Assembly: GCA_013388645.1 (NCBI GenBank)
Contig: JACAEV010000140.1
Coordinates: forward strand, 9,700 to 73,699
Length of the DNA: 64,000 bases
From: Syntrophaceae bacterium
Lineage (GTDB): Bacteria; Desulfobacterota; BSN033; UBA1163
Direction of reading: 5' to 3'
Positions 1 to 64,000 of the stretch are shown here, one piece after another. The notes below the pieces were generated by a model, which saw nothing but the letters and a program-made list of their open reading frames with translations, did no database searches and had not been told where the DNA came from. Position 1 is the first letter of the stretch; each line of letters opens with the position of its first letter. The position numbers and the translations under genes were made by a program.

Positions 1-15
1 CAGAGAGTTCTATCC

Positions 16-2049
16 ATGACGAAGACAAGAGGCGATTCCTTCCTAAGAAAAGGCTACGGGTTACTCATAGCAATGGTCTCTTCGAGCAGGGCATCCAGTG
101 CCTTTTTCATCTGCCTGTTGGTCGTCGTGCTGGTCTACCGGATTCAACTTACGATTGGTTTGTTTAGCCATCCGGTCAAACCCTTTGATTTTAATCCAAC
201 AGATCACTCCCTCGGAATCATGCTTGCTTCTTTGGCCTATGATCTCTCTCTTGTCTTGGTCTGTTTCTTACTGTGTTGGCTCCTCTCTCAAATGACCAAT
301 TTGACGAAACGGAATGCCCTCTCTCCTGTTTTAACAATTTCAGGAGTTTTCTTTTTACATATTGTTTTATTGATCCTTATTCTCATCCATGGAGTTCATG
401 GCCGCCTGCTGTTTGACGTTCAGACAGGGTTTGATATGTCCGCGGTTAAAGAAGCCTTTTCAGGTATTTCATTGGTTGAAACCATTCAACTCATTGAGAT
501 AAGTGATTATGCATTTCTCCTCCTTCCCTTTGGACTTTTTTGGATGGTTTTTCTATTCCCACTTGGTTTAAGGGTTTGGATGGCGGGCGTTTCAATGGCC
601 TTGGTCATCTTTTTATTGTTGATTTCTTTGCTTGCAACTCACGACGGAGGCAAACCGATTCCTGCAGAAATACGCCTGAATCCAACACTTTTCCTCCTCT
701 ACGATGTGGCAGAAAATATTTTTTTCCATCCGTCTGTTAAAGCCCGAGAGGCCAGTATGCTTGGAGGAAATAGAGCGGGGGTCCGGCTCTCTCGCTCTAT
801 GGAATATCATCCACTGAGACCGAAAAAAAACCTGCCCGTTGAAAAAACGCATCCATGGAATATCCTCTTTTTTGTCATGGAATCCGTAGGGTCCCGATAT
901 ATCTTTCATGCGGGGGAGGGCCATCCTCTGCCCATGCCATTTCTACATCAGATTTCTAAAGGGGGCTGGTTTTTAAAGAATCACTACACGACATCGAATG
1001 TGAGCACCAAGGCCATTTTTTCTTTATTCAGTGGGGTTTATGATTTTTTTAAACGTGAGAATTTCGGCACTCGTGTGGATGCCGAGATTCCCGCTCTCTA
1101 TAATTGGGTCGGAGAGAGATATGATCGTTTTTTGGTCACCCCTTCTTCCATCTCCTGGTACTTTCCAACCCAGTTTATCAAAAATAGTGGTCTTCAGGAA
1201 ATACATAGTTATGAAAATCTGAAATTTAAAATCAAGGAAGAATTTCATTCCTTGGGCCATTATATTGCAAGAGATGAAGTTCAGACAGTCGATTTCTTTA
1301 TCCAACGATTGACCAAAGCGAGGGAGCCTTTCTTAGGAATCTATATCAGCTTTGTTGCCCATTTCCCCTATTTTGACTATGGCGAGGAATACCGGATCAT
1401 GCACGAGGAGGGACGTCTGATCAGTCGATATTATAATAATTTGAATCTACTGGATCATATGGTGAAGCGTGTGGTGGATCACCTAAAAACACAGGGGCTG
1501 TTGGAGCGTACCATATTGGTCATCGTGGGGGATCACGGACAGGCCTTTGGCCAGCACCATTCTAATAATTTTATGCATTATCGATACAGCTATAATGAAA
1601 ACCTTGAGACTCCAGCGATCTTTTATCAACCGGCGCTTTTTAAGCCTAAGGCATTTGAGTTTCCTACCAGTCATGTGGATATTTTGCCCACCCTCCTTGA
1701 TGCCATGGGCATTCCTTATCCTCCCGAGGTCTTTGATGGAGAATCCCTTTTTCGTGATCCGTTGAAAAAAAGATCTATTTATTTTTATGGTTATGAAGAA
1801 TCCATTTCTTCATTGGACTCGAGTCTTATCAAGGTTCAATACTCGTTAAAAAAAAATAGATGCTGGGTCTATGATTTAAAACGTGATCCCGATGAGAAAA
1901 CCCCTCTCGATTGCTCTCACTACCCGCTTCACGTGGAGGCCCTTCATCAGTTTGTCAGCGGCCACGATGAGCATCTCTTGAAATATAATGTAGGTTTGAA
2001 AGAGAAAAGAAAAATGTCTGGGATTCAATCTCCTGTTATCATCGAATAG
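16..2049 (+). CDS. Membrane-anchored sulfatase/alkaline-phosphatase superfamily protein (LtaS / phosphoglycerol- or phosphoethanolamine-transferase-like)
   Basis: N-terminal ~220 aa is multi-pass hydrophobic; C-terminal domain carries sulfatase-family motifs (VMESVGSRY, VIVGDHGQAFGQHH). The ORF is open to position 1, so the 5' end may be truncated by the window. Confidence 0.6.
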   Translation: MTKTRGDSFLRKGYGLLIAMVSSSRASSAFFICLLVVVLVYRIQLTIGLFSHPVKPFDFNPTDHSLGIMLASLAYDLSLVLVCFLLCWLLSQMTNLTKRNALSPVLTISGVFFLHIVLLILILIHGVHGRLLFDVQTGFDMSAVKEAFSGISLVETIQLIEISDYAFLLLPFGLFWMVFLFPLGLRVWMAGVSMALVIFLLLISLLATHDGGKPIPAEIRLNPTLFLLYDVAENIFFHPSVKAREASMLGGNRAGVRLSRSMEYHPLRPKKNLPVEKTHPWNILFFVMESVGSRYIFHAGEGHPLPMPFLHQISKGGWFLKNHYTTSNVSTKAIFSLFSGVYDFFKRENFGTRVDAEIPALYNWVGERYDRFLVTPSSISWYFPTQFIKNSGLQEIHSYENLKFKIKEEFHSLGHYIARDEVQTVDFFIQRLTKAREPFLGIYISFVAHFPYFDYGEEYRIMHEEGRLISRYYNNLNLLDHMVKRVVDHLKTQGLLERTILVIVGDHGQAFGQHHSNNFMHYRYSYNENLETPAIFYQPALFKPKAFEFPTSHVDILPTLLDAMGIPYPPEVFDGESLFRDPLKKRSIYFYGYEESISSLDSSLIKVQYSLKKNRCWVYDLKRDPDEKTPLDCSHYPLHVEALHQFVSGHDEHLLKYNVGLKEKRKMSGIQSPVIIE

Positions 2050-2099
2050 CCTTAGAATGTTTAAGGTCTTCACCATTGGAGTGTAAAAGGAGAGATAAG

Positions 2100-2576
2100 A
2101 TGTTGGAACTGAACGAGACGATCAAAGAGCATTTCCGCAACCCCAAAAATGTAGGTGAGATTGAGAATCCGGAAGGGATGGGGACGATTGATAACCCAGT
2201 GTGTGGGGATACTACCAAACTCTATCTCAGAATTAAAAATGGAGTCGTTGAAGAGGCTAAATTTCTCTCATTCGGCTGTGCCGTGACCATTGCCTCTGCC
2301 TCGGTATTTACTGAGAAGATCAAAGGTAAAGAAATTTCAAAACTCTTTTTGGGAACGGATGACGAAATCGTCCAGCGTCTGGTGGGTTTGATTGAGAATG
2401 AATTGGGGGAGATTCCTGCTGTGAAACTTCATTGTCCGCCTGCCACCGTTCAAGTGTTTCTTAATGCGATCCGTGGATATTTGGAAAAAGAAGGAAGGAT
2501 TGATTTGAGTTCAAGAGCCAGACGTTTGATTCCTAAAATATCGGAATACTACAAAAGAGGCGAGGAGAAAGATTGA
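2100..2576 (+). CDS. NifU/IscU-like Fe-S cluster assembly scaffold protein
   Basis: NPxCGD motif (IDNPVCGDTTKLYL) and GCAVTIASAS motif typical of the IscU/NifU N-terminal domain. Start moved to ATG 2100, which follows RBS AAAGGAGAG and is in frame with track ORF 2076..2576. Confidence 0.7.
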   Translation: MLELNETIKEHFRNPKNVGEIENPEGMGTIDNPVCGDTTKLYLRIKNGVVEEAKFLSFGCAVTIASASVFTEKIKGKEISKLFLGTDDEIVQRLVGLIENELGEIPAVKLHCPPATVQVFLNAIRGYLEKEGRIDLSSRARRLIPKISEYYKRGEEKD

Positions 2577-2580
2577 GGAG

Positions 2581-2892
2581 ATGCTCAATACTACCTATTG
2601 GGCAAAAGAGAGAGATCTGACCACCATAAAGAAAACGATTGAAAATTCATTGTGTTTTTCATTATTCCATCATGATAGACAGATTGGCTTTGGGCGAGTG
2701 ATCAGTGATTTTGCAACATACGCCATGTTCTTTGATATCATCATCGAAGGAAGCTTCAGGGAATCATCCATCCAAGGCCTAAGGCAGGTACTATGGACTT
2801 CGTTTGCGGAGGGGTTATATAGAAAATACGGCTTTAGGTCAATAAGCGAAAAGCCAATCGTGATGTTCAAGAATTTCCCGTTATCAACATAA
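2581..2892 (+). CDS. Small GNAT-like N-acetyltransferase domain protein (tentative)
   Basis: 103-aa ORF translationally coupled to the scaffold gene. The GFGRVISDFATYAMFFDI core resembles an acetyl-CoA-binding GNAT motif; the assignment is weak. Confidence 0.35.
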   Translation: MLNTTYWAKERDLTTIKKTIENSLCFSLFHHDRQIGFGRVISDFATYAMFFDIIIEGSFRESSIQGLRQVLWTSFAEGLYRKYGFRSISEKPIVMFKNFPLST

Positions 2893-2927
2893 AATGTAAA
2901 ATGGGTGATTCTACTTTTTCACCTTTT

Positions 2928-3106
2928 CATTTCCCATCTCTCAGTTTCTGGATTTCTTTCTGGACGTCTTTCCACATATGGCCGTGAAGTGTGAGGGTCA
3001 ACTTGCAGATGGGACAGGTCAAGAGGGCACCTTCGAACAAATCCTCAACAGAATATTCTGTTTTTCGGCCACAAACGGGACAACTGAAGGGTAATTTCTG
3101 CTCCAT
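2928..3106 (-). CDS. Small zinc-ribbon protein (59 aa; CPVCG...CPICK)
   Basis: Hand translation of the minus strand gives MEQKLPFSCPVCGRKTEYSVEDLFEGALLTCPICKLTLTLHGHMWKDVQKEIQKLRDGK. It is below the ORF-track size cut-off and lies downstream of, and co-oriented with, the radical SAM gene 3227..4396. Confidence 0.45.
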
Positions 3107-3226
3107 TTAATTTTGACTATGTAAATAGATGAAGGCTGGCATTTCGAATGCGGACATCGTTACCTTCTGACGATACGTACATCGGTACCGTTGCCGTTAG
3201 ACTATACCCTCCTTTTTTATGTATTT

Positions 3227-4396
3227 CTATCCCCAGATCCCGGGGATGGGTTTCCCACAATATCGACACTTTCCCTCCTTCAAGTGGATCTCTCCCACCA
3301 TATAACCTGTCCGTTGAATGATCATTTTCTTGCATTTTGGGCAGAAAGTGTTCTCGGCTGCATGTCCTGGAATATTTCCGATATAAACGTACTCGAGACC
3401 GGCGGATAAAGCGGCCTCTCGGGCCTTCTCTAAGGTCGAAACGGGTGTTGGGGGAAGAGTCTTAAGTTTGTACAAGGGATAGAATCGAGAGAAATGGATG
3501 GGCGTATCTGAACCCAATTCTTTTTTGATCCAGGTACACATTTCTTTTAGCACTGACATCTCATCATTTTTGGTGGGGATGATGAGGGTGGTGATCTCCA
3601 GGTGGACGTTCTCTTGTTTCAGCGTTTTCAGTGTTTCAAGCACTGGATGGAGTTCTCCGCCACACAATTCACGATAAAAACTCTCCGTAAATCCCTTTAA
3701 ATCAATATTGGCGGCATCCAACACTTTGCAGAGGTTTTTGAGGGGAGCTGGATTGATAAAACCATTGGAGTGGGTGACGTTGAGAAGACCTGCTTTCTTC
3801 ACGAGTAAACTGATATCTGACATATATTCATAGAAGATCATTGGCTCCACATAAGTGTAAGCCACTGACCGGGCTCCGATCTCTTTTGCTCTGCTCACGA
3901 TCAATTCTGGTGGGACGTCATAGCTATATACATCCTCTGGGGAGGCCTGGGAGATCTCCCAATTCTGACAGAACTTACATTGGAAGTTACACCCTGCAGT
4001 GGCGAGCGAAAAGGAGGTCGTTCCAGGAAGGACATGGAAGAAAGGTTTCTTTTCAACCGGATCTAAATGAACCGCACAAGGATTTCCGTAAACTAAGCTA
4101 TAGTATTTACCATCCCGATTTTCCCGTACCCGACAAATACCTCTTTTCCCTTTAGCAACGCGGCACCGATGTGGGCATAGTTCACACTGAATCTCCCCGC
4201 CTTCCAATGGAGTGTAATAGGGCGAGAGTTTTGTCTTGATCAGCCCCTTTTTGGCCATTTGGGCATGGGAGAATGTCGCAAGGCTCGATAAAGAAACCGA
4301 GGAAAGGACACAAAGACTGGCCCCACAGAGACGCAAAAATTCCCGTTTTGTGAGGAGAGGAATGGAAGTAATTGGATCGGCTTGCCATTTGTCCAT
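3227..4396 (-). CDS. Radical SAM enzyme, PflX/AmmeMemoRadiSam-like (PFL-activase-related), with Tat-type signal peptide
   Basis: CNFQCKFCQNWEISQ CxxxCxxC radical SAM motif and an N-terminal CELCPHRCRVAKGKRGICRV Cys motif. The C-terminus has CPKCK...CRYCG. The N-terminus (TKREFLRLCGASLCVLSSVSLSSLATFSHA) looks like a KR-variant twin-arginine signal. Confidence 0.75.
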   Translation of the reverse strand: MDKWQADPITSIPLLTKREFLRLCGASLCVLSSVSLSSLATFSHAQMAKKGLIKTKLSPYYTPLEGGEIQCELCPHRCRVAKGKRGICRVRENRDGKYYSLVYGNPCAVHLDPVEKKPFFHVLPGTTSFSLATAGCNFQCKFCQNWEISQASPEDVYSYDVPPELIVSRAKEIGARSVAYTYVEPMIFYEYMSDISLLVKKAGLLNVTHSNGFINPAPLKNLCKVLDAANIDLKGFTESFYRELCGGELHPVLETLKTLKQENVHLEITTLIIPTKNDEMSVLKEMCTWIKKELGSDTPIHFSRFYPLYKLKTLPPTPVSTLEKAREAALSAGLEYVYIGNIPGHAAENTFCPKCKKMIIQRTGYMVGEIHLKEGKCRYCGKPIPGIWG

Positions 4397-4489
4397 GGTA
4401 ATAAATTATAAAAGAATCCATTCCGTAGTCAATCTTTTTCAGATTTTTGATGCTTCACAATTAAGATAGGTTTTTATATAATATTTTTA

Positions 4490-5545
4490 ATGGAAATTAC
4501 ACGTCGAGGTTTTATTAAACATTCTTTTCTTCTTGGGAGTTCATTTCTTTTCTCTTCTTCCCCCGTTTATTCAGCGGTGAAGAAAGAAGTAAAATGGATT
4601 CCAGCCTATGAAAAATTGGAAATGGATGGGAAATTGGCTCAAAGGGTGAAGCAAGCCTATGCCATATTTGAAAATTGTCACCTCTGCCCCAAAAAGTGTG
4701 GGGTCAATCGTCAAAAGGGGGAAAAGGGGTTCTGCAAAGCTCCATTGAAACCGGTCATTTTCAGCTATCATCCTCACTTCGGCGAAGAGAGGGCTTTAGT
4801 TGGGGGAAAGGGTTCTGGAACTATATTCTTTTCCAACTGCAACCTTCGCTGTATCTTCTGCCAGAACTGGCCTATTTCTCATGAGGGAAGAGGGAAAGAA
4901 ATTCAAGATGAAGATCTGGCTGACGTGATGCTAAAACTCCAGAGCATGGGATGTCATAATATCAACCTTGTCACCCCTACCCATGTCATGCCCAATATCT
5001 TGAATGCCACGCGAATGGCCCTGAAGAAGGGCCTTCATATCCCTTTGGTTTACAATACCAGTGGCTATGAACGTTTAGAGATCGTGAAACTTTTGGAGGG
5101 GATTGTTGATCTCTATTTACCGGATTTGAAATATATGGATTCGGATAAGGCAGCGAAGTATTCAGCCGGGGCTTCTGATTATCCTGAAGTGGCAAAAAAA
5201 GCAATTCTTGAGATGAACCGGCAGGTAGGCGTTCTCCAATTGGATAAAGAGGGAATTGCGATTCGTGGTTTGATGATCCGACACTTGGTCATGCCCAACC
5301 GAGTGGCTGGGACAGAGAAATTCGTCAAATGGGTAGCTGAAGCCCTCCCGAAAAATACTTACGTCAATATCATGGCTCAATATCGTGTAGAGTATAAAGC
5401 TTATGATTATCCAGAGATTGCTCGTGGAATTACCGTTCAGGAATTTATGGAGGCAATGGATTGGGCTGAAAAATATGGATTGACCAACCTCGACCCTCAA
5501 TCAGTAGCACTCAAGAATTTTTATCACCAACGCCGATCAAACTAA
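4490..5545 (+). CDS. Radical SAM enzyme, PflX-like (paralogue of 3227..4396), with canonical Tat signal peptide
   Basis: MEITRRGFIKHSFLLGSSFLFSSSPVYSA is an RRxFIK twin-arginine motif followed by a hydrophobic core and an AxA-like site. CNLRCIFCQNWPISH radical SAM motif. CHLCPKKCGVNRQKGEKGFCK N-terminal Cys motif. Divergent from 3227..4396 across a shared AT-rich promoter region. Confidence 0.75.
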   Translation: MEITRRGFIKHSFLLGSSFLFSSSPVYSAVKKEVKWIPAYEKLEMDGKLAQRVKQAYAIFENCHLCPKKCGVNRQKGEKGFCKAPLKPVIFSYHPHFGEERALVGGKGSGTIFFSNCNLRCIFCQNWPISHEGRGKEIQDEDLADVMLKLQSMGCHNINLVTPTHVMPNILNATRMALKKGLHIPLVYNTSGYERLEIVKLLEGIVDLYLPDLKYMDSDKAAKYSAGASDYPEVAKKAILEMNRQVGVLQLDKEGIAIRGLMIRHLVMPNRVAGTEKFVKWVAEALPKNTYVNIMAQYRVEYKAYDYPEIARGITVQEFMEAMDWAEKYGLTNLDPQSVALKNFYHQRRSN

Positions 5546-5978
5546 ACCCGTATGGAAATATCGGATTAAATACAATAAACCCCCTGAGAGAGGCTGGGCT
5601 TTTAAACCTGAGCTCGGTGATCGATAAGGATCTAAAACTTTCTATATTAACTATCCCCGGTTTAAATACTGGGGCTTTTTAATTGGATCAATTGCGATCA
5701 AACTGGGTTAAAATGCGAGGATTATTAGCACATTAATCCATTCGATTTTATTTGGTATTTTAAATTGGCAATAAGATGCGAATAAAAACCTCTCAAATAT
5801 AAGTTTTCGTTCTATTCTCACCCGTATAACCAAAATCCAGTTTATTTGTAACCAAATAATTTCATTAATATTTTTAGCTAACCTTTTTGAATAAGGACCC
5901 AAGAATTGTGGTATTAAAATTGCTCTATTTTAACCAAAAACCATTAATAAGTCGTTGACTGAGGGAAGGTTGATTCAA

Positions 5979-6119
5979 ATGTGGCAAAACTGGATCATTG
6001 GTTTATTAGGAACTTGGTTAATCGTTGCGTCTTTTATTATCGATGGGAATCTTATTAATCAATTAGTTGTTGGGATTGCTGTTGCCATTTTAGGTTTTTG
6101 GAAAGCTATTCAAGGTTAA
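5979..6119 (+). CDS. 46-aa hydrophobic two-helix membrane peptide (MWQNWIIGLLGTWLIVASFIIDGNLINQLVVGIAVAILGFWKAIQG)
   Basis: ATG is preceded by GAGGGAAGG. The stop lies 19 nt before the radical SAM gene 6139, whose own RBS TAAGGAGG follows, consistent with translational coupling. The peptide is Gly/Trp-rich with two predicted TM helices and is not in the ORF track (<60 aa). Confidence 0.35.
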   Translation: MWQNWIIGLLGTWLIVASFIIDGNLINQLVVGIAVAILGFWKAIQG

Positions 6120-6138
6120 TTGATAAGGAGGATGCGAA

Positions 6139-7560
6139 ATGAACTTTTCAGAACAAATCAAAGATCTTACCGGTCAACAGGTTTCCAGGATGATTGTTGA
6201 ACTTTTAAGTAGGGTTTCTGATGAGCGGTTGATTCAATTGACTTATTTAGGAGAAAAATTGACATCTGATTATGAGATTTTAGGGGCCATCAAAGGCGTC
6301 AGAAATATGCTTGAAACTCCAGGACATCCTTCAAAAAAATTGTTCAGAGAGGTTCTGGAGTATCTCCCCCCCAAAAATCGAACCATTGTCTTTAATACTC
6401 TCTTTCACAACGCCTGGTTTATGGGAAATAGAAAAAGGGATCAATTTGAAAAGGAGCATGGATTTCGACCTCCCTTTGTCATGATTCTTAGCCCCACCTG
6501 GCAATGTAATTTGAGATGCGCGGGTTGCTATACTCTCGGTTACCAGAGATATCCCGGGCTTCCTTATGATCTAATTAAACGTATTTTGAGAGAATGTATG
6601 GATATTGGTCTTCACTTTATTACTGTCCTGGGAGGGGAACCCTTTATGTATCCTCATCTCTTTCAAATGATCGAAGATCACCCACAGATCTTTTTCCAGG
6701 TTTATACCAATGGGACATTGATGACCAGGGAGAAGGCAGAAAGGATCAGAGATTTAGGAAATGCCATGGTGGTCGTGAGCTGCGAAGGCTATGAGGAAGA
6801 GACGGATAAATGGAGAGGCCCTGGAGTCTATAAAAAGATCATGGAGGCAATGGATCATCTTCGTGAGGCACACGTCCTTTTTGGTTCTTCAGCAACCGTC
6901 ACCAAGGATAATGTGCAGGTCGTCTCCTCTGAAAAGTGGGTGGACCATCTTTTGAAGAAGGGGATTATCGCCCAGAATTATTTTCTTTATATCCCTGTAA
7001 ATGGACAAGGGGATATCAATCTCATGGTCACTCCGGAGCAACGAGACCATCTCCGGAAACAGGTCATTAAATTCAGAAGAACCAAACCGATGTTTATCCT
7101 TGATTTTTGGAATGATGGGCCTCATGTCCGTGGATGTATTGCCGGAGGGAGGAGATACTTTCATATTAATGCGAATGGAGATGTCGAGCCTTGTGTTTAT
7201 ACCCACGTGGCCATGGACAATATTAAGAATGTTTCTTTAGCGGAGGCACTCGATAGCCCTCTCTTCAGGGCCATTCGAAGGAGACAGCCCCATAATGAGA
7301 ATCATCTCAGGCCCTGCATGATCATCGACAATCCTGAACGACTGAGAGAAATTATTGAGGAGACCCATCCTTATTTTACACACCCCGGGGCAGAGGAAGT
7401 TGTGACCACCATGAAAGAGGAGATGGATGCCTATGCTGCAAGATTTGCAGTCTATGCAGATAAGGTCTGGAGAGAAGAGTATCTCAAGCCATCGACTATT
7501 TCAACGAGTTGCGCTTCCTCCAGCATCGGAGTTTCCATGGCGATGAAATCCGGCTCGTAA
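6139..7560 (+). CDS. Radical SAM domain protein with C-terminal auxiliary Cys cluster (HpnH-related/SPASM-like family), ~115-aa N-terminal extension
   Basis: WQCNLRCAGCY CxxxCxxC motif in a context (FVMILSPTWQCNLRCAGC, ITVLGGEPF) resembling adenosylhopane synthase HpnH. C-terminal GCIAGG...VEPCVYTH...RPCMIID Cys residues. Confidence 0.65.
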   Translation: MNFSEQIKDLTGQQVSRMIVELLSRVSDERLIQLTYLGEKLTSDYEILGAIKGVRNMLETPGHPSKKLFREVLEYLPPKNRTIVFNTLFHNAWFMGNRKRDQFEKEHGFRPPFVMILSPTWQCNLRCAGCYTLGYQRYPGLPYDLIKRILRECMDIGLHFITVLGGEPFMYPHLFQMIEDHPQIFFQVYTNGTLMTREKAERIRDLGNAMVVVSCEGYEEETDKWRGPGVYKKIMEAMDHLREAHVLFGSSATVTKDNVQVVSSEKWVDHLLKKGIIAQNYFLYIPVNGQGDINLMVTPEQRDHLRKQVIKFRRTKPMFILDFWNDGPHVRGCIAGGRRYFHINANGDVEPCVYTHVAMDNIKNVSLAEALDSPLFRAIRRRQPHNENHLRPCMIIDNPERLREIIEETHPYFTHPGAEEVVTTMKEEMDAYAARFAVYADKVWREEYLKPSTISTSCASSSIGVSMAMKSGS

Positions 7561-7806
7561 TTACCAAGGAGTCCATAATTGAAAAGACATATCGTTCTGA
7601 AAATCTCCCCTTTTGCCAAAGAGGGGTAATTCCTCCCTTTGCAAAAGGGAGGGGAGGAGGGATTTGGTCTTCAATGTCCATACAATTATGGACTGATTAG
7701 TATATCTTCTCAGCTTTGGGTCTTCTGATTGCGTTGGCATTCCTTTAACTCCCTGTCACTCCATTGACAACATCAATTTTTTTGTTATATTGAAGCGACA
7801 TTTTAG

Positions 7807-8427
7807 GTGTTGAAGATGAACTCTTATAAGAGTTTTAAAGAACTGAGCCGACATGAAGTGGACGGCAAAGACTATCGAACCAGGATTCAATTGAGAGATC
7901 CGCGCGTTCTGATCATGGCGCCTCATGGGGGAAAGATTGAGCCCGCTACAGAGATCATTGCTGAAGCGATTGCGGGTGAGGATTACTCCTTTTATAGCTT
8001 CGAAGGTTTGAAGGAAGATAGTCAAAAGCTTCATATCGAGAGCCATCTTTTTGATGAACCCAAGGCGCTCAAAGCCGTTGAAAAGGCTGATGTGGTGGTG
8101 ACCGTCCACGGACAGATTGATCAGAAAAAAGAGTTTGTGATGGTAGGAGGGCTCCATGACAGCTTAAGATTAGAGATCATACGGCAATTAGAGACGGCAG
8201 GTTTTCAAACCCGAACACCCACCGAAGGGCTGATGGGCACGGACCCACAGAATATCTGTAATCGAGGAAAATCAAAGCAGGGAGTCCAGTTAGAGGTCAG
8301 TCGAAAGGTTCGTGATTTGCTTAGAGCAAATAAGAATGAACTTCAAAAGTTTGTTAATGCGGTGCGAAAAGCGATTCAGATCTATTTAATTAGCGAGAAC
8401 TTCAATGCATCAATTTCCTGTGAGTGA
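7807..8427 (+). CDS. Poly-gamma-glutamate hydrolase family protein (YjqB/PghP-like, UPF0714)
   Basis: RVLIMAPHGGKIEPATEIIAEAIAGEDYSFYSFEGL and VTVHGQ motifs match the YjqB/PghP zinc-hydrolase family. Confidence 0.55.
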   Translation: MLKMNSYKSFKELSRHEVDGKDYRTRIQLRDPRVLIMAPHGGKIEPATEIIAEAIAGEDYSFYSFEGLKEDSQKLHIESHLFDEPKALKAVEKADVVVTVHGQIDQKKEFVMVGGLHDSLRLEIIRQLETAGFQTRTPTEGLMGTDPQNICNRGKSKQGVQLEVSRKVRDLLRANKNELQKFVNAVRKAIQIYLISENFNASISCE

Positions 8428-8761
8428 AGAGAAGAATAAGTGGCTTCAAGATAAGATGGAGACCCTCGGTATCCACGAAAAGGATATGGAAGAGCGATTC
8501 GTCCGATCCTCCGGCAGCGGTGGACAGAAGGTGAACAAGACCTCTACCTGTGTCTATCTCAAACATATTCCAACAGGAATTGAAATAAAATGCATGGAAG
8601 AAAGAAGTCAATCTCTCAATCGGTTTCTTGCCAGACGCGAACTGGTGAGAAGGATCGAAAAGTTGTCAGGGAAGTTGACCTCTGAAGAGATAAAGATTGA
8701 AAAGATAAAGCGGCAAAAGTTAAAAAGAAGGAAAAGGGCAAGGCAGAAATATTCGCTATAG
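8405..8761 (+). CDS. arfB: ArfB-like peptidyl-tRNA hydrolase (class I release-factor GGQ domain with basic C-terminal tail)
   Basis: SSGSGGQKVNKTSTCVYLKH GGQ motif. C-terminal tail EKIKRQKLKRRKRARQKY is Lys/Arg-rich like the ArfB ribosome-binding tail. Overlaps the upstream gene by 23 nt. Confidence 0.6.
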   Translation: MHQFPVSEEKNKWLQDKMETLGIHEKDMEERFVRSSGSGGQKVNKTSTCVYLKHIPTGIEIKCMEERSQSLNRFLARRELVRRIEKLSGKLTSEEIKIEKIKRQKLKRRKRARQKYSL

Positions 8762-8768
8762 GTCAAGG

Positions 8769-9362
8769 TTGAAGTTGCGGAGGGAGAAACTTGTGGAGAA
8801 AGAGATTGCGAAATTTATGTATGAGATGGGTCAGCTTAAAAGGGTGAAGCGGTCAGGGTGGTGGATTGCTGGCGTGAAGGACCCTGAGAGTGTGGCAGAA
8901 CATACATTCAGGACGGCGGCCATTGCTTATCTTCTTGCTCATTTAGAAGGAGTGGATATTGAAAAAGCAGTCCTCATGGCGTTATTTCATGATATGCCAG
9001 AGACGAGAACCAACGACGCCCATCGAATTGTCCGAAGGTATGTAAACTGGAAAGAGGTTGATAACCAGGCAGTGAGGGATCAATCAAAAAGACTTCCTGA
9101 CGAGATCCAAGCACAGATGGTCAATCTATTGGGAGAGTTTGAAAAAGAGGTGTCTCCGGAAGCAAAAGTAGTTCGTGATGCAGATCTTCTCGAATGTATC
9201 TTGCAGGCACGTGAATATCACGCCTTAGGATATACGGATGTGGCGGATTGGATTTTTAATGCTCAGACCGCTCTCAAAACAGAATCGGCAAAGAAGTTAG
9301 CTTCGGAATGTCTTAAGACTGAACCCAAAGAATGGTGGCAAGGGTTGAAAGCAAAAGAATAA
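8769..9362 (+). CDS. HD-domain phosphohydrolase (YfbR-like 5'-deoxynucleotidase family)
   Basis: AEHTFRTAAIAYLLAH...LFHDMPETRTND H-HD-D metal-binding motifs. The track start is TTG; an in-frame ATG at 8817 is an alternative start. Confidence 0.65.
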   Translation: MKLRREKLVEKEIAKFMYEMGQLKRVKRSGWWIAGVKDPESVAEHTFRTAAIAYLLAHLEGVDIEKAVLMALFHDMPETRTNDAHRIVRRYVNWKEVDNQAVRDQSKRLPDEIQAQMVNLLGEFEKEVSPEAKVVRDADLLECILQAREYHALGYTDVADWIFNAQTALKTESAKKLASECLKTEPKEWWQGLKAKE

Positions 9363-9378
9363 GGGGAGATGGAAGAAG

Positions 9379-11058
9379 ATGAAGAAAAGGCTTTTGGTCG
9401 TTGGAGGGGTCGCCGCTGGCCCCAAAGCCGCAGCCAAGGCAAGAAGATGTGATCCTGAGATGGAGATTGCTATTTATCAAGAAGAGGATGAAATCTCCTA
9501 TGCGGGATGTGGACTTCCTTACTATATTAGCGGAGTTATACAAGAAAGAGAGGATTTGATCTCACGCACGCCAGGCAAGTTTGCCCTGGAAGGGATAAAA
9601 ATATTGAAAAATCGCAGGATCGAAAAAATTGATATCAGCGACCATGTTATCATTGGTAAAAGGATTGGTTCCGGAGAGACCTTTACAGATCGTTTTGATC
9701 AATTGGTCATCGCAACAGGAGCCTATCCGATTCGGCCTAAAATCGAAGGGATTCATTTGGGCAATGTTTTCTATCTTCGTTCCATCTTGGATGCCGATGC
9801 CATTTATGAAAGGATACAATCTGGAGGTATTCAAAACGTTACGATTGTTGGAGGGGGTTATATTGGGCTGGAGATGGCTGAATCACTCATCCATTTAGGG
9901 AAAAAGGTGACCATCGTTGAGTTGGCTCCCCAAATTTTAACACTCTTCGATGAAGATTTTGCTGGCATATTGAGACAATATTTAGAGAGGAAGGGGGTGA
10001 ACGTTTTTACCTCAGAGGGAATCCAAGCACTGGAAGGGAAGGGAGGAAGAGTGTCCCACGTCACTACTGTGTCAAAGGAGATAGAAACGGATATGGTTTT
10101 GATGAGTCTTGGGATTCGACCTCAGGTTGAGCTGGCCAAACAGGCTGGATTAAGAATTGGGGAGACAGGGGCGATCTGGGTGAATGAGAAAATGGAGACA
10201 AGTATTGAGGGAATTTATGCCGCAGGTGATTGTGCGGAGACGACCCATCTCATCACAGGGAAAAAGGTTTGGATCCCTTTAGGGTCGACTGCCAACAAAC
10301 AGGGCAGAGTGGTCGGAGTAAATGTCTGCGGTGGAAATGCGATCTTTCCAGGGGTGATGGGGACAACGGTCTTTAAAACCTTTGACTTCAATGTAGCTAA
10401 GACAGGATTGAGCATGAGAGAGGCAGAAATGGAAGGATTTCGTCCTATTCAAGCCATTGTGAGGGGGTATGATCGTGCTCACTATTATCCAGGGGAAAAA
10501 GAATCGACGTTAAAGGTCATCGCAGACAAAGGGACGGGTCGAATTCTTGGAGGTCAGGCAATCGGTGAGGGGCCCTCGGATAAATTCATTGATATCCTGG
10601 CAATGGCCCTTCATGATAAAATGACATGCCGGGAATTAGTCAATGTGGATTTAGCTTATGCCCCTCCTTTCAGTCCTGTTCTTTCGCCCATCATCGTGGC
10701 GGCCAACGTGTTATCGAACAAACTGGATGGAAACGTTGAGGGCATTTCAGCTGCAGAGGTGAGAGAGAAGCTTGAAACACAGAAAAAAAATTTCCAGGTT
10801 ATCGATGTCAGAGAAGAGGACGAGGTGAAAGAAAAGCGAATTCCTAACACCACTTGGATCCCATACGGAGACCTCAAAAATAGGATGGGTGAACTCGATA
10901 GAGAAAAAGAGATTGTCGTCCATTGCGAGTCAGGTCTCCGATCTTATAAAGCCTGTCTCAAACTTCAACACGAAGGTTTCCAGGATGTGAAGAACATCGA
11001 TGGAGGCATGCTCTGTTGGTGCTATGATGTAGAGCCTGAAGGTAATGAAAAAGGGTAA
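9379..11058 (+). CDS. CoA-disulfide reductase / NAD(P)H persulfide reductase-like flavoprotein with C-terminal rhodanese domain
   Basis: N-terminal LLVVGGVAAGPKAA FAD fold and SYAGCGLPY redox-active Cys of the NADH oxidase/CoADR family. C-terminal rhodanese with VVHCESGLRS active-site Cys loop. Confidence 0.8.
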   Translation: MKKRLLVVGGVAAGPKAAAKARRCDPEMEIAIYQEEDEISYAGCGLPYYISGVIQEREDLISRTPGKFALEGIKILKNRRIEKIDISDHVIIGKRIGSGETFTDRFDQLVIATGAYPIRPKIEGIHLGNVFYLRSILDADAIYERIQSGGIQNVTIVGGGYIGLEMAESLIHLGKKVTIVELAPQILTLFDEDFAGILRQYLERKGVNVFTSEGIQALEGKGGRVSHVTTVSKEIETDMVLMSLGIRPQVELAKQAGLRIGETGAIWVNEKMETSIEGIYAAGDCAETTHLITGKKVWIPLGSTANKQGRVVGVNVCGGNAIFPGVMGTTVFKTFDFNVAKTGLSMREAEMEGFRPIQAIVRGYDRAHYYPGEKESTLKVIADKGTGRILGGQAIGEGPSDKFIDILAMALHDKMTCRELVNVDLAYAPPFSPVLSPIIVAANVLSNKLDGNVEGISAAEVREKLETQKKNFQVIDVREEDEVKEKRIPNTTWIPYGDLKNRMGELDREKEIVVHCESGLRSYKACLKLQHEGFQDVKNIDGGMLCWCYDVEPEGNEKG

Positions 11059-11138
11059 ATGAGAGAAACGGGTTCGATGCTCAAAAGAAGGCGATGCCCC
11101 CTTACTTTCAAAAGCGGGAACCATTCCTTTGAGCACCC

Positions 11139-12425
11139 TCATTGAAGCACATCGGTGGAATCTTCTACGATTTCCCATATCGTAGGGGATGAAGGATCTG
11201 AGAGGTCTCGGATTCGTCCGTGTTCGTCACCCACCATGGGACATAATGGATATCCGGTATGGGTCTCAACGATGATCCCACTACTTCCATCCGAGAGGAC
11301 GACCCTCCTTCCCGCAGCCAGCACATTTAACAGCAGCAGGAAGGATGAGACATACTCCTTGTGAAGTTTTCCTGATAAGGCTTCTCTGATCAGAATCGTC
11401 GCTGCTTTAGCAACAGATAACGCTTGCCGATAGGGACGGACAGTGCGGAGAGCATCGTAGACATCGGCGACGGCGACAAGGAGGCTTGCAAAATGTAATG
11501 TGTGCTGGGGAAGACGTTGCTGAATCTTTGGATATCCGGATTGATTGGCCCCCATATGGTGTTGATAGGCGACTACCGGAAGGAGAGGGTTGGCGGATTC
11601 TACGCCGGGGATATCCAGAAGGAGTTGAGCACCGCAGAATGGGTGCCTCTCCATAAGAAGCCGCTCATGCGGTTCAAGAGGGCCATTGCGGTTTAAGATT
11701 TCTTTAGGGACTTCTTTCTTTCCAAGATCGTGGCAGAGGGCAGCCATGGAGATGGCATTGACCATTTCATCGGGGAGTCGGAGCGCCCGTGCCAGAGCGG
11801 ATGAAAGAACACAAACATTGAGGGCATGAGTAAAGGTGTAGTCGTCGAAGTTCTTCATTTCACGGATCGGCTCAAAAAGTTCTCTACCCACTGCCAATCG
11901 GGCAACAATTGCACATACGACCTCTCTGGCTCGAACGAGACCTTCGGGTTTTTTGGATTCAAGATCTGAGAGGACTCCTTGGGCTTCGGCGAGGAATCCC
12001 AGATACCCCGTGACCGCCCGAGTTAAAACAGAACTGGGCGTGACCTTTCTTTCTAATTTCAGGGAACCGGTGATGATTTTTAAACTCCGGTAAGGGGTTC
12101 GTTCCTTAGCCACCACCGTTTCGATCCATAAGGTGAGATCATCCTCTCTCGCATCCGGTTCAATTTGAATACTCTCAAATCCAAGTTGCTGGAGTGATTG
12201 AAAGAGAGCGCTGTAGGAAATGGGAATGTTTTCGATCCTCCGGTCTTCGACAATCGTATCATTTCCGAGGAAAGTAATCCTCACTGGCCGTCCCCAAGCA
12301 GCCAGTTTTTGAGAAGCTTGCTTAGCCGATTGGAGAATCTGTTTGGCCCCAGGAGGATAGATTCGGCGCATCCGAAAGAGAGCCCCAAGGTTGCAAAGAA
12401 AATAATCAAGGGCATCCTGCCCCAT
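11139..12425 (-). CDS. HD-GYP domain c-di-GMP phosphodiesterase with novel N-terminal domain
   Basis: HALNVCVLSSALA...LCHDLGK...HHMGANQSGYPKI are the HD and GYP motifs. The N-terminal ~100 aa are paralogous to the N-terminus of the upstream 609-aa protein. The start overlaps that gene by 20 nt. Confidence 0.8.
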   Translation of the reverse strand: MGQDALDYFLCNLGALFRMRRIYPPGAKQILQSAKQASQKLAAWGRPVRITFLGNDTIVEDRRIENIPISYSALFQSLQQLGFESIQIEPDAREDDLTLWIETVVAKERTPYRSLKIITGSLKLERKVTPSSVLTRAVTGYLGFLAEAQGVLSDLESKKPEGLVRAREVVCAIVARLAVGRELFEPIREMKNFDDYTFTHALNVCVLSSALARALRLPDEMVNAISMAALCHDLGKKEVPKEILNRNGPLEPHERLLMERHPFCGAQLLLDIPGVESANPLLPVVAYQHHMGANQSGYPKIQQRLPQHTLHFASLLVAVADVYDALRTVRPYRQALSVAKAATILIREALSGKLHKEYVSSFLLLLNVLAAGRRVVLSDGSSGIIVETHTGYPLCPMVGDEHGRIRDLSDPSSPTIWEIVEDSTDVLQ

Positions 12426-14235
12426 AGCTTTTCTCCCTTTTGGGTGGATACCAGTGGTTCTGGGAAATCAACCCCCCTCTTTCCCGCTCTCCCTTTTGGT
12501 TAGAGAGGTAGGTCTGGACTCTCTTCAGGGCTCTCAGGGCTTCACTACTCACCTTTGGATGAGGGTGATTTAAAAGAGCCTGAAGAGGACGAAGCACCTG
12601 AGGAAGTCCTTGCTGTCCGAGAACGATGGCAAGATTACGGGCAACGTACCAGGGACTGATGCGCGACTTTACCACAAAGGTTGGGGTTGCGGCTGAAGAG
12701 AAGCAGGAGAGGAGGTTGACGAGAAAATGGCGTTTGGAAATTTGTTCCTCTTCAGCCAGGGCCTTTAATGCCGTTTCGAGGAGACATTTTTCATGGTTCA
12801 CGGCAAAGGTGATGAGAGCATGCTGCTCCGGGAAAGAGGTTTTCGTAATGGCTGAAAGGCCTTTTTTAAATAAGTCTTTGACAAGGGAAGGAACGGAATC
12901 GAGCAGTTCTGGGAAGGTTCGATCCACCAGTCTGATAAAACCGAGAACACGCAGCGGACCCAACTGCTCCACACGTGCCTCGATACGGTTGAGGAGCCTT
13001 TTCTTAAAATCTTCTCCTTCCTCCAAGGCCAGGGCGAGAATCAGTTGATCCAAATATTCATCGGGGTCCTTCAACAAAAACGGTGTTTCCTCCTCCGGGC
13101 AAATCGTGGAAGAGGGATGAACCAAAAATTCAAGTGACTCGGAATACTCTGAATCCATAAAAGGGTTTTCTGATAGATTGATAATAAGATCCTCTACGGT
13201 CTTCCACACCTCCGCCGTAAACCCAGCATCCTTACCCGGAGATAACCTTGACTTGATCAATGTGAGGATTTCATCCGTTTTAGTGATTGGGGCAAAACGC
13301 CGGTATACCTCTACAAATCGATGAGTTCCTTGCTCGCCCAATGCAGCCAGCCCCGCGAGAAGATCGATAAATCGCTCTCCATCGATTTCCTTCAATAATG
13401 AGGCTTTCCCGAGTCCCAATCGCTTGGACTCCTGACCTTCGCGTCCTACGATTCGAACAAGATCTCTGACAGAGAGGAGCTTCCCCATTTGTGCAAGGTA
13501 ATTGAGGATGTCTTCCCGTTGACCTTCTGGAAGAAGGGATAGCGCATCCTCCAAACGCTCACCCAACATGAGCAAAAATTTCGTAAACCCCTCTGAATCG
13601 CCAAATCCCGATTCCGTCCACTCCTCCTTTGCGATTTCCCAGAATTCTTCAGAAGCAAGGGCAATGGCAAGCTGTTCAGTAGGGGCTTCGTGGCTCATGA
13701 GAGCAAGCCAAGCTTGGCGACGTCTTCGTTCCGGGTTTTCCTTAGAATCTTTCACTGCATCCGTAATCTCACTATGGATCTGATCCAGCTTCAGGGGCTC
13801 AATGTCGATAGTGAATACCTCAGAACGAAGTTGATGTCGGAGTTCTTGTCCTTCTAATTTGAGCGTGGAAATCACCCGAGCAAAACCCCAGACATCGTCA
13901 AGGGTCGCTTCTTTTGTCCAGAATATCTGAAGCACCTTTCTTGCATGCAACATCGAAGCAAGAGGGGTTGCCTTCCCAGCAATGAATTCTCCTGAAACGA
14001 CGAGCTCCTTGGAGGTGACCCCGATCGTAAGACTGCCTGTTGAATCGAACGGGACAGAATTTAGGACATTTTTAGCGACTTCGAGAAGGGTGGGGTGCTT
14101 GTTGGGATAGATGCGAACGCCGCGAATGAGGTGGACCAGATTTAAGGCAAATACCTCAACCTTTTTGGCGACTGTAGAAACTTCATTATTTTTCGATTCT
14201 ATCATGAATAACCTAAAAAAACCCAAACCAATCAA
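12406..14235 (-). CDS. 609-aa HEAT-repeat protein sharing its N-terminal domain with the HD-GYP protein
   Basis: C-terminal PWYVARNLAIVLGQQGLPQVLRPLQALLNHPHPKVSSEALRAL looks like HEAT/PBS-lyase repeats. N-terminal LIRGVRIYPNKHPTLLEVAK aligns with LFRMRRIYPPGAKQILQSAK of the HD-GYP protein. Confidence 0.45.
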   Translation of the reverse strand: MIGLGFFRLFMIESKNNEVSTVAKKVEVFALNLVHLIRGVRIYPNKHPTLLEVAKNVLNSVPFDSTGSLTIGVTSKELVVSGEFIAGKATPLASMLHARKVLQIFWTKEATLDDVWGFARVISTLKLEGQELRHQLRSEVFTIDIEPLKLDQIHSEITDAVKDSKENPERRRRQAWLALMSHEAPTEQLAIALASEEFWEIAKEEWTESGFGDSEGFTKFLLMLGERLEDALSLLPEGQREDILNYLAQMGKLLSVRDLVRIVGREGQESKRLGLGKASLLKEIDGERFIDLLAGLAALGEQGTHRFVEVYRRFAPITKTDEILTLIKSRLSPGKDAGFTAEVWKTVEDLIINLSENPFMDSEYSESLEFLVHPSSTICPEEETPFLLKDPDEYLDQLILALALEEGEDFKKRLLNRIEARVEQLGPLRVLGFIRLVDRTFPELLDSVPSLVKDLFKKGLSAITKTSFPEQHALITFAVNHEKCLLETALKALAEEEQISKRHFLVNLLSCFSSAATPTFVVKSRISPWYVARNLAIVLGQQGLPQVLRPLQALLNHPHPKVSSEALRALKRVQTYLSNQKGERERGGLISQNHWYPPKREKSYGAGCP

Positions 14236-14470
14236 ATTTTTATATTATCGCCAAAGGCGATCCGGCCTGCGGTTCCTAAATAAGCAAGTTCAATGCCAGC
14301 ACCGAAAAAGTGGCTTAACCCCTTATTTTATTTAAATATATTCAATTTGTAATATTAATTTTTTGACCGAATAATGACTTTTTTTGTCACCTAAAAAGAA
14401 GTCATGATGGCAATGTTATTTCATCGGCCCTTCAAGGAGTGTCAAGAATTACGGCGGGATTTTGGTCTGG

Positions 14471-15112
14471 TTAAGACACAATTATCTCATTCACATATTT
14501 TATCCAATCATATCCATAGGCGTCTTCATAGACCAATCTCAAGGGGAAACCATGTTTCTGGGGAAGCGTTTTACCGTTTACACGGTAGGCTAAAAAGATT
14601 TTTTTTTGATCAAGTGCCTTTGTAGGGATCCTCACACGCTTTTCGTAGGCCCCTATGATGTCAACATATTGCGCCTCTTTTCTGATCTGCGTCTCCTGGA
14701 GCAAACTCTTTAAATGAACACCTGTCCAACGACCATTATTGGAAAAGAAGCCGGGACAGATGAGAAGAACCGTCTCAGTTATTGAGGGATAATTAAGAAT
14801 TTGGTCATAACTCAAAGAAAGGGGTTGATTGACTTTACCCGCCACCTTCAGGCGATAAGTTTTTAAATCGATCGCTACATCGGTTGGTCCCATCGTCCCA
14901 AATGTTTTAAGCGGATCGATTTCGAGATTTCGAGTGTCAATCTCTTCCGGGTTCATATTCTTCAATTCTTCTCTTGATGCCCCTTTTGGGAGAAGCTTTT
15001 TTGCTTTGGCCCAGCAGATTGTGAAGGGATTGAGAATGAGGTTTGAAAAAGAAACCCATAGCCACGTTCTTAGTAGTTTTCTTCTCGTCCACATAAATAA
15101 ATAATAAAACAA
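14471..15112 (-). CDS. Sulfite-oxidase-family molybdopterin-binding domain protein (YedY/MsrP-like) with Tat signal
   Basis: LLICPGFFSNNGRWTGVHLKSLL...FLAYRVNGKTLPQKHGFPLRLVYEDAYGYDWIKYVNEIIV matches the Mo-co oxidoreductase fold. N-terminal MWTRRKLLRTWLWVSF is a twin-arginine motif, so the true start is probably the second Met. Confidence 0.55.
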   Translation of the reverse strand: MFYYLFMWTRRKLLRTWLWVSFSNLILNPFTICWAKAKKLLPKGASREELKNMNPEEIDTRNLEIDPLKTFGTMGPTDVAIDLKTYRLKVAGKVNQPLSLSYDQILNYPSITETVLLICPGFFSNNGRWTGVHLKSLLQETQIRKEAQYVDIIGAYEKRVRIPTKALDQKKIFLAYRVNGKTLPQKHGFPLRLVYEDAYGYDWIKYVNEIIVS

Positions 15113-15249
15113 TTTTTATGATAAGAAAAGGAGGTCGAAGATAGTGAATGTGATCTTGTTTTTTGACAAGCCTTTCTTACTGACTATTATAGGGATGACC
15201 GAAGCATTAAGCTTTGGGCACAGAAATGATATGGCTACCTTTTATGCAT

Positions 15250-16587
15250 TCATCCACGTGTAGAGTTCGTGGTCTTCTGCGTAGGTGGATAAAGGTACGA
15301 TTCGTATCGCACTTCTGGAATGATATTCCCACCAGATGGGAAGATCGCTACATCCGCTTGAGGCAACTTTTGAGAGACCTTCTCGATGGCATCCTGAATG
15401 GTAGAGGCGTACGAAAATTTCATCATCTTCACCTGCTCAGGTGAAAGACCCTCCGTGACATGTATCACCGTAAATTTTTCGGCCAATTCTTTAAAATAGA
15501 CCACTTGCATGATGTAAGAAATCCCAAAGGATTTGAGATGGTCGGGGACCTTGCCCTCGAGTAGCCGACGATGAAAATCCGCCGCTGTTTCATCGCTCGC
15601 CATTTCTTTGACCAATGGCATGATCGAGCCAGCCTCTTTCTGCGGAGCAACCCAGATGATAGCACCTCCTGACCGTGTGCAGAAACCTGACATGGTCAAT
15701 GCCTTTGTCGCCTGGACTCCTACTTCTAACGGGAAGGCCGAGGTGATGGTGACGTCTGCTAATTTCGAAAGGGGAATAGTATAGAGAGAGGTAGAAAACT
15801 TGGAGGCTTCCCTGTGTTCTAATTCCGGATTTCCTGTAAAGGCTTTGATTACCTCTTTCTTCTCATTGATGATGAAATCGAGTTTGAATGCCATTCGAGA
15901 TAATTTTCCCGCATCCAAAATCTCTTCATAGAACGGGTTTCCATCAAGGAGGTTAACTCTACTGTTGCGATGGCGCATCCAAGTGAAATGATGGCTGGCT
16001 ACCGAGCGATAGGAACATACTCCGGGCATGACGATCTTGTATCCCCCTCCGAATCCAGCGATGGGATGTGGCATACATTCGCCGACACCGATGATCAGAT
16101 CAGCAAAAGCGACATATCGATTGATTTCCACCAGTGTTCCTCGATGCGTTCTCCCAATGATGACATTGTCAGAGGCGTGGGGATCGTGAGGGAAAATGCG
16201 ACCCTTCAAGCGAGTAAATGCCTCTTTGCCCACCTTCTTTTCCAATTGTTCCAATATGGGAATGGGATGAGTTCCCAAAGCGCAGATCCCTGTAACCCGA
16301 TTATCCGGAATGCCGGCCCGATTAAGCCGATTTAAAATTTCAGGCAATGCCAAATGAACCGGTGTGGGCCGTTGAAGATCATCAAATAATAGGACGACCT
16401 CCATCCCCGGACGCGCCAATTCTTCAATCTTAGGTGATCCAATAGGGTGATCCAGAGCGAGTTTGATTTCTTGGATCGGATCTTTAACTCCCTGGATGGG
16501 TAGTTTGTCCTCAGCGGAAGTTAAGTTCCATCCCTTGGGGATAGAAAATGCTTTCCTCTCATTTTCATAGTTCAGATAACAAGACAT
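15250..16587 (-). CDS. LarA-like (DUF2088) lactate-racemase-domain protein
   Basis: ALGTHPIP and HPIAGFGGGYKIVMPG motifs resemble the nickel-pincer-cofactor-binding motifs of LarA-family racemases/epimerases. Confidence 0.6.
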   Translation of the reverse strand: MSCYLNYENERKAFSIPKGWNLTSAEDKLPIQGVKDPIQEIKLALDHPIGSPKIEELARPGMEVVLLFDDLQRPTPVHLALPEILNRLNRAGIPDNRVTGICALGTHPIPILEQLEKKVGKEAFTRLKGRIFPHDPHASDNVIIGRTHRGTLVEINRYVAFADLIIGVGECMPHPIAGFGGGYKIVMPGVCSYRSVASHHFTWMRHRNSRVNLLDGNPFYEEILDAGKLSRMAFKLDFIINEKKEVIKAFTGNPELEHREASKFSTSLYTIPLSKLADVTITSAFPLEVGVQATKALTMSGFCTRSGGAIIWVAPQKEAGSIMPLVKEMASDETAADFHRRLLEGKVPDHLKSFGISYIMQVVYFKELAEKFTVIHVTEGLSPEQVKMMKFSYASTIQDAIEKVSQKLPQADVAIFPSGGNIIPEVRYESYLYPPTQKTTNSTRG

Positions 16588-16693
16588 GGCGATCTCTCTT
16601 TTCTATAAGGCTTTAGGGGCTAACTCATTTTAACCATATTAACATTTCACCATGAAAGATGCAAACTGTAATCTTGACAAACTCAAGGTTACT

Positions 16694-16708
16694 GGGGTAC
16701 AGTACCCC
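16694..16708. promoter_or_regulatory. Perfect 7-1-7 palindrome GGGGTAC-A-GTACCCC at the 5' end of the GntR gene (candidate autoregulatory operator)
   Basis: Read directly from the sequence. It lies in the divergent larA-like/gntR intergenic region and contains the GT-N-AC core typical of GntR-family operators. Confidence 0.4.
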
Positions 16709-16710
16709 TG

Positions 16711-17436
16711 ATGCGACGACTGGTGATCAAGGATACGAAAACGATGCGGAGAAGAATCTATGAATATCTTCGGGAACAACTCTTGAATGGAGAGATCGCC
16801 CCTCGTGAGCATTTAATCGAAGGGAAGATTGCTAAAGAGATTGGAACATCGAGAACTCCAGTCAGAGAAGCTCTCCACGGCCTCGAGTTGGAAGGGTTAA
16901 TTGAATCCATCCCAAGGGTAGGGTATGTAGTGAAAGCCATCAGTGAACAAGAGGTGGAGGAGATCTGTGAGATCAGGATGGCCATCGAAGGGGTAGCCGC
17001 ACGCTGGGCGATGGAGAAGGACCATCCAAAATTAATGGAAGAACTTAAAAAAAATATTTCCCTCTCAAACGAGAAAGTGTCAAAGGGAGACGCTCGAGCC
17101 TTTATTGATCTGGATGCTCGATTTCATGAAATCATTGCTAAGCACAGTGGAAGTCAACGCCTCTTAGAATTGGCTCAAAACCTAAGACGACACATGCTTC
17201 GATACAGGTTACGAAGCATTTATTCGATGGATAATGTTGTAAGAGCAATTAAAGGACACAAAGGAATTCTCCGGGCAATCCAAAAAGGAGACATTGGAGA
17301 GGTCAATCAAGCCATTCGTGGTCATATGGAGCAGGTGAAAAAGGATGTCTTGAGATATGCCTTTAAAGAAACAGGGTTCGAGGGATCGAGGGGTCAAGGA
17401 GTCAAGCGATCGAGTGATAAAAGAATAAACACTTAA
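16711..17436 (+). CDS. GntR-family transcriptional regulator (FCD-type C-terminal domain)
   Basis: Winged-HTH region EHLIEGKIAKEIGTSRTPVREALHGLELEGLIESIPRVGYVV. The likely true start is the second Met at 16744 (MRRRIYEYL), which would leave the palindrome upstream. Confidence 0.8.
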   Translation: MRRLVIKDTKTMRRRIYEYLREQLLNGEIAPREHLIEGKIAKEIGTSRTPVREALHGLELEGLIESIPRVGYVVKAISEQEVEEICEIRMAIEGVAARWAMEKDHPKLMEELKKNISLSNEKVSKGDARAFIDLDARFHEIIAKHSGSQRLLELAQNLRRHMLRYRLRSIYSMDNVVRAIKGHKGILRAIQKGDIGEVNQAIRGHMEQVKKDVLRYAFKETGFEGSRGQGVKRSSDKRINT

Positions 17437-17478
17437 AACCTCGAATCCTGGAACCCTTGAATCTTTGGTTGGTTAGAT

Positions 17479-18030
17479 ATGATTGAAATCAAATTTAGAG
17501 GCCGCGGAGGGCAAGGGGCTGTTAGTGCTTCAGAGATTTTGGGCAGAGCCCTTTTTCTTGATGGGAAATACCCCCAATGCTTTTCATTGTTTGGAGGGGA
17601 GCGCCGAGGAGCTCCGGTGGTTGGATTCCTACGGGTCGACGAAGAGCCAATCCTCTTGAAATGTCAGATCTATCATCCGGATCATATCATTATTTTTGAC
17701 CCTTCATTAATTAACGAAGATGAAATTTTACAGGAGCTCAAACCAGGGGGAATGGTTCTGGTCAATATCAATGAGGAGATGGATTTCCTTCAATCCCTCA
17801 GGAAATTCAAAATCGGGTTCGTCAATGCCAGCTTGATAGCTAAAGATACGGGGGTAGGAAGCACCCTGAATACCGTGATGTTAGGAGCGTATATCCATTT
17901 GACGAATCTGGTCAAGATGGACACCTTGGTTGAAGCAGTGAAAACAATGGTCCCCTCCAAAATGGAGGAAAATATCCAAGCTGTCAAAGAAGGTTATCGC
18001 CAGGTAAAAATATTTGAGGTAGAGGAATAG
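17479..18030 (+). CDS. 2-oxoacid:ferredoxin oxidoreductase gamma subunit
   Basis: MIEIKFRGRGGQGAVSASEILGRA is the canonical PorC/KorC N-terminus. Confidence 0.8.
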   Translation: MIEIKFRGRGGQGAVSASEILGRALFLDGKYPQCFSLFGGERRGAPVVGFLRVDEEPILLKCQIYHPDHIIIFDPSLINEDEILQELKPGGMVLVNINEEMDFLQSLRKFKIGFVNASLIAKDTGVGSTLNTVMLGAYIHLTNLVKMDTLVEAVKTMVPSKMEENIQAVKEGYRQVKIFEVEE

Positions 18031-18035
18031 GGCGA

Positions 18036-19763
18036 TTGAATACAAATCATGAACCATCTTCCGAGTATGTGATTCCCATCTCCTTTGGAAGTACGGAAAT
18101 CATTGAAACAGGGAATTGGGGTTTTCTCAAACCTCAAACTTCCTTCATGACCGCTCCTTGCCAGGAGTCCTGCCCTGCAGGAAACCCCATTCCGCAATTT
18201 CTATACTTGGCAACTGATGGCCGATATCACGAAGCGCTTCAAATCCTTTTAAGAGAGAACCCTTTCCCTGGAGTATGCGGAAGGGTCTGTTTTCATCCCT
18301 GTGAGACCGACTGCAACCGAGCTCAGTATGATGAACCCGTTTCTATTCGTTCGATGGAAAGATATGTATCGGATGTAGCGGCGAATCAGCCTTTGAATCT
18401 TAAACCCGTCAGGAATGAGGGTTCAAAAAGGGTGGCTATTGTGGGGGCTGGTCCGGCAGGACTTTCATGCGCCTATTTCCTCTCTCTCTTAGGTCACCCA
18501 AGCACGATTTTTGAGAGCCAGAAGGAGCCAGGTGGAGTGATGCGCTGGGGAATTCCTGGATATCGCCTGCCGAAATCTATATTGAGAAAAGAGATTCAGA
18601 GGATTCTTTGTCTTCCCATTCAGATTAAGACGAATATCATTGTGGGCGAAGATATTTCTTTTGATGAATTAACTCAATTTGACGCTGTTTTTCTCTCTCC
18701 AGGGGCGGGGTTAAATACTTCCCTCTCTATTGAGGGAGAAGATTTGAAACAGGTTTGGATGGGTCAGGATTTTTTAGGGCGAATTAATTCAAAAGAGAAA
18801 GTCACTTTAGGAAAAGAATGTATTGTGATCGGAGGCGGCAATACCGCGATGGATGTTGCCCGGTCTGCCCTGCGTCTCGGTTCCAAAGTGACGGTCGCTT
18901 ATCGAAGAACCAAAGGGGAAATGCCAGCGATTCGGGATGAGATCATTGAGGCAGAGGAAGAAGGAGTCCGATTTGAATTCCTGATTCAACCTGTGAAAAT
19001 AAACCGTCTCCAAAATAAAAAGTTGGCTGTAACATTCCAGCGAATGAAGCTTAGCGGTCTGGATCCAAGCGGCCGACCTAAACCGATCCCAGTGAAAAGA
19101 AAATTTATCACCATGGAAACGGATCAACTGATCACTGCGGTGGGTGAACAGGTCGATCTTTCATGGATTCCTCAGGATCTTATTAAGAATGGTTTGATTG
19201 AAGGGAATCCCTCTTCTAAGATATTCGGAGGGGGAGATGCTATTGACCAGCCGCGGACAGTCGTCCACGCTATTTCTTCGGGGAAAAAAGCTGCCATTTC
19301 CATTGACCTTTGTTTGAGGGGGGAGTCGGTGAATCAGGTTTTTTCTAAAATTAAGGTTGGAAATAAAGGCGCTGTTTCGATGGGGGCTTATCTTAAAGGA
19401 AGAGAGGATGGAGAATGGCCGGAGGAACAACGGATCATCACCTATGAGCAGATCAATACCCTCTACTTTGAATCCAGCAGAAGAGTGAGGATGCGAAAGC
19501 GAAGCGATGATAAAAGGCTAAAAGGTTTTTCAGAGGTCAATTTAAGTTTTACTTCAAAAGAAGCCCATTTTTCAGCTTCGAGATGCTTTTCCTGCGGTAC
19601 GTGTAATTATTGTTACAACTGCTATTTTTTCTGTCCGGAGGGAGTGATTTCCCTCGATCCTGTTCAGAGAAGAAGAATCGTTGACTTTGAACACTGCAAA
19701 GGGTGTGGAACCTGTGCCAAGGTCTGCCCAAAGAGTGTTGTGGTGATGAAGGAAGTCGGTTAG
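18036..19763 (+). CDS. GltD/SudA-like NAD(P)H-dependent Fe-S flavoprotein fused to a PorD-type 2x[4Fe-4S] ferredoxin domain (occupies the delta-subunit position)
   Basis: N-terminal CQESCP...CGRVCFHPCETDC Cys cluster like glutamate synthase small subunit. VAIVGAGPAGLSCAYFL and IVIGGGNTAMDVA dinucleotide folds. C-terminal CFSCGTCNYCYNCYFFCP and CKGCGTCAKVCP ferredoxin motifs. Confidence 0.75.
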   Translation: MNTNHEPSSEYVIPISFGSTEIIETGNWGFLKPQTSFMTAPCQESCPAGNPIPQFLYLATDGRYHEALQILLRENPFPGVCGRVCFHPCETDCNRAQYDEPVSIRSMERYVSDVAANQPLNLKPVRNEGSKRVAIVGAGPAGLSCAYFLSLLGHPSTIFESQKEPGGVMRWGIPGYRLPKSILRKEIQRILCLPIQIKTNIIVGEDISFDELTQFDAVFLSPGAGLNTSLSIEGEDLKQVWMGQDFLGRINSKEKVTLGKECIVIGGGNTAMDVARSALRLGSKVTVAYRRTKGEMPAIRDEIIEAEEEGVRFEFLIQPVKINRLQNKKLAVTFQRMKLSGLDPSGRPKPIPVKRKFITMETDQLITAVGEQVDLSWIPQDLIKNGLIEGNPSSKIFGGGDAIDQPRTVVHAISSGKKAAISIDLCLRGESVNQVFSKIKVGNKGAVSMGAYLKGREDGEWPEEQRIITYEQINTLYFESSRRVRMRKRSDDKRLKGFSEVNLSFTSKEAHFSASRCFSCGTCNYCYNCYFFCPEGVISLDPVQRRRIVDFEHCKGCGTCAKVCPKSVVVMKEVG

Positions 19764-19830
19764 AAATGTTTAATCCGTTCTGCAGTGCTGCGGTACTGCA
19801 GTCATGCTGTGTATAAGTGAAGGAATAAGT

Positions 19831-20979
19831 ATGAAAGATTTTCTAACCGGAAATCATGCGGTGGCCCATGCAGTTAAACTTTGTCGGACCCCCCTGATCG
19901 CAGCTTACCCGATTACTCCTCAGACGGCCATCTACGAGAAACTTTCTGAATGGGAGGCATCGGGTGTGTTGAAGGGAATCATGATGCGGACAGAATCCGA
20001 ACATTCCGCAATGGCCTCCTGTATCGCGGCCTCCTTAACTGGAGTGAGGACCTTTACTGCTACTTCCTCTCAAGGGATTGCCCTCATGCATGAGATGCTT
20101 CATTTTGCTGCTGGCTGTCGTGCTCCAGTGGTTATGGCCAATGTCAATCGACTCTTGGCCGCTCCATGGGGATTCTGGGCTGACCAGTTAGATAGCCTTT
20201 CTCAGAGAGATACAGGATGGATTCAGTTTTACTGTGAAAATGGTCAGGAAGCCCTCGATACGGTCATTCAGTCTTACAAAATTGCGGAACAGGTTTATCT
20301 TCCAGCGATGGTTTCTCTGGAAGCCTTCTTTGTCTCCCATTTTATGGAGCCTGTGGACATTCCAGAACAGGAACAAGTCGATCGATTCCTTCCCCCTCTG
20401 GACCTTCCGCATAAGTTCGATATTGATAAGCCCGGATTTTTCGTCCCGGTGGTTTCGTCCGAATTATATCGGAAATATAAACATATGGCTCAGGAGTCCA
20501 TGGACTCTGTGAAAGAGATTGCCGTGAAAGTCGATCAAGAATTTAAGGAGGAATTTGGACGGGGTTATGGGATGATTGAGTCGGTTGCGCTGGAAGATGC
20601 GGAGGTAGCTCTTGTGACAGCGGGATCGATTACAAGCACAGCGAGGCTGGCCATAAAAAATCTTCGTAAACAAGGGAACAAGGTTGGCTTACTAAAGGTG
20701 CGCCTCTTTAGACCTTTTCCTGTGGAGGCAATTCAAGTGGCCCTAAAAGGGAAGAAAAAAATCGCAATCATTGATCGAAACCTCTCTCTTGGAAGCGGTG
20801 GGATATTCTGCCAAGAGTTGAGAGCAACTTTGATTCACTCTCCTGACCACCCCCTTACCTATAGTTATATTGCTGGAATAGGGGGGACAGATGTGACCCC
20901 TGAAGTCATTCAAAAAATTGCTATGGAAGTGATGAGTCGAACGGAACCAGTAGACAAGCCGATGTGGGTTATGGAATAG
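19831..20979 (+). CDS. 2-oxoacid:ferredoxin oxidoreductase alpha subunit
   Basis: LTGNHAVAHAVKLCRTPLIAAYPITPQT and the TESEHSAMASCIAASLTG motif. Start set at ATG 19831 (MKDFLTGN), in frame with the track ORF. Confidence 0.85.
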   Translation: MKDFLTGNHAVAHAVKLCRTPLIAAYPITPQTAIYEKLSEWEASGVLKGIMMRTESEHSAMASCIAASLTGVRTFTATSSQGIALMHEMLHFAAGCRAPVVMANVNRLLAAPWGFWADQLDSLSQRDTGWIQFYCENGQEALDTVIQSYKIAEQVYLPAMVSLEAFFVSHFMEPVDIPEQEQVDRFLPPLDLPHKFDIDKPGFFVPVVSSELYRKYKHMAQESMDSVKEIAVKVDQEFKEEFGRGYGMIESVALEDAEVALVTAGSITSTARLAIKNLRKQGNKVGLLKVRLFRPFPVEAIQVALKGKKKIAIIDRNLSLGSGGIFCQELRATLIHSPDHPLTYSYIAGIGGTDVTPEVIQKIAMEVMSRTEPVDKPMWVME

Positions 20980-20994
20980 TAGTGAATTACAGAA

Positions 20995-21110
20995 ACAAAT
21001 CCAAAACTCAAAAGGTTATATAGTTTTGAGTTTTGACGTTTGAATATTTGAGTTTGTTTAGAGTTTAGGGTTTCGAGTTTAGGGTTTAACTTCTTTGTTT
21101 CGGATTTTTC
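20995..21110. repeat. Intergenic palindromic element family A (tandem heptamers GTTTAGR / YCTAAAC); core 21052..21087
   Basis: The 36-nt core gtttgtttagagtttagggtttcgagtttagggttt is repeated with one mismatch at 50238..50273. A flanking 12-bp perfect hairpin caaaactcaaaa/ttttgagttttg lies just after the alpha-subunit stop. Confidence 0.7.
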
Positions 21111-21118
21111 GATAACTT

Positions 21119-22036
21119 ATGTTACCAGGCTGTGAGAGACGTATGATTCAACCAGAGCAACAACCCAACTTACTTCGGTCGGGTCATGCAGCCTGTGCGG
21201 GTTGCGGACTTGCTATCGGCATGAAACTGGTGCTTCAAGCCATGGGACCTCGAACCATAGCGGTGATTGTTCCATCCTGTGAAGGAGCTATCGGAGGAGT
21301 ATATCCTTATACTTCTTATGGGGTCCCGACCATCCATTCTGCTTTTGAAATTGCCGCTCCCACTGCAGCCGGGATCGCTAATGCCTTAAAAATTCAAGGA
21401 AGGGATGATATTCAAGTGTTGGCTTTTGCTGGAGATGGCGGAACGTTTGATATTGGTTTAGCATCTCTTTCAGGGGCAACCAAAAATAACGAGGATATCA
21501 TTTATGTCTGTCTCGATAACGAGGCCTACATGAATACCGGAATTCAGGTCAGCTCTGCCACTCCTTCCTATGCGTGGACAGGGACAACCCCCGAAGGGAA
21601 CCCCCGACGAAAGAAGAATATCATGGAGATCATGGCTGCCCATTACAATCCTTATTCAGCGACGGCGACGATCGGTTTTCCCCGCGATCTCCAGCAAAAA
21701 ATTACTAAAGCAAAAAACATCCGGGGGACAAAATTCATTCATCTGCTTGTCCCTTGCCCAACGGGTTGGAGGACACCATCCGACATTTCCCCTGAATTAT
21801 CCATTCTCGCTGTGGAGACGAAGGTTTTTCCCCTTTATGAGGTGGAAGATGGGAAGAGATATACCATCAACTATGAACCACGCCATCTCCCTATCCAGGA
21901 ATACCTTGTGAAACAGGGAAGATTTAGACATTTAAAGGAGGAGCAGATTAGAAAGATTCAAAGAGATGTGGATGAGGAGTGGGAGAAATTAAAACAAAGA
22001 GCAAGACCTTCCCCAAAAACAAGGGCTTTTAGTTAA
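21119..22036 (+). CDS. 2-oxoacid:ferredoxin oxidoreductase beta subunit (TPP-binding)
   Basis: GCGLAIGMKLV...AFAGDGGTFDIGLASLSGA...CLDNEAYMNTG thiamine-diphosphate-binding motifs. Confidence 0.85.
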   Translation: MLPGCERRMIQPEQQPNLLRSGHAACAGCGLAIGMKLVLQAMGPRTIAVIVPSCEGAIGGVYPYTSYGVPTIHSAFEIAAPTAAGIANALKIQGRDDIQVLAFAGDGGTFDIGLASLSGATKNNEDIIYVCLDNEAYMNTGIQVSSATPSYAWTGTTPEGNPRRKKNIMEIMAAHYNPYSATATIGFPRDLQQKITKAKNIRGTKFIHLLVPCPTGWRTPSDISPELSILAVETKVFPLYEVEDGKRYTINYEPRHLPIQEYLVKQGRFRHLKEEQIRKIQRDVDEEWEKLKQRARPSPKTRAFS

Positions 22037-22396
22037 GGTCAAGAAGCCAATGGTATACAAGGAACGACGAACAAAGAACGATAAACAGAGAGTATGAAGC
22101 AGTAGTTCTCGATCATCGTTTAACGTTCGATATGCCTTAAGGAAGCTTAAATCCTCAGTGATTGTTTCAAATAATACAAAGGAACGCTAATGCTTTTGGA
22201 AAAGGAGAGATTTTTAAAAAATTATTTTAAAATCCCCCGTTATTCCCTTTTGCCAAAGGAGGATAAGAAAGCCAATAACCAGGGATTACCAGGAAGCGAA
22301 TGTTTTATTGACCAGAAGTGGAAACACAAGGGGTTGGGTTTAGAGGTTGACCAGCCACAACGACCTCATTTACAACCCCATTGAAGAGAGGTGACC

Positions 22397-23068
22397 ATGA
22401 GAAAAATATTTTTTGTTTTAATGGTTTTCCTAACGATGGCATGGAATATCGCTGTGGCTGCTGAGAGGGACGTGGAGATTCAGGGAAAGACATTAACCTC
22501 AAAGAAACCACCCTTCGCTATCACCTTACCTGGCGCATTTAACCTCGCTCATTCTTCTTCATACGAAAATCCCAGAGAGAACTCTCTGACCCGTGTCTTT
22601 TTCCTCGTGAATGCAAAAGAGAAGCAGGTTGAAGAGATGCTCATCCTTCAGATTGCAGATAAAACGAATCCCCAAGCAGACCCAATGACCGTGCCCCCAT
22701 TGAAGCCTTATGCAGAGAAAAGATTGTATTCGAAAGGAAAAGTGAAAAAGGGAGAATTAGAGGTCGATTACCTGATTCAACTTATGGCATGGAATCCTGA
22801 GGCCCCTTCGCTTCAACCCATTTTGAAAAAAGGGTTCATCATTTCACCCATCTGGGCTCTTCAAGGACAATTTCTATTTCTTTATCAGGGAGAGCATGCT
22901 GCCTACTTCAGGTATTCAAAGAATATCAATTCCTTTGGGACAAAGGTCTCAGAAAAAGGAGAGGATTGGGGAAAAGAGATCATCAAAGGAAATGAAAAGA
23001 GAGTCTACGAAACTTTTCAAAAAATGTTTTTGGAAATGATCCATTCTATTCAAATAAAAAACCTATAG
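22397..23068 (+). CDS. Secreted hypothetical protein (signal peptide)
   Basis: MRKIFFVLMVFLTMAWNIAVAAE N-terminal signal. RBS AGAGAGGTG precedes ATG 22397. No recognisable domain. Confidence 0.45.
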   Translation: MRKIFFVLMVFLTMAWNIAVAAERDVEIQGKTLTSKKPPFAITLPGAFNLAHSSSYENPRENSLTRVFFLVNAKEKQVEEMLILQIADKTNPQADPMTVPPLKPYAEKRLYSKGKVKKGELEVDYLIQLMAWNPEAPSLQPILKKGFIISPIWALQGQFLFLYQGEHAAYFRYSKNINSFGTKVSEKGEDWGKEIIKGNEKRVYETFQKMFLEMIHSIQIKNL

Positions 23069-23160
23069 GAGTAAATCCAAAAGGGTAATTTAATGGAGTC
23101 TGGAACCTTGGAGTGATGGAATAATGAGGAAAGAGCAAAAACAGATGGAGGTTATAGCCG

Positions 23161-24075
23161 TTGCAGAAGATCTTTTCGATGAAAGAGGCTGTCTTACGGT
23201 TCGTTGAGGACGGCGACTCCATTGTCATGGGTGCCGCCTTAGAGGCAGCCATACCATTTGCCTTCGGACATGAAATCATCCGACAGGAGAAAAAGAATCT
23301 TACCCTGGTTGGACCTATTTCCGATATGCTCTTTGATCAAATGATCGGTTCTGGATGTATTCATAAGGTGGCGGCTGCATGGATTGGAAATGTAATCATG
23401 GGTGTTGGATATAACATGAGAAGGGCTGTTGAGGAAGGCATTCCCAGGAAAGTGGAGGTAGATGATTATACGAATTTTACCATTTCATTAGCTCTTCATG
23501 CAGGAGCCCTCGGTATCCCTTTTATTCCAACAAAAAGCCTTTTAGGCACAGGGATGATGTCAGGAAGAATGCCATTCCAGGAGATGGATTGTCCTTATAC
23601 AAAAGAAAAACTCGCTTTAGTCCCAGCCCTAAACCCCGATGTAGCAGTTGTCCAAGCACAAAGAGCAGATGAGGAAGGAAATACACATTATTGGGGCGGA
23701 AGCGGTGTGACGAAAGAAGCCGCCCTTTCTGCTCGCAAGGTGATCGTGGTAACGGAAGAAGTTGTAAGTAAAAAAGTGATTCGGCGAGACCCGAATCGAA
23801 CCCTCATCCCCGGGTTTTTGGTCCATGCTGTTATTCATGAACCTTGGGGAGCGCATCCGTCTCCCATGCAGGGTTATTATAATCGAGATCATGAAAAATA
23901 TATGAGCTATTATCAAGAATCTAAGGAAAGAGAGGGATATCTGAGATGGCTTGATAAATGGGTCTTTGGTGTGAAAGACAGAGGAGAATATCTCAAGCTT
24001 TTAGGTGAAGAGAAGATGAAATCACTTTTAATCAAGCGCCGCAGAAAATCACTGACGGTGGATTATGGATACTAA
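23161..24075 (+). CDS. Class I CoA-transferase subunit A (glutaconate/3-oxoacid CoA-transferase alpha-like)
   Basis: AVLRFVEDGDSIVMGAALEAAIPFAFGHEIIRQ and VAAAWIGNV motifs typical of AtoD/GctA-type alpha subunits. Confidence 0.75.
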   Translation: MQKIFSMKEAVLRFVEDGDSIVMGAALEAAIPFAFGHEIIRQEKKNLTLVGPISDMLFDQMIGSGCIHKVAAAWIGNVIMGVGYNMRRAVEEGIPRKVEVDDYTNFTISLALHAGALGIPFIPTKSLLGTGMMSGRMPFQEMDCPYTKEKLALVPALNPDVAVVQAQRADEEGNTHYWGGSGVTKEAALSARKVIVVTEEVVSKKVIRRDPNRTLIPGFLVHAVIHEPWGAHPSPMQGYYNRDHEKYMSYYQESKEREGYLRWLDKWVFGVKDRGEYLKLLGEEKMKSLLIKRRRKSLTVDYGY

Positions 24076-24084
24076 AAAAGTGGA

Positions 24085-24175
24085 AAATTGGAATGATGGA
24101 TTGTTGGAATGCTGGGTAAATAAGGGAACATTTTGGTTTTCATATCATTCCAGTATTCCATTATTCCTGATCATA
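24085..24175. repeat. Intergenic palindromic element family B (GGAATRNTGG / CCANYATTCC units)
   Basis: Imperfect hairpin ggaatgatggattgttggaatgctgg ... catatcattccagtattccattattcc. A second copy lies at 46125..46235 and a half-copy around 23100..23135. Confidence 0.6.
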
Positions 24176-24177
24176 TT

Positions 24178-24990
24178 ATGATCGAGTGTGATCGAAGTGG
24201 AGAGCCCAACTTGCGAGCGGCTGATTACACAATGCAGGAACTAATGGTGGTGGCTGGGGCGCGGGAAATTCGCGACGACGATGTGGTCTTTGTGGGGATG
24301 AGACTTCCGCTTTTAGCTTTCCAATTGGCTAAGGCCACTCACGCTCCTCATGCCATCGGGATCTTTGAAAACGGAATTTTAAGAGATAAACCAGCAGGCG
24401 ATGCCCTTTACACGATGGGAGATACCCCCAATATTGAAGGTGCAATTTGGACCACTTCGATGATGGACATCATGTCCCTTTTACAAAGCGGAAAAGTAAG
24501 TTTAGGTTTTATTGGTGGTGCGGAGGTAGACCGTTTCGGCAATCTTAATACTACTTACATTGGAGGAAAAGAAAGGGTTAGAATTCGACTTCCAGGAAGT
24601 GGAGGGGGAAGCGACATCGCTTCGCTTGCTGGAAGGGTGATCATCATGATGAGCCATGAGAGGCGACGGTTTGTGGAGAGAGTCAGTTATATTACCTCCC
24701 CTGGCTTTGGGGACGGTGAGAATTGGAGAGAGAGAAACGGTTTGAAGGGAGGAGGGCCATGTGCTGTCATTACAACCAAGGGAATATTGAGATTTGATTC
24801 TAAAACAAAAGAGATGGTTCTTGACTCGGTTCACCCAGGAGTCATAGTGGAGGAAGTCCTTGAAAATACCGGATGGAATTTAAATTATAAATCAAGAATT
24901 AAAGAAACAGACCCACCTACACGGTTGGAACTTCGAACGATAAGAAGATTTGATCCAACTGGTTTTTGGACAAGAAACGGCATGAAGTGA
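24178..24990 (+). CDS. Class I CoA-transferase subunit B (GctB-like)
   Basis: AADYT...GMRLPLLAFQLAK, GFIGGAEVDRFGNLNTTYIGG, LPGSGGGSDIASLAGRVIIMMSHERRRF. The track start 24133 lies inside the palindromic element; ATG 24178 (or 24232) is the likely start. Confidence 0.75.
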   Translation: MIECDRSGEPNLRAADYTMQELMVVAGAREIRDDDVVFVGMRLPLLAFQLAKATHAPHAIGIFENGILRDKPAGDALYTMGDTPNIEGAIWTTSMMDIMSLLQSGKVSLGFIGGAEVDRFGNLNTTYIGGKERVRIRLPGSGGGSDIASLAGRVIIMMSHERRRFVERVSYITSPGFGDGENWRERNGLKGGGPCAVITTKGILRFDSKTKEMVLDSVHPGVIVEEVLENTGWNLNYKSRIKETDPPTRLELRTIRRFDPTGFWTRNGMK

Positions 24991-25158
24991 TAATTTTTTA
25001 ACCACGCCTTAAAAAATTTTAAATTTTCTGTTTTTTAAATCAAATTCACTCTTAAAAAAATAATCTAATAATTTCAATAGGTTAATTTGATTCAGCAAAT
25101 TATAAAATTTGTGCCAATTTTTGGCAATTATTTTGCATAATTCTTATTCGAGGTTTTT

Positions 25159-25950
25159 ATGTCCGAGATATTCCTTGGAGACCTTGCCCAAGTAAAGCTT
25201 TTTGACATCCTAAAACCCTTATTGATGGGGAAAAAAACGGGTAAATTGTCCTTCAGGGGCAAGGAGAATGGTGAAATGTACTTAGAATCGGGTAACATTG
25301 TTCATGCAAAAGCCCCTGATTCTTCAGGAGAATATGGTTTTTTTACCCTTATGGGATGGAAGGCGGGGAGAATATCATTCGAACCGGACGAACCCCCACC
25401 GGAGAAAACCATTCCAATCCCCTCTGAACAGTTACTGTTAAATTGGTCTACAAAAAAGATAGAATGGGAGAGGATTCGAGAGATCATTCATTCTAACAAT
25501 GCTGTTTTTTCGCTTTCTTCTCAGAATAATGGAGAAAGCAAGACGATCAGTGCCGATCAGTGGAGCGTATTGGTTTTATCGAATGGATCAAGGAATGTTT
25601 CAGAAATTGCCAAAACGCTTAATTGGGATGAGTTCAAGGTCATCCGGACCATTTATAAACTTGTCCAAGCAGGGTTATTGGAGCAAGCGGGAGAACCAAA
25701 ACCGGTAAAGAAAAAATTGGTGCGGGAAACTTTTTTCTCACTCATTGAGAATGAATTGCGAAAAGTCATGGGAGCTGTTTCTCCCTTCGTGGTGGAGGAT
25801 AAACTCGTTGAATTCGGAGAGAAGAGGGATTCCTTTCCCCAAGAGAAATTATTATCTTTTGTGGAAGCCTTAGGGGAGGAGATCCCTCAGGACGATAGAA
25901 GAAAAGAATTTAAGAAGGCGGTCATGGAATTTTTCTCAAGCGAAAAATAA
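25159..25950 (+). CDS. DUF4388 (PATAN-like) domain protein
   Basis: LAQVKLFDILKPLLMGKKTGKLSFRGKENGEMYLESGNIVHA matches the DUF4388/PatA-N-terminal signature. Confidence 0.55.
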   Translation: MSEIFLGDLAQVKLFDILKPLLMGKKTGKLSFRGKENGEMYLESGNIVHAKAPDSSGEYGFFTLMGWKAGRISFEPDEPPPEKTIPIPSEQLLLNWSTKKIEWERIREIIHSNNAVFSLSSQNNGESKTISADQWSVLVLSNGSRNVSEIAKTLNWDEFKVIRTIYKLVQAGLLEQAGEPKPVKKKLVRETFFSLIENELRKVMGAVSPFVVEDKLVEFGEKRDSFPQEKLLSFVEALGEEIPQDDRRKEFKKAVMEFFSSEK

Positions 25951-26000
25951 AATATTTTTAGAATCTGTCCACTGGACAGGGAATTTAAAAGGAGGGATTT

Positions 26001-26957
26001 ATGGCAGTTAAAAAGAAAAGTGGATTGGGTCTGCTACCAAAATTATTGATCGGGACCTTAATTCCGATTTTGGTAGCCTTTTTAGTGATCTGGGTGATCG
26101 TCTTTTCCAGTATCCGTATAGGAAATTTTCAGATTACGAGCGTCAAGGACATCGGCTCTGAGAGCCTGAAGGAACTCAGTACTACCTCTTTAAGAGAGTC
26201 TAAGGCCTCATTGGATAAGTTGGGAGAGAAAATCATTAAGGAGAAGGCCATCGATGTGGCGACACAAATTGAGATTTTTATAAAATCCCATCCCAAGATG
26301 AAACGGGAGGATTTATTGAAGGATCCGTGGTTAAAGTCTATTGCTGTCCAAAAAGTGGGAGAGACAGGCTATACAGCGGTCCATGATAACAACGGCATTA
26401 ACCACTTCCATGTGAATCCCCAAATCGTCGGAACAGATTTGCATGATCTCTCTGCAAAACTCCCTGCATTTTGGAAGATTCTGGAAGCGAGCCTCAAGGG
26501 GCCTGCTTCGGGTTATTATGACTGGAAAGATGCGGATGGAAAAATTCGGCCCAAGTATATGTATCTGTCTCCTGTTAAAGATACCGATCTGATCGTGGCA
26601 GCGACCACCTATATTGATGAGTTTTCAAGACCTGCCAAAGCTTTCGAAGGAAAAATAAAACAGATTGAAGGCAGATATTTGGATGCTTATGAGAGCCGAA
26701 TTAAAATATTCTACATCATTATTTTATTTGTTCTTCTTATTTTGTTGGTAAGAATCTATTTCTATGCACGTTCAGTCGTCCATCCCATTCGATATCTTTC
26801 AGAGGTGGCCAATAAAATTAGTATGGGAGAACTGGACACGCCCGTCCAGATTAAGCAGAAAGGGGAAGTCGGTACTTTGGCTGAGTCGATCGAACGTATG
26901 CAGACCAGTGTCAAGGCGGCCATCGAGCGACTGCAGAAAAGGAGAGAGGCCAAATAA
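26001..26957 (+). CDS. Membrane sensor-like protein: TM, periplasmic domain, TM, HAMP; no output domain
   Basis: Two hydrophobic segments flank a ~200-aa extracytoplasmic region. The C-terminal HPIRYLSEVANKISMGELDTPVQIKQKGEVGTLAESIERMQ is a HAMP domain. Confidence 0.5.
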   Translation: MAVKKKSGLGLLPKLLIGTLIPILVAFLVIWVIVFSSIRIGNFQITSVKDIGSESLKELSTTSLRESKASLDKLGEKIIKEKAIDVATQIEIFIKSHPKMKREDLLKDPWLKSIAVQKVGETGYTAVHDNNGINHFHVNPQIVGTDLHDLSAKLPAFWKILEASLKGPASGYYDWKDADGKIRPKYMYLSPVKDTDLIVAATTYIDEFSRPAKAFEGKIKQIEGRYLDAYESRIKIFYIIILFVLLILLVRIYFYARSVVHPIRYLSEVANKISMGELDTPVQIKQKGEVGTLAESIERMQTSVKAAIERLQKRREAK

Positions 26958-27051
26958 GAATGGAGTTTTTAACCTCGAAGTTTTTAAGTTGGGTGATTTT
27001 CAAAAACTCTGAACTACGAACTCATCACTCCGAACTTATAAGGGGGAAGCC

Positions 27052-28188
27052 ATGATATATCCTAAAGGAGAAGTGATCCATCGAAATTTATCGACTGCCT
27101 TCACAGATTTGAATGCCCTCTTGGCGACATTAAAATCAGGAAATTTTAGTGGCGTGGTTGAAATCGAATTCCCTGAAAACAGAGGCGCCATCTTTGTCGA
27201 CTCCGGAGAAATTATTAATGCCGAGGCCAAACCGGGGGATGGTTCAAAAGGGATGGTCGGGCATGAGGCAATCCAGTCCCTGCTCACCTTTTCGAAGGAA
27301 AAAAGTGGGTCTATTAATATTTATCAACTGGCTCCTGAGAGAGTGGCCATCGTGGCCAGCAACCTTCAACATGAAGTTCTTTTCAAAGGGCTCTCGACGG
27401 ATTTTACGCGTTTAGATCGATTGCTCCTGAAATTGAGAGAAGAAAAACACAATGGTTTTATAGAAATTCTGACAAAAGAGAACCAAACCATGGGCGTGTT
27501 GTTCCTTGAAGGCGGAGAACCCGTCGAGATGTTTACACCCTCCGAATCGGGGCCTTCCGTTTTCGGCCGAAAATCAATTCCGATATTTGTGGAGAATGCT
27601 ATTAAACAGGGAGCGATCTTTGATGTTTACAGAAGTCAGGGTAAAATTTTGAAGAAGGAAATAAAGGAAAAAGAGGTAAAAGAAAAAGAGATCAAAGAGA
27701 TAAAAGAGGGAAAAGAAACAGAGGTAAAAGAAACAAAAGAAATGAAGGAGACAAAAGAAGCAAAAGAAATCAAAGTTACAGGTAGGGGAGAAGAAATTAA
27801 GGAACTTATTTTGATTTTTCAGGATATTCTCTCCAAGGCAGAAAAATTAATTAATGGAGCCTCAAAGGATAAAGAAGTATTTTATAAAGCTTTTAAAGAA
27901 TCCCTTATAGAAAAATCAGAGGTATTTCCTTTCCTTGATCCATTTGCCGGTGAATTTGCATTTCGGGGGGGAGTGATTCAATTCACAGGAGAGGTGGGAG
28001 CAAAAGATTTTACTAAGGGAATCGTAGAATGCCTGGTGGCTACTCTATCACACCTCGAGCAGGAATTAACAAAAGAAAAGATGCTTCCTTTAAAGCTGAA
28101 AGCGGGCATAGAATCCTCTCTGGAGCAGCATAAGGAGGTGTTGAAGCGGTTAGGAGTGGCGGATATTACCTCTAATATTTTCAAATAG
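27052..28188 (+). CDS. Tandem DUF4388 (PATAN-like) domain protein with internal Lys/Glu repeat linker
   Basis: Two DUF4388-like units (SGNFSGVVEIEFPENRGAIFVDSGEIINAE; HNGFIEILTKENQTMGVLFLEGGEPVEM). A ~45-aa KE(I/V)KE repeat is encoded by tandem AAAGAR-rich DNA at 27650..27780. The C-terminal segment resembles the C-terminus of the 25159 protein. Confidence 0.5.
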   Translation: MIYPKGEVIHRNLSTAFTDLNALLATLKSGNFSGVVEIEFPENRGAIFVDSGEIINAEAKPGDGSKGMVGHEAIQSLLTFSKEKSGSINIYQLAPERVAIVASNLQHEVLFKGLSTDFTRLDRLLLKLREEKHNGFIEILTKENQTMGVLFLEGGEPVEMFTPSESGPSVFGRKSIPIFVENAIKQGAIFDVYRSQGKILKKEIKEKEVKEKEIKEIKEGKETEVKETKEMKETKEAKEIKVTGRGEEIKELILIFQDILSKAEKLINGASKDKEVFYKAFKESLIEKSEVFPFLDPFAGEFAFRGGVIQFTGEVGAKDFTKGIVECLVATLSHLEQELTKEKMLPLKLKAGIESSLEQHKEVLKRLGVADITSNIFK

Positions 28189-28333
28189 AGTTCTACCTAT
28201 CCAATTTAAGGGGTCAAGATAGACAAAAATGGTTGTTTAATATAATCATTAGACTACCTTGCTGATACTCGACCCTTTCTGTAAATCTTACCTATCCATT
28301 TTATTGTTATCTTTAATCTATTGTCGATTTTCC

Positions 28334-28413
28334 TTGACAAAATTTTTGTTCCATTTATACTTGTTAAAAAATTCTCAAGATAGGGAAAGGGAGAATTCAT
28401 ATTTGTTCCCTAT
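28334..28413 (+). promoter_or_regulatory. Candidate sigma70-like promoter (TTGACA-N16-TATACT) followed by inverted repeat ATAGGGAA-N18-TTCCCTAT, upstream of TRAP dctP
   Basis: -35 at 28334..28339, -10 at 28356..28361 and the inverted repeat at 28380..28413 were read from the sequence. They sit in a 380-bp intergenic region ahead of the dctP start at 28568. Confidence 0.3.
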
Positions 28414-28567
28414 TATTTTTAGGGGTGGTCAACTGTATGTTTTTAATTTGGACTTTTTATGTCAAAAATGTTAGGAAGGGGGTGGTTCTAAGAACAGAGT
28501 GGATTAAGGCTTTTTTTGTGACCATTTGATTTTAATTTTTATTAAATTACAAAAGGAGGTTAGGAAG

Positions 28568-29578
28568 ATGAGACGTTGGAAGATGATCAGTTTCGTTCTT
28601 TGTTTGTCGTTGATTGGATTTGTTGCTTCACCTGCATTGGCGCAGATTAAGCTAAATTACTCCGTGTTTTTTCCTGCCCCACATAAGAATGCTGTCCTTG
28701 CAACGGATTGGGCCAAAGAGATCGAAAAGAGGACAGGTGGGAAGGTTCAAATTACCGTTTTTCCAGGTGGAACATTGACACCTGCTGATAAGTGCTACGA
28801 TGGGGTGGTAAAAGGAATATCAGATATTGGTTTTTCAGTGATGGCCTACACCAGGGGAAAGTTCCCTTTGACAGAGGTTTCCGATTTGCCAATGGGTATG
28901 AAAACTGGGTTGGTCGCCACAAAAGTGATCAATGACTATTTTAAAAAATTTAAACCTAAAGAATTTGATGAAGTGAAAGTCATGTATCTCCATGGTCATG
29001 GTCCTGGGATCATTCATAGTAAAAAAGAAATCAAGACACTCGGAGATCTCAAAGGGGTCAAAATCCGCTGCACGGGAATGGCGGCAAAGATCGTTCAAGC
29101 CCTTGGGGCTACTCCAGTGGCCATGCCCATGGGTGAAACCTACGATGCTTTGAGCAGAGGCGTGGTTGATGCCTCCATGTCGCCACAAGAAGCACTGCAG
29201 GGCTGGAAATGGGGAGAAGTCGTGAAGTTTACCATTGAAAACTTTGGATCCTCTTACAGTACAGGGATGTTCGTTGTAATGAATAAAGATAAGTGGAATT
29301 CTTTACCCCCGGACATTCAGAAGATCATCGAACAGGTGAATGAAGAATATATTGAAAAACAGGGGAAGGTTTGGGATGAAATCGATAAAGCGGGAAGAGA
29401 TTATACGATTGCTCGTGGTAACAAAATCATTTCTCTTTCAGCGGATGAAGATAGAAAGTGGGAAAAGGCTGTCAAACCCCTTCTCGATGAATACAAGAAG
29501 AATATGAAGGATAAGGGCCTCCCTGGGGATGAAGTGCTGAGTTTCTATTTCCAGACCATCTATAAATATCAAAAGTAA
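28568..29578 (+). CDS. dctP: TRAP transporter substrate-binding protein (DctP family)
   Basis: Signal peptide MRRWKMISFVLCLSLIGFVASPALAQ and DctP-fold motifs. RBS AAAGGAGG precedes ATG 28568. Confidence 0.8.
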   Translation: MRRWKMISFVLCLSLIGFVASPALAQIKLNYSVFFPAPHKNAVLATDWAKEIEKRTGGKVQITVFPGGTLTPADKCYDGVVKGISDIGFSVMAYTRGKFPLTEVSDLPMGMKTGLVATKVINDYFKKFKPKEFDEVKVMYLHGHGPGIIHSKKEIKTLGDLKGVKIRCTGMAAKIVQALGATPVAMPMGETYDALSRGVVDASMSPQEALQGWKWGEVVKFTIENFGSSYSTGMFVVMNKDKWNSLPPDIQKIIEQVNEEYIEKQGKVWDEIDKAGRDYTIARGNKIISLSADEDRKWEKAVKPLLDEYKKNMKDKGLPGDEVLSFYFQTIYKYQK

Positions 29579-29587
29579 GTCAGAAAG

Positions 29588-29629
29588 AGGGGGAGGGAGG
29601 AGATATCAATATCCCATCCCCCTTTTTTA
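29588..29629 (+). terminator. Intrinsic-terminator-like GC-rich hairpin plus T7 tract between dctP and dctQ
   Basis: GGGGGAGGGAGGAGATATCAATATCCCATCCCCC followed by TTTTTTT. Confidence 0.45.
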
Positions 29630-29665
29630 TTGGATTTAAGTTTTTTCGTTGAAGAGGAGCGATCC

Positions 29666-30148
29666 ATGGAAGGATTTTTAAAAATGGTCAATGGAATAAG
29701 CCGATACTTCAATATCATTGCGGGAATGAGTCTAACATTCCTCATGCTCTTAACCATCCTGGATGTTATTTTAAGAGGGTTTAGAAGTCCTGTCCCGGGC
29801 ACCTATGAAGTGGTGGCTTTTGCAGGGGCGGTCGTCATTGGATTTTCTATGCCCATGACCTCTTGGTTGAGAGCCCATATTTTTGTCGATTTTTTTATTT
29901 TAAGATTTTCCAAAAAAGTAAGAGACGTCTTCAACATTGCCACGAGATGCGTGGTCATCATTTTATTTTTCTTGATCGGCTGGAACATGTTCAAGTATGC
30001 AATGGATTTACAAAAGTCAGGAGAGGTTTCCCTCACTTTACAAATGCCTTTCTACCCGGTCGCTTATGGCGTAGGGGTTTGTTGTTTCATTCAATGCCTT
30101 GTGATGGTATGCGATATCGTGAAGATCTTTGGAGGGGAATATGAATGA
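29666..30148 (+). CDS. dctQ: TRAP transporter small permease (DctQ family)
   Basis: ~160-aa protein with four hydrophobic helices between dctP and dctM. RBS GAGGAG precedes ATG 29666. Confidence 0.7.
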   Translation: MEGFLKMVNGISRYFNIIAGMSLTFLMLLTILDVILRGFRSPVPGTYEVVAFAGAVVIGFSMPMTSWLRAHIFVDFFILRFSKKVRDVFNIATRCVVIILFFLIGWNMFKYAMDLQKSGEVSLTLQMPFYPVAYGVGVCCFIQCLVMVCDIVKIFGGEYE

Positions 30149-31442
30149 AGTGATGATTGGTATTATTGGACTGGCTGTCGTGCTGGTATTGTTTCTGACC
30201 GGCATTGAGCTTGGTTTTGCCATGGCCCTGGTTGGGTTTCTGGGTTTTAGTTATATCGTTTCTTTCAAAGCTGGATTAAACTTGATTGCAAAGGATATCT
30301 TCGATGTCTTTGCTTCTTATGGGTTTACTGTCATTCCCCTCTTTGTCCTCATGGGTCAGATCGCATTCAATGCCGGTATTGCAAAGAGGTTGTACAATAC
30401 TGCCTATCGTTTTATTGGACATGTCCCAGGAGGGATGGCCATGGCCACGGTTGCAGGAGCGACAGCATTTAAAGCGATTTGTGGTTCATCTCCTGCGACA
30501 GCAGCCACCTTTGCCAGCGTGGCTGTCCCTGAAATGGATCGATATAATTATGACAAAAAATTATCTACAGGAATTGTTGCCACGGTGGGAACCCTGGGCA
30601 TCCTGATTCCGCCCAGTGTTACGCTGATTGTATTTGGGATCATTACAGAGCAATCTATCGGAAAACTATTTCTGGCTGGACTGATTCCGGGATTAATCAT
30701 CGCCTTCTTTTTTATTTGCATCATTTATGTATGGTGTAAGATTAACCCGAGTTTAGGGCCTAAGGGCGAAAAATCAACATGGAAGGAAAGGTTGGCCTCG
30801 CTACCAGAGTTTGCCCTGGTCGTGGTTATCTTCTTATTGATGATTTGGGGATTGATGAAAGGGTTCTTTACACCGACCGAGGCAGGGAGCGTTGGGACGG
30901 CGGCTGTTCTTCTTATGTCTATTTTAAGAAGGGACATTAATTTTAAAGGTTTCATCAAATCGGTAGCAGAGTCTTTACGCACTGCCTGTATGGTTCTCAT
31001 GCTGATCGCCGGATCTACTATCTTAGGCCATTTTCTCGCCGTTACAAAAATTCCAATGATCGCAGCCGATTGGGTGGTGGGACTCCCTCTCAACAAATAC
31101 ATTATTATGATTATTATCAGTTTAATTTACCAGACGGGGGGATCTTTTATTGATGACCTGGCTTTCATGGTTCTTGCTACGCCGATATTCTATCCTGTCA
31201 TTATCAAATTGGGTTTTGATCCAATATGGTTCGGTATGATCATTGCCATTACGGTCATGATCGGGGTCGTCATCCCTCCTGTGGCGATCAATGTCTTTGT
31301 AGTAAAAAATATCACCAAAACTCCATTTAATGTGATTTACAAGGGAGTCTATCCCTTTTTGATCAGCCTTGGAGTTTGCGGGGCATTACTCTTTCTTTTC
31401 CCGGAACTCGCCACTTGGCTTCCTTCTGTATTGATGAAGTAG
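30141..31442 (+). CDS. dctM: TRAP transporter large permease (DctM family)
   Basis: ~430-aa polytopic membrane protein with the DctM signature. Overlaps dctQ by 8 nt. RBS GGAGGGG precedes ATG 30141. Confidence 0.8.
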   Translation: MNEVMIGIIGLAVVLVLFLTGIELGFAMALVGFLGFSYIVSFKAGLNLIAKDIFDVFASYGFTVIPLFVLMGQIAFNAGIAKRLYNTAYRFIGHVPGGMAMATVAGATAFKAICGSSPATAATFASVAVPEMDRYNYDKKLSTGIVATVGTLGILIPPSVTLIVFGIITEQSIGKLFLAGLIPGLIIAFFFICIIYVWCKINPSLGPKGEKSTWKERLASLPEFALVVVIFLLMIWGLMKGFFTPTEAGSVGTAAVLLMSILRRDINFKGFIKSVAESLRTACMVLMLIAGSTILGHFLAVTKIPMIAADWVVGLPLNKYIIMIIISLIYQTGGSFIDDLAFMVLATPIFYPVIIKLGFDPIWFGMIIAITVMIGVVIPPVAINVFVVKNITKTPFNVIYKGVYPFLISLGVCGALLFLFPELATWLPSVLMK

Positions 31443-31536
31443 GCAATCACCGGAAGCATTTCGCCTTGATAAACACCTTTCTTGAGGTTTAAGGATCGCT
31501 TCACTAAAGGTTGAGGAACCGAATTTTCCTCCCGCC

Positions 31537-32844
31537 TTAAGTTTCTTTTTTGGGGACACTTCTCCAACGTGACTTCCGGTATCTTATCTTCAATTCTTTG
31601 GGCCACCATGGTAATAAGTCAGAGGGCACTGTTTCTCGAAGAAGTCGCGGAACCCTTTCTCCCTTGGCCTGAGCTTCGATTCCAAATAGGAGGACAGCCT
31701 CTTTGAAATATTTTTTCATCCTCAGCCTCTTGGGAATGATCCCTTTTTGAATCGAATTTCTTATAATGGATTGGGCCATTAAGATCTGGCAAGCCATTTC
31801 CTTTGATCCTCTTGGAAAAGAGAACGGAGTGAGGATTTGATCAATGGCCCACCGGATGGTTTGCATCCGATAAAGATATTTTTCTCTTTTTCCAAGAAAA
31901 GGATGCTCGGGGGTGATCGATCGAAGGAAAGGAGTTAAAAGGAGGGCAAATAGAATGGATTCCGATACTTGACTTCCACCTCTAATCAATTGGTCCACCA
32001 GATCGAAAAGGGATAGAAAAAAATTTTTATTTTTTCCCTTGGAAAGGCTGCGATCCCCAAACGTCCTTTCGAGGTCGGGGAAAAGAGAAAATAGCAGACC
32101 TGTTTGAAGCATGAGTTGGAGGGAAGGCTTTGCCACACCTTCCTTCAGCTCCCGTAGAAACTCATCTCGAAGCCGGGAAGGGGAACATTTTCGTATCTCC
32201 TCCCGATTCCGGAGAATAGCCTGGTAAGTAGGTTCTTCAATAGAGAATCCGGTTCGGGCGGCATGGCGAATGACCCGAATCATTCGGACAGGATCTTGCT
32301 CAAACCTTTCATCCGGACTCCCGATGGTCCGAATGATTTGCCGTTCGAGGTCAACCATTCCACCGACATAGTCGATAATAGAGAAATCTGAGATATTATA
32401 AAAAAGGCCATTAATGGTGATGTCTCGGCGTTGGGCATCCTCTGCCGGGGTGCCAAAACTCTCCTTCCGTACGATCTCTCCTTCTTCTGTCTCGATTTCT
32501 TCAAATTCGGAGCGACTCCTAAAAGTGGAGACCTCTATCACCTTCCCGCCTTTAAAAAATACATGAACCAATCTGAACCTTCGGCCAACGATACGGCTGT
32601 TTTTAAAGAGAGCGTGAATTTCAAGGGGATGAGCATTGGTGACCACATCGAAATCTATTGGGATCTTTCCCAGCAGAAGATCCCGAACACTCCCTCCAAC
32701 GAGATAAGCTAAAAAACCATTCCGATGAAGGCGGTAAAGGACTTTTAAGGCTTCTTCATCAATATTTTTTCTTGAAATCGGATGGTTGGCTCTTGGAATG
32801 ATGAGAGGGGTCATTTGAAGATTTGAATCGCTCCGGGTGTACAA
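31537..32844 (-). CDS. pcnB: Poly(A) polymerase / tRNA nucleotidyltransferase family protein (PcnB-like)
   Basis: LVGGSVRDLLLGKIPIDFDVVTNAHP and RRFRLVHVFF are nucleotidyltransferase head-domain motifs. Confidence 0.7.
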   Translation of the reverse strand: MYTRSDSNLQMTPLIIPRANHPISRKNIDEEALKVLYRLHRNGFLAYLVGGSVRDLLLGKIPIDFDVVTNAHPLEIHALFKNSRIVGRRFRLVHVFFKGGKVIEVSTFRSRSEFEEIETEEGEIVRKESFGTPAEDAQRRDITINGLFYNISDFSIIDYVGGMVDLERQIIRTIGSPDERFEQDPVRMIRVIRHAARTGFSIEEPTYQAILRNREEIRKCSPSRLRDEFLRELKEGVAKPSLQLMLQTGLLFSLFPDLERTFGDRSLSKGKNKNFFLSLFDLVDQLIRGGSQVSESILFALLLTPFLRSITPEHPFLGKREKYLYRMQTIRWAIDQILTPFSFPRGSKEMACQILMAQSIIRNSIQKGIIPKRLRMKKYFKEAVLLFGIEAQAKGERVPRLLRETVPSDLLPWWPKELKIRYRKSRWRSVPKKET

Positions 32845-33188
32845 ACTTTAACGCATCGAGGATTTCCACGACAAAGGTCACAATGAAAAGCCTCTTCCCC
32901 CAAGATAGGCAGAGCATCAAAAGGACAGCATTCTGCCCTTTTTCTATCCCAAATAAATTTCTTTCTCTCTGGAGTCATCTTTAACCTTTCAGCATTAAGA
33001 CACTTCATCTTTTTGCACTGGCGGCATAGAACAGGCGTATGCAGGCTGGTGTCAAGATCATCTTTATCGATATGAATTGCTGATTTCTCTGGATTGATGA
33101 TTCCAAGATGAAAGAGAGAGCAAACCATTTCACAAAGATGGCAGCCACTGCATTTCTCTTTATTCACTTCGATTCTCATTATTTTCAA
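32811..33188 (-). CDS. 4Fe-4S dicluster ferredoxin-domain protein (partner of AOR)
   Basis: CSGCHLCEMVC...CRQC...CDLCRGNPRCVKVCTPGAI Cys motifs. Immediately downstream of the AOR gene on the same strand. Confidence 0.6.
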   Translation of the reverse strand: MKIMRIEVNKEKCSGCHLCEMVCSLFHLGIINPEKSAIHIDKDDLDTSLHTPVLCRQCKKMKCLNAERLKMTPERKKFIWDRKRAECCPFDALPILGEEAFHCDLCRGNPRCVKVCTPGAIQIFK

Positions 33189-33323
33189 GATGATTTATCT
33201 TCAGTCTAAAAGTTATGGGAAGGATGGAGGTTTAGGCAAAAGGTAAGGTCATTGGCCTGAAGAATCTTAAGACTTAACCTCTTGAACTGATGCCAAACAG
33301 GCCTCCTTACCCTTATCCTAACC

Positions 33324-35240
33324 TCACTCCTTCTTGATTAACCCCAATTTTTCCAATTTCTTTCTTTTAGGTATCCCATTTTCATCCCAGCCGTGAAGTC
33401 GATAATATTCATTTAGCATCCCATCAAATTCTTCATGAGAAATGACTTCTCCTTTTGCCGGTCCCTCTGGAATGGGTTCTTCAAAGTACCTTTTCGGTAA
33501 GGTGTCCTCTTTCCGGGTTATCCCATCTTTGACCAGCATCATTCTTTCTAAGGTATAAATCCTTTCTCCAATGATTTTTAACTCCTTTGGGGTAAAGGCC
33601 AAACCGGTCGAGAGAGCGATCAGCTTAGAGAATTCATTATATTGGGGAGCGTGAGGGCTTGAGAAAACAGTGAGGAAGTGGCAAAAACCCAAAGCATCGC
33701 AGAGAGCATTGAAGATCTCATGCCACCATATCATTCTTGCCTTACCCGAGTAAGCAGAGAATTGGTCGCTGACCCGCCCCCCATAGATCTTTTTCAGGAT
33801 TTTCTCGGGAAGGCCGAGGATATCCAAAGAGGGGCGACTTCTCATGTGGCAGGCTCCTCGCGTAGAGGTCGCCATCCCCAAGGCAAAACTTTTGGGAAGT
33901 CTCTCATCGGTCATTTCAATTGGAAAATTTTTAATGTCAAGAAGGTAATCTTTAGAAACTTCTCCGAAAATCCTCTTAGCAAAAGCGCCTTCTGCCAACC
34001 TATTTCCGAACCCTTTCCTCTGGGCAATCTGATGGATAAGTTTAAGAATCGTTTTCCCATCTCCCCAATTCAATGGGATTTCTGTCATTTTCTGATCGAT
34101 GATCCCCCGTTGAAAGAGTTCCATCACCCAGGCCAAATAGGAGCCGGTTGAAATGGTGTCAAGGCCATAGCGATTGCAGAGCTCGGTGGCAGAGAGGATA
34201 TTCTGAAGATTAAAATTTCCCAACTTCGATCCTAATGAACCAATGGAGGCATATTCAGGCCCCTCGCCCTTTGTCCCTTTATACTGTCCTTCTTCGATAG
34301 AGAATCGGTGCCGGCAATGAGCAGGGCAACCAAAACAGGAAAGCATTCCTGTGGAGAATGGTTCCAATGCCTCCGCTTCCAAGGCATACCCCTGTTCGCC
34401 AATCGTTGTCAATTGATTATTGCGGATGCTCAAAAAACCCATGGCATTTGCATATTGGAAGAGAAGAGGCGTTCCATATCTCCCAAGGGCTTGTACCCAT
34501 TTTGAATTCATCAGTTTCTTTAAGGTTCTTAAATAATATTTGAGATAATTTTTGGGGTCGGAAAGGGTGATGTCCAGGTTTCCCCTCACCGCCACTGCCT
34601 TCAAGTTCTTCGAACCCATGACCGCACCCATCCCTGTTCTTCCAGCAGAATTTTTCATGCCAGTGCGGATGGCAGAGAATCTGACCAAATTTTCTCCAGC
34701 AGAGCCGATACAGGCGACCTGGATTTTTTCATCTCCCAACTCTTGACGAATGATTCTTTGCGTGTCAACCGTATCAAGGCCCCAGAGTTTTTGTGCATCT
34801 CGAATTTCCACATTTCGATTTTTAATAAAGAGATAGATCGGTTTTCGACTTCTCCCTTTGATCAGCAGGTGACTTAAGCCTGCTTTGACCAATTCCGCTC
34901 CAAAATCTCCTCCCATATTCGAATCACCAAGATGGCCTGACTCTGGTGATTTGGCCGTGATGTTGATTCGGGATCCGAAGCCAAGGATCCCGGTGAGAAG
35001 ACCCGCTCCGAAGATCAGGGGGTTTTCTGGGGAAAGTGGATCAAGATCAGGTGAATAGGATTGAGAGAGGAGATACATATTGATTCCCCTTCCCCCCAAG
35101 AATTTATTTCTCAGATCCAGAGGGATAGGGAGGATCTCTACCGAATCTTTATTCAGATGAAGAAGGGCTATTTTTCTTCCAAGAACCATTCTACCGGGAT
35201 TATAACAGAATTGGCCTGAAAAGGCGTAATTTCTATCCAT
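33324..35240 (-). CDS. Tungsten-containing aldehyde:ferredoxin oxidoreductase (AOR family)
   Basis: N-terminal AOR_N domain (LGGRGINMYLL, GAGLLTG) and a ~600-aa length with conserved AOR C-terminal motifs. Confidence 0.85.
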   Translation of the reverse strand: MDRNYAFSGQFCYNPGRMVLGRKIALLHLNKDSVEILPIPLDLRNKFLGGRGINMYLLSQSYSPDLDPLSPENPLIFGAGLLTGILGFGSRINITAKSPESGHLGDSNMGGDFGAELVKAGLSHLLIKGRSRKPIYLFIKNRNVEIRDAQKLWGLDTVDTQRIIRQELGDEKIQVACIGSAGENLVRFSAIRTGMKNSAGRTGMGAVMGSKNLKAVAVRGNLDITLSDPKNYLKYYLRTLKKLMNSKWVQALGRYGTPLLFQYANAMGFLSIRNNQLTTIGEQGYALEAEALEPFSTGMLSCFGCPAHCRHRFSIEEGQYKGTKGEGPEYASIGSLGSKLGNFNLQNILSATELCNRYGLDTISTGSYLAWVMELFQRGIIDQKMTEIPLNWGDGKTILKLIHQIAQRKGFGNRLAEGAFAKRIFGEVSKDYLLDIKNFPIEMTDERLPKSFALGMATSTRGACHMRSRPSLDILGLPEKILKKIYGGRVSDQFSAYSGKARMIWWHEIFNALCDALGFCHFLTVFSSPHAPQYNEFSKLIALSTGLAFTPKELKIIGERIYTLERMMLVKDGITRKEDTLPKRYFEEPIPEGPAKGEVISHEEFDGMLNEYYRLHGWDENGIPKRKKLEKLGLIKKE

Positions 35241-35355
35241 TAACGTTTTATCTACTAATAGGCGTTCAGGTGGCTCTTGACAAATGAGTGAAATCGGAAA
35301 AGAATATTATTATAAATGTTGAAGTTTCAAAATTTTTAAACGAGCGGGGGTCAAA

Positions 35356-35550
35356 ATGAAAATACAGGAAGTAAGATCAAAGGCGAAGGCCTTGGGATTG
35401 AAAAGCACCTTTGGGCTATCGAAGGCAGAACTGATTCGAAGGGTTCAAAAGGCTGAAGGGAATTTTGATTGTTTCGGAACGGCCAAGGGCTATTGCGACC
35501 AATTTCAATGTTGTTTCAGAGAGGATTGTTTTAAATTTATCAAGAGTTAA
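35356..35550 (+). CDS. Small hypothetical protein with Rho-N/SAP-like helix pair and C-terminal Cys cluster (CFGTAKGYCDQFQCCFREDC)
   Basis: 64-aa ORF from the track with no confident family. Confidence 0.3.
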   Translation: MKIQEVRSKAKALGLKSTFGLSKAELIRRVQKAEGNFDCFGTAKGYCDQFQCCFREDCFKFIKS

Positions 35551-35621
35551 TTTTTTTGGCTGTGCCCGAAGGTTAATGCCTTTTTGCCTTGCAAAGTTAT
35601 TCAACGAAAGGAGGATTCGTT

Positions 35622-36200
35622 ATGGCAAAACAAATTCAATGGGAAACTTCACTCACGACGGCTAAGGGTAAGGCAAAGAAAGAGAGAAAACTGATTTTGA
35701 TGGACTTTTATAACAATCTCTGAATTGGGTGCCAACAGCTGGCAGCTGTTACTTATCCCGATTCGAATGTTTGTGCATCGGTAGAAAATAATTTCATCCC
35801 ACTTCAAATCGATTTCAACAAGAACAAAGCCCTGGTAAAACGATTTAGCGTTAAATGGACTCCCACTGTTGCCATTTTAGATTCGGAGGGCGAGGAGCAC
35901 CATCGTTTTGTCGGATATCTTCCTCCGGAGGATTTCATTGCACAGATCCTTCTCGGCAAGGGGAAGGTTGAATTCAATCTTGATCGCTTCGAACAATCCA
36001 TACAGTGTTTCCTGGAAGTTCTCGTTCGCTATTCCAAAACAGATGCCGCGCCTGAGGCACAATACTATCTCGGTGTTGCCAAGTATAAAGCAACCCATGA
36101 TCCCAAACAATTGAAATTGGGATTGGAGGTGCTGCAAAGGGATTATCCGAATAGCGAGTGGACTAAGAAGGCCCAGGTATACGGACTGATTCCTGGGTAG
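35622..36200 (+). CDS. Thioredoxin-fold selenoprotein with UxxC redox motif (in-frame TGA 35721..35723 read as selenocysteine)
   Basis: RBS AAAGGAGG precedes ATG 35622. The ORF reaches TGA at codon 34, at the exact position of the first Cys of a thioredoxin-like CxxC motif (DFYNNL-U-IGCQQ). The same frame then runs 159 codons without any Met to TAG 36198..36200. A stem-loop AACAGC/UGGCA/GCUGUU begins 10 nt after the TGA. Confidence 0.6.
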
Positions 36201-36222
36201 ATTTTATTTTGCAGACGCCATT

Positions 36223-37041
36223 TTAATGGATAGAAAATCGCCAGGCACAGTACCAATCTGGACGGGGAGGATCAGGAGGGCATCCCAAACATTCTGTCTG
36301 AATCCGAGAATCGATGGTCGCTGCAAAAGTTCGGTACTCAATGATGCCGATGGATTTGCAAGGATAATCTTCTAAGCCTTTGAGCCTGCGGGAAGCCTGG
36401 ACCCGACAGTCGATCATGCGGAAGACAAAGGAGTCCGATTTTTCTTCCACGAAATCCTGTTTATTGATACGGGCGTATAACCGAAATTGAAGTGCTGTTT
36501 TGAGAGCATCCAATCCACCCTGTTGTGGCAAGTCCAATAGGGTTTTGATATGGTAAGCTTCATAAGGAGAAAATCGGGTCCAGCAGGTATCATTACATCG
36601 TTTTGCATCAAAAATTCCAAACTTTTTTTCAACAGTCTGGAACCATACTCCGTCATTGGCCAACCAATTGAGGGCAAGGGAATCTAAGAGCTCATTCAAC
36701 TGATTTTCGTCCATCCGATATAAAACCGCTGGTATTCCTTGTTGTAGTTCAATGTTGAGAAGTTTAGCAACCCGTTTCAATTGAATTGCTAAACTGGTTG
36801 CCCCAACCTCTTTTTCCATCTCAAGGGCAACTTCCATTCCATATTGGTACTCCACTTCCTTGAGCCAATAACCATAATGAACCAGAGTACGCCAAAAGGC
36901 ATCTAAAATCCAACGAATCAGAAATTCCTTTTCAAGTTTTGTCGATAATTCCATTCTCTTTTTATTCTCCTCCATTTCCTCTCTCTTTTTCTGTTCGCCA
37001 AGGTCATTCAGAATGATAAAGCAGAGGTGACACCATGGCAA
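36223..37041 (-). CDS. Hypothetical protein with C-terminal Cys-rich region
   Basis: Track ORF; last gene of a minus-strand operon. Start uncertain (overlaps the upstream gene by 34 nt). Confidence 0.35.
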   Translation of the reverse strand: MPWCHLCFIILNDLGEQKKREEMEENKKRMELSTKLEKEFLIRWILDAFWRTLVHYGYWLKEVEYQYGMEVALEMEKEVGATSLAIQLKRVAKLLNIELQQGIPAVLYRMDENQLNELLDSLALNWLANDGVWFQTVEKKFGIFDAKRCNDTCWTRFSPYEAYHIKTLLDLPQQGGLDALKTALQFRLYARINKQDFVEEKSDSFVFRMIDCRVQASRRLKGLEDYPCKSIGIIEYRTFAATIDSRIQTECLGCPPDPPRPDWYCAWRFSIH

Positions 37042-37670
37042 CGGGAAGCCGTGCTGATCAATATTAGCCGGTTTGACTTTTTCTTTTTTTTAATATCCTC
37101 CAACAAGTCCAACAGCGCTTTGGTTCGAAATCCTCCCACTCCTGGGCCGAGTTGTTCACTTCGGATTACCATTGATTCAAAAGGCCCTCTCAAATCTTTT
37201 AAAATCTGATAAAGAGGTTTTTCACGCCTTTTCCCGGTTGCCGTGCAATATCGAGAAGGTTCCGGGCAATCTTCAGAACATAAGAAATCAGCAAGGCTGG
37301 TATAGAGATCGCCTGTTTTGCCTATCATGGGGTTGGGCAATCCAGGAAGGGCAGGGACTTTAATCCTTTTGGCCCCGATAGGTTTCAGCTGGGATAAAAT
37401 GAATTCGAAAGCAAAGTGAAGGGGGAGGGCAGCGATAATATAGTCGGCCTTTAAACCTTTTGATAAAAATTGATTTAGATAGAGTATCCCGTCACAGACT
37501 GCAGTTTGAATTGGAAGCCGAGAGACTTTTTGGAGTGCCTTTTTATTTTTATCAACAACGATGATTCTTGAACGAGCATTTTTTTGAGAGAGTTTTTCTG
37601 CAGCCCGGCCTCCAAAACGGCCACATCCGATGATGAGGAATGAAGGTGAACGATTAGAATAAGACATCAA
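37008..37670 (-). CDS. Rossmann-fold NAD(P)-binding protein (TrkA-N-like GxGxxG) with C-terminal CxxxCx6C cluster
   Basis: FLIIGCGRFGGRAAEKL dinucleotide-binding fold and FLCSEDCPEPSRYC Cys motif. Function unknown. Confidence 0.4.
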   Translation of the reverse strand: MMSYSNRSPSFLIIGCGRFGGRAAEKLSQKNARSRIIVVDKNKKALQKVSRLPIQTAVCDGILYLNQFLSKGLKADYIIAALPLHFAFEFILSQLKPIGAKRIKVPALPGLPNPMIGKTGDLYTSLADFLCSEDCPEPSRYCTATGKRREKPLYQILKDLRGPFESMVIRSEQLGPGVGGFRTKALLDLLEDIKKKKKSNRLILISTASRCHGVTSALSF

Positions 37671-37709
37671 AATACTTTTTTATCAATAAAAAATAATCAG
37701 ATTTTTGAA

Positions 37710-38753
37710 CTACCTCTGTGAAAAGGTGTCCCATGCGGACTTCTTTCCAGCGGAAACCATCGCACGTATATTCTCAGGGGGCGCATTGACAGGGACCGTG
37801 CAACCTGAGGATAAGATGTAATTCCCCTTCGTGCCTGCAACCGATATCATCAGACGCAAACTTTCTTTTTCCACTTTCTCTGGATTTCCGAATACTAATA
37901 CATCGGTTGGATCAAGATTGCCCATCAGACCAATGTCCTCCCCCAGAATCTTTCGGGCTTCATCCATATTAACTTTACTATCCAAACTTAAACAGTCCAC
38001 CCCCGTCCCCATCATTGTTTCCAGTCGGTCAGTGGTATCACCGCATATGTGCATAATGATTTTAGCTCCCAACTTCTTAAGAGCGGAGACAACCTTAGTT
38101 GTATAGGGTTGGGCGAAAGTCATCCATATTTTAGAGGAGATCACATCACCGGATGACATGGGATCTGAAATGAAAAGGACATCCGCCCCGGCATGAAGGA
38201 GAGCTGTTCCCCAAACGATTTGAGTGGATACACAAAGTTCTAATAGGTCTTTTACAGATTGGGGACTTTTATAAACGTCTGTTAAAATTTTATCAGGACT
38301 TCGAAGCATGGAGGCATGTCGAAAAGGAGCTTGAAGATAACCTAAAACCGGGATCTCCTTTCCGACTTTTCCCTTAAGCAGATATATCCCTTCTAATACA
38401 ATTGGCATACGGCCATCCTTGTATGGGTCAGGGATTTTAAGCTTTGGAAGATCTTTCTTATAGTCCTTTATTGCGAACTCGATGACGGAGGGGAACGCAT
38501 CTTCCGGGAACTTTAGCTTTGATCCCATAGCCTCAGACTCACAGTGAATGCCTCCAAGGTCTCGCACCATGTCATAATCAAATTCCTGAACGCAGAGGTA
38601 TTGAGAATGGGCATACTTGCTTGCATCAAGAATAGCCTCATAAGCTTTAAATCCAGCTTGACGCACACACCACTCCCTCACGAGAGGAAATACTGGAATT
38701 CTATCAGGTTTCTGTCCATCCAAAACAGACATAATTCTTTCGTAAGAATTCAT
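37710..38753 (-). CDS. Uroporphyrinogen decarboxylase (URO-D) superfamily protein, MtaA/MtbA-like methyltransferase type
   Basis: DRIPVFPLVREWCV N-terminus and overall URO-D fold motifs. Confidence 0.7.
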   Translation of the reverse strand: MNSYERIMSVLDGQKPDRIPVFPLVREWCVRQAGFKAYEAILDASKYAHSQYLCVQEFDYDMVRDLGGIHCESEAMGSKLKFPEDAFPSVIEFAIKDYKKDLPKLKIPDPYKDGRMPIVLEGIYLLKGKVGKEIPVLGYLQAPFRHASMLRSPDKILTDVYKSPQSVKDLLELCVSTQIVWGTALLHAGADVLFISDPMSSGDVISSKIWMTFAQPYTTKVVSALKKLGAKIIMHICGDTTDRLETMMGTGVDCLSLDSKVNMDEARKILGEDIGLMGNLDPTDVLVFGNPEKVEKESLRLMISVAGTKGNYILSSGCTVPVNAPPENIRAMVSAGKKSAWDTFSQR

Positions 38754-38769
38754 CTCTTCTTTTTGCTCC

Positions 38770-39284
38770 TCAATCGTCTATTTTCCTACTTTCATTCCGG
38801 AGTCTTAAAATAATCTCTGAAGCGATCTTGGCAGCAATTCCACAAACTTCTGGACATCCCTTTCGACTATGGCCACCCATACTGTGAAAGTTCTCTCTTT
38901 CCTCCGGGATATGCATCCGATAAACTTTTCCAAATCGGATTCGATGAATTTCTTGACACAAGGTATGACCTATTTTCTCCTTGAATTTTGCGAACATTTC
39001 CATGGCGGGCTCCATCGCCTTCTGATATTGCTCCTTGTCCTCAAGTTTTTCGCGCCCAACGACTGTACCGATTGCCATCAATGAACCCAATAAAGCACCA
39101 CAGGTCTCGCCCTGGCGAGCAACGCCACCTGCGAGGGTGCTTGCGGATTTAAAAACCTCTTTATTCCCAATTTGTAATTTCTCTTGCAAAGCTGCAAGAA
39201 CGGATTGGCTTCACCCAAAATAATCCATATCATATTGAAGGGCCAATTTAAAAATTTCTTCGGCTAGATGGTTTTCTTTTTCCA
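38770..39284 (-). CDS. C_GCAxxG_C_C-family putative redox protein, selenocysteine-containing variant (in-frame TGA at 39210..39212, minus strand)
   Basis: Minus-strand ATG at 39284 with RBS GAGGTGA gives MEKENHLAEEIFKLALQYDMDYFG-TGA-SQSVLAAL... The TGA replaces the conserved first Cys, and ETCGALLG plus the C-terminal GCPEVCG complete the family signature. A hairpin UUCUUGCA/GCUU/UGCAAGAA starts 10 nt after the TGA. Frame continuity across a T-homopolymer near 39178..39182 follows the ORF track, which implies one more T than I count in the printed text. Confidence 0.5.
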
Positions 39285-39437
39285 TTCATCACCTCGGCTG
39301 GGGCGGAGTATAAAACCCTTGACTTCATTAATATTTGTTCCCAACTTCGTACTATTCGTAATTAAAAAAAAAGATATTGTCAAGAAGCCAAATTAAAATC
39401 AAAAAAAGCGCTTGACTTTTTTAGAGGATGAATTAAA

Positions 39438-39457
39438 CTGGTCTGAAGTTAGACCAG
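39438..39457. promoter_or_regulatory. FadR/GntR-type operator-like inverted repeat CTGGTCT-N6-AGACCAG overlapping a TTGACT-N16-TAAACT promoter
   Basis: Read from the sequence ~45 nt upstream of the GntR/FadR-family gene. It contains the TGGT...ACCA half-sites characteristic of FadR-subfamily operators. Confidence 0.45.
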
Positions 39458-39500
39458 ATTTTAAAAAGCATTTAAATTGATAAGGACAAAAATTAGGAAG

Positions 39501-40304
39501 ATGTATTCCTTTAAAGCGATCAAAAAAGATTCATTATCTCAGCGGATAGAAAAAGATATCAAAAACGCAATCGCCTCTCGAATTTATAAACCTCTTGAAA
39601 AATTGCCTTCCGAAAGGGATCTTATGGGTCAATTCAATGTCAGTCGTACCACCATCCGGGAGGCTTTAATGAGTTTACAGAGCAGCGGTTTGATTTTTGT
39701 AAAAAGAGGAATGAATGCAGGCGCCTATGTAGCTGAGATCAATCCGGATCCAATCACAGAGAATTTTCAAAACCTGATTAAATTTGGAAAGATTAACTTT
39801 GTTCATCTTACAGAGGCACGGTTATATATCGAACCCGAAGCTGCCAGAATTGCAGCCATTTGCAGATCAGAGAAAGATCTTGCGACACTTAACGAGCTCC
39901 TGGCAAAAGCCGAGGCCAGTAATCAGACTTCAGTCAAAGAGGCGCGCTTGATCAATGTCCGTTTCCATGTGGAAGTTGCAAAGGTTACTCAAAATCCGAT
40001 TATCATTTTTATCTCAGAGTCCGTCACACAAGTCTTTTCGGCAGGTCTGATTGAGCGGACGAAACTCAGTAAAGCGGATGTGTTGAAAAATATTGATGCC
40101 CATCGATATATCTTGGATTCGATCATTCGAAAGGATGAAAAAGAAGCCTATGAAAGAGCCAAGAGCCATATTTTAGGGGTTTACCATACCTATCGCCGGA
40201 TTATCCCTAACGTTCCCCGAAGCGATATCAGGGGACTCGAAAACCGGTTGGGGGATTTTAAAAAGGACGGAAAAGGCAAATCCAGGGTGACTTTCAGGGG
40301 ATGA
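39501..40304 (+). CDS. GntR/FadR-family transcriptional regulator
   Basis: LPSERDLMGQFNVSRTTIREALMSLQSSGLIFVKRGMNAGAYVA winged HTH and an FCD-like C-terminal domain. ATG 39501 is in frame with the TTG-initiated track ORF. Confidence 0.75.
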   Translation: MYSFKAIKKDSLSQRIEKDIKNAIASRIYKPLEKLPSERDLMGQFNVSRTTIREALMSLQSSGLIFVKRGMNAGAYVAEINPDPITENFQNLIKFGKINFVHLTEARLYIEPEAARIAAICRSEKDLATLNELLAKAEASNQTSVKEARLINVRFHVEVAKVTQNPIIIFISESVTQVFSAGLIERTKLSKADVLKNIDAHRYILDSIIRKDEKEAYERAKSHILGVYHTYRRIIPNVPRSDIRGLENRLGDFKKDGKGKSRVTFRG

Positions 40305-40494
40305 GGATCATTTGCCAGAGCCGATTGGATATCGAGATGGATATAATTTAATCCTGAGAAAATCGGGAGGGCGAAAGGATCGGAATGGAAAGGCAGTCTC
40401 CATTCAGAACGGGAAGGTGGGAGGGAGAGAAAGAAGAATGTGGAAAAAGAAAAAAGTTGGAATTAATTTTTTAACCAAGAAAGGAGGAGAGACC

Positions 40495-41481
40495 ATGATG
40501 AAAAGAGTTTCATTGCTTGAGTTGGCGGGGGTTGTGATTCTCATTACGACTTTTGTTCTATTTGGGGGGACAGAGATTTCATGGGCTCAAAAGTCCGTTA
40601 GAATTTCTATCGCCACAGGTGGAACAGGCGGGGTCTGGTATCCCTATGGGGGAGCCATGGCCAATGTGATTTCGAAATACCTTTCTGAGGTTGAAGCAAC
40701 GGCCGAAGTCACCGCCGCTTCCGTGGACAATGCGAGGTTATTGGGAGCTGGTAAGGTTGATGTTGCTTTCATATTCGGAGACGTTGGTTACGATGCGTTT
40801 TTGGGGAAGGGGGTCTTTAAAGAAAAAATACCCACCATGCGTTGCATCGCTTCCCTATACCCCTCCGTGACTCATATCGTAACCCGGGAGGGGACGGGAA
40901 TCGAAAAAGTTGCGGACCTAAAGGGGAAAAGAATTTCGACAGGGGCTCCTGGAAGCGCAACGGAGGTCATCGCCAATAGAATCCTGGAGGCTTATGGAGT
41001 GGATCCTGACCGAGACATAAAAAAGGATCGACTGAGTGTGGCGGAGTCTGTGGGGGCATTAAAAGATAGAAAAGTGGACGCTTTTTTCTGGACCGGAGGG
41101 ATTCCAACCTCTGCGATCATGGACATCTGTGCCACTCCTGGCATCAAGGCAAAGCTATTAGAGAACGCTGAGGCGCTTCCGAAACTGATATCCAAATTCG
41201 GTCCGATTTATTACAAGAGCATATGCCCTAAGAATACCTATCCGGGAATTGACTATGATGTGGCCACCGTGACAGCAGGCAATTTTCTATCCTGTCTCGA
41301 AAAGGTGGATGAGAAGCTGGTCTATAGTATTATCAAGACACTTTTTGATCACCGGGACGAATTAATTAAAACCCATAAAGTCGCTCTGCAGCTCAAATTA
41401 GAGGATGCAGTGGAAGGATCTCCTTATCCATACCACCCGGGGGCCATCAAGTACTATAAAGAAAAAGGGGTTTGGAAATGA
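40495..41481 (+). CDS. TAXI-family TRAP transporter solute receptor
   Basis: Signal peptide MMKRVSLLELAGVVILITTFVLFGG and ISIATGGTGGVWYPYGGAMANVIS, typical of TAXI-type periplasmic binding proteins. RBS AAGGAGGAG precedes ATG 40495. Confidence 0.7.
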   Translation: MMKRVSLLELAGVVILITTFVLFGGTEISWAQKSVRISIATGGTGGVWYPYGGAMANVISKYLSEVEATAEVTAASVDNARLLGAGKVDVAFIFGDVGYDAFLGKGVFKEKIPTMRCIASLYPSVTHIVTREGTGIEKVADLKGKRISTGAPGSATEVIANRILEAYGVDPDRDIKKDRLSVAESVGALKDRKVDAFFWTGGIPTSAIMDICATPGIKAKLLENAEALPKLISKFGPIYYKSICPKNTYPGIDYDVATVTAGNFLSCLEKVDEKLVYSIIKTLFDHRDELIKTHKVALQLKLEDAVEGSPYPYHPGAIKYYKEKGVWK

Positions 41482-41497
41482 GGGGGAGGGGGGAAGG

Positions 41498-42859
41498 ATG
41501 GAAGAGATATTGGCAAAGATCGTTCATCACCTCACGAAGACCCAATTCGATGATCTTCCTGCCACTGTTATTGATCATACAAAGAAATTTATTGTTGATT
41601 CATTTGGTGTGGCAATTGCTGGAGGATCCGCTCCTGGATGCAAAGAGGTAGCGGACCTTGTTCGATCATGGGGAGGGAAACCAGAGGCCACCCTCTTGGG
41701 ATATGAGGGGAAAGTTCCTTCTCCTTCAGCCGCTTTTGCCAATAGTGTGATGATGCATGCGTTGGATTTCGATGATACCTTGGATGAATCAGCGCTACAT
41801 GCCCATGTGACTGTTTTGCCATCTGCGTTAGCTGTGGCAGAGGCCATGGGTGGAGTCTCGGGGAAAGATCTCATCACTGCGGTGACTTTAGGCGTAGACT
41901 TAGTTTGTCGGTTGGGATTAGCTACACGGAGGCCATTATCGTGGGTCCGTACAGCGACCTGTGGATCCTTCGGAGCGGCTGCTGCCTCAGGAAAAATATT
42001 AAGATTGGATAAAGAAGAAATGTGGAACGCTCTTGGGGTGGTTTATAGTCAAGCTTCTGGGAACGCACAATGCCTTATTGATGGAGGACTCGTCAAACGG
42101 ATGCAACCTGGTTTTTCTGCAAAAGCTGGGGTCTTTTCTGTTTTTTTAGCAAAGAAGGGAATTACAGGAGCCAAAGATCTCTTTGAAGGGCCATATGGAT
42201 TTTTTAATCTCTATGAGGGAGGCGATTATGACCGAGAGAGCATATTGACAGGATTTGGAAAACAATTTGAAGGGGTGAAATTGAGCATTAAGCCTTATCC
42301 CTCCTGTCGCATGACCCATGCCTCCATCGATGCGGCCATTGCGGTAAGAGAAAATTATAAGATCAACCCATCCGAGATTGAAGAGGTGGTCGTCCGCGTT
42401 TCCCCAATGGTGTTTAATATGGTTGGATCTCCATTTGTCATTCGTGAAAATCCCCAGGTGGATGCTCAATTCAGCATCCCCTATAATGTGGCAGTGGGAA
42501 TGATCAAAGGAGAGGTCTTCTTAAAAGATTTCGACGAGCGCTACATCAGGGATCCTCAAGTTCTCGAATTATCCAGGAAAATAAGAGTGGAGATTGATCC
42601 AGGTTTACCGGAAAGAGATATGATGTCTGCGGATCTCCAGGTGAAGACCAAGAATAACATTTTCTATAAGAAAGTCGATAAGGTAAAAGGAAATCCTTTA
42701 AATCCTATGGATATGAATGAATGTGTCAAAAAATTTATGAAATGTATTGAGTATAGTGAAAATCCCAATATGGAGAAAAAGGCCAAGGAGATCTTGGACG
42801 CTTTAATCGATCTCGACCAGTTGAGGGATATTAGTGTTCTGATGCGGTTATTTGTATAA
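41498..42859 (+). CDS. MmgE/PrpD-family protein (2-methylcitrate dehydratase / cis-aconitate decarboxylase superfamily)
   Basis: The N-terminal region (ILAKIVHHLTKTQFDDLPATVIDHTKKFIVDSFGVAIAG) and ~450-aa length are consistent with the PrpD fold. Confidence 0.7.
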   Translation: MEEILAKIVHHLTKTQFDDLPATVIDHTKKFIVDSFGVAIAGGSAPGCKEVADLVRSWGGKPEATLLGYEGKVPSPSAAFANSVMMHALDFDDTLDESALHAHVTVLPSALAVAEAMGGVSGKDLITAVTLGVDLVCRLGLATRRPLSWVRTATCGSFGAAAASGKILRLDKEEMWNALGVVYSQASGNAQCLIDGGLVKRMQPGFSAKAGVFSVFLAKKGITGAKDLFEGPYGFFNLYEGGDYDRESILTGFGKQFEGVKLSIKPYPSCRMTHASIDAAIAVRENYKINPSEIEEVVVRVSPMVFNMVGSPFVIRENPQVDAQFSIPYNVAVGMIKGEVFLKDFDERYIRDPQVLELSRKIRVEIDPGLPERDMMSADLQVKTKNNIFYKKVDKVKGNPLNPMDMNECVKKFMKCIEYSENPNMEKKAKEILDALIDLDQLRDISVLMRLFV

Positions 42860-42968
42860 AGATCTCAAATTAAATGCAGAAAGAATAGAGGTGGAGAACT
42901 TTTGGGCCTCCGTTGAAGAGGCCCTCTTCATTTTTTAAGGAAAATTTATTAAAGGGAAGGGATCGAAT

Positions 42969-44414
42969 GTGACTCGTAAGGCATCTCCTGAAGTAACGAA
43001 ATTGGTGGATGAATTGGCAACGATTGTAACTAAGAAATATGTGTCAGCTCATATTTTTGAGAGGATAAAAAGTTCAATCGATACCTTTCCTTATGAAGCA
43101 GAGAAAGAGAATCTGCCCTATGCGATTGTGATGCCAAAATCGAAGAACGAGGTTAGTGAGATTTTGAAGTATGCCAATCGAAGAGAAATCCCTGTATTTA
43201 TCCGAGGGTCAGGGACTTCTTTTACCGGTGCTTCACGGTACCATATTCCAGGCATCGTCATCAACACACATCGAATGAATGACATAGAAGTCTTTGAAGA
43301 CTTTGGTTTTTTTGAATGCGGACCAGGATGTATTTGTGAATCAGTAGCGAAGGAGATCGAAACGCGAGGTTACTTCCTTCCATTTGCCCCTGGCAGTCGA
43401 TTAATTGCAAGCATGGGTGGATTAATTGCCAATAATACCAGCGCTCATATCGTCGATGCCAGTGTTGGAAAGCCTGGGGATTATGTGCTTGGCCTCGAAG
43501 TGGTGCTTCCAAATGGGGAGATCATAGAGACGGGAACGAAAGGGTTACGAAGACCAGCGGGCACGGACTTGACCAAGTGGTTTGTAGGAGGGGATGGACT
43601 TTTAGGTGTGGTGACCAGGATCCGGATGAGACTTGCCCCCGCATTTGAAAGGGCCTATGGGATTGCGATTTACCAAGATCTCAAATCCCTCGCAAAGGGT
43701 GTTCAGAGAATATATAGGGAGAGGCGGCCCCTTCCTTTATTTATGGAATTTATGGAGAAGGAGACCGCTAAAATTGGATATAAGATTAAGGGGCTTGAAA
43801 TTCCAAAAGGATCGGTCATTCTGTTTGTGAGCACAGGAAATTCAAAAGAGGAGGCCTCTCAGAAGGCCGAACAGATATTGAGTTCGCTACGTGCTGAGAA
43901 TCCGATGGAGGCCCAACTCATTAAAGATATCGAGTTATGGGAAAAACTTTGGTCATCTCGTGAAGTGATTGGGTCTTACCTCATGCAAGAAAGCGGAAAT
44001 CAATGGTCTTCTGCCGAAGTGGTCTCCAATCTCATGGAACTTGAAGCGTGTATGGAGGATGCGTCCCATTTCAATCAAGATTTACCGGTGCTCAGCCAAT
44101 TGACTCTCTATCTGTTTGGACACATTGGAGGTTTGACGATGCACCCTGGTGTGATCATCCCTAAAGAATGGGATAATGAGAAAAAGAAGAGGGCGGTTGA
44201 TGAGAAATTTCAGAGAGAGGCTGAATTAAATCTAAAGTATCATACCTGTGGCGGGGAGTGGGGCCAATTTGCGAAACGGGCGCCCTTTTTTATCATGCGG
44301 TATGGAGAAGAGAGTTATGAATTGATGAAGAAAATTAAGAAAACTTTTGATCCCAATAATATACTCAATCCGGGAGTTTTGGAGGGGGACTTCAACAATA
44401 AGGAGAATGGATGA
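42969..44414 (+). CDS. FAD-linked oxidase (GlcD / D-lactate dehydrogenase-like FAD-binding subunit)
   Basis: FAD_binding_4 motifs VFIRGSGTSFTGAS and GGDGLLGVVTRIRMRL. GTG start. Confidence 0.75.
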   Translation: MTRKASPEVTKLVDELATIVTKKYVSAHIFERIKSSIDTFPYEAEKENLPYAIVMPKSKNEVSEILKYANRREIPVFIRGSGTSFTGASRYHIPGIVINTHRMNDIEVFEDFGFFECGPGCICESVAKEIETRGYFLPFAPGSRLIASMGGLIANNTSAHIVDASVGKPGDYVLGLEVVLPNGEIIETGTKGLRRPAGTDLTKWFVGGDGLLGVVTRIRMRLAPAFERAYGIAIYQDLKSLAKGVQRIYRERRPLPLFMEFMEKETAKIGYKIKGLEIPKGSVILFVSTGNSKEEASQKAEQILSSLRAENPMEAQLIKDIELWEKLWSSREVIGSYLMQESGNQWSSAEVVSNLMELEACMEDASHFNQDLPVLSQLTLYLFGHIGGLTMHPGVIIPKEWDNEKKKRAVDEKFQREAELNLKYHTCGGEWGQFAKRAPFFIMRYGEESYELMKKIKKTFDPNNILNPGVLEGDFNNKENG

Positions 44415-45631
44415 ATCAAAGGAAGGTGGCCAGAGATCTTCACAGCATAGATGAAGAAGAATATATTGAGGATTTAAAGGGAATTATCCTTGATGCCGCA
44501 AAGAGGTGCAGGAACTGCAATTATTGTTTTACGATTTGTCCTTTGTTCCATTCGACACGCGGGTTTATGAGTCAAACTCCTTCTGGCATTATGCAATCGA
44601 TCAACTATGCCTTAAAATGGGACGTCTTTAAGGGAGAAGATCAAGAAATTTTACGAGATCTTTTGTATCTTTGTACGACATGTAACGGATGTGTTCTACG
44701 ATGCAAATCCAAAGCAACGGGGCTCCCCGTTTTAGATGCAATCGAGGCGGGAAGAAAATTATTGAGGGAGATGATGATTGGCCCTCTCCCACAACAGAGA
44801 AAACCTCTAAAAGATATCTATTTATATGGCAATCCCTATGGGGAAAAGCCTGAGAGAAGAGTCGATTGGACGAAGGGATTGAAGGTGAAAATAATCCCTC
44901 CCGAGAGAGCAGAGGTTTTATTTTATGTGGGATGTACCACTGCCTACGAACCTAGCCTGCATCTGATAGGAAAAAGTCTGGTCAGACTGCTTCAATCCCT
45001 TCATGTCGATTTTGGAATTTTAAACGAAGAGGTTTGCTGTGGGGAACCTGCCAGAAGGATGGGGGATGAGGGTCTATTTCAAGAAATGATGAACCGAAAC
45101 CTCGATCAATTTAAGAGTTATGGCATAAAAACGATCGTATCCATCTCACCCCATTGTTTTAATACTTTCTTGAATGAATATCCAACCATCCAGGAGGAGA
45201 TAAAAATTCAACATTACACAGAGTTCTTGGCAGAGGCATTCAAAGGGAAGAAGCCATTGTTCAAGAAAGAAATCTCCTCTGTCATTACCTATCATGACCC
45301 CTGTTACCTTGGTAAACATAATCAGATTTTCAACGCCCCGAGGGAACTTTTGCAGATGATCCCTGGGGTGAAATTGGTTGAGATGAAGATGACAAGGGAA
45401 GAGAGTCTCTGTTGTGGGGGCGGAGGGGGAAGAATGTTTGCCGAGGTGGAGGAGGAACGAAGGTTATCCGATATGCGAATCACTCAAGCTCTGGAGGCCG
45501 GGGCAAATATCATTGCCACCGCGTGTCCTTGGTGTTACAAAATGCTCCAAAATTCGATTCAGGATTCTAATCTCGAGGATAAGATAAGGGCTAAAGATAT
45601 CTCAATCATTTTAAGTGAAGCCTTGAATTGA
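44411..45631 (+). CDS. Fe-S oxidoreductase with two 4Fe-4S motifs and two CCG domains (GlcF/LutA/HdrD-like)
   Basis: CRNCNYCFTICP and CTTCNGCVLRC ferredoxin motifs. CCGEPA and CCGGGGG cysteine-rich CCG domains. Overlaps the FAD oxidase gene by 4 nt. Confidence 0.75.
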   Translation: MNQRKVARDLHSIDEEEYIEDLKGIILDAAKRCRNCNYCFTICPLFHSTRGFMSQTPSGIMQSINYALKWDVFKGEDQEILRDLLYLCTTCNGCVLRCKSKATGLPVLDAIEAGRKLLREMMIGPLPQQRKPLKDIYLYGNPYGEKPERRVDWTKGLKVKIIPPERAEVLFYVGCTTAYEPSLHLIGKSLVRLLQSLHVDFGILNEEVCCGEPARRMGDEGLFQEMMNRNLDQFKSYGIKTIVSISPHCFNTFLNEYPTIQEEIKIQHYTEFLAEAFKGKKPLFKKEISSVITYHDPCYLGKHNQIFNAPRELLQMIPGVKLVEMKMTREESLCCGGGGGRMFAEVEEERRLSDMRITQALEAGANIIATACPWCYKMLQNSIQDSNLEDKIRAKDISIILSEALN

Positions 45632-45688
45632 TTAAAAACCAATTTTTTTTATTTCCACTGGCCGCATCCCATCAGTTCTAAAAAGCAT

Positions 45689-46099
45689 TTAATGGTCTTT
45701 TGGGAGTTCGCACAGTTCAATGAGGACGCCGCTTGAAGATTTTGGGTGCACAAAAGCAACTTTGGTGCCATGAGCCCCGGGTCGGGGTTTTTGGTCGATC
45801 AACGTCGCACCTTTCTCAAGATAGGCTTTCACCTCTTTTTCTACATCATCCACTTCAAAACAGATGTGATGAATCCCCTGTCCCTTCGTCTCTAAAAATT
45901 TAACAAGAGGTGAATCTGGCTCCGCAGGCTGAACCAATTCAATATTCGACTCCCCGATCTTAAAAAAACCCACCCTCGTTTTCTGGGCAGTGACCATCTC
46001 CACCCCGGAGAGGGTAAGACCCATCACATTTTGATAGAACTTGGCTGCTTCTTCGATGTTATTTACTGCAATAGCAATATGGTTAATCTTTTTTAGCAT
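45689..46099 (-). CDS. Methylmalonyl-CoA epimerase (VOC/glyoxalase-fold)
   Basis: HIAIAVNNIEEAAKFY...GIHHICFEV metal-binding VOC motifs. ~135-aa length and position in the mutase cluster. Confidence 0.65.
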   Translation of the reverse strand: MLKKINHIAIAVNNIEEAAKFYQNVMGLTLSGVEMVTAQKTRVGFFKIGESNIELVQPAEPDSPLVKFLETKGQGIHHICFEVDDVEKEVKAYLEKGATLIDQKPRPGAHGTKVAFVHPKSSSGVLIELCELPKDH

Positions 46100-46124
46100 T
46101 CTATCATCCTCCTTATTAGTCTAT

Positions 46125-46235
46125 ACGCATAGAGTGAATAGCCGTAGGATGATGGAATGTTGGAATAATGGAATAATGAAAAAACAGCCTTTTATTAAAA
46201 CCCATTATTCCAATATTCCACTATTCCAATTGTAC
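46125..46235. repeat. Intergenic palindromic element family B, second copy
   Basis: ggatgatggaatgttggaataatggaataatg ... cattattccaatattccactattccaat, an imperfect hairpin related to 24085..24175. Confidence 0.6.
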
Positions 46236-46619
46236 ATTTCTATGAATGTATTTAATAATATCTTCGGTGGAGGCGCCGGGTTGAAAGATCTCCCGAATCC
46301 CAGCCTTTTTTAGTCCCGGGATATCATCCACGGGTATAATCCCGCCCCCAAAAACAAGGATATCTTCAGCCTTTTTATCTCTAAGAATCTGAACCACTTT
46401 CGGGAAAAGATTGTTGTGGGCACCGGAGAGGCTGGAGAGACCGACAACATCCACATCTTCTTGAATCGCTGCGTTGGCAATCTGTTCAGGGGTTTGCCGT
46501 ATGCCTGTATAGATCACCTCCATCCCTGCATCTCGAAGAGCTCGTGCAATGACTTTTGCCCCTCGATCATGCCCATCCAATCCTGGTTTTGCGATCAGTA
46601 CTCGGATCTTTCGGGCCAT
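46221..46619 (-). CDS. Methylmalonyl-CoA mutase small subunit, cobalamin-binding domain (stand-alone)
   Basis: [35 protein letters not shown]12-binding DxHxxG motif. RBS GGAGGAG precedes ATG 46619. Confidence 0.8.
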
Positions 46620-46771
46620 TTCTCTCCTCCGTCGAAAGTTCGGAGACAATCATTTTGTAGTTTCTTGGTCTGATAGTCTCACAATCTTTAACTATACGAC
46701 TAATAGACCAATTGACTATGTGACTATGTCACTAATGACTCCGAACTCCCAATTCCGAACTCTGAACTGTT

Positions 46772-48427
46772 TTATCGTTCTTTGTATTCCCCAAACACTT
46801 CTCTTAAAGTATCAGAAATCTCACCTAACGTGGCATAAACCTTGACCGCCTCTAAAATGGGAGGAACCACATTATCCGTCCCTTGAGCGGCTTTTTTCAG
46901 AAGGGCTAAAGTTTCCTTGACTTTCGTATTGTCTCTTTCTTTTTTGACCTTTGCCAGTTTTTCCTTCTGGTATTGTTCTACTTCAGGTTTGATACGAAGG
47001 ATATCTCGAAGAGGTTCCTCTTCAATCTGAAATTGGTTTAATCCGACAATGATTCGTTTCTTGGTTTCAATTTCCTTCTGATACTGATAGGCACTTTCAC
47101 CAATTTCTCCCTGTATAAAACCCGATTCGATGGCTTTGATCGCTCCCCCCATGGCTTCAATCTTTTCAATATATTCCATGGATTTTTTTTCTATCTCATC
47201 GGTAAGGGCTTCCACGGCATAGGACCCTCCCAAGGGATCGATCATATCGGCGACACCACTTTCATAAGCAATAAGCTGTTGGGTTCTCAAGGCAAGCCTG
47301 ACAGAATCTTCTGTGGGCAGAGCATAGGCTTCGTCTCTCGAATTGGTATGAAGGGACTGAGTTCCTCCCAATACAGCCGCCAGAGCCTGGAAGGCAACTC
47401 TCACTACATTGTTATCGGGTTGTTGAGCGGTGAGCGAACAACCGGCCGTCTGGGTATGAAACCGCAACATACACGACTCGTCCTTTTTCGCTTTAAATCG
47501 TTCCTTCATAATTTTCGCCCACAGCCTCCGAGCTGCTCTAAATTTCGCAATCTCTTCGATGAAAGTGTTGTGGCAGCAGAAGAAGAAAGCAAGCCTCGAA
47601 GCAAAAGAATCTACATCCAGCCCTGCCCGAATAGCTGCCTCCACATAAGCAATCCCATCGGCAAGAGTAAAGGCGACTTCCTGGACGGCGGTACAGCCTG
47701 CTTCGCGCATATGATAACCACTGATGCTGATGGTATTCCATCGGGGAACGCGATCTTTGCAAAATGCAAAAATATCAGTGACAATGCGCATCGATTCAAG
47801 AGGGGGATAGATATAAGTTCCCCTTGCTGCGTATTCTTTTAAAATGTCATTCTGAATCGTTCCCTGAAGGACTTCGCTTTTCACTCCCTGTTTTTCCGCC
47901 ACGGCGAGGTACATCGTTAGAAGGATGGCAGCCGTGGAATTGATAGTCATCGAAGTAGAGACCTTATCCAGAGGGATGCCATCAAATAGAATCTCCATGT
48001 CTTTCAAAGTATCAATGGCCACCCCGACCTTTCCCACTTCACCATCAGATAAGGGATGGTCAGAATCATAGCCGATTTGGGTGGGTAGATCGAAAGCCAC
48101 GCTTAAACCGGTTTGGCCATGTTCCAGAAGATATTTGTATCGTTTATTTGTCTCTTCAGGGGTGGCAAATCCTGCATACTGACGCATGGTCCAGAGACGG
48201 CCCCGATACATGGTGGGCTGGACTCCTCGTGTGAAAGGAAATTCGCCAGGAAATCCTAGATCCTCACAATAATCTAAGTCGGCCACGTCCAAAGGAGTGC
48301 AAAGGCGTTTCAATTCAATATGGGAGGTTGTTTTGAAAGAAGGTTCTCGTTCAGGGGCTTTGGAGATGACTTTGTTCAATGTGGTCTTTTCCCACCTTTC
48401 AAATTCTTCTCTGATGTTCTTAGCCAT
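46772..48427 (-). CDS. Methylmalonyl-CoA mutase large (catalytic) subunit
   Basis: 551-aa TIM-barrel subunit with [23 protein letters not shown] and related MCM motifs. Confidence 0.85.
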
Positions 48428-48538
48428 AATTCGCTCCCAGAAAAAGGGGACAGGCTACTTTTTAAAGAACTTACTTCGGGAAAGACTGCATATACTCTTA
48501 TTTCTCATGAAAAAGTAGCCTGTCCCCTTTTTTTATTC

Positions 48539-50113
48539 TTACAGTGGTATATTTCCATGCTTTCGCCAGGGATTGGTATCAACTTTTGTCTTCAAAATAT
48601 CGAGGGCTTGGATGATCTTGGGGCGAGTTTCCTCAGGTTCGATGATCTCATCGACATATCCTAATTCCGCTGCCTTATAGGGGCTTGCAAATTTCTCATG
48701 ATATTCGGCGACGAGTTGCTCGCGTGTCTCCTTAGGATCTTTAGCAGTTTTGAGTTCGTTTCGAAAGATGATATTGACCGCCCCATCTGCACCCATCACT
48801 GCAATTTCGGCAGTAGGGTAACAGTAATTGATATCACCCCGGATATGTTTACTCGACATCACATCATACGCCCCTCCGTAGCCTTTCCGGGTGATGATCG
48901 TGATCTTCGGGACTGTGGCTTCACAGAATGCGTAGAGGAGTTTCGATCCATGTCGAATAATTCCTCTTTCCTCCATATCCATTCCAGGAAGAAAACCCGG
49001 GACATCCACAAAGGTGACCAGAGGGATATTAAAACAATCACAAAAGCGTACGAATCGGCCAGCCTTCACCGAGGAGTCCGGGTCAAGAGAGCCGGCTAAC
49101 CAATTGGGCTGGTTGGCAATGATTCCTACTGGCATACCGTTGTAACGGGCAAATCCGATGACGATGTTCTTGGCCCAATCTTTCTGGACTTCAAGGAAGT
49201 AACCGTTATCCACGGTTGGGACGATCACTTTTTTCATGTCGTAGGCCTTTTTGGAATCTTCGGGGACGGCTGTTTTTAAAGATTCGTCCATTCGATTGGG
49301 GTCATCCGTGCATGCAATGACGGGTGGTTTTTCCCGATTATTCTGAGGGAGAAATCGGAGCAGTTCTTTGGTGAGACGAATGGTATCCTCGTCATTTTCT
49401 CCTGCAAAATGGGCTACACCACTCTTTTCCATATGGACTTTTGCTCCTCCTAAAAGTTCAGAGGTAATGGGCCTCCCATCGGCAGTCTCTGTCTTACCCA
49501 GGGCTGCCCGGATGACATCAGGCCCTGTGATGTGCATATAACTTGTTTTCTTCGTCATTAAAATGAAATCGGTCATGGCAGGGGAATAAACGGCTCCCCC
49601 TGCGCAGGGTCCCATGATGGCAGATATCTGTGGGATCACACCGGAGGCCAATACGTTCCTTAAAAAGATGTAGGCATAGCCTGCGAGACTCTCAACACCT
49701 TCTTGAATTCTTGCTCCTCCGGAATCATTTAAACCGATTATGGGTGCTCCTGTCTTCATCGCCAGATCCATGACCTTACAAATCTTTTCTGCAAAAGCCA
49801 TTCCCAGGGCACCGCCGAATACAGTGAAATCTTGAGAGAAAACATAGGTCAGCCGACCTTCGATCTTTCCATAACCTGTTACCACCCCATCCCCGAAAAA
49901 TTTCTTCTTCTCCATGCCAAAATCGGTGCAACGGTGGGTGACGAAGCGGTCCAGCTCAACAAACGTCCCGGGATCGAATAGAAGATCAATACGTTCACGG
50001 GCCGTCAGCTTTCCATCTTGGTGCTGCTTATCAATTCGCTCCTGCCCCCCTCCCAATAATGTTTCAGCCCTTCTTTTTTCTAATTCTTTACGTATCGCTT
50101 CAATTGACTTCAT
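48539..50113 (-). CDS. Acyl-CoA carboxylase carboxyltransferase subunit (propionyl-CoA carboxylase beta / methylmalonyl-CoA carboxyltransferase 12S-like)
   Basis: 524-aa protein with the N-terminal [13 protein letters not shown] motif and the duplicated crotonase-like carboxyltransferase fold. Confidence 0.85.
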
Positions 50114-50140
50114 GAACGAATTTCCCTCCTACAAAAAATA

Positions 50141-50275
50141 AACTCTAAATCTAAAACGCTAAATCCTAAATAAACTCAAAACTCAAAATCGAAATATCGA
50201 AACACCCCTTTTTGGGTTTAAAGTTTTGGACTTTGGGTTTGTTTAGAGTTTAGGGTTTCGAGTTTAGTGTTTCTT
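50141..50275. repeat. Intergenic palindromic element family A, second copy (core 50238..50273)
   Basis: Left arm is (CTAAAYN)n and right arm is gtttgtttagagtttagggtttcgagtttagtgttt. The right arm overlaps the meaB stop codon. Confidence 0.7.
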
Positions 50276-51217
50276 AAGTTCCTCTGCCATTACCTTTTCG
50301 GCTACAGAATAAGGATCGATTCGACGGTTCATCAGGTCTTCGATGATTTTATCCCATTGTCCTTCTTTTTCCATTTTTTCAATAAAATGGGCCATGACCT
50401 CCGTCTCAAGAATTTCTAAAAAGGTGGTCTTGGTTCTTTCTCTCAGTTTTTTTTCCAAGGCTTGGTTTTGCTCCAACGCCTGTTTATGACGGTAGATTCC
50501 ATAAACGAGTTCAAAAATCCCTTTTCCTAATATTGCCTCGGTTTTAAAAATGGGAGGCTCCCAACCATCCTCTCTTTTTCGACCCATTTCAAGAACCATC
50601 CGGAGATCTCGTTCCATTTTATCTGCCCCTTCCCGATCACATTTATTGATGACAAAAAGATCTCCAATTTCAATGATCCCAGCCTTAATGGCCTGTATGT
50701 CGTCTCCTAATCCTGGGACGAGGATGACAATGGAGGTGTGGGCGGTATTGACAATCTCCACCTCATCCTGTCCTACGCCCACAGTTTCAACCAGGATGAT
50801 ATCTTTTCCCATGGCATCCATGACATTAATAATATCTTGAGTCGAACGGGTCAATCCGCCCAAGCATCCTCGCGTCGCCAGGGAGCGAATAAATACCCCT
50901 TCGTCCGTGGCGTGGCGTTGCATCCGGATTCGGTCTCCTAAGATCGCACCGCCGGTGAAGGGGCTGGTGGGATCAACCGCCACAATTCCAACGGTTTTTC
51001 CTTCCTTGCGGAAGATATCCACCATTTTGTCAACGATGGTGGACTTGCCTGAGCCCGGTGGACCCGTGATCCCAATAATGTAAGCTCTCCCCGTCTTTGG
51101 ATAAAGTTCCTTTAAGGGTTCAAGTGCGCTGGGCATCCGATCGTCAATATCCCTCATCAATCTGGATGCCGCCCGAATATCCCCCTCTAAAATTCTTTGA
51201 GCTATACCCATAGGCAC
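50264..51217 (-). CDS. meaB: MeaB/ArgK methylmalonyl-CoA mutase-associated GTPase
   Basis: GITGPPGSGKST P-loop and the ArgK-family layout. Confidence 0.85.
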   Translation of the reverse strand: MPMGIAQRILEGDIRAASRLMRDIDDRMPSALEPLKELYPKTGRAYIIGITGPPGSGKSTIVDKMVDIFRKEGKTVGIVAVDPTSPFTGGAILGDRIRMQRHATDEGVFIRSLATRGCLGGLTRSTQDIINVMDAMGKDIILVETVGVGQDEVEIVNTAHTSIVILVPGLGDDIQAIKAGIIEIGDLFVINKCDREGADKMERDLRMVLEMGRKREDGWEPPIFKTEAILGKGIFELVYGIYRHKQALEQNQALEKKLRERTKTTFLEILETEVMAHFIEKMEKEGQWDKIIEDLMNRRIDPYSVAEKVMAEELKKH

Positions 51218-51417
51218 TTCAATATAGCAAAACTTTTTCTAAGTCTCAAGGAAATTTTAAATATAAAAATATTCAAATTTTGAGAAACCATAGCTTCACA
51301 TTTCTCCTATATTTTTAAGAAGAAAGAACAGAGGATTATCATTTAAAAGTCTATGTGGGAAAGAGAAAATTAGAGATCGATGGTGCTGATTGCTAAGATT
51401 TGAAGGCTAAAAGAGTC

Positions 51418-52371
51418 TTATTTTTCAGATCCCTCCTTTTCCCCCCTTCCAGGTTTACGTTTGAACAAGAAACCAAGTGACTTTTTAATTCCGTCAGTTG
51501 CTGAAAAATGCCCAACGGCATTTTTCATGTCAGTGATCTTAGAGAAGTTTTCAAAGATGATCTCTGGGGTGATGTCATCTGAGGGATCAAACCTAATGCC
51601 TTGCCCTTCTACTATTTGCACCCGCGAGAAATAACCGCCTCCAGCAGAAAGGATATAGCCGGTGGATTGGCACTGATCGCTACAAAGATAGGCTACCATG
51701 GCCGTAACCAGTTCAGATCTAAGAAAGGGGGAGATTTCCTTGGGAAAGAAACCTGAAGGCTCGTTTAGGCGGGTGGCGGCCGATGGAGCGATCGTATTGA
51801 TGAGAATGTTGTATTTCTGGGCTTCAAGCTTCAGGGAGTTCATGAACCCAATGATACCCATCTTGGCTGTAGAGTAATTTGTCTGTCCGAAATTCCCAAA
51901 CAGCCCAGCGACAGAGGTGGTCATGACGATTCTGCCATAGCTTTTTTCCTTCATCACGGGGAAGGCAGCCCGTGCGGTGTAAACCGTTCCCATCAAATGG
52001 ACCTTCATAACCAGATCAAAGTCATTCAATGACATTTTTAAAAATGTCTTATCTCTGAGGATTCCAGCGTTGCATACGAGGATATCGATGGTACCGAAGT
52101 TATCCAGAGCGGCCCTTATAATATTCTGTGCAGCTTCTGGGTCCGCTACGCTGTCGAAATTGGGCACTGCTTTCCCACCAGCAGCTTGGATTTCCTCTAC
52201 CACTCGCATTGCCGCCGTTTTGGATTGACCAACTCCATCCCAAGACCCTCCAAGGTCGTTGACGACGACCTTGGCTCCGCGGGAAGCCAGAAATATTGCA
52301 TAACTCCTTCCTAAACCCGCCCCTGCCCCGGTTACCACGGCCACCTTGTCTTTGAAACTAATATACATCAA
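51418..52371 (-). CDS. Short-chain dehydrogenase/reductase, MFE-2-type 3-hydroxyacyl-CoA dehydrogenase-like
   Basis: VAVVTGAGAGLGRSYA and the N-terminal layout of the peroxisomal multifunctional-enzyme SDR domain. Confidence 0.65.
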   Translation of the reverse strand: MMYISFKDKVAVVTGAGAGLGRSYAIFLASRGAKVVVNDLGGSWDGVGQSKTAAMRVVEEIQAAGGKAVPNFDSVADPEAAQNIIRAALDNFGTIDILVCNAGILRDKTFLKMSLNDFDLVMKVHLMGTVYTARAAFPVMKEKSYGRIVMTTSVAGLFGNFGQTNYSTAKMGIIGFMNSLKLEAQKYNILINTIAPSAATRLNEPSGFFPKEISPFLRSELVTAMVAYLCSDQCQSTGYILSAGGGYFSRVQIVEGQGIRFDPSDDITPEIIFENFSKITDMKNAVGHFSATDGIKKSLGFLFKRKPGRGEKEGSEK

Positions 52372-52666
52372 GTTCTTTCCTTTATTAAGAATTTTGAATG
52401 TAAAAAACCTTGGATTGTCTCCCTTAGACCTGACAAATTGTATTGTAGCATCAGAAGAGGAAATCCGTATAGAAATGCAATGGAGGAAAGTTTTTTGAAC
52501 ACCTTAAAGACGGAAGAGGCCTAAAATTGCAAATGGTTGTTTTCGCCCCTGAGTTATAAATCATGGGAAGAATATGCGATACTGTTTATGCCCAAAAAAC
52601 GCCAAACCCCTTTCTGTCCCTCCTGACATGATCCGTCTAAACCCAGTCATTCACTCCACCATTTTT

Positions 52667-53872
52667 TTAATCCCTACCTATAATAGCAATACTAGCTACA
52701 CTGTAATTTGGTAGTCCTCCCAAATTATGGGCAAGACCTAAATGAGCATTCTTAACCCTTCTTTCTTTAGGAACCCTCTCTAAGATTTGCTCATACAAAG
52801 CATAAATCATTCTTAATCCAGAAGCGCCAATAGGATGGCCAAAACATTTCAGTCCTCCATCCACCTGGCAGGGGAGTTCTCCGTCAAGATCATAAAAACC
52901 ATCCATCACATCATAGTAAGCTTTTCCTCTTTCAGACATATGAAGGTCTTCATAGCTCACAAACTCCGTAATAGAAAAGCAGTCGTGGATCTCTATCAGG
53001 CTTATTTCTTTCCTGGGATTCTTTACCCCCGCTTCTTCATAGGCCTTGAGACTTGCCCGCGTGGCGGTTTCTATATGGGCACCATCCCAATTAGTATAGA
53101 GACTTTCTTCGCCGGAAGTGCAAGCGATTTGCAAGGATTTCACCATTACAAAATCTTTATTTCGCTTGATGCTTTTTGCGATTTCGGGAGTGGTCACAAT
53201 CGCCGCAGCTGCTCCATCGCTTACACCACAACAATCAAAGAGGCCTAAGGGGTATGCGATCATGGGGGCTGCGATGATTTGTTCTTCGGTCACAACTTGT
53301 CGCAAGTGGGCTCTCGGATTCATCGCCCCATTTTTATGGCTTTTGGCAGAGATATGCGCTAAAGCCTGTTTTATTTTGTGCATAGGTAGACCATATTTTG
53401 CTGAGTAGGCGGTGGCCAACTGAGCAAACTGTCCTGGTGCTGTCCAGTTGGCTCCAATGGCAAAGTCCATGATCCCATATGTGCCCGCATTGGGCAGACC
53501 TGAGAAGCCTGTATCCTTGAGCTTCTCCACCCCCAGGGCCAAAGCAATATCGTAAGCACCAGATGCGACCGCATAGCAGGCGCCCCTGAATGCTTCCGTA
53601 GCAGTGGCACAAAAGTTCTCTGTTCTTGTGACAGGAATGAATGGCAATTTCAAAATAACTGCCATGGGTATGGCAGATTTACCTAAGTTCATCTCATCAT
53701 AGTGGGTGCCGAGATAAGCTGTTTGAATATCTTTTTTCTCAATTCCTGCATCTGCCAAGCACTCTCTAAAAGCCTCAACGATTAAATCCTCCCCACTTGC
53801 ATCCCACCTTTCACCAAATTTAGTGCAGCCCATGCCAATAATTACTATCTTGTTATTAATTCCGGTCGACAT
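52667..53872 (-). CDS. Thiolase-family protein (SCP-x/archaeal-type thiolase)
   Basis: IVIIGMGCTKFGER N-terminus with catalytic Cys. 401-aa thiolase fold. Confidence 0.75.
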   Translation of the reverse strand: MSTGINNKIVIIGMGCTKFGERWDASGEDLIVEAFRECLADAGIEKKDIQTAYLGTHYDEMNLGKSAIPMAVILKLPFIPVTRTENFCATATEAFRGACYAVASGAYDIALALGVEKLKDTGFSGLPNAGTYGIMDFAIGANWTAPGQFAQLATAYSAKYGLPMHKIKQALAHISAKSHKNGAMNPRAHLRQVVTEEQIIAAPMIAYPLGLFDCCGVSDGAAAAIVTTPEIAKSIKRNKDFVMVKSLQIACTSGEESLYTNWDGAHIETATRASLKAYEEAGVKNPRKEISLIEIHDCFSITEFVSYEDLHMSERGKAYYDVMDGFYDLDGELPCQVDGGLKCFGHPIGASGLRMIYALYEQILERVPKERRVKNAHLGLAHNLGGLPNYSVASIAIIGRD

Positions 53873-55333
53873 TTATCTTTCCCCCCTTTTCATGGGTCTC
53901 GCCTTCCAGAAATAATTAACAACATCTCTTTTTGGGTCATAATATTTTCGCCGAAAACTCATCGTTACAGGCATTCCTACGGATAACATATCTAAATCAC
54001 AATCTGTAAAATCAAACATAAATCTTCCACCCATATTGAATTCAACTGATCCATAGATGGCAGGGGGATGATATGAAGCAGCCAGGTTATCTCCGGTATA
54101 GCTGACAATGTGTCCTTTCTTGTCCGAAAAAAGGAAGTCTTCCATCTCAGAATCTCCCCTACAATCAGGGTTGACACAGATGTTCTGAGGTGGGTATTGA
54201 ACCGTACCGCACGTCTTGCATTTGGAACCCCAAAGACCTAAGATTGCTTTTCTTTTCCTCCAATTAAGGGACCAACGGGGCCACTGATCCACCTCGGAGC
54301 GCAATCCCAATTCTCCAGGCATTATTTCGCGCCAGATTAAATACTTACCGTATTTGTCAAGGTATTTTTTTTGGGCTAAATATTCAGAAATTCCTTTCTT
54401 GCCTCTTTTGTTCTCAATGTTTCCCGTAATCTCAAAGTAAAGGGCATCACATCCATTTCCAAAACTGACCACCATGATTTTGTCGCCCGGTTTAGCTTCT
54501 TCTAAGGCATTTACCAGCATGATTAAAGGGTGAGCGGTCCCTACATCTCCAATCTCAGCAAGAAGATTATTTTGCTCCATTTTTGGCGAGATATTTAATA
54601 TTTTGTTCAATTTTTTCCGTTCCGCTTCATAGTGACAAGGGTAGATGATTTTGGAGAAGTCCGAAATTTTTAATTGGGATTTTTCTAAAAGGCCTTTAAC
54701 GACCTCTGGAATCAATGTTTCATATCCCATATCTCGAACCCAACGATCCTCCCATTGCCGATCATATTTAGCGAATCCACCTCGGTAGTGATCCACAAAA
54801 TCATAAGTGGTAGAATAACTTCCCTTGAATTCAGCAATCACATCTTGGTCGCCGACCAGCAAGGCAACGGCTGCATCCCCAAAGATCATTTCTTGGATAG
54901 AACCAGGTTTGCCAAGACGACAATCAGAAGAAGAGACGATGATAGGATTGATTCTTTTTGATTCGACCCCCTCCAATGCCGACAAAAGAGCTGTTGTGCC
55001 AGCTTTAAGAGCGCCACCAAAATCTGCTGCTCTAATAGGGTCATTTAATGCTAAGGCCGCTGAAATAATCCCTGCGTTTAATCTCTCTTTATAAGGCGGA
55101 CTTGTCGAAGCAAAGTACACGCCTTGTATCCGGTACCTTTCTATACCCTCTAAACAATCAATTCCGGCTGCTACGGCCATAGTGATGGTGTCTTCATCAA
55201 AGTTTGCTATGGCTTTTTCCCCCTTGGCCTGAGTTATCACGGCAGGGTTTATCCAGCCCATCGCTTCCGATATATCCTTCCGTTTTAATCGATACCAAGG
55301 GATATACCCACCATAAGAACAAATTCCTAGCAT
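53873..55333 (-). CDS. HMG-CoA-synthase-like condensing-enzyme domain fused to DUF35 (zinc ribbon + OB fold)
   Basis: N-terminal ~350 aa are HMGCS/FabH-like. C-terminal CKTCGTVQYPP...CVNPDCRGD zinc ribbon and OB region. Abuts the thiolase gene with no gap. Confidence 0.6.
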   Translation of the reverse strand: MLGICSYGGYIPWYRLKRKDISEAMGWINPAVITQAKGEKAIANFDEDTITMAVAAGIDCLEGIERYRIQGVYFASTSPPYKERLNAGIISAALALNDPIRAADFGGALKAGTTALLSALEGVESKRINPIIVSSSDCRLGKPGSIQEMIFGDAAVALLVGDQDVIAEFKGSYSTTYDFVDHYRGGFAKYDRQWEDRWVRDMGYETLIPEVVKGLLEKSQLKISDFSKIIYPCHYEAERKKLNKILNISPKMEQNNLLAEIGDVGTAHPLIMLVNALEEAKPGDKIMVVSFGNGCDALYFEITGNIENKRGKKGISEYLAQKKYLDKYGKYLIWREIMPGELGLRSEVDQWPRWSLNWRKRKAILGLWGSKCKTCGTVQYPPQNICVNPDCRGDSEMEDFLFSDKKGHIVSYTGDNLAASYHPPAIYGSVEFNMGGRFMFDFTDCDLDMLSVGMPVTMSFRRKYYDPKRDVVNYFWKARPMKRGER

Positions 55334-55438
55334 TTCCTTTCTCCCAATGATTGAGAATGAATATTCATTAGTGAACTTAACCTCACTCTACCATTTAAAC
55401 TATAAAGCATCGAATTTTTTTCTTTCCTTCCAACTTTT

Positions 55439-56380
55439 TTAATTTTTATCAAGGCGAACTTCATGAATGAAGTCTTTGATTGATCTTTCCAAATCATAAC
55501 TTGGCTTATATCCGGTTTCGGTGCGAAGCCGGGAATCATCAAGATTGACGGGAATGGTTTTAACGATTTCAACGCTGTTTAAATTCGGATGAAAACTTAT
55601 TTTTGCATTGGGGATAATAGACCGAATCATTTCTACCAAATCTCTAGCAGCAAGTTTGATTCCAGACAAATTGTAGTTGATGGTCTTAATCTGTTCTTTA
55701 GGGGTAAATATTAGAGAACACAAGGCTTCTATTCCATCCTTATAGTACAGTACTGGCAAAATGGATTCCTCCTCGATCCACATTTCAAAGGGTTCTCCCT
55801 TGGCCGCTGCTTCAATCACCATTGGAATACATTGTGCGACCCCAGGTGTCTTGACTCCGGGGCCAATGATCTGGGGAAAACGAATACTTCTGAAGTCGAG
55901 ACCAAAGCGTCTTCGGTAAAAGGTCCCCAAATGTTCTCCGAACACCTTGGTTACACCATACATCCCAATGGGTCTTTGGATTGTTTCATCATCAATGACT
56001 TGCGGAAGATGGAGTCCATAGCTGGCAATCGAGGAGGAAAATATAAACCTCTCGACGTTACATATTCTTGCAGCTTCAAGGGCGTGAAAGATTCCACGGA
56101 CGTTTACCTCATAGGTCGCCCAAGGATCCTCCTCAGAGGGGGCAGATAGTCGAGCGGCCAAGTGAATAAGCCATTTTATATTATTATCCTTTAAAGCATT
56201 GATCAGATGTGCCTGACAAGTTACACTCCCAGGGATGAAAATGACTTTATCTAATTTTTTTTGTTTATTCAAAAGATCTGATTGAATATCCATTATAAAA
56301 ACCGAATGGCCTTTATCTAAAAGGTTTTTAGATAGTTTTAAACCGATAAAACCGCAACCGCCTGTAATGAGAATATTCAT
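55439..56380 (-). CDS. NAD-dependent epimerase/dehydratase family protein
   Basis: MNILITGGCGFIGLKLSKNLL Rossmann fold. RBS GGGGAAG precedes ATG 56380; the track ORF has a 51-codon upstream extension. Confidence 0.7.
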   Translation of the reverse strand: MNILITGGCGFIGLKLSKNLLDKGHSVFIMDIQSDLLNKQKKLDKVIFIPGSVTCQAHLINALKDNNIKWLIHLAARLSAPSEEDPWATYEVNVRGIFHALEAARICNVERFIFSSSIASYGLHLPQVIDDETIQRPIGMYGVTKVFGEHLGTFYRRRFGLDFRSIRFPQIIGPGVKTPGVAQCIPMVIEAAAKGEPFEMWIEEESILPVLYYKDGIEALCSLIFTPKEQIKTINYNLSGIKLAARDLVEMIRSIIPNAKISFHPNLNSVEIVKTIPVNLDDSRLRTETGYKPSYDLERSIKDFIHEVRLDKN

Positions 56381-56605
56381 CTTTCTTCCCCTTTTCTTTC
56401 TGAATAAAGCCGTATTGTTAAAAAATGTTTTTTTAATTAAATCAACTTGCACCCATTTTAAGGTTCTTGCAACCTCCGAATATGTAACAATGGCATACGC
56501 ATCGGACCTTGGTGAAACCAATATTTCCCACACTCATAAAACCCATTGGTTCCCTTTTTCCTACGGACTTTAATTTTCATCTTAGAAATTTTCCAATTTA
56601 ATGAC

Positions 56606-57889
56606 TCATCGAGAAAATAGGTTTGGGAGCCAAGTTGATAGCCATGGAAACAATGTGACTAAAATCAAAGTGAACACTAACATGAAAAAGTAAGGCACAT
56701 AGGACTTACACGTATCAGCGAAAGAGATCTTGAACATCCCGGAAACCACAAATATGTTAACTCCTACAGGGGGAGTTAAAAAGCCGATGTAAAGATTTAA
56801 CAAGAATACGCTGGCAAAATAAATCTCATCAATAGAGAATTTAATATAAAGTTGTTTTAAAATAGGGACAAGGATAACTGTAGCTGAAAGAACATCAACT
56901 AAACATCCAGTCACCAACAGAAATAAATTATTGAATAGCATGAATATCCATTTGTCCCGTACCATACCAAAAATTTGTTCGGCCCATAATTGAGGAATTT
57001 GCTCCAGGGATAAATACCGAGCCAGTACCGAGGCTCCCGAGACAAGAATAAGAACGACAGAGGTCGTTATCCCGGTTTCAACGGCCAGCATAGGGATTTG
57101 CCGAAATTTTAACCCTCGGTGGATGAAAAGCTCCACACAGACCGCATAGGCTGCAGCAACAGCCGCTGCTTCTGTCACCGTAAAGATGCCTCCATAAATT
57201 CCACCAAATATGATGATGGGCATTCCTAAAGCTGTCATTCCATTTTTTATGGACTTAATCATTTTTAAAAAATCAGGTTTTTGGAATTTCTGGTCCGGGA
57301 AAAATTTCTTACCCTTAAAATAAATATAGATGGAGAATAAAATCACAATAATAATTGCTGGGAGTACCCCTGAGAGGAATACTTTCATGACGGATACTTC
57401 GGCAACAAGGGCATAAATAAGGCCCGGGATAGTAGGAGGAATTAACATCCCTAATAAGGCGCTAGGGCCCAGAATTCCGCCGACAAAAGCTTTAGACCAC
57501 CCACGGCTTATCAAGGCCGGATACATAATTCCACCAATAGCTGCGAGAGTGGCAATGTCCGACCCTGTAATAGAACCAAAAAGGGCACAGCCAATGACCG
57601 TAGCAATCGCCAGACCAGAGGGGAAAAAGCCTACACAGGCATCTGCTATATCCAACAATTTTTTGGCCAATGTTCCTCGAGCCATGATGTTCCCTGCTAA
57701 TATAAAGTAGGGGGCAGCCGAATAGGAGTAGGGTTGAATACTGTAAAACATGTTTTGGACAACCACTCCCAGGGGAATATGTGCGATAAAGGCATAGACA
57801 AAGATGGAAGTGGCAATCATGGCAAAAGCCACGGGAACGGATATGAACATCATCATAACCATAACAAGGAGGACAATCAGTCCTTCCAT
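56606..57889 (-). CDS. dctM: TRAP transporter large permease (DctM family), second system
   Basis: 427-aa polytopic DctM-like protein. Confidence 0.8.
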   Translation of the reverse strand: MEGLIVLLVMVMMMFISVPVAFAMIATSIFVYAFIAHIPLGVVVQNMFYSIQPYSYSAAPYFILAGNIMARGTLAKKLLDIADACVGFFPSGLAIATVIGCALFGSITGSDIATLAAIGGIMYPALISRGWSKAFVGGILGPSALLGMLIPPTIPGLIYALVAEVSVMKVFLSGVLPAIIIVILFSIYIYFKGKKFFPDQKFQKPDFLKMIKSIKNGMTALGMPIIIFGGIYGGIFTVTEAAAVAAAYAVCVELFIHRGLKFRQIPMLAVETGITTSVVLILVSGASVLARYLSLEQIPQLWAEQIFGMVRDKWIFMLFNNLFLLVTGCLVDVLSATVILVPILKQLYIKFSIDEIYFASVFLLNLYIGFLTPPVGVNIFVVSGMFKISFADTCKSYVPYFFMLVFTLILVTLFPWLSTWLPNLFSR

Positions 57890-57979
57890 TATTTATCTCC
57901 TCCTTTATCAGGCAAATTGATCGAAAATGGAGACACCTGGATCAATTTTTTCCAGCAAGTCATTATCCGTTTTCTACAA

Positions 57980-58474
57980 TCATTTGCTCTTTTCATCCCC
58001 TTCACTTAAGGGTTTGAGAATTTTTATAAAATTTTCAGCAAACCGAAAAACGGCTATAAGGTAACCCAGAGGCATAACGATCAGGAGTATTCCCACGGGC
58101 AACCAATACAGAGATGTTAGCCTCTGGTCCCTTTTTAGGAAGTCGTCAACAAATTCGAAAGAAAGAACGAGAAGGATCGTCGTTACTCCTAAAGTCAATA
58201 GGTTCGCTACGAAATTCAAACTCTTTTTAGTCTTGGGAATAAATTGGATCACCATGTCAACACGCATGTGACTCCCTATGCGGGCACCAGGGCCGATTCC
58301 AATCGTGATGATAGCTAACAAAAGAAAACCGGCTATTTCCTCAACCCAACTCAAAGAGCTGCCAATGACATAGCGAAAAAAGACACCAACGACAGAAATT
58401 ATGACACTTCCCATAACGGCCGAGGCTAAAAAGGCATGCTCACACACCTCTACCCATCGACTGACAATCTTCAT
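57980..58474 (-). CDS. dctQ: TRAP transporter small permease (DctQ family), second system
   Basis: 164-aa four-helix protein between dctP and dctM. Confidence 0.7.
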   Translation of the reverse strand: MKIVSRWVEVCEHAFLASAVMGSVIISVVGVFFRYVIGSSLSWVEEIAGFLLLAIITIGIGPGARIGSHMRVDMVIQFIPKTKKSLNFVANLLTLGVTTILLVLSFEFVDDFLKRDQRLTSLYWLPVGILLIVMPLGYLIAVFRFAENFIKILKPLSEGDEKSK

Positions 58475-58598
58475 TTTTTCCCCTGTGGTTTTTACCTACC
58501 CAATTGACAATGTTGCCTGACTCCTCTCATTCTAAAATTATATTACGTCCGCGGTGTCCAAATCTACCCTTCATTTAAAGAGAGTATTTTAACATCAA

Positions 58599-59645
58599 TT
58601 ATTCTAATATTTCTTTATCATAATCACGGCCAAGAGATTTATATACAGTTCTCATAAACTGCCGGCCATCATGGGATTTCTCATCAACTTTTTTCTCATG
58701 ATCAATCACTACTTTTTTAGTTGCCGCAATCCAGCGAGCCTTTTCTTGTTGACTAATTGTCCAGACCTTAACTCCCTTGCTTTTTAGGAAATCAATTGCC
58801 TTGTCATCGAAATCCTTTGACTCTTTTTGCTGTTTAAAACAGGCTTCAACGGCTGCATCAATCACGATTTTTCTTAAGTCCTCAGGCATACTGGCGAGGG
58901 TTTTTTCTCTCATCCAAAAAATATAAGTCCCGAAAAGATGATCAGAGACTGTAATATTATTAATAACTTCGTGGAAACGATTTGCCACCATAATTCCAGG
59001 AGGTGTTGTGAGTCCTTCTATCACTTTTTGTTGGATTGATTGGAAAACCTCTGGAAAGGGAAGGGGAGGAGCATTCATGCCCAGAGCTTCAAGCGTACCT
59101 TTAATTGTATATGCTTGAGCTGCCCTAAGTTTTCTTCCTTTACATTCTTCCAAAGTTCGAATAGGTGGATCTTTGTAAGCCAAGGCGTTAAATCCATAGG
59201 GTATCCATCCCAAACCAATCAATCCATTACCTTTAAGGCTTTCCAGTATGAGTTTGGCACCTTCACTTCCAACCCACTTGTTGAAAAAAGTATCCCAATC
59301 CTTGATTAGAAAGGGGGTATACATTGTCATTGGTTTGGGGTCGAGCGAACCAGCAAGAGCACAACTTATAGTAGCAAATTGAAGTGTATTATTATTGATC
59401 TGGCTCACAATATCCATTTCTCCCCCTACTTGGCCACTATGGTACCATTTCCCTTTAATCTTCCCTTCTGATTTAGTCTCCAAGATTTTTAGAAATACTT
59501 CACCGCCTCTTGCATAAGGATGGGTTAAAGCCCCTGCGGTGGCACCTCTTAGTTCATAGACCTCTACGGCCTCACCCGAAGACGCCCAAAAGAATCCCAA
59601 TGTGATGATACATACCCAAGACAATATAATTCTTTTTGTTTTCAT
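58599..59645 (-). CDS. dctP: TRAP transporter substrate-binding protein (DctP family), second system
   Basis: Signal peptide MKTKRIILSWVCIITLGFFWASSGEA and the DctP fold. Confidence 0.8.
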   Translation of the reverse strand: MKTKRIILSWVCIITLGFFWASSGEAVEVYELRGATAGALTHPYARGGEVFLKILETKSEGKIKGKWYHSGQVGGEMDIVSQINNNTLQFATISCALAGSLDPKPMTMYTPFLIKDWDTFFNKWVGSEGAKLILESLKGNGLIGLGWIPYGFNALAYKDPPIRTLEECKGRKLRAAQAYTIKGTLEALGMNAPPLPFPEVFQSIQQKVIEGLTTPPGIMVANRFHEVINNITVSDHLFGTYIFWMREKTLASMPEDLRKIVIDAAVEACFKQQKESKDFDDKAIDFLKSKGVKVWTISQQEKARWIAATKKVVIDHEKKVDEKSHDGRQFMRTVYKSLGRDYDKEILE

Positions 59646-59841
59646 CTTAAGTCTCCTTTTTCTTTAAGGGTTATATGCAACTCCGATAAAGATTTTTGAA
59701 TAAATTCTTCTTAAAATAAATTCTTGGATCCCTTTTCGTTGAATTAACCTTCACCTCCTTTCATCATTTTCTAAAATTTAAACCTATGTATGCGACAACA
59801 ATTATCATCCTGTTGGTGAATTTTCTAAGAATTCAATATTC

Positions 59842-60249
59842 TTAGTCTCTTTGTACCAACTCAATGTAAACACCGTTGAACTCTTCCGGCTTGATCACAG
59901 CGACCATTGAACCCCTCGATCCTCTGATAATCTGATCCCAGACAAACTCTACTCCTTTTGAGCGAAGCTCCTGAAATGTTTTATCGAGATCTTCCACTTC
60001 AAATGCAATATGGTGGATCCCTTCGCCCCGTTCCTTGAGGAAATCGGCGGCGAGACCCGTATCGCCCGTTGTTTGGACCAATTCTATGTTGGTTTCCCCG
60101 ATTGGAAGGAAAGCCACTCTGTTGACAACGTTTTCTACTTTGACCTCTTCAATTTCTTTTATCTTCAAGCCCAAAAGAGATGTGTACTTCCTTATCCTTT
60201 CTTCCAAGTCCTTTACAACGATGCCAATATGCTCAATCTTTATTAACAT
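59842..60249 (-). CDS. VOC-family protein, methylmalonyl-CoA-epimerase-like (second copy)
   Basis: HIGIVVKDLEERIRKY...GIHHIAFEV. Paralogue of 45689..46099. Confidence 0.6.
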   Translation of the reverse strand: MLIKIEHIGIVVKDLEERIRKYTSLLGLKIKEIEEVKVENVVNRVAFLPIGETNIELVQTTGDTGLAADFLKERGEGIHHIAFEVEDLDKTFQELRSKGVEFVWDQIIRGSRGSMVAVIKPEEFNGVYIELVQRD

Positions 60250-60258
60250 CCATCGCTC

Positions 60259-61839
60259 CTATTTCTGAAATTCCCTTCTTAACCTGTAACCTGCTTTCTC
60301 TCGATCCCATGCATTAGCGATTCCTCTTCTTCGAAGTTCAAATTTCTGGGCCCGATCCGTAGGTGTCTTGGGAAACTCTTTCAAAAACTCCACATATCTG
60401 GGGACCATGAAATAAGCCATTCGCTCTTCACAGAATTTTATTAAGTCTTCAGGTTTAAGCTCCTTGTTGGGTCGAAGGATTATATAAATCTTGACATCGT
60501 CCTCACCAAGTTCAGACGGAACTGCTATAGCTGCAGACTCTAATACGCTTGGGTGGGAATTAACTATCTTTTCAATATCAAATGAAGATATGTTTTCTCC
60601 CCGGCGCCGGATGCAATCCTTCATACGGTCCACAAAATAAAAATAACCGTCCTCATCCTTGTATCCTCTATCCCCGGTATGGAACCATCCTCCTTCCCAA
60701 GCTTCTCTGGTTTTGTCAGGTTGCTTATAATACCCTAAGAACATGGAGTAAGGGATTTTTTCTTTCACTACAATTTCACCGGTTTGGCCCGCAGGAACTT
60801 CACGATTGTTTTCATCCCATATCGTGACTTCAGCAAAGCTGGTTGGTTTCCCGATTGATCCTACCCTAATATTATCTGGTGGATTACAGAGAGGAATCGC
60901 TCCGTTTTCAGTAGCACCATAACCCTCAATAATCTTTACATTGAACCGTTTCTCGAAATCCAACCAGATTTCTTTAGGGGCAGCCCCCCCAAAGGCAATT
61001 CGGGCAGGGTTATCATTATCGTCTTCACGCTCTGGTTGCTTCATCAGTATAGTAAGTATCCCACCGATGTAATTGAAGACAGTGGCTTTATATTGACGTA
61101 TTTCTGCCCAAAAACGAGAGGCCGAAAATTTCTCTCTTAGGACATAGGGACGCCCTGAACACAGAGCCCCCATGGTCGAATACATTTGGGCGTTCGCATG
61201 GAAAAGGGGTAGTGTGGTAAAGAAAATATCATCATCCCGATATTGAAGGATCTCATCGACCCAGACTTGAGCCGTGTTGATGTAATTGAAGTGGCTAATC
61301 ACGGCACCTTTTGGTGGGCCTGTAGTCCCTGAAGTATAAATGATTCCAAGGGGATCTCCATCCTTTATTTCTATTGTTGGTGGTTCTTTCTCTTCTGCTT
61401 TTTCCATGAGGTTTTTCAAAGAGTGAAAGTTCCCAGGTAGCGGAGCACCATCGTTATGTAAGATTTTCTGTTCAATGACTAGTAGATCTTTCTCAACAAA
61501 TGCATAAGCATCATAGAAACGCTCATTCACCACAATCAATTTTGAATCGGAATGATTAATGATATATCTTAATCCATCTCCACGAAGGTTAAAATTCAGA
61601 GGTACCATCACACCACCAATTTTTGCGAGTCCAAACCATAGATAGACGAATTCGGGGCAATTGGGAAGAAGAAAGCATACATGGTCTCCTTTTTTTACAC
61701 CCAACTCACGAAATAAATTGGCTGCTTTATTTACATTCTGATCTAACGTTGCAAAGTTAATAATCTGATCTCGAAAATATATAAAAGGTTCCCCTCCGTA
61801 ATTTTCCGCTCTGCTTTCTAAAAGCTTTTTAATTCTCAT
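60259..61839 (-). CDS. AMP-dependent acyl-CoA synthetase/ligase
   Basis: IIYTSGTTGPPKGAV AMP-binding motif and the ANL-superfamily layout. Confidence 0.8.
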   Translation of the reverse strand: MRIKKLLESRAENYGGEPFIYFRDQIINFATLDQNVNKAANLFRELGVKKGDHVCFLLPNCPEFVYLWFGLAKIGGVMVPLNFNLRGDGLRYIINHSDSKLIVVNERFYDAYAFVEKDLLVIEQKILHNDGAPLPGNFHSLKNLMEKAEEKEPPTIEIKDGDPLGIIYTSGTTGPPKGAVISHFNYINTAQVWVDEILQYRDDDIFFTTLPLFHANAQMYSTMGALCSGRPYVLREKFSASRFWAEIRQYKATVFNYIGGILTILMKQPEREDDNDNPARIAFGGAAPKEIWLDFEKRFNVKIIEGYGATENGAIPLCNPPDNIRVGSIGKPTSFAEVTIWDENNREVPAGQTGEIVVKEKIPYSMFLGYYKQPDKTREAWEGGWFHTGDRGYKDEDGYFYFVDRMKDCIRRRGENISSFDIEKIVNSHPSVLESAAIAVPSELGEDDVKIYIILRPNKELKPEDLIKFCEERMAYFMVPRYVEFLKEFPKTPTDRAQKFELRRRGIANAWDREKAGYRLRREFQK

Positions 61840-62043
61840 GCATTTTCTTTTAAATTTTTATAGTAGTACCATCGCTTGATTTAGTATTTTTTAACCTTAA
61901 AACGAAAAAAAATGCTTTAAACCAATGTTTATTATGTGGGATTACATAGCATTGAAAAAATATTATTTATTTTGTATGATACTATAAGTTGTATGTAAAT
62001 CCTCTAAAGCAAGGGTTTTGACATCCCCACTTCTGGGTAGCTA

Positions 62044-63624
62044 ATGAAAACATATGTATCCCTTAGAGATCTCCTCTATCATAATAAAAGACTAATTCCC
62101 CAAGAGATTTTAAATCGTTTACAAAACATTTCCAGGTCACCCTATCTCGAATTCCTCGAAAAAGATGAAGGCCAGCGCCGTTTAAAAATTTGGACAGATT
62201 TGATGATTAGGTCATTGGAGAACGATGAAGGGCAGAAAGCTTTTTTTATGGACACAGAAAGGGTAGGCTATGCTCGAGCAGTTCAGGGATTTAGAGTGGA
62301 AGACGTGCTTCATGTTTACGAAATTTTTCAAAAAGTCTTAGTAAAAATATTTCAAGAAGCAGTGACCCAAGAGATGATAGAAATAAGTTTATACAAAGAG
62401 GTTGAAAAGCTAAATCAGATCTTACTTCAATGTATCACTATTGTCTCCACCTCTTTCCTTAAAACTCGCGAGGAAATGATTACCGAGAAAGTTTCCCACC
62501 TTCAGAACCTTTTCGACTTCACACAGGAAATTGTTAAAACATTCGATTTGGAAAAAATTGCCAACCATATTCTTACCAAAATGACCTCTCTCTTCTGTGT
62601 GGAAGGTAGCATTTTGGTTATTTGTAGGGAAGAACAGATTCAACAAATCTATAATTATCCTTCCCAAAAAGAATTTAGTGATGTTATGTCAATTGTAAAA
62701 AAAATGTTAAGTCAGAAAACTCCCTTTTTCATTGATGAAGAAGGAGATATTTATAGGGAAATCAGTAGCTTCCTTCTCAAACGGGTTGTGTCAGTTCCTA
62801 TCCAGATACATGGGCAATGTTACGGTATCTTGACTCTTTGTAATGGCTCAAAGGGGTTCAAATTTACGAACAAGGAGCTCGAACTTCTATATCAATTTAT
62901 ATATATTATGGGTGTAGCGTTAGAAAATGCGTTTATGTTGGAAGAGATTGAACAAGGACGTCAAGAACTTCGTCTGCTTACAAACAAGATGATTACTTTG
63001 CAGGAAGAGGAACGTAAACGCCTAGCTGAAGACATTCATGATACACTAGCTCAAACGTTAACGGGAATCGGATATAAGATCCAGTTTTGTAAGGAACTTC
63101 TAAAGAGGAATCCCGCATTATTGATGGTGCAGTTCGATAGTCTGATAGAAAATATCAATCATGCTATTGATCAATCGAGAGAGATTATCTCAAGTTTGCG
63201 GCCTGACCTCATTGATACCATGGGGTTGGTTCCAGCTCTTAAACGCTATATTGAAAATTTTATGCAGGAGACAGACATAAGGGTTATCATGCATTTACCC
63301 AAACGAGTTAAATTGTCTTCGGGGGTAAGAATTTGCCTTTTTCGCATTGTTCAAGAGGCATTGACGAATGTATATAAACATGCTGAAACAAAGGTGGCTG
63401 AAGTTACCCTTAGACAAGATAAAGAAAACATCTTTTTAATTATAGAAGATAGGGGGAGGGGATTTAATCCATCTCACAGGGATTTTAGGAGAAAAGATCA
63501 AGGAACACTTGGACTTCTTTCTATGAAAGAAAGACTCGAAGCAATAGGAGGAATATTTGCCATTCATACTGGATTAAACAAAGGATGTAGAATCGAAGCA
63601 AAAATCCCCTTAAGCGAGGAATAA
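62044..63624 (+). CDS. GAF-domain sensor histidine kinase (HisKA_3/NarX-type)
   Basis: EERKRLAEDIHDTLAQTLTG H-box of the HisKA_3 family and a C-terminal HATPase (IEDRGRGF, GGIFAI). Large N-terminal GAF-like sensor region. Confidence 0.75.
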   Translation: MKTYVSLRDLLYHNKRLIPQEILNRLQNISRSPYLEFLEKDEGQRRLKIWTDLMIRSLENDEGQKAFFMDTERVGYARAVQGFRVEDVLHVYEIFQKVLVKIFQEAVTQEMIEISLYKEVEKLNQILLQCITIVSTSFLKTREEMITEKVSHLQNLFDFTQEIVKTFDLEKIANHILTKMTSLFCVEGSILVICREEQIQQIYNYPSQKEFSDVMSIVKKMLSQKTPFFIDEEGDIYREISSFLLKRVVSVPIQIHGQCYGILTLCNGSKGFKFTNKELELLYQFIYIMGVALENAFMLEEIEQGRQELRLLTNKMITLQEEERKRLAEDIHDTLAQTLTGIGYKIQFCKELLKRNPALLMVQFDSLIENINHAIDQSREIISSLRPDLIDTMGLVPALKRYIENFMQETDIRVIMHLPKRVKLSSGVRICLFRIVQEALTNVYKHAETKVAEVTLRQDKENIFLIIEDRGRGFNPSHRDFRRKDQGTLGLLSMKERLEAIGGIFAIHTGLNKGCRIEAKIPLSEE

Positions 63625-63644
63625 ATTCAATTAGGTAAGCCGTC

Positions 63645-64000
63645 ATGATAAAGGTAATGATTGTTGACGATCATATCGTAGTTAGAGAAGGACTAAAACA
63701 GCTAATTGGGCTCGAAGATGATATTGAAGTAATTGCAGAAGCTGACAACGGATTAGAATGTTTAAATCTTCTTGAAAAGACGTCTCCCGATCTCATTTTC
63801 ATGGATGTTAGAATGCCAGGTATCAGTGGAATTGAGACAAGCCGATTAATTTGCCAGAAATATCCACACATTAAAATTGTTATGCTTACTATTTATGAAG
63901 ATGATAAATATGTAGCCGAGGCCCTTCAGGCAGGAGCAAAAGGTTATATCTTGAAGAAGGTAAATCGAGACGAATTGACGAAGGTTATTCACCACGTCAT
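63645..64000 (+). CDS. NarL/LuxR-family response regulator (receiver domain; 3' end outside window)
   Basis: MIKVMIVDDHIVVREGL...LIFMDVRMPGISGIE receiver motifs. Truncated at the window edge. Confidence 0.75.
   Translation, partial: MIKVMIVDDHIVVREGLKQLIGLEDDIEVIAEADNGLECLNLLEKTSPDLIFMDVRMPGISGIETSRLICQKYPHIKIVMLTIYEDDKYVAEALQAGAKGYILKKVNRDELTKVIHHV

Follow-up and report, generated by a model that had tools for sequence, protein, structure and literature searches.

Two heptamer repeats in operon spacers are probably gene-less derivatives of a mobile S23p cassette

Introduction

Why should the same 36-nucleotide (nt) sequence stand in two different operon spacers of one bacterial genome? In the window (the whole 64-kb stretch of DNA that was analysed here), the 36-mer GTTTGTTTAGAGTTTAGGGTTTCGAGTTTAGGGTTT occurs between the genes for the alpha and beta subunits of a 2-oxoacid:ferredoxin oxidoreductase (POR) and, with one mismatch, again between meaB and a carboxyltransferase gene. 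A sequence-only reading had described both sites as palindromic repeats built from tandem heptamers, and had considered MITE-like or REP/BIME-like elements with a role as terminators, mRNA stabilisers or protein-binding sites. The explanation favoured here, with a probability of about 78%, is that the two repeats descend from a discrete mobile cassette of ~545 bp, which carries an S23p gene and belongs to an uncultured Thermodesulfobacteriota lineage, and that they have decayed and lost the gene.

Intervening sequences in 23S rRNA genes, together with their S23p open reading frame (ORF), have been known since about 1990. We know of no explanation for the origin and movement of these sequences, or for the role of S23p. 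A literature search covering part of the journals found no published description of S23p cassettes in operon spacers or of gene-less derivatives.

Results

Two related heptamer repeats in the window

Copy 1 (20990..21116, minus strand) occupies the whole spacer between the POR alpha gene upstream (19804..20979, plus strand; Pfam POR_N, PFOR_II) and the gene for the TPP-binding beta subunit downstream (21119..22036, plus strand; Pfam TPP_enzyme_C). Copy 2 (50127..50285, minus strand, with an uncertain boundary on the meaB side) lies between meaB, which is upstream in the direction of transcription (50264..51217, minus strand; Pfam MeaB), and the carboxyltransferase gene downstream (48539..50113, minus strand; Pfam Carboxyl_trans), whose GGAGGG ribosome-binding site is found just beyond the element. 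The gene context originally assigned to the two sites is borne out by these Pfam matches. The window comes from an uncultured member of the Thermodesulfobacteriota; its POR alpha protein is 85–90% identical to proteins from metagenome-assembled genomes (MAGs) of this phylum and from metagenomes, and an exact-sequence look-up returned no identical sequence on record for the meaB product of the window. The true start of the beta subunit gene may be the ATG at 21144.

The core of copy 1 (21052..21087, plus strand) comprises five tandem heptamers. Its recurrence in copy 2 with one mismatch is real, the chance expectation for the 36-mer being 0.00 matches in shuffles; the site had been identified correctly, with coordinates one base off (50237..50272, plus strand, is correct). 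Gapless similarity between the copies spans 64 nt at 81%. The proposed tandem-heptamer build also holds at both sites, where Tandem Repeats Finder reports a period of 7 with 4.6–4.7 copies, and where self-identity at a lag of 7 reaches 0.52–0.62 (random 120-nt stretches of this DNA: 0.25 ± 0.045). Both copies had been called intergenic. This is right for copy 1; the core of copy 2 covers the last two codons and the stop codon of meaB (50264–50272), and copy 2 is therefore not strictly intergenic.

The complementary left arm that had been postulated for each copy is clearest in copy 2 (a partner of 31–39 nt, 72–77%), and is short in copy 1 (~24 nt, 71–82%). Named after the parent cassette described below, the arms of copy 2, both of them diverged, are a 5'-arm homologue at 50210..50296 (plus strand, read as the antisense strand; nhmmer E 1.8e-15), from which the meaB stop and last codons come, and a 3'-arm homologue with an A/C-rich CTAAAYN series at 50139..50192 (plus strand), recognised by a left-arm model (nhmmer E 2.4e-4) and by inverted-repeat pairs. 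Copy 1 retains one arm and a 12-bp hairpin. In an nhmmer search of the whole window, an arm profile made from metagenome copies matched 21023–21111 with E 8.7e-20, and it matched only the two copies within the 64 kb. The hairpin noticed just after the alpha stop is indeed a perfect 12-bp inverted repeat with a 10-nt loop (21002–21013 / 21024–21035), and constitutes the innermost stem of copy 1. Rfam gave chance-level matches only for the region 20700–21400 (E of at least 1.6).

The repeats belong to a dispersed family

A 20-mer common to both copies, GTTTAGGGTTTCGAGTTTAG, has matches in at least 120 metagenome stretches. Among the matches listed are 52 in which ~100 nt, with the 12-bp hairpin, are conserved relative to copy 1; these 52 loci have otherwise unrelated surroundings, and their GC content ranges from 0.37 to 0.52. 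A conserved palindromic element of ~200 nt is carried by ~50 contigs, and related genomes harbor dozens of copies. In L125, for example, whose POR alpha is 87% identical, the arm profile has a match in a different spacer, between two CoA-transferase genes. The heptamer units themselves are heterogeneous (AGA, AGG, CGA, AGG, AAC), and their order is kept across ~50 copies together with non-periodic flanks; two family members, L189 and L194, have one extra 14-nt unit each. Sampling started from a 20-mer of the window and is therefore biased, and the copy number of the window genome is known only as two copies in 64 kb. The repeats are thus a dispersed family and not a private duplication.

About half of the listed 20-mer matches are degenerate (TTTAGGG)n arrays, judged to be eukaryote-like telomeric sequence, and were set aside. 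Their similarity to the window copies is confined to the heptamers, so that the resemblance to telomere units, which had been remarked upon, is incidental. The ends of two Logan contigs (L121 and L258) inside the core were considered as a sign of many copies and dropped, since both breaks fall within the 31 nt common to the two known copies and reflect those two only. A scan of a genome collection with the degenerate pattern GTTTNRR x5 listed unrelated heptamer arrays from Bacteroidota, Cyanobacteria, Acidobacteriota and others, most of them in Bacteroidota and Cyanobacteria, and the core was absent among the matches listed. Searches of plasmids, phages and viral contigs gave nothing.

A parent cassette with an S23p gene

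In full gene-less copies, an A/C-rich heptamer left arm (...GGTTTAAACTCTAAACACTAAACTCTAAATCCTAAACAAATCCAAAATCTAAAACTCAAAAG) stands opposite the core-bearing right arm, and the whole is closed by terminal inverted repeats of the type AAATCCGAAGCACGAAAT...ATTTCGTGCTTCGGATTT. Many gene-less copies have fuzzy ends with a variable number of AAATCCGA-type units. The centre of the element varies and measures 7–12 nt, ~24 nt, ~48 nt or ~300 nt, the last of these being an ORF that runs antisense to the core (in L167, L239 and L247, where it is interrupted). The ORF matches the families TIGR02436 ('four helix bundle protein', E 2.6e-19) and PF05635 ('23S rRNA-intervening sequence protein', E 8e-13), and is enclosed by the arms in L167, L239 and L247–L250. 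Small GC-rich hairpins and an element of ~100 nt are nested within several copies, one of them interrupting the ORF of L247.

At their sharp ends, L248 and L249 bear the terminal inverted repeats of the intact cassette, AAATCCGAA...TTCGGATTT, which many gene-less copies have as well. The 5' arm of the cassette, made of A/C-rich heptamer units (TTAAACC CTAAACT CGAAACC CTAAACT CTAAACA ...), runs into the start of a gene of 119–134 codons, and the 3' arm consists of complementary, G/T-rich heptamers downstream of that gene; in L249, arm pairs of 19–27 nt, 79–88% complementary, flank the ORF. The four-helix-bundle ORF is the only one in the cassette, which encodes no transposase or other known mobility enzyme. 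The S23p product has more than 120 protein clusters as relatives at 82% identity or more, the four source-named clusters being labelled 'four helix bundle protein [Thermodesulfobacteriota bacterium]'. The protein has no PADLOC match, and the solved structure nearest to it is that of an uncharacterised protein, 2RLD.

The annotated starts of these proteins tie the core to the gene. Among 120 listed proteins, 42 are annotated with 134 residues and begin MLN(P/S)KLE(T/I)LNSKQ, which is the translation of the 36-mer antisense; another 36 are annotated with 119 residues and start at a downstream ATG, the reverse complement of a conserved GGACAT in the arm. Since the 134-residue proteins begin with the translated antisense core, what the core represents is the 5' arm in antisense, with the leader and first codons of the gene. 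In copy 1, the core corresponds to codons 2–13 (LNPKLETLNSKQ) of the long-form S23p ORF, and the antisense strand of this copy, when translated, still aligns with the N-terminal part of the S23p family profile (E 8.3e-6). The window contains no intact S23p gene.

These data bear directly on the simplest alternative, namely that the repeats are microsatellites produced by local slippage, the two sites being alike by chance, by convergence or through a single local duplication. Heptanucleotides are the most abundant long simple repeats in many bacteria and are attributed to slippage, according to Mrazek 2007 as related in PMC4679880, and the extra 14-nt units of L189 and L194 are the kind of change that slippage would leave. 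However, no 36-mer match is expected by chance, ~50 unrelated contigs keep both the order of the heterogeneous units and ~60 nt of flank that is not periodic, and the similarity reaches into what is left of a protein-coding gene. This gene remnant and the conserved non-periodic flanks exclude local slippage with chance likeness.

Recent spread and internal deletion

The assembly GCA_030017685.1 has, on one contig, two gene-carrying copies 39 kb apart that are ~98–99% identical over ~545 nt, with unrelated flanks and sharp ends (AAATCCGAATATTG... and ...TTCGGATTTAAA). One lies between the genes for a PD-(D/E)XK nuclease and a leucyl aminopeptidase, the other between two genes of a dTDP-sugar pathway. 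The cassette has thus spread recently within one genome. No target-site duplication is evident at the junctions of L248 and L249, in a comparison made without an empty site.

Mapping of the shorter copies onto the 549-nt cassette of L249 revealed three deletion classes, each of which keeps both ends, has lost the middle and occurs at several unrelated loci. The 48-nt class keeps cassette positions 1–119 and 416–548, the 24-nt class ~1–115 and ~425–540, and the minimal class ~1–115/121 and 443/454–548. The family therefore derives from the S23p cassette via internal deletion, and both window copies can be placed on the same map. Copy 1 maps to positions 35–113 and 445–474: the ORF body is gone, the 3' end is missing, and what is left of the 3' arm is a short remnant at 20997..21019 (plus strand), which is identified by its alignment to 445–474 and by inverted-repeat pairs. 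The 12-bp inverted repeat marks the point of the ORF deletion, and the same stem, AAAACTCAAAAG / loop / GGTTTTGAGTTTT, is also found in minimal-class copies elsewhere. Copy 2 maps to positions 31–112, 440–506 and 533–549, and its terminal repeats are degenerate.

Neighbouring genes, orientation and folding

All copies examined lie between protein-coding genes, and none occupies helix 25 or helix 45 of a 23S rRNA gene. For strong matches with long ORFs on both sides, 24 of 26 elements are found between co-directional genes; 20 of these elements are in S23p-sense orientation and 4 in antisense (one-sided binomial p ~0.0008, own arithmetic), and the gene-carrying copies with annotated neighbours are in sense orientation in three cases out of three. 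The cassette thus occupies operon spacers with a sense bias. Copy 2 conforms to this, being in sense relative to meaB and the carboxyltransferase gene; in copy 1, cassette sense is on the minus strand and therefore antisense to the por genes, which makes it one of the minority.

Comparison with related genomes reveals a turnover of spacer contents. A full gene-less copy occupies the same alpha–beta spacer in L181 (POR alpha/beta 82–83% amino acid identity), in the opposite orientation, and L122–L127, which are closer by POR alpha identity, harbor unrelated palindromes of other 7–8-nt units in that spacer. In L191 (meaB 86%, carboxyltransferase 93%), a different heptamer palindrome fills the spacer between meaB and the carboxyltransferase gene, and the family member is instead downstream of the carboxyltransferase gene. 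Conversely, L206 (proteins 86–94% identical) has a member of the family in place of a TGGAAT-type 8-mer palindrome of the window. Thus, between the window and L206, L191 and L125, the element is present in one where the other has something else, and this applies both ways.

Full gene-less copies fold into long interrupted hairpins (z = −5.1 to −6.7 versus shuffles), whose stems are series of 5-bp helices, interrupted by mismatches wherever a heptamer position varies. Compensatory changes are seen in only 2 of the 33 predicted pairs, and almost all pairs are invariant; their conservation is for this reason explained by descent and says little on selection for pairing. In the prediction of RNA structure that had been suggested as a check, neither window copy folds better than its shuffles (z = −0.85 and −1.33, and z = −0.9 and −1.25 in a second run). 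A role as terminator is supported neither by this folding nor by scans, which returned a terminator-like site at neither copy.

It is on these observations that a function selected by the host has to be judged. An intercistronic RNA element could set mRNA processing, segmental stability or translational uncoupling through its hairpin, like REP/BIME sequences in E. coli operons, and recognition by one common factor would then explain why the sites are alike. Such an element would account for the palindromes of 160–190 nt with 7–8-nt units that all relatives examined have in the POR alpha–beta spacer, although their sequences differ, for the almost exclusive location between co-directional genes and the 20:4 orientation bias that persists even in gene-less copies, and for the ribosome-binding site of the downstream gene, which is always intact just beyond the element. 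By contrast, the window copies do not fold better than expected, copy 1 is without one arm and in the minority orientation, and the base pairs have been kept by descent with almost no compensatory change. That orthologous spacers contain unrelated elements, or the element in inverted orientation, speaks against a function specific to the site; the gene-carrying copies, nearly identical and sharp-ended, point to a recent spread and not to long-term upkeep. A host-selected element is therefore considered unlikely.

Heptamer arms around S23p genes in other lineages

The association of S23p genes with heptamers extends beyond the lineage of the window. In Bacteroides, homologues of 2RLD are found between araD and araA or between genes for an aminotransferase and DAHP synthase, in sense orientation. 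These S23p genes have (AATTGAC)4-5 upstream and (GTCAATT)4 downstream, so that arms of 31–47 nt with 89–97% complementarity result, and the number of units differs between L251 and L252. The S23p ORF of the Coxiella 23S intervening sequence is preceded by tandem GACAGAT heptamers before its start codon, the number of which varies between strains (PMC4990558). Three distant lineages thus have an S23p gene with inverted arms made of heptamers, and the heptamer is different in each.

A further explanation takes the heptamers to be putative binding arrays, in DNA or RNA, for a multimeric protein, with a pentameric S23p as the candidate; gene-less copies would then act in trans. The three heptamers that flank S23p genes (TAAACNN here, AATTGAC in Bacteroides and GACAGAT in Coxiella; PMC4990558) would fit such a role, as would the toroidal homopentamer for which PMC4990558 cites Lin et al. 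2006 on the Xanthomonas protein, and the order of heterogeneous units that is kept across more than 50 copies. Yet descent from a common cassette explains the conserved order equally well, the number of units is not fixed, and the heptamer arrays listed from other genomes have no S23p gene nearby. As an account of the two window repeats, binding arrays are very unlikely. The converse proposition, that all heptamer arrays derive from S23p cassettes, was rejected: no S23p gene was found near the arrays of 120 other genomes among the matches listed, in a search that used a broad profile and a regular-expression motif that misses the Bacteroides type.

Discussion

Descent of both repeats from a mobile S23p cassette accounts for the coding origin of the core, for the deletion classes and for the near-identical copies with unrelated flanks. 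By analogy with the rRNA elements, an inserted cassette would be co-transcribed with the host operon, its arms would pair into a long stem around the gene, as in S23p-type 23S rRNA intervening sequences, and this stem may likewise be cut by RNase III. Insertion would then be nearly harmless, because the polycistronic RNA would merely be cut between cistrons. Arms made of repeated units would also stay pairable after slippage or partial deletion. The copies in the window are most probably neutral relics that serve no dedicated function, whose present effect would not go beyond a weak hairpin in the RNA of the operon and, for copy 2, the stop codon donated to meaB.

A more general proposal, which is put forward tentatively and is more doubtful than the origin of the two repeats, is that S23p cassettes are a distinct and widespread class of mobile elements without a conventional transposase. 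In such a class, inverted tandem-heptamer arms would bracket a gene for a pentameric four-helix-bundle protein that recognises its own heptamers in DNA or RNA; the cassette could invade any well-transcribed spacer, be it an rRNA helix or an operon, with the stem and RNase III cutting making insertion harmless. Gene-less relics might then explain part of the intergenic excess of heptamer repeats and heptamer palindromes in Bacteroidota, Thermodesulfobacteriota and other phyla, possibly including the window's other short-unit palindromes.

The cassette shows that S23p-type elements also settle between ordinary genes, and not solely inside ribosomal RNA. An S23p gene with inverted arms and tandem heptamers is found outside rRNA in operon spacers of two phyla, here as a discrete multi-copy cassette. 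This makes several points testable, namely RNase III cutting of operon mRNAs at the stems, binding of S23p to heptamers, and the catalyst of insertion. For annotators, it offers a concrete origin for odd heptamer palindromes that are otherwise filed as low-complexity sequence. Such elements can also give host genes stop codons and C-terminal tails, as in the case of meaB here.

Comparison with known systems

The closest counterparts are the S23p-type intervening sequences in the rRNA of Coxiella burnetii, Leptospira and others. These share with the cassette a PF05635/TIGR02436 ORF within stem-forming terminal inverted repeats, and tandem heptamers of variable number beside the start of the ORF. 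In Coxiella, for instance, the 23S intervening sequence carries an S23p ORF, its terminal inverted repeats form a stem, and RNase III excises it (PMC4990558). Elements of this type are sporadic and regarded as selfish, and the ORF is decaying or absent in several bacteria (PMC4990558). However, they reside in helix 25 or 45 of 23S rRNA and are cut from pre-rRNA by RNase III, whereas the cassette described here lies in operon spacers, is multi-copy per genome and has gene-less derivatives; the window copies lack the ORF body and retain its first codons only.

Bacterial MITEs, such as Correia/NEMIS in Neisseria and ERIC/IRU in enterobacteria, resemble the family in being short, non-coding, intergenic and multi-copy with terminal inverted repeats, in arising as internal-deletion derivatives, and in being hairpin-capable. 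They are also often co-transcribed with their neighbours, as the family would be. BrickBuilt of Porphyromonas gingivalis, a MITE that contains a minisatellite, is even built around tandem repeats (PMC4596501). The suggestion of a MITE-like element was thus right in substance: the repeats are a dispersed, multi-copy family of palindromic intergenic sequences that are internal-deletion derivatives of a longer cassette. Unlike MITEs, the parent has no transposase, its arms consist of 7-nt units nearly throughout, and its orientation relative to flanking genes is strongly biased; no target-site duplication was evident at the L248 and L249 junctions, compared without an empty site.

REPs are GC-rich imperfect palindromes of 20–40 nt with a conserved 5' GTAG, and are mobilised by RAYT transposases. 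The REP/BIME sequences of gamma-proteobacteria are likewise palindromes in operon spacers and at 3' ends, with mosaic and nested arrangements. The element described here, by contrast, is AT-rich, has 7-nt periodicity and derives from a protein-coding cassette; at ~130–550 nt and without the short GC-rich palindrome of a REP, it lends no support to the REP/BIME likeness that had been proposed alongside the MITE comparison.

Intergenic TAACTGA heptamer repeats occur in Beggiatoaceae, Cyanobacteria and Bacteroidetes (PMC4679880). These and the cyanobacterial STRR sequences are also intergenic tandem heptamers, often directly before a start codon, and are enriched in Bacteroidota and Cyanobacteria. 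They form homogeneous direct arrays, however, with no fixed inverted partner and no single gene family, whereas the units here are heterogeneous and in fixed order, with an inverted partner arm and an S23p gene or its remnant. Among known systems, one defining feature of each of the two nearest thus fails (the transposase in one case, the rRNA location in the other): the repeats work like MITEs and are built like S23p intervening sequences.

Repeats in other spacers of the window

Short-unit array character is not confined to the Family A copies, the heptamer-built palindromic elements, but was found in at least seven spacers of the window. Directly 3' of the POR beta stop lies a heptamer-like series, ACAAGGAACGACGAACAAAGAACGA (22055-22081), which has a local inverted partner and also an inverted copy 6.5 kb away (28593-28619; 85% complementary). 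Two operon spacers (26958-27051 and 46650-46771) consist of palindromic or tandem short-unit arrays, the units being NNGAACT heptamers, GACTATGT (two copies) and ACTCCGA (4.4 copies). Within the ORF at 27052-28188, a tandem repeat rich in A and G (27658-27774; periods 9, 15, 24 and 33) presumably codes for a low-complexity stretch rich in lysine and glutamate. Separately, a GC-rich hairpin motif, CCCTTTTGCCAAAG(A)GGGG, is present in two long intergenic regions (7608-7629 and 22245-22266) and may represent another small dispersed repeat.

A second dispersed family in the window is built from TGGAAT-type 8-mers. Its three copies all lie in spacers between co-directional genes, at 23101-23136, at 24089-24124 (partner at 24147-24167) and at 46153-46188 (partner at 46202-46220); two of the three are palindromic through an inverted partner. 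At the site orthologous to window 46100-46220, the related contig L206 has a Family A copy instead of the TGGAAT-type element. L191, another relative, has a Family A copy at the position matching a 28-nt inverted repeat of the window (48441-48468 and 48505-48532; arms 93% complementary and 36 nt apart), situated just past the 3' end of the carboxyltransferase gene.

Elements nested in Family A copies

Family A copies themselves contain three kinds of small element. The first is a GC-rich hairpin of ~34 nt, CCTGCCTGCGCGAAGCCGCTTCGGCGAAGGCAGG, present in the relatives L181 and L191 and in four further comparison contigs (L217, L159, L185 and L187). The second is an insert with the ends ACCCTTCGA...TCGAATGGGT (L128, L226 and L245), and the third an insert of ~100 nt with the ends CCCTGTTAAGTA...TACTTAACAGGG (L178, L189, L217, L219 and L228). 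These look like separate mobile hairpins for which the heptamer elements serve as the target.

Effects on coding sequences and assembly

meaB takes its C-terminal tail and its stop codon from whichever element occupies the adjoining spacer (window 50264-50285; ~1990-2017 in L191): the window protein ends in ...AEELKKH*, and that of L191 runs into a different heptamer element and ends in ...GEELNPKSQITNNK*. At the POR intergenic copy, the earliest ATG of the POR beta ORF (21119) comes immediately after the element and lacks a ribosome-binding site. A later ATG in the same frame (21144) has GAGAGA ahead of it and may be where translation really starts. The sequence shared by the two window copies also left its mark on assembly. 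Two contigs of the Logan assembly SRR10095362 that carry window genes break within the 31 nt common to both copies, L121 at its end and L258 at its start; these de Bruijn-graph breaks are due to the repeat itself.

Heptamer arrays in other genomes

In the genome collection, (GTTTNRR)n arrays of no fewer than five units gave at least 120 matches (L001-L120). No S23p gene, which encodes the four-helix-bundle protein of 23S rRNA intervening sequences, was found near the arrays among the matches listed. Among these same matches, such arrays occur commonly in Bacteroidota, Cyanobacteria and Acidobacteriota as well as in other groups, and in several (for example, L006, L026, L033, L038 and L057) the array is followed directly by its inverse, giving a hairpin.

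Follow-up and report, generated by a model that had tools for sequence, protein, structure and literature searches.

In the window (the whole 64,000-nt stretch of DNA that was analysed), positions 35622-36200 of the plus strand form a single CDS of 192 residues followed by a TAG stop codon, with selenocysteine (Sec, U) at residue 34 when the in-frame TGA is translated as such. The features of the locus are as follows.

35356..35550, plus strand: conserved 64-aa ORF with the C-terminal motif C-x8-C-x4-CC-x4-C, found upstream in close relatives
35606..35614, plus strand: ribosome-binding site GAAAGGAGG, 7 nt before ATG 35622, from direct reading
35622..36200, plus strand: selenoprotein CDS, from translation, end-to-end BLASTP alignment with three published Sec proteins and the synonymous share on both sides of the TGA
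35628..35978, plus strand: thioredoxin-fold domain, about residues 3-119, from Pfam, the AlphaFold model of protein P0007 and Foldseek
35721..35723, plus strand: UGA for U34, first position of the UxxC motif, from TGA in 160 of 160 loci, TGC in Cys forms and U in published proteins
35722..35764, plus strand: possible lower SECIS helix (35722-35729 pairing with 35757-35764), weakly supported, from the minimum-free-energy structure
35730..35732, plus strand: TGC codon for Cys37, the presumed resolving Cys of UxxC; column C37 is invariant in the family alignment
35734..35750, plus strand: SECIS core hairpin AACAGC-UGGCA-GCUGUU, from folding, synonymous constraint, pairing and fit to the bSECIS model
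35856-35864, plus strand: W79-T80-P81 loop within the thioredoxin domain; W-T-P is invariant in the family alignment
35979..36188, plus strand: C-terminal TPR-like helical domain, about residues 120-189, from model helices and a profile match

The frame opens at ATG 35622, reaches the TGA at 35721-35723 after 33 codons and continues through 158 sense codons without a Met to the TAG at 36198-36200, with no further stop codons or frameshifts. The peptide around the TGA is ...ILMDFYNNL-U-IGC-QQLAAVTYPD. The ribosome-binding site, start, TGA, open frame and terminal stop had been placed at these positions in an earlier reading of the letters alone (the sequence-only reading), and all were found there on direct inspection. 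That reading had also described the ORF track as empty at this point, and the ORF list indeed holds no entry of at least 50 aa in the selenoprotein frame. The homologues share a conserved N-terminus, M-A/G-K-x-I-x-W-E, in agreement with the start at ATG 35622.

The codon aligned with this TGA is TGA in all 160 related loci, drawn from 80 species-representative genomes and 80 metagenome contigs. The record titles of these loci name Thermodesulfobacteriota, Vulcanimicrobiota/Eremiobacterota, Planctomycetota, Chloroflexota, Clostridia, Actinomycetota and Candidatus Acidoferrum. Given sequence identities of 69-89%, the relatives are not assembly copies of one another. Homologues that end at the TGA had been named beforehand as grounds for rejecting a selenoprotein, but none does so, and both flanks are conserved. 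As judged by the share of codon differences that are synonymous (69% upstream and 70% downstream of the TGA), both halves are under the same purifying selection.

Cys forms of the protein occur in the same clade (P0007, P0014, P0019-21 and P0024) and in distant clades (P0121, P0123, P0134, P0144 and Geomonas proteins), together with many more distant CxxC forms. TGC was read at the Sec position in the DNA of three Cys forms (L082, L083 and L084), so that the proposed check, whether Cys of the homologues aligns with U, came out in favour of Sec. In the family profile, U34 aligns with the first Cys of CxxC in solved thioredoxin-like structures.

The hairpin that the sequence-only reading had placed 10 nt past the TGA holds at 35734-35750. 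It comprises 17 nt, with a stem of 6-7 bp and G-G in the apical loop. The 45-nt element at 35721-35765 folds with a free energy of -18.3 kcal/mol (z = -4.05; none of 200 shuffles folds as well), whereas the 17-nt hairpin by itself reaches no more than -6.4 kcal/mol, a value matched or bettered by 14 of 200 shuffles. The published bSECIS model specifies an apical loop of 3-9 nt, an upper stem of 4-16 bp, G in the first two loop positions, a UGA-loop distance of 16-37 nt and a free energy of at most -7.5 kcal/mol. The loop UGGCA (or GGC), with G in position 2, and the stem of 6-7 bp lie within these constraints, and the UGA-to-loop spacing of 16-17 nt is at the lower limit. Of the SECIS prediction that had been recommended as a check, the comparison with the published bSECIS constraints was thus favourable, whereas Rfam families gave no match: no SECIS family was found at gathering thresholds in the whole window, or at E values up to 10 in 35600-35900. 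The sole match in the Rfam searches, to a plant microRNA, was spurious.

Comparison of the relatives supports assignment of the hairpin following UGA 35721-35723 as a SECIS element. Codons +4 to +9 have a synonymous entropy of 0.08 bit, against 1.05 bit elsewhere, and constitute the lowest 6-codon synonymous-entropy window of the gene (91 distinct sequences). The core hairpin is paired in 99.7% of cells across relatives, and one Clostridia sequence carries compensatory changes at 4 of the 6 pairs; the covariation comes from very few members, namely one sequence of this clade and three of the distant one. In the distant clade, a different hairpin lies 7 nt further downstream and is likewise constrained at synonymous sites and paired. 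A lower helix enclosing the core hairpin was considered as well, but the comparative data give it no support, with 78% of cells paired and no clear covariation seen among the relatives. Two observations may be of interest to specialists. The thiol:disulfide interchange selenoproteins include two non-equivalent SECIS hairpins, and in the Cys form L083 the hairpin has decayed through synonymous changes, in which CAG CAA TTG retains the peptide QQL and destroys the hairpin.

A second gene with an in-frame TGA lies 3 kb away at 38770-39285 on the minus strand. Its TGA occupies the position of the first Cys of a C-GCAxxG-C-C motif and is followed after 12 nt by a hairpin of its own, and the product passes the NCBIfam model TIGR01909 '(seleno)protein'. 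As for the Sec machinery, ARAGORN detected no tRNA-Sec in the 64-kb window or the related loci. When E. coli SelA, SelB and SelD served as tBLASTn queries against the window and every related locus, no selA, selB or selD was revealed in the window or the flanking DNA of the related loci, as is expected for 64 kb. A weak SelD-like match in one related locus (L074) proved in NCBIfam to be an unassigned AIR-synthase-family protein, below every cut-off, and was discarded. Indirect support for such machinery comes from the second TGA-containing gene and from the occurrence of the thiol:disulfide interchange family in Geobacter and Syntrophus.

When the protein was scanned against Pfam with U replaced by C, Thioredoxin_2 (PF13098) scored 52.3 bits (cut-off 27), Thioredoxin (PF00085) 36.4 bits (cut-off 23.5) and Thioredoxin_7 (PF13899) 36.3 bits (cut-off 27). 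The AlphaFold model has a pLDDT of 92.6; it represents P0007, a natural Cys form with 81% identity to the window protein. In this model, motif residues 34-37 precede a helix at 35-44, and W79-T80-P81 precedes a strand at 82-86; Pro81 would adopt the cis conformation. The thioredoxin fold with UxxC proposed from the letters alone is therefore borne out by Pfam scores above gathering thresholds and by the agreement of model and Foldseek. So is the TPR-like character of the C-terminal half, which forms a helix bundle in the model (helices 123-136, 142-158, 161-174 and 179-189), and the family profile matches the TPR domain of YbgF (PDB 2xev) with E = 1e-12, CpoB and BamD being weaker. Pfam TPR_6 remained under its cut-off (19.8 against 26.3 bits). 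The 192-residue protein shows neither a signal peptide nor a membrane segment.

No NCBIfam model was passed by the window selenoprotein. The top matches were to the C-terminal thioredoxin domain of DsbD and TsoB; TsoB scored 59.8 bits (cut-off 805), VPGUxxT 20.9 bits (cut-off 350), Trx7/PDZ 11.8 bits (cut-off 300) and PDO_seleno_TRX 12.7 bits (cut-off 185).

A family to which the protein belongs is present in the literature. Thiol:disulfide interchange selenoprotein sequences were published by Zhang et al. 2006 (Genome Biol 7:R94; PMC1794560, supplementary file 4), and the reference Sec proteins for BLASTP were taken from that file. The window protein is 45%, 41% and 42% identical to those of G. 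metallireducens, G. uraniumreducens and S. aciditrophicus, respectively, over 186-187 of its 192 residues with one gap (E = 5e-64, 8e-50 and 4e-58), and U34 aligns with the U of FFNPG-U-IGC in all three. The table of a 2026 review lists the family with PF13098, UxxC and WP_011366075.1; there it is credited to reference 12 and graded 'predicted with high confidence', not 'experimentally verified'. Geobacter and Syntrophus are known Sec users. The reference 12 in question is reportedly Kryukov & Gladyshev 2004.

Members from Geobacter and Syntrophus are of similar length (186-190 aa against 192 aa) and have the same architecture, in which a thioredoxin fold is joined to a helical domain at the C-terminus and a signal peptide is absent. 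In addition to the aligned U-I-G-C, they share with the window protein the blocks W-x-T, LLDF, VTYP, KWTP, EH-R-x-G, APEA-Y and YP-SEW. The same miscall, as pieces of 33 and 150 aa, was seen in a Geobacteraceae genome. Differences are found around the motif, which is NNL-U-IGC-QQLAAV in this clade and NPG-U-IGC-KQMDAV in Geobacter/Syntrophus, and in the SECIS hairpin, which here lies 7 nt nearer the UGA and has another sequence than in Geobacteraceae and Vulcanimicrobiota members. A further difference is the small four-Cys ORF that closely precedes the gene in most members of this clade. Since the family was already predicted in Geobacter and Syntrophus about 20 years ago, the locus is an annotation gap rather than a discovery. 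The gene had been called a missed selenoprotein, which is correct in that gene callers overlooked it, but the literature already contains the family.

We consider that the split frame is a real Sec-containing thioredoxin-like gene belonging to the published thiol:disulfide interchange selenoprotein family, with a probability of about 90%; those tests named in the sequence-only reading that were run favoured Sec. In favour of a thioredoxin-like gene inactivated by a nonsense mutation (TGC or TGT to TGA), one base change turns TGC into TGA, the locus is broken or empty to gene callers, and the Sec machinery was not seen in the window. However, a decayed gene would not be expected to keep its TGA in 160 of 160 loci from several phyla, to have about 70% synonymous differences in both halves, to lack extra stops and frameshifts or to conserve a hairpin at synonymous sites, and on these comparative data a pseudogene is effectively refuted. 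No more credible is a genuine stop after a 33-residue peptide, with the downstream frame untranslated and the hairpin acting as a terminator or attenuator. A pattern scan did flag 35730-35744 as terminator-like, and pairing in relatives reaches 94% for an alternative stem, UGCCA/UGGCA. Yet compensatory changes are absent from that stem, it does no better than its shuffles and it lacks a following T-run of terminator quality, and this alternative hairpin was rejected for want of comparative support. Moreover, the 158 downstream codons show conservation at the protein level, with a large proportion of synonymous differences, and complete the thioredoxin fold, which 33 residues cannot form.

Reading of the TGA by means other than Sec insertion, whether through reassignment to Trp or Gly (genetic code 4 or 25) or through near-cognate suppression, is very improbable as well, if slightly less so than the two preceding explanations. 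Many full-length database entries show W at the site (P0001-P0006, P0008-P0013 and others), but the DNA fetched from close relatives has TGA, so these residues look like artefacts that arose when gene callers applied another code to short contigs. In this organism TGA is a normal stop, as it terminates 17 of the 55 long ORFs in the window. Furthermore, true homologues have Cys rather than Trp at the site, the SECIS-type hairpin is under selection, and orthologues are classed as Sec proteins in published work.

Among solved thioredoxin domains of known function, the C-terminal (gamma) domain of DsbD (PDB 2fwe, 1uc7 and 1vrs) is the nearest by both sequence and structure; it matches the family profile with E = 2.3e-12 and has its redox motif in the matching place. 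Foldseek gave target TM-scores of 0.72-0.78, rmsd values of 1.9-2.5 and about 25% identity. However, DsbD is membrane-bound, has about 570 residues and periplasmic domains, and lacks a TPR-like domain, whereas the window protein has 192 residues, a TPR-like domain and no membrane or export signal. Identity with full DsbD was rejected, only profile positions 458-569 of 574 being matched (52.4 bits; cut-off 330).

The top full-length Foldseek match was the 'chaperedoxin' YbbN/CnoX (PDB 3qou and 3qdn; E = 5.8e-8), which is likewise cytoplasmic and consists of a thioredoxin fold followed by TPR-type helices. Its identity is only 14-15%, its TM-scores are 0.41-0.43 (query) and 0.30-0.31 (target), its rmsd is about 12 Å (11.8 for the E = 5.8e-8 match), and at about 285 residues it has a larger TPR domain than the window protein. 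CnoX unites the redox protection of its clients with a holdase function, and E. coli YbbN is not known to have a full CxxC motif. By analogy, CnoX suggests how a thioredoxin-TPR fusion may work. The TPR domains of YbgF/CpoB and BamD (PDB 2xev, 6g5s and 5waq) match the C-terminal 80 residues, including A-P-x-A-x-Y-x-L-G. Their scores are all under family cut-offs (NCBIfam tol_pal_ybgF, 26.9 bits), and these proteins are periplasmic or outer-membrane, while the window protein is without an export signal.

By the established bacterial mechanism, SelB carrying Sec-tRNA(Sec) would bind the hairpin at 35734-35750 during translation, and UGA 35721-35723 would therefore be read as selenocysteine, not as a stop. 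Sec34 would stand in for the attacking N-terminal Cys of a thioredoxin CxxC motif, and Cys37, by analogy with thioredoxin chemistry, would serve as the resolving residue. The protein is most likely a thiol-disulfide oxidoreductase acting via a selenenylsulfide intermediate, and the TPR-like domain at its C-terminus probably serves for binding of a client or partner. With neither a signal peptide nor a membrane segment in evidence, the protein is expected to act in the cytoplasm, which would make the DsbD-derived family name misleading.

In practical terms, the locus illustrates a sizeable annotation problem. Most of the family's entries in public protein collections are fragments of 120-157 residues labelled 'TPR repeat protein', 'TolA-binding protein', 'BamD' or 'hypothetical protein', the names 'TolA-binding protein' and 'BamD' being due to the similarity of the truncated pieces to the YbgF/CpoB/BamD TPR domains; in others the full length is given, but Trp wrongly stands in place of Sec. 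No record found names the protein a selenoprotein, which may be because no NCBIfam model passes its cut-off. With a dedicated profile that accepts U at position 34, hundreds of records would be corrected and the selenoprotein counts for Thermodesulfobacteriota and Vulcanimicrobiota genomes would rise. Thioredoxin-fold selenoproteins with UxxC are the commonest kind in bacteria, and the scientific addition is small, as the family, the UxxC motif and the Sec position have been known since 2004-2006. Modestly new are the lack of a passing NCBIfam model, the predominance of truncated pieces in databases, the wide spread in Vulcanimicrobiota, the two different SECIS hairpins within one family and the small four-Cys ORF upstream in this clade.

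The gene adjacent to the selenoprotein gene, at 33324-35240 on the minus strand, had been recognised in the sequence-only reading as an aldehyde:ferredoxin oxidoreductase and taken to suggest a selenium/tungsten-using anaerobe. Its identity stands (AFOR_N and AFOR_C domains), but the adjacency was seen in only 11 of the fetched relatives and is not evidence of function. Clustering of neighbours in the 80 genomes, which counted ORFs of at least 80 aa and hence not the 64-aa ORF, revealed no gene conserved beside the selenoprotein gene outside the close clade. Housekeeping genes surround it (PcnB-family nucleotidyltransferase, methylmalonyl-CoA epimerase and mutase, hemL), and beyond the close relatives the neighbourhood gave no functional clue.

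The 64-aa ORF was found in 67 of the 93 close relatives with enough upstream DNA, lying 32-347 nt (median about 75 nt) upstream of the selenoprotein gene, and was not found in distant relatives or fetched Cys forms. Its N-terminus is weakly Rho_N/SAP-like, with Pfam Rho_N and SAP under their cut-offs. A promoter-like site at 35277-35305 was recognised by consensus match only, and the two genes may be on a shared transcript. It is conceivable, though unlikely, that the ORF and the selenoprotein form a two-gene redox module, in which a CnoX-like Se-dependent reductase/holdase would be dedicated to the 64-residue product, and that the family is a signature selenoprotein of Vulcanimicrobiota/Eremiobacterota with its SECIS hairpin replaced at least once; in the literature searched, no paper links this group with selenoproteins. 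The conserved small four-Cys neighbour of the selenoprotein gene may also be of specialist interest in its own right.

The frame opening at ATG 35622 runs through 33 sense codons to TGA 35721-35723 and continues, without a Met codon, through a further 158 sense codons to TAG 36198-36200. This is exactly as described in the sequence-only reading, which had proposed a missed selenoprotein gene, and the ribosome-binding site it named is likewise present. Translation across the TGA gives MAKQIQWETSLTTAKGKAKKERKLILMDFYNNL-U-IGCQQLAAVTYPD...

35606-35614 (+): ribosome-binding site GAAAGGAGG, 7 nt from ATG 35622
35734-35750 (+): hairpin AACAGC/UGGCA/GCUGUU, 10 nt after the TGA
35877-36137 (-): antisense 86-aa ORF, a gene-caller call opposite the selenoprotein gene (2699-2959 in locus L081)

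As that reading had also noticed, the gene is missing from the annotation, and the mechanical ORF list of the window holds no ORF of at least 50 aa in this frame. In L081, an independent assembly of the same DNA, the gene caller omitted the selenoprotein gene and placed the 86-aa ORF instead, which is almost certainly a spurious call resulting from the in-frame TGA.

Relatives bear on whether the TGA is a stop, a lesion in a pseudogene or a sense codon. TGA stands at the aligned codon in all 160 fetched loci, of which 80 come from species-representative genomes and 80 from metagenome contigs. As judged by record titles, the carriers are Thermodesulfobacteriota and Syntrophaceae MAGs (69-89% identical to the window protein), many Vulcanimicrobiota/Eremiobacterota (32-46% identical), and single or few Planctomycetota, Chloroflexota, Clostridia, Actinomycetota and Candidatus Acidoferrum. 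Against 99 close relatives, synonymous changes make up 69% of the codon differences upstream and 70% downstream of the TGA, which indicates, at the codon level, that both pieces are translated and are under the same purifying selection, as a terminating codon or a decayed gene would not lead one to expect. Natural Cys forms, with TGC confirmed in their DNA, occur in both the close and the distant clades and align Cys to the U. Full-length database versions with Trp at this position (P0001-P0006, P0008-P0013, P0015-P0018, P0022, P0023 and P0126) were also seen. Of the window's 55 long ORFs, 17 end at TGA, which shows a standard genetic code, and the Trp in many database entries looks like a gene-caller artefact, an alternative code (TGA=Trp) having been picked on short contigs.

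The hairpin lies where the sequence-only reading had placed a SECIS-like element, and it fits all published bacterial constraints on loop size, stem length, energy limit and UGA-loop spacing (16-37 nt; here 16-17 nt), including a G in the first two loop positions, the pattern here being N-G-G-N-N. Starting at the TGA, 45 nt fold with an energy of -18.3 kcal/mol (z = -4.05), and none of 200 shuffles folds as well. In 91 distinct close-clade sequences, synonymous entropy averages 0.08 bit over the hairpin codons CAA CAG CTG GCA GCT GTT, the lowest 6-codon window of the gene, versus 1.05 bit over all its other codons, and the six stem pairs of the window-type hairpin are formed in 99.7% of cells. 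The element is similar to the minimal one of E. coli fdhF, which is 17 nt long and situated 11 nt past the UGA. In a Clostridia member, 4 of 6 pairs carry compensatory changes and the register of the helix is unaltered. In one Cys form (L083) the codons CAG CAA TTG preserve the peptide and destroy the hairpin, as would be expected with the constraint lifted; in another (L082) the hairpin is still present. A search of Rfam, one of the checks proposed for the hairpin region, returned no match. A lower helix including the UGA as part of the SECIS and an alternative stem flagged by a terminator scan were considered, and relatives support neither. SelB with Sec-tRNA(Sec) would bind the hairpin just 3' of the UGA and bring Sec to the ribosome, the established bacterial mechanism as summarised in a review.

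The distant members, from Vulcanimicrobiota and other groups, and a Geobacteraceae MAG (L023-L080 and L167) carry a different hairpin, GGAUAC-CGUGAC-GUAUCC, within 48 nt after the TGA and starting 7 nt further downstream than that of the window. Its synonymous sites are constrained, its pairing reaches 99.7%, and in three sequences an A-U pair has become G-C. These alignments suggest that one SECIS element has taken the place of another within the family. In the same loci, wherever the codon before the UGA specifies Gly, it is GGT (47/47), possibly an upstream-codon context effect.

Selenoproteins named 'Thiol:disulfide interchange protein', from their likeness to the DsbD thioredoxin domain, were reported in Geobacter metallireducens, G. 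uraniumreducens and Syntrophus aciditrophicus, and the three sequences are given in supplementary file 4 of that work (Zhang et al. 2006, PMC1794560). A 2026 review of prokaryotic selenoproteins lists the family among those predicted with high confidence (table entry PF13098, UxxC, WP_011366075.1). The window protein shares 42%, 45% and 41% identity with the three published Sec proteins (186-187 residues aligned, a single gap, U on U), all conserved blocks are common to both, and the Geobacteraceae MAG shows the same miscall, with 33-aa and 150-aa ORFs around the TGA. On these grounds the window gene is identified, by sequence comparison, as a member of this published family. That the gene truly encodes a Sec protein of this family is given a probability of about 0.9; both the observation and the interpretation of the sequence-only reading were right, the gene being an unannotated member of a known predicted family.

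No NCBIfam model scores above its cut-off for the window protein, and fragments account for 204 of the 260 short database relatives inspected. Besides the Trp versions, the database holds mostly fragments of 120-157 aa under the names TPR, TolA-binding or BamD protein, and none of the source names listed for relatives says selenoprotein. Among the fetched loci the family is widespread in Vulcanimicrobiota/Eremiobacterota, and the literature collection searched contains no paper with both 'selenoprotein' and 'Eremiobacterota'. Modestly new, then, are the NCBIfam gap, the fragmentary records and this spread, together with two non-equivalent SECIS hairpins in one family and a conserved 64-aa upstream ORF.

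With U replaced by C, residues 6-108 of the window protein exceed the Pfam gathering scores for Thioredoxin_2, Thioredoxin and Thioredoxin_7, and in the family profile U-x-x-C lines up with the CxxC of solved thioredoxin-like proteins. The profile matches the DsbD C-terminal domain (E = 2.3e-12), and its C-terminal 80 residues match the YbgF TPR domain (E = 1e-12). The AlphaFold model of P0007, an 81% identical natural Cys form, has a thioredoxin fold followed by a helix bundle (pLDDT 92.6). Hence, both the UxxC thioredoxin fold and the TPR-like C-terminal half proposed from the sequence are upheld. The top PDB Foldseek matches of the model are YbbN/CnoX and the DsbD gamma domain (target TM-score 0.72-0.78 for the latter). 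The likeness to YbbN/CnoX is one of thioredoxin and TPR architecture, the superposition being poor (rmsd ~12 Å), and it is the nearest precedent for that architecture. The protein itself is not DsbD, as it scores 52 bits against an NCBIfam cut-off of 330 and has no membrane part. The thioredoxin domain begins near residue 3, and the sequence shows no hydrophobic stretch at the N-terminus, which suggests a cytoplasmic location. Sec34 would occupy the attacking-cysteine site of thioredoxins and Cys37 the resolving-cysteine site, and by analogy the expected chemistry would be thiol-disulfide exchange via a selenenylsulfide, with the TPR-like domain probably binding a client or partner protein.

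35356-35550 (+): 64-aa ORF with a weak Rho_N/SAP-like N-terminus and a C-terminal four-Cys motif, C-x8-C-x4-CC-x4-C
32811-35240 (-): aldehyde:ferredoxin oxidoreductase (AFOR_N and AFOR_C), then a 125-aa small 4Fe-4S ferredoxin-like ORF

The gene neighbourhoods of relatives indicate no function for the selenoprotein. In 67 of 93 close relatives the 64-aa ORF is conserved upstream of the selenoprotein gene on the same strand, at a distance of 32-347 nt, whereas it is absent from distant relatives and Cys-form loci; the two genes may share a transcript or a functional link. The oxidoreductase noted earlier does adjoin the locus, but it lies divergently upstream in only 11 relatives (contigs L014, L015, L016, L086, L088, L109, L122, L124, L129, L132 and L136), which points to clade-specific synteny rather than a general link, and the adjacency is not counted as functional.

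38770-39285 (-): second interrupted gene; ATG 39285-39283, TGA 39213-39211, stop 38772-38770; read-through product of 171 residues

Read through, this second gene matches NCBIfam TIGR01909, 'C-GCAxxG-C-C family (seleno)protein', at 66.9 bits (cut-off 47.4), with U in place of the motif's first Cys (DYFG-U-SQSVL). A hairpin of 6 bp, CUUGCA-GCUU-UGCAAG, lies 12 nt past its TGA. The ORF list contains only its 139-aa TTG piece. By these features it is assigned as a second missed selenoprotein gene. No tRNA-Sec, selA, selB or selD lies within the 64-kb window, an absence that says little at this length. As two independent selenoprotein-type TGA genes occur within 4 kb, the organism very likely decodes Sec.

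Elsewhere in the window, a 609-aa ORF at 12406-14235 (-), which matched no NCBIfam family, ends in YGAGCP-TGA with the frame open for 26 further codons; this TGA is probably an ordinary stop, because the next gene overlaps the end of the ORF. At 39477-45631 (+) lies a cluster with the appearance of an operon for organic-acid utilisation; its genes specify a GntR/FCD regulator, an NMT1_3 substrate-binding protein, an MmgE/PrpD-family protein, an FAD-linked oxidase and a CCG/4Fe-4S protein.

Follow-up and report, generated by a model that had tools for sequence, protein, structure and literature searches.

Four co-oriented open reading frames, here called G1 to G4 in their order on the minus strand, lie between positions 36,223 and 39,285 of the window, as we call the whole 64-kb stretch of DNA analyzed. 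The existence of all four is supported by an ORF check of the window. Spacers measure 16 nt between G1 and G2, 39-42 nt between G2 and G3, and about 32 nt between G3 and G4. The tight packing reported in the first-pass annotation is thus confirmed, spacers of 16-42 nt being also free of any convincing terminator, and the row is probably still a single transcript in the window. Its start, earlier placed at 39,284, moves one base further, to the G1 ATG at 39,285. Profile searches agree with the families first proposed for the four products, namely a redox-type protein with predicted Sec, a URO-D protein of the MtaA type, a protein that joins dinucleotide binding and a cluster of Cys, and a hypothetical protein rich in Cys. 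The features of the region are:

36,223..36,975, minus strand: G4, DUF6125 protein of about 243-250 aa, Bet3/V4R/H-NOX-like fold, five invariant Cys in the C-terminal sheet
37,008..37,670, minus strand: G3, AF_1314 family protein of 220 aa, N-terminal NAD-type Rossmann domain and C-terminal domain with four invariant Cys
37,710..38,753, minus strand: G2, URO-D-family homologue of MtaA-type zinc methyltransferases, 347 aa (PF01208, E 1e-77)
38,770..39,285, minus strand: G1, predicted selenoprotein of the C-GCAxxG-C-C family, 171 aa (PF09719, TIGR01909, read-through frame)
39,181..39,200, minus strand: SECIS-like hairpin of 8 bp, loop GCUU, starting 10 nt past the UGA (minimum-free-energy fold and conservation)
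39,211..39,213, minus strand: in-frame UGA, predicted selenocysteine codon, codon 25 of G1 (same codon in six sequences)
39,438..39,457, no strand assigned: palindrome CTGGTCT-N6-AGACCAG in the GntR/G1 intergenic region (conserved arms)
39,477..45,631, plus strand: divergent cassette encoding a GntR/FCD regulator, a TAXI solute-binding protein, MmgE/PrpD, a FAD-linked oxidase (GlcD-like) and a CCG/4Fe-4S protein (GlcF-like) (Pfam)
45,689..51,217, minus strand: methylmalonyl-CoA mutase (MCM) operon encoding MeaB, carboxyltransferase, MCM large subunit, B12-binding subunit and epimerase (Pfam)

The predicted selenoprotein G1

G1 scores above the cutoffs of both models of its family, 88.5 bits against 27 for PF09719 and 66.9 against 47.4 for TIGR01909, the latter named 'C-GCAxxG-C-C family (seleno)protein'. 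The conserved positions are U25, C62 (in GETCGALLG), C110 and C143/C147, and the four-Cys pattern, CGAxxG included, is complete. As in the family at large, about 140 residues beyond an N-terminal extension carry the CGAxxG motif and the distal Cys; Sec would occupy residue 25, the position of the first conserved Cys, as in the listed selenoprotein members. C-GCAxxG-C-C proteins appear as a predicted selenoprotein family in a published listing (PMC9312934). A start at a downstream TTG (139 aa), with the TGA as a true stop, was rejected, because the 24-29 codons upstream of the UGA are conserved at the protein level in six related sequences, together with the TGA itself, which aligns with the first Cys of the family.

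G1 is conserved in loci L001 and L093-L096. The hairpin sequence GUUCUUGCAGCUYUGCARGAR is kept in all six relatives, substitutions retaining pairing as G-U; the 67-nt segment that contains it has a folding z-score of -0.27, which is not significant. A tRNA/tmRNA scan of the 64-kb window returned no gene, hence no tRNA-Sec there. Members of the family are putative redox proteins, and their combination with a URO-D methyltransferase was observed in the narrow clade of G1 only.

G2 and the divergent cassette

The closest solved relative of G2 is MtaA (4ay7, E 3e-29 in a PDB sequence search). Residues H235-x-C237 and C318 align with the zinc ligands in LHICGN and PGCG of 4ay7, and all three are invariant across 30 G2 orthologues. 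Both the fold family and the H-x-C...C ligands are thus shared with the methylcobamide:thiol methyltransferases MtaA, MtbA and MtsA. Unlike these methanogen enzymes, G2 is bacterial (Syntrophaceae), falls just under the curated cutoff of the MtaA/CmuA model TIGR01463 (223.6 vs. 235.4 bits) and so outside its membership, is far under the cutoffs of the MtaA and MtbA equivalog models, and is embedded among GntR, TAXI/TRAP, MmgE/PrpD and GlcD/GlcF-like genes.

G2 also differs from MtaA-type clusters in the lack of a cognate corrinoid protein gene. Its absence beside the URO-D gene had been noted before, and it extends to the whole window, the MCM small subunit (B12-binding) being the only such gene in 64 kb. 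Corrinoid proteins with the DxHxxG motif directly adjoin the G2 orthologue in about 20 of 83 loci (e.g. L098, L121, L141, L152), and the activase RACo is encoded in seven of the 83, mostly among those with a corrinoid protein; several corrinoid-bearing loci also carry a second URO-D paralogue. The families of the divergent cassette are those that accompany G2 orthologues elsewhere: DctP/DctM proteins were found in 14-15 of the 83 loci, MmgE/PrpD in 12, TAXI in 10, GntR in eight, and FAD-linked oxidase/CCG proteins in 6-7. In L098 a single strand encodes, in this order, the G2 orthologue (60% identity), a corrinoid protein, a URO-D paralogue, a creatininase-like protein, MmgE (69%), FAD-linked oxidase (77%) and CCG protein (70%). 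The literature search returned no paper in which a corrinoid protein is connected to PrpD and TRAP.

Given these surroundings, the substrate of G2 is probably an organic acid, not coenzyme M. Most likely G2 would serve the breakdown of an imported organic acid by moving a methyl group from a corrinoid protein to a small substrate or the reverse, and its corrinoid partner in this lineage would come from elsewhere in the genome. That G2 is instead a cofactor-free decarboxylase, acting like true uroporphyrinogen decarboxylase on a carboxymethyl-bearing organic acid imported via TAXI/TRAP, appears highly improbable. Such an activity would suit the Pfam family (URO-D), the score under the MtaA/CmuA cutoff, and the many orthologue loci in which transporters and MmgE/PrpD occur with no adjacent corrinoid protein. 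It is at odds with the invariance of the three MtaA zinc ligands, with the HemE score (104.5 bits in TIGR01464, whose cutoff is 302.95, which leaves G2 outside that family), and with the orthologue loci where a corrinoid protein or RACo is present.

The palindrome between the GntR gene and G1 has nearly invariant arms in an alignment of six intergenic regions; L093, L095 and L096 match it exactly, and L001 and L094 differ from it at a single arm base each. It is single-copy in the window; since a match or more also turned up in 13 of 100 shuffles, it is supported by conservation, not by rarity. The palindrome is likely the operator of the GntR/FCD regulator, and G1-G2 would belong with the divergent cassette, sharing with it this conserved operator region.

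G3 and G4

G3 scores 31.8 bits with TrkA_N (PF02254) in Pfam, and PF27252 (AF_1314_C) is recorded in the precomputed annotation of its relatives, namely the 99%-identical protein P0001 and nearly all other homologues. GxGxxG, D40, H85, C131, C135, C142 and C211-H212 are invariant in 124 representatives of the AF_1314 family. The CxxxCx6C motif previously assigned to the end of the protein is real (C131-x3-C135-x6-C142), but resides in mid-protein; the fourth invariant Cys is that of Cys211-His212, near the C-terminus. The AF2 model has a pLDDT of 87.8, solved relatives being available for the Rossmann half only. The model is poor in the Cys loop (pLDDT 54-78), so that Fe-S and Zn are both possible, and the C-terminal Cys4 set is predicted to be a metal or Fe-S site. 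No recognizable flavin site is found in G3; reductases that pass electrons from NAD(H) to one-electron acceptors normally require flavin. Longer members of the family, scanned for domain fusions, contain TrkA_N only, and P0365, considered as an epimerase-G3 fusion, was dropped as it has no Pfam support. No paper on the AF_1314 protein was found, the sole match to 'AF1314' being an unrelated study of atrial fibrillation.

RACo and RamA, which reactivate corrinoid proteins of methyltransferases, consist of a ferredoxin domain and an ASKHA ATPase. G3 lacks the ATPase domain, and has no match to the Pfam families of RACo/RamA (Raco_middle and RACo_C_ter among them). PduS is a corrinoid reductase with FMN, two 4Fe-4S clusters and NADH (PMC2982820). 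G3 occupies the genomic niche of these proteins, as it neighbours genes for B12 enzymes, the CobA adenosyltransferase and RACo, and it joins a dinucleotide-binding domain to a cluster of Cys; unlike them, it has 220 residues vs. about 450-640, and no resemblance to PduS or RACo domains was detected in sequence or fold. G3 often occurs alongside RACo rather than in its place, RACo being a separate neighbouring gene in L012 and L174.

G4 scores 246.3 bits with PF19620 (cutoff 27, E 1.9e-73) and matches no Pfam family besides DUF6125. The open reading frame is as first described; the length of 272 aa is not, as it requires the most upstream TTG (37,041), whereas homologues and the NCBI call (243 aa) favour an ATG at 36,975 or 36,954. 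The protein shares 52-85% identity with its homologues in 80 species. Its fold is like that of V4R, DmpR-PoxR sensor, Bet3 and H-NOX domains, but sequence identity to these is only 3-14%, and G4 stands alone, with no DNA-binding or signalling domain. A PDB sequence search gave no meaningful match, and no paper mentioning DUF6125 was found.

Two separable modules with B12 genes as neighbours

The four genes are not kept together across genomes. The MCM operon is the ancestral upstream neighbour of G3-G4, which were originally its tail. Separation of the pairs is seen within the Syntrophaceae clade. In L010, whose MCM is 96% identical, carboxyltransferase, MCM, B12 subunit, epimerase, G3 and G4 follow one another, and G1, G2 and the cassette are missing; immediately after the epimerase gene comes G3, overlapping it by 4 nt in L010 and separated from it by 9 nt in L004. 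L094 has epimerase, cassette, G1 and G2, G3 and G4 being absent from the 8 kb downstream, and L093 and L096 have G1-G2-G3 without G4. G1 is found in only four of the 83 G2-orthologue loci, those at least 81% identical to G2, and neither G1, G3 nor G4 is ever near orthologues of 44-60% identity. The gene that precedes the G2 orthologue in L092 (141 aa) is no diverged form of G1. Of 80 DUF6125 loci, each from a different species, 77 lack G1, G2 and G3 in the surrounding 10 kb, only three have G3 beside DUF6125, and none has G1 or an orthologue of G2. G1-G2 segregate with the GntR/TAXI/MmgE-PrpD/GlcDF cassette, G3 (with or without G4) with the MCM operon.

The first-pass annotation had proposed one dedicated four-gene module, a claim to be abandoned should neighbourhood analysis find the four genes not conserved together. 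As joint conservation is missing, the claim fails on that ground, and the four-gene 'operon', a lineage-specific juxtaposition, is less special than first described. It is accordingly rather unlikely that G1 and G3 form an electron-delivery or reductive-activation chain for G2, with G4 possibly replacing the corrinoid protein as a new cofactor carrier. Tight packing, co-orientation and the lack of terminators fit such a system, as do the want of a corrinoid protein gene in the window (MCM small subunit apart), the identical four-gene order in L001 and L003, a different MtaA-like gene two genes upstream of G3-G4 in L011, and the fold that G4 has in common with haem-binding H-NOX and V4R domains. 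Against it, the full set of four is confined to the window and a single close relative, and sister genomes hold every partial set (G3-G4, G3, G1-G2, G1-G2-G3). Moreover, many G2 orthologues at 44-60% identity come with ordinary MtaC-like corrinoid proteins, some with RACo, and do without G1, G3 and G4, and DUF6125 mostly occurs with no URO-D gene at all. Since G1-G4 are probably one transcript in the window, the four may still cooperate functionally there.

B12 genes are near G3 in six of eight independent contexts, a count scored after the fact with no matched random-locus background. These contexts include the MCM operon (L004, L010), G2 (window, L001, L093, L096), a second MtaA-like gene (L011), RACo (L012), a MtaB-CobW-RACo-DUF1638 cluster (L174), and a CobA/CobO/BtuR adenosyltransferase gene 20 nt downstream (L173); L175 and L176 contain no B12 gene. 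DUF6125 genes, in turn, follow CbiB-CobD at 8-65 nt spacing in three species, adjoin BtuF/FecCD in two, and are near MCM in three. In Desulfobacterales they lie beside the transcarboxylase genes of the methylmalonyl-CoA pathway (carboxyltransferase, 5S/biotin subunits) in 11-14 species or loci. Many DUF6125 loci, for instance in Bacteroidales, Zixibacteria and Oscillospiraceae, show no B12 gene, and the immediate neighbours in ten non-Desulfobacterales loci have no common theme, one being an IcmF-like mutase. Rfam at the gathering threshold found no cobalamin riboswitch, nor any other family, in the window, L001, L006, L007 and L009.

Could these associations be synteny noise around unrelated housekeeping proteins? 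The diversity of DUF6125 neighbourhoods outside Desulfobacterota, the two G3 contexts with no B12 gene, and the lack of background statistics would speak for it. Yet B12-specific genes are found within 1-3 genes in the other G3 contexts and in at least nine DUF6125 loci, in varied orders and lineages. B12-related genes make up about 1-1.5% of genes in genomes of this kind by a rough estimate, not a computed figure, and at that share the frequency observed near G3 and DUF6125 is not expected by chance; we regard noise as unlikely.

A role of G3-G4 in the methylmalonyl-CoA (propionate) pathway itself, as in handling or regulation of CoA esters and unrelated to the B12 cofactor, also seems improbable. 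It would agree with the position of G3 immediately after the epimerase of the MCM operon, with the transcarboxylase neighbours of DUF6125, and with a Rossmann-like domain that could bind CoA and weakly matches succinyl-CoA ligase alpha. It leaves unexplained G3 next to CobA, in the MtaB/RACo/CobW cluster and next to RACo, as well as DUF6125 in CbiB-CobD operons and beside BtuF-type transporters, B12 being the sole common denominator of the G3 and DUF6125 contexts.

From gene order, families, conserved residues and neighbourhood patterns, we lean to reading the row as a composite operon, probably made up of two separable modules that are both tied to corrinoid (B12) chemistry, G3 and G4 being accessory proteins of the B12 cofactor. 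Gene context makes this the most likely role of the pair, which would keep corrinoid cofactors usable. The recurrence of G3, and separately of G4, beside B12 genes in unrelated contexts makes a B12-related accessory or redox role of G3 plausible. The redox or electron-delivery function suggested at first thus survives, modified, as that of a general B12 helper, not of a partner dedicated to G2 or G1. G3 would have a redox or electron-delivery role, and G4 would bind a hydrophobic or tetrapyrrole-type ligand and hold a Cys-rich metal site.

Reduction, loading and repair of the B12 cofactor in strict anaerobes are partly known, through PduS, CobR and flavodoxin in a few lineages, and RACo for methyltransferases. 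DUF6125 is present in at least 590 species, with more than 50% identity across phyla, and the AF_1314 family comprises 452 clusters at 50% identity. It is a tentative possibility, on the doubtful side, that both families are previously unrecognized and widespread corrinoid accessory factors of anaerobes. If so, G3 would be a small NAD-linked Fe-S corrinoid reductase feeding adenosyltransferases and the reactivation of methyltransferases, and G4 a carrier or chaperone of corrinoids, similar to V4R/H-NOX, for loading or rescuing B12 enzymes, methylmalonyl-CoA mutase for instance. DUF6125 and AF_1314 proteins are concrete, expressible candidates located beside MCM, CobA adenosyltransferase, RACo, MtaB, CbiB-CobD and BtuF genes. 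The clade of G2, in turn, ties corrinoid methyl transfer to a TRAP/TAXI, MmgE/PrpD and GlcD/GlcF-like cassette, and suggests that Desulfobacterota process a methylated organic acid by an anaerobic route not yet described.

The four-gene row and its partial combinations

Four open reading frames are packed on the minus strand, as the first-pass annotation had described, separated by spacers of 16, 39-42 and about 32 nt; no convincing terminator was found between them. The families to which they had been assigned hold, according to profile, structure-relative and residue evidence; the 272-aa length of G4, counted from a TTG, is to be corrected, ATG at 36975 or 36954 being the likelier start. Two proteins of the window are 100% identical to NCBI entries, which places it in a Syntrophaceae MAG.

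Features of the region
32811-35240, minus strand: genes for an aldehyde:ferredoxin oxidoreductase (AOR) and a small 4Fe-4S ferredoxin
35356-35550, plus strand: 64-aa ORF, antisense to the operon, just downstream of G4
36223-39285, minus strand: ORFs G1 (predicted C-GCAxxG-C-C selenoprotein), G2 (URO-D/MtaA-type protein), G3 (AF_1314-family protein) and G4 (DUF6125 protein, PF19620)
39438-39457, GntR-G1 intergenic region: palindrome CTGGTCT-N6-AGACCAG, recognized by conservation
39477-45631, plus strand: divergent cassette
45689-51217, minus strand: methylmalonyl-CoA mutase (MCM) operon

The reading of the row as one module does not survive comparison with related loci of other genomes (L handles). 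The four genes are not kept together across relatives, the outcome which its proponents had named as contrary to it, and within the same clade each partial combination occurs. The complete set resides only in the window and in L001/L003. In L010 (Syntrophaceae UBA2208), where MCM and G4 are 96% and 85% identical to those of the window, the order is carboxyltransferase-MCM-B12 subunit-epimerase-G3-G4, the predicted G3 start and the epimerase stop share 4 nt, and G1, G2 and the GntR cassette are absent. Epimerase and G3 are separated by a 9-nt gap in L004, a locus adjoining a type I restriction-modification insertion. In L094 (G2 83% identical) the row epimerase-cassette-G1-G2 is succeeded by genes for a regulator and an ABC transporter, and neither G3 nor G4 was found within 8 kb downstream; G1-G2-G3 are present, and G4 absent, in L093 and L096. 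Compared with L010, the window has an additional block: some 8 kb separate the epimerase gene (45689) from G3 (37670), and contain plus-strand genes for GntR/FCD, a TAXI binding protein, MmgE/PrpD, an FAD oxidase and a CCG/Fe-S protein, plus G1-G2.

The DUF6125 alignment was scanned against one genome per GTDB species, with matches in at least 590 species, the best 80 loci being kept. Among these 80, G3 lies beside G4 only in L010, L011 and L012, which are the nearest to the window, neither G1 nor an orthologue of G2 was found, and a distant MtaA-like URO-D gene (26% identical to G2) resides in L011 only. The region is a lineage-specific fusion of a probably GntR-controlled catabolic cassette, including the predicted corrinoid methyltransferase and the predicted selenoprotein, with the G3-G4 tail of the MCM operon.

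The approximately 980 nt from G4 to the AOR gene (35241-36222) contain no long ORF except the 64-aa one, and matched no Rfam family at gathering threshold. The 64-aa product, Lys-rich in its N-terminal half and Cys-rich in the C-terminal half (CFGTAKGYCDQFQCCFREDC), has no Pfam match; its conservation at 84-88% identity in L001, L093, L096 and L010 indicates a real small gene. The AOR/ferredoxin pair, flanked by this ORF and a poly(A)/CCA polymerase gene, is missing from the equivalent position in L001 and L010; the neighbourhood has hence received a second insertion that is specific to the lineage.

G1, G2 and the divergent cassette

G1 starts at ATG 39285, and its frame runs through an in-frame TGA (39211-39213) which aligns with the first conserved Cys of the C-GCAxxG-C-C family. 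With Cys substituted at the TGA, the 171-aa product scores 88.5 bits against PF09719 and 66.9 bits against TIGR01909, "C-GCAxxG-C-C family (seleno)protein" (cutoff 47.4), and so passes both models. The TGA and the preceding 24-29 codons are kept in six sequences (window, L001, L093-L096), as is an 8-bp hairpin 10 nt past the TGA, with few changes and G-U pairing retained. The stability of the 67-nt fold is not above that of shuffles (z = -0.27), so that conservation is what supports the hairpin. G1 belongs to a known family of uncharacterised function, listed among predicted prokaryotic selenoproteins (PMC9312934).

In the GntR-G1 intergenic region, the arms of the palindrome, found as a single copy in the window, are near-invariant among six relatives, one arm base being altered in each of L001 and L094; a conserved TTGACA block lies close by. 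This arrangement is consistent with co-regulation by the GntR/FCD protein. In L001, some 190 nt of inserted G+C-rich sequence (approximately 6170-6360; columns 230-436 of the A4 alignment) separate the conserved promoter block from G1. Several hairpin-forming repeats, such as CCCCGCAGCAGAGCTGCGGGG, occur in this insert, which neither the window nor any of the other four relatives has; it is possibly a mobile element of small size or a REP-like one.

The 347-aa G2 product matches URO-D in profile search (E 1e-77), HemE scoring far below its cutoff, and its closest solved structure is MtaA (4ay7), with whose zinc ligands H235-x-C237 and C318, invariant in 30 orthologues, are aligned. G2 is predicted to work like MtaA-type zinc methyltransferases, from which it differs in that its score of 223.6 is just under the curated MtaA/CmuA threshold of 235.4, and by belonging to a cluster without a corrinoid protein gene; as annotated earlier, none is encoded nearby, nor, the B12 subunit of MCM apart, in the whole 64-kb window.

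Partners of G2 were surveyed in 80 loci from a metagenome scan (44-83% identity) and three from look-ups. G1 was found in four only, all at least 81% identical, G3 in two of these four. DctP/DctM genes accompany the G2 orthologue in 14-15 loci, where they mostly precede it in the same orientation; MmgE/PrpD recurs in 12 loci, TAXI in 10, GntR/FCD in 8 and FAD oxidase/CCG in 6-7, and a second URO-D paralogue is also recurrent. An MtaC-like corrinoid protein (206-260 aa, DxHxxG) immediately adjoins the G2 orthologue in about 20 loci, and a RACo-type corrinoid reductive activase occurs in 7. L098 carries on one strand G2 (60% identical to the window gene), corrinoid protein, URO-D paralogue, creatininase-like, MmgE/PrpD (69%), FAD oxidase (77%) and CCG (70%) genes; in L094 a corrinoid protein gene and a URO-D paralogue lie 6 kb downstream of G2. 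From these partners G2 is predicted to be a corrinoid-dependent methyltransferase, with a function linked to the cassette that is transcribed away from it in the window. The putative substrate would be an imported methylated organic acid, the product passing to MmgE/PrpD and GlcD/GlcF-type steps.

A second recurrent architecture of the G2 clade is found in a subgroup at 53-60% identity (L090-L172, e.g. L101, L103, L111, L113, L164), with DctPQM upstream, a creatininase-family gene downstream on the opposite strand, usually a carboxyltransferase gene too, and no nearby corrinoid protein.

G3, G4 and their B12 contexts

G3 (220 aa) features an N-terminal TrkA_N-type GxGxxG Rossmann domain, and its homologues match the new Pfam family PF27252, "AF_1314_C". 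C131, C135, C142 and C211-H212 are invariant across 124 family representatives. Residue 209 (37044-37046) is Cys in 90% of them (motif T-x-C-x-C-H), and Ser in the window protein and close relatives, whose metal site may consequently be different. Solved structures (TrkA/KTN, saccharopine dehydrogenase and SDR-type NAD domains) match only the first 90-120 residues of the model (pLDDT 87.8), in which the Cys loop is of low confidence; structure comparison revealed no solved relative of the Cys-bearing C-terminal domain. G3 occupies the same genomic niche as the corrin reductases/activators PduS (PMC2982820) and RACo, yet has no domain in common with either except for a generic dinucleotide fold, and thus belongs to neither family.

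G4 matches DUF6125 (E 1.9e-73) and has five invariant Cys, the conserved positions lying within the C-terminal sheet. It shares the fold alone with V4R, Bet3 and H-NOX domains. These are ligand-binding modules, some of which take tetrapyrroles or hydrophobic ligands, and V4R-type sensors have a zinc site in the C-terminal region where the G4 Cys lie.

The main functional clue for both proteins is gene context, G3 being found in eight independent ones.

Gene contexts of G3 and G4
G3, MCM operon: L004, L010
G3, G2: window, L001, L093, L096
G3, different MtaA-like gene and arginase-like gene: L011
G3, RACo-like gene: L012
G3, MtaB-CobW-RACo-DUF1638-PNPOx-G3-CobW: L174 (47% identity)
G3, CobA/CobO/BtuR adenosyltransferase 20 nt downstream: L173 (42% identity)
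G3, two contexts without B12 genes: L175, L176
G4, CbiB-CobD-DUF6125: three species
G4, DUF6125-BtuF/FecCD: two species
G4, MCM adjacent or nearby: three species
G4, RACo: one species
G4, carboxyltransferase and 5S/biotin transcarboxylase subunit: 11-14 Desulfobacterales loci

L011 (7164-11343) is an independent instance of an MtaA-like gene close to G3-G4: the distant URO-D gene is followed by one for a 359-aa arginase/agmatinase-like protein, then by G3, G4 and another copy of G3, and start and stop codons overlap in this row. That additional G3 copy was found by tblastn only and is possibly degraded. In L012 (1190-5278) a RACo-like corrinoid activase precedes G3, an inserted 147-aa GIY-YIG-like ORF and G4. 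The CbiB-CobD-DUF6125 row (L006/L015, L016, L017) starts some 2.1 kb before the DUF6125 gene, which is third, 8-65 nt after CobD, a threonine-phosphate decarboxylase-like aminotransferase.

B12 is the sole denominator shared by the listed contexts (L175 and L176 excepted), and for this reason a B12-cofactor accessory role ranks first for G3 and G4. G3 would be a redox or electron-delivery component, G4 a ligand binder. Confidence in this role is moderate only, because the B12 association was scored post hoc, from the observed loci alone, many DUF6125 loci have no B12 gene nearby, no cobalamin riboswitch was found by Rfam search of the window, L001, L006, L007 and L009, and G3 lacks an obvious flavin site. 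The hypothesis of most interest here is that AF_1314-family and DUF6125 proteins may be unrecognised B12 accessory factors.

Follow-up and report, generated by a model that had tools for sequence, protein, structure and literature searches.

The minus strand of the window, by which we mean the whole 64,000-nucleotide stretch of Syntrophaceae DNA that was analysed, contains a reading frame that opens with an ATG at position 39285 and extends to position 38770. Translation of this frame yielded 171 sense codons when the Sec codon was included, and its sole interruption was a TGA. The read-through product, which begins MEKENHLAEEIFKLALQYDMDYFG-U-SQSVLAALQEKLQIGNKEVF, belongs to the C_GCAxxG_C_C family. 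Three further genes follow on the same strand, a regulatory gene is transcribed divergently, and a second gene with an in-frame UGA lies nearby (Table 1).

Table 1. Coordinates of the features at the C_GCAxxG_C_C locus, numbered from the first letter of the window.
Feature	Position	Strand	Basis
Full predicted selenoprotein CDS, C_GCAxxG_C_C family	38770..39285	-	Continuous frame; PF09719 E 4.3e-25
ATG start, yielding MEKENHLAEEIFKLALQYDMDYFG	39285..39283	-	Translation
Terminal stop TGA	38772..38770	-	Translation
In-frame UGA, codon 25, predicted to be read as Sec; aligns with the family's first conserved Cys	39211..39213	-	Comparative alignment
Shine-Dalgarno-like GAGGTGA, upstream of ATG 39285	39289..39295	-	Read off the sequence
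TTG-initiated truncated ORF from mechanical ORF calling	38770..39189	-	ORF list; profile positions 12-118 only
Spacer between UGA and hairpin, 10 nt, AGCCAAUCCG	39201..39210	-	Length constant among Sec genes
Putative bSECIS hairpin UUCUUGCA-GCUU-UGCAAGAG, 8-bp stem, 4-nt loop, encoding (V)LAALQE	39181..39200	-	Folding, conservation
Hairpin 5' arm UUCUUGCA	39200..39193	-	
Hairpin loop GCUU	39192..39189	-	
Hairpin 3' arm UGCAAGAG	39188..39181	-	
Second gene, URO-D superfamily MtaA/CmuA-like methyltransferase	37710..38753	-	PF01208 1e-77; TIGR01463 4e-66
Third gene, TrkA_N-like nucleotide-binding protein with AF_1314_C domain	37008..37670	-	Profile matches
Fourth gene, DUF6125 protein	36223..37041	-	Profile matches
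GntR/FCD-family regulator, divergent	39477..40304	+	Profile matches
Second candidate selenoprotein gene, thioredoxin-like, UxxC; 3 kb from the C_GCAxxG_C_C gene	35619..36197		

The first-pass annotation, made from the sequence alone, had proposed that an overlooked selenoprotein gene begins here and that the ORF track reports only a TTG-initiated remnant of it. The ORF list agrees with the latter statement. The TTG of the called ORF is the Leu codon at +8 after the UGA and lies inside the hairpin; as ORF calling stops at UGA, we conclude that the TTG-initiated ORF is an artefact. The same annotation gave the correct N-terminal peptide and the correct ribosome-binding site (GAGGTGA, 39295..39289), although it placed the ATG at 39284, which opens a different, stop-ridden frame, and the in-frame TGA at 39210..39212; both lie one nucleotide higher. 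It had also raised the concern that a T homopolymer might break the frame. The T5 run at 39151..39155 encodes E-V-F-K, a peptide that is conserved among homologues, and beyond the in-frame TGA the frame has no other stop until 38772..38770, so this concern is void.

Profile comparisons with U written as C placed the full-length translation well inside the family. The match to PF09719 (C_GCAxxG_C_C) scored 88.5 bits (E 4.3e-25; cut-off 27 bits) and joined residues 24-158 to profile positions 2-118 of 118, while the truncated ORF scored 72 bits and reached profile positions 12-118 only. Thus, the N-terminal extension widens the PF09719 match from positions 12-118 to 2-118. TIGR01909, to which NCBIfam gives the curated name "C-GCAxxG-C-C family (seleno)protein", scored 66.9 bits (cut-off 47.4 bits), such that the conceptual translation exceeded both curated thresholds, and both profile matches span the UGA.

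To place the UGA relative to the family cysteines we used an alignment of 114 sequences representing the diversity of the family. C62 is the sole invariant column in this alignment, and C25, C110 and C144 are nearly invariant (at least 90%). As the UGA occupies position 25, we conclude that it corresponds to the first of the four family cysteines, which is where the first-pass annotation had expected a conserved Cys. Full-length homologues carry C at this position, or W supplied by gene callers. The second Cys lies in the context E-T-C62-G-A-L-L-G; the GCAxxG signature that had been named for this segment is present, with the actual letters T-C-G-A-L-L-G (CGAxxG). The third Cys, C110, is found in HTLCQEI and the fourth, C144, in KGCPEV. 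Two C-terminal cysteines had been claimed for GCPEVCG, and both are there, but conservation across the family applies only to C144; the fifth Cys, C148, is conserved only within the subfamily.

Codon 25 was classified in 90 sequences, i.e. 89 loci and the window, which were sampled regardless of whether they were Sec or Cys forms. Ten of the loci came from genomes, namely MAGs of Syntrophaceae and other Thermodesulfobacteriota plus two NC10/Methylomirabilis MAGs; the others were the 79 metagenome loci that were classified among the best 80 of at least 540. Codon 25 was TGA in 84 sequences, TGT in five and TGC in one. All 10 genome loci had TGA at exactly codon 25, preceded by an N-terminal stretch of some 24 conserved residues, and TGA was found in 73 of the 79 classified metagenome loci (best 80 of at least 540), the other six having TGT or TGC. 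The subfamily is therefore overwhelmingly Sec-containing in the sampled loci (84/90). Close homologues recovered by protein search were of two kinds, one full-length at about 166 aa with C or W in the UGA column, and the other about 134 aa long and starting just past the UGA. The W arises because the gene caller reads TGA as Trp.

Codons on either side of the UGA retain their amino acids but differ at silent sites. In 80 distinct TGA sequences, for example, Ala -10 and Gly -1 are invariant (80/80), and each is encoded by all four of its codons. From this pattern we conclude that the 24 codons upstream of the UGA are under selection as protein and are translated in frame. TGA serves as an ordinary stop in the window, ending 12 of the 43 long ORFs including the selenoprotein gene itself, and hence global reassignment of this codon was ruled out and a reassigned code does not explain the pattern. 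The most likely explanation, judging from these sequence comparisons, is that the in-gene "stop" codes for selenocysteine.

A hairpin begins 10 nt past the UGA, and its loop lies 18 nt past this codon; the centroid energy is -8.8 kcal/mol (range -8.0 to -8.8). The first-pass annotation had described this hairpin and its start correctly except for the last base, which is G rather than A and makes the outer pair U-G. Published rules for bacterial SECIS (bSECIS) elements specify a 4-16 bp stem closed by a 3-9 nt loop, a G within the first two loop positions, a UGA-to-loop distance of 16-37 nt and an energy of -7.5 kcal/mol or lower (PMC13188914, section 5). The hairpin agrees with all four published rules. 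No Rfam SECIS model matched, either at gathering thresholds across the whole window or at permissive E-values across 39120..39300, where only chance matches were obtained. In a simple implementation of the bSECIS rules, a passing hairpin followed 46 of the 2,544 UGA triplets in the window (1.8%). Of 9,216 synonymous recodings of VLAALQE with the flanks held fixed, 1.1% folded as well as the observed sequence. Folding of the 76-nt region was no better than that of shuffled sequence (z = 0.31). As this whole-region z-score was non-significant, the hairpin alone is not evidence, and the case is decided by comparison among homologues.

At their silent sites the stem codons are frozen. All 80 distinct TGA genes use GTT for Val +4 and CTT for Leu +5, and all 80 have either TTG or CTG for Leu +8. 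Ala +6 is encoded by GCA in 77 of them and by GCG in three, a change that keeps a G-U pair. In the same genes, the remaining Val, Leu, Ala and Gly codons over a 40-codon range each draw on 3 to 6 synonyms. Stem pairs 2-8 are unbroken in all 63 distinct Sec regions, where substitution is limited to U-A to U-G and A-U to G-U. As both arms have a conserved peptide to encode, no double compensatory changes were found among these 63 regions, and covariation support extends only to wobble-compatible changes. The spacer between UGA and hairpin is constant in length among the Sec genes and occurs in 23 sequence forms. In the loop the initial G is followed by C, and the favoured G[G/U] dinucleotide is absent; the loop of one homologue (L006) reads UCUC and contains no G. 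Taken together, the conservation of the UGA, its position at the family's first Cys and the frozen silent sites of the hairpin support the earlier claim of an overlooked selenoprotein.

Orthologues with Cys in place of Sec are single continuous proteins, and they allowed us to follow the fate of the hairpin. Six Cys loci were present in the initial sample and five more Cys lineages were then fetched, giving eight Cys-form lineages for comparison. The hairpin is intact in five of these (L042, L091, L094, L095 and L097) and weakened or broken in three (L014, the L018 group and L093); L018 carries CTC for CTT together with CTA for TTG. With the first six Cys loci it had appeared that Cys forms cleanly lose the hairpin, a contrast that was weakened by the five added lineages. 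Broken stem pairs occur in 0 of 63 Sec regions versus 3 of 8 Cys lineages. L042 has 96% and L097 91% identity to a Sec form, and both are plainly recent Sec-to-Cys conversions, while L091 and L094 have only about 70% nucleotide identity to the nearest sampled Sec form. As the sampled loci are the best 80 of at least 540, closer Sec ancestors may exist. As just three of the eight lineages are weakened or broken, the decay test is weakly positive, and relaxation of the hairpin after loss of Sec is visible, if not clean.

The thioredoxin-like gene of Table 1 also contains a hairpin, made of a 7-bp stem and a GGC loop and starting 10 nt past the UGA of that gene. The hairpins of both genes therefore start 10 nt after their respective UGA, and the earlier statement that the spacing is the same holds. 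None of selA, selB, selC or selD was found within the 64-kb window, and a tRNA scan of the window identified no tRNA-Sec; the second candidate selenoprotein gene is an indirect pointer to such machinery in the genome.

The C_GCAxxG_C_C gene is followed after 16 nt by the start of the MtaA-like gene (38753), whose TIGR01463 score is slightly below the curated cut-off. The DUF6125 gene likely has its true start at a more downstream position, and on a Logan contig this protein is called with a length of 250 aa. Beyond the GntR/FCD regulator lie a TAXI-TRAP binding protein gene and an MmgE/PrpD gene, which are divergently transcribed. The order C_GCAxxG_C_C, URO-D/MtaA-like, TrkA_N-like, DUF6125 was found again in L001, L002 and L013, and the whole arrangement including the divergent genes is kept in the closest relatives, which are 82-87% identical (L001, L002 and L011-L013). 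This four-gene order was not seen in orthologues at about 65-70% identity, the neighbourhoods of which varied. No neighbour is conserved family-wide; the one seen most often, DUF169, lies upstream in 14 loci, and all others are scattered. As the order is absent from the more distant orthologues, we conclude that heading an operon, a property that had been suggested for this gene, is a trait of this Syntrophaceae lineage and not of the family. A promoter and terminator scan was uninformative. We infer that the four genes are co-transcribed.

Sec-containing members of this family were first reported in 2007, when a "putative redox protein" of the Olavius algarvensis delta-1 symbiont was described together with its Cys homologues and SECIS-like hairpins (Zhang & Gladyshev, PMC1976440). 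Selenoproteins of the family are also listed in PMC9312934 and PMC13188914, and the later of these two reviews separates forms 1 and 2, although PMC9312934 and PMC13188914 give no motif for which Cys is replaced by Sec in form 1 versus form 2. Hence, the gene described here was missed by the ORF track and by several public annotations, but it belongs to a family that is already catalogued as a selenoprotein family. In common with the known C-GCAxxG-C-C (seleno)proteins it has the same domain, four Cys positions with one replaced by UGA, a SECIS-like hairpin immediately downstream and an anaerobic host of the deltaproteobacterial type. The subfamily differs from them in its length of about 165-170 aa, an extra N-terminal helix and the fifth Cys, C148; the MtaA-like, TrkA_N-like and DUF6125 operon partners at this locus are so far undescribed for the family. 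Like the bSECIS consensus, the hairpin lies within the coding region directly past the UGA and has G as the first loop base; it departs from the consensus in that this G is followed by C rather than by G or U. The SECIS of E. coli fdhF has a spacer of 11 nt. Compared to this experimental prototype, the hairpin described here has a spacer of 10 nt and neither a bulged U nor a lower stem.

Several other readings of the UGA were weighed against Sec insertion. If the UGA were a true stop, the locus would produce a 24-residue upstream peptide and a separate short protein initiated at TTG 39189 or nearby. This is what mechanical ORF calling reports (38770..39189), many database entries are short forms of 128-142 aa, and the truncated protein passes the Pfam threshold at 72 bits. 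However, the short form is deprived of the first family Cys and of profile positions 2-11, its TTG is buried in a conserved helix and in the hairpin and lacks a separate ribosome-binding site, in every locus the 24 codons before the UGA are conserved as protein and in frame with the rest, and the Cys orthologues are single continuous proteins. We therefore consider termination at this codon to be very unlikely. That the gene is a pseudogene, or that its TGA is a sequencing or assembly error, might be entertained since a single base separates TGA from TGT or TGC and Cys forms exist. The same TGA recurs in 83 independently assembled loci as well as in the window, covering Syntrophaceae, other Thermodesulfobacteriota and NC10/Methylomirabilis, and purifying selection persists on both flanks; the recurrent TGA and the selection on its flanks effectively refute this explanation. 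Read-through with insertion of Cys, Trp or Gly, whether by near-cognate decoding, a reassigned code or a variant Sec-type tRNA, would account for the W in some public gene calls, and it is compatible with a 64-kb window in which no Sec machinery was seen and with the persistence of the hairpin in Cys forms. We nevertheless find it highly improbable, as TGA ends 12/43 long ORFs and is thus not globally reassigned, the position is that of a conserved Cys and forms a classic Sec/Cys pair, the hairpin fits the bSECIS rules and the family is a recognised selenoprotein family.

A separate question is whether the hairpin is the element that directs Sec insertion. Its conservation could instead stem from mRNA stability, from pausing of translation, from codon preference in a conserved helix or from some similar constraint, with Sec inserted by means of a different element. 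Five of the eight Cys lineages keep the hairpin perfectly, two of them at about 70% identity to the nearest sampled Sec form, fully compensatory substitutions are lacking and the whole-region folding z-score is non-significant, all of which speak for this reading. Set against this are its position, size, loop G and energy, which all fit the bSECIS consensus, a spacing that is the same as in the window's second selenoprotein gene, and stem pairs that are broken in 3/8 Cys lineages versus 0/63 Sec genes; moreover, the Sec genes from which the Cys forms actually descend may lie outside the best 80 of at least 540 loci. On balance a role other than SECIS seems improbable. We consider it very probable that this is a selenoprotein gene in which Sec is inserted at UGA codon 25 with the hairpin as bSECIS, and that its product is an all-alpha redox or metal-centre protein of a four-gene unit.

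The possible function of this predicted selenoprotein was approached through structure and remote homology. An AlphaFold model of a Cys orthologue with 70% identity (P0003) was confident, with a pLDDT of 89.3, and consisted of eight helices. A Foldseek search of the PDB with this model found no solved relative. Profiles of the close subfamily missed 1h21, and a profile of the 114 diverse family members matched 1h21_A with an E-value of 1.5e-5, which represents weak remote homology. Homology to the N-terminal domain of 1h21 is thus detectable via the broad family profile. The 1h21_A alignment covers the CGALxG segment that contains the second Cys and the helix that contains the fourth Cys, and the segments of the first and third Cys are outside the alignment. 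The title of the 1h21 entry contains the phrase "A novel iron centre". The split-Soret iron centre was reportedly described by Abreu and colleagues in 2003 as a Cys-ligated [2Fe-2S] cluster. Split-Soret cytochrome c has two c-type haems in its C-terminal domain, all-Cys ligands and a Tat signal, whereas the protein described here is predicted to be a stand-alone cytoplasmic domain with Sec. A Geoglobus protein, GAH_00301, is annotated as C_GCAxxG_C_C with two haem motifs (PMC4600277), and elsewhere the family is annotated as "putative FeS cluster-binding" (PMC8322314).

These comparisons suggest that Sec may act as a metal or Fe-S ligand. Given its homology to the domain of split-Soret cytochrome c that houses the non-haem iron centre, this domain most probably has a role in a metal or Fe-S centre, which U25, C62, C110 and C144 would most likely hold together. 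The alternative that we infer for these residues is a selenosulfide redox couple. The closest functional analogies are with other anaerobe redox proteins in which Sec occupies a conserved Cys of the metal-ligand type, namely the CopZ-family selenoproteins, listed as (2Fe-2S)-binding in PMC13188914, HdrA and [NiFeSe] hydrogenase. The likeness to these proteins goes no further than a functional analogy.

Our model for this locus is that translation would begin at ATG 39285 and that UGA codon 25 would be decoded as Sec rather than as stop. The hairpin downstream within the coding sequence would act as a bSECIS and recruit SelB with Sec-tRNA(Sec) to the ribosome. In the resulting all-alpha product of 171 residues, Sec would take the place of the first cysteine in the family's set of four (U25, C62, C110 and C144). 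These residues would either bind a metal or Fe-S centre or make up a redox-active selenosulfide, the reactivity of which would be tuned by selenium. Encoded by the first gene of a tight four-gene unit in this Syntrophaceae-like member of the Thermodesulfobacteriota, the selenoprotein would probably serve as an electron-transfer or redox partner for that unit. A more specific version, in which Sec is a direct ligand of a [2Fe-2S]-type or other metal centre in a stand-alone domain, the subfamily is near-obligately selenium-dependent, and the protein is in Syntrophaceae the dedicated redox partner of an uncharacterised MtaA-like/TrkA_N-like/DUF6125 system under GntR control, is speculative and as a whole rather unlikely. 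If it were true, selenium would be required at one step of a so far undescribed pathway of methyl transfer or organic-acid metabolism.

The immediate consequence of these results is a correction of annotation: the gene has 171 codons rather than 139, with predicted Sec at the family's first conserved Cys. Many public entries of the subfamily share the truncation and appear as calls of 128-142 aa. As the family is already known for its selenium-containing members, the finding is correct but ordinary, and the current understanding of selenoprotein biology is unchanged. What the locus adds is the near-exclusive use of Sec in the subfamily, the peptide-locked hairpin, the lineage-specific MtaA-like/DUF6125 operon and the remote split-Soret link. 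The hairpin provides a clean example of putative SECIS arms that are locked into a conserved helix-coding peptide, VLAALQE. For the organism, the locus points to a Syntrophaceae-type genome with at least two selenoprotein genes within 4 kb. For the C_GCAxxG_C_C family, the link to the split-Soret iron centre offers a testable functional idea.

The Sec-containing C_GCAxxG_C_C subfamily was also found in NC10/Candidatus Methylomirabilis MAGs (fetched loci L006 and L007), where the same hairpin, a putative bacterial SECIS element, is present. These loci extend the subfamily beyond Thermodesulfobacteriota. The hairpin loop in L006 is UCUC, lacking a G. Five further loci (L042, L091, L094, L095 and L097) contain Cys-form genes in which TGT or TGC replaces the Sec codon, and an intact UUCUUGCA-NNNN-UGCARGAA hairpin persists in every one of them. 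For two of these five genes, the nearest Sec form in our sample was only ~70% identical at the nucleotide level. The hairpin retained in the Cys-form genes could be a fossil SECIS or could reflect a second sequence constraint.

A survey of L011–L090 identified no neighbour common to the whole subfamily. The commonest neighbour of the more distant orthologues was a DUF169 (COG2043) gene. It was seen in 14 of these loci, lying upstream of the C_GCAxxG_C_C gene at a distance of ~955 nt, and the two genes share a strand in 13 cases. A divergent MmgE/PrpD gene adjoins the Cys-form orthologue of both L095 and L096; the window's divergent operon likewise includes a member of this family. The same Cys-form orthologue is followed by two genes of the Sulf_transp (YeeE/YedE) family, of which selenoprotein members exist. 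Within the window, the divergent GntR/TAXI/PrpD/GlcD-like cluster includes a gene for an Fe-S protein, whose match to NCBIfam NF045663 ("diclust_near_Sec") was partial (1.7e-23) and far under the cut-off.

Coordinates of the candidate genes and neighbouring features
Feature	Location	Strand	Remark
Thioredoxin-like gene, second candidate selenoprotein	window 35619..36197	+	TGA at 35721..35723
GlpC/TfrB-like Fe-S protein	window 44411..45631	+	partial NF045663 match
Cys-form orthologue with neighbours	L095 815..4149; L096		
DUF169 gene (example)	L080 284..1072		

The thioredoxin-like gene of the window is convergent with the DUF6125 gene, the fourth gene of the C_GCAxxG_C_C operon. Its product contains an L-U-I-G-C (UxxC) motif, has a TPR-like C-terminal half and, when U was read as C, matched Pfam Thioredoxin_2 at 7.8e-14. 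A hairpin of 7 bp, capped by a GGC loop, begins 10 nt past the UGA. In a Logan contig, the region of this gene is annotated as two small, unrelated genes.

Public gene calls for the C_GCAxxG_C_C selenoprotein subfamily were either cut after the UGA, giving entries of 128–142 aa, or rendered the UGA as Trp. The mis-called entries include P0001, P0002, P0007, P0009, P0014 and others. These short and UGA-as-Trp entries are systematic mis-annotations of the C_GCAxxG_C_C selenoprotein.
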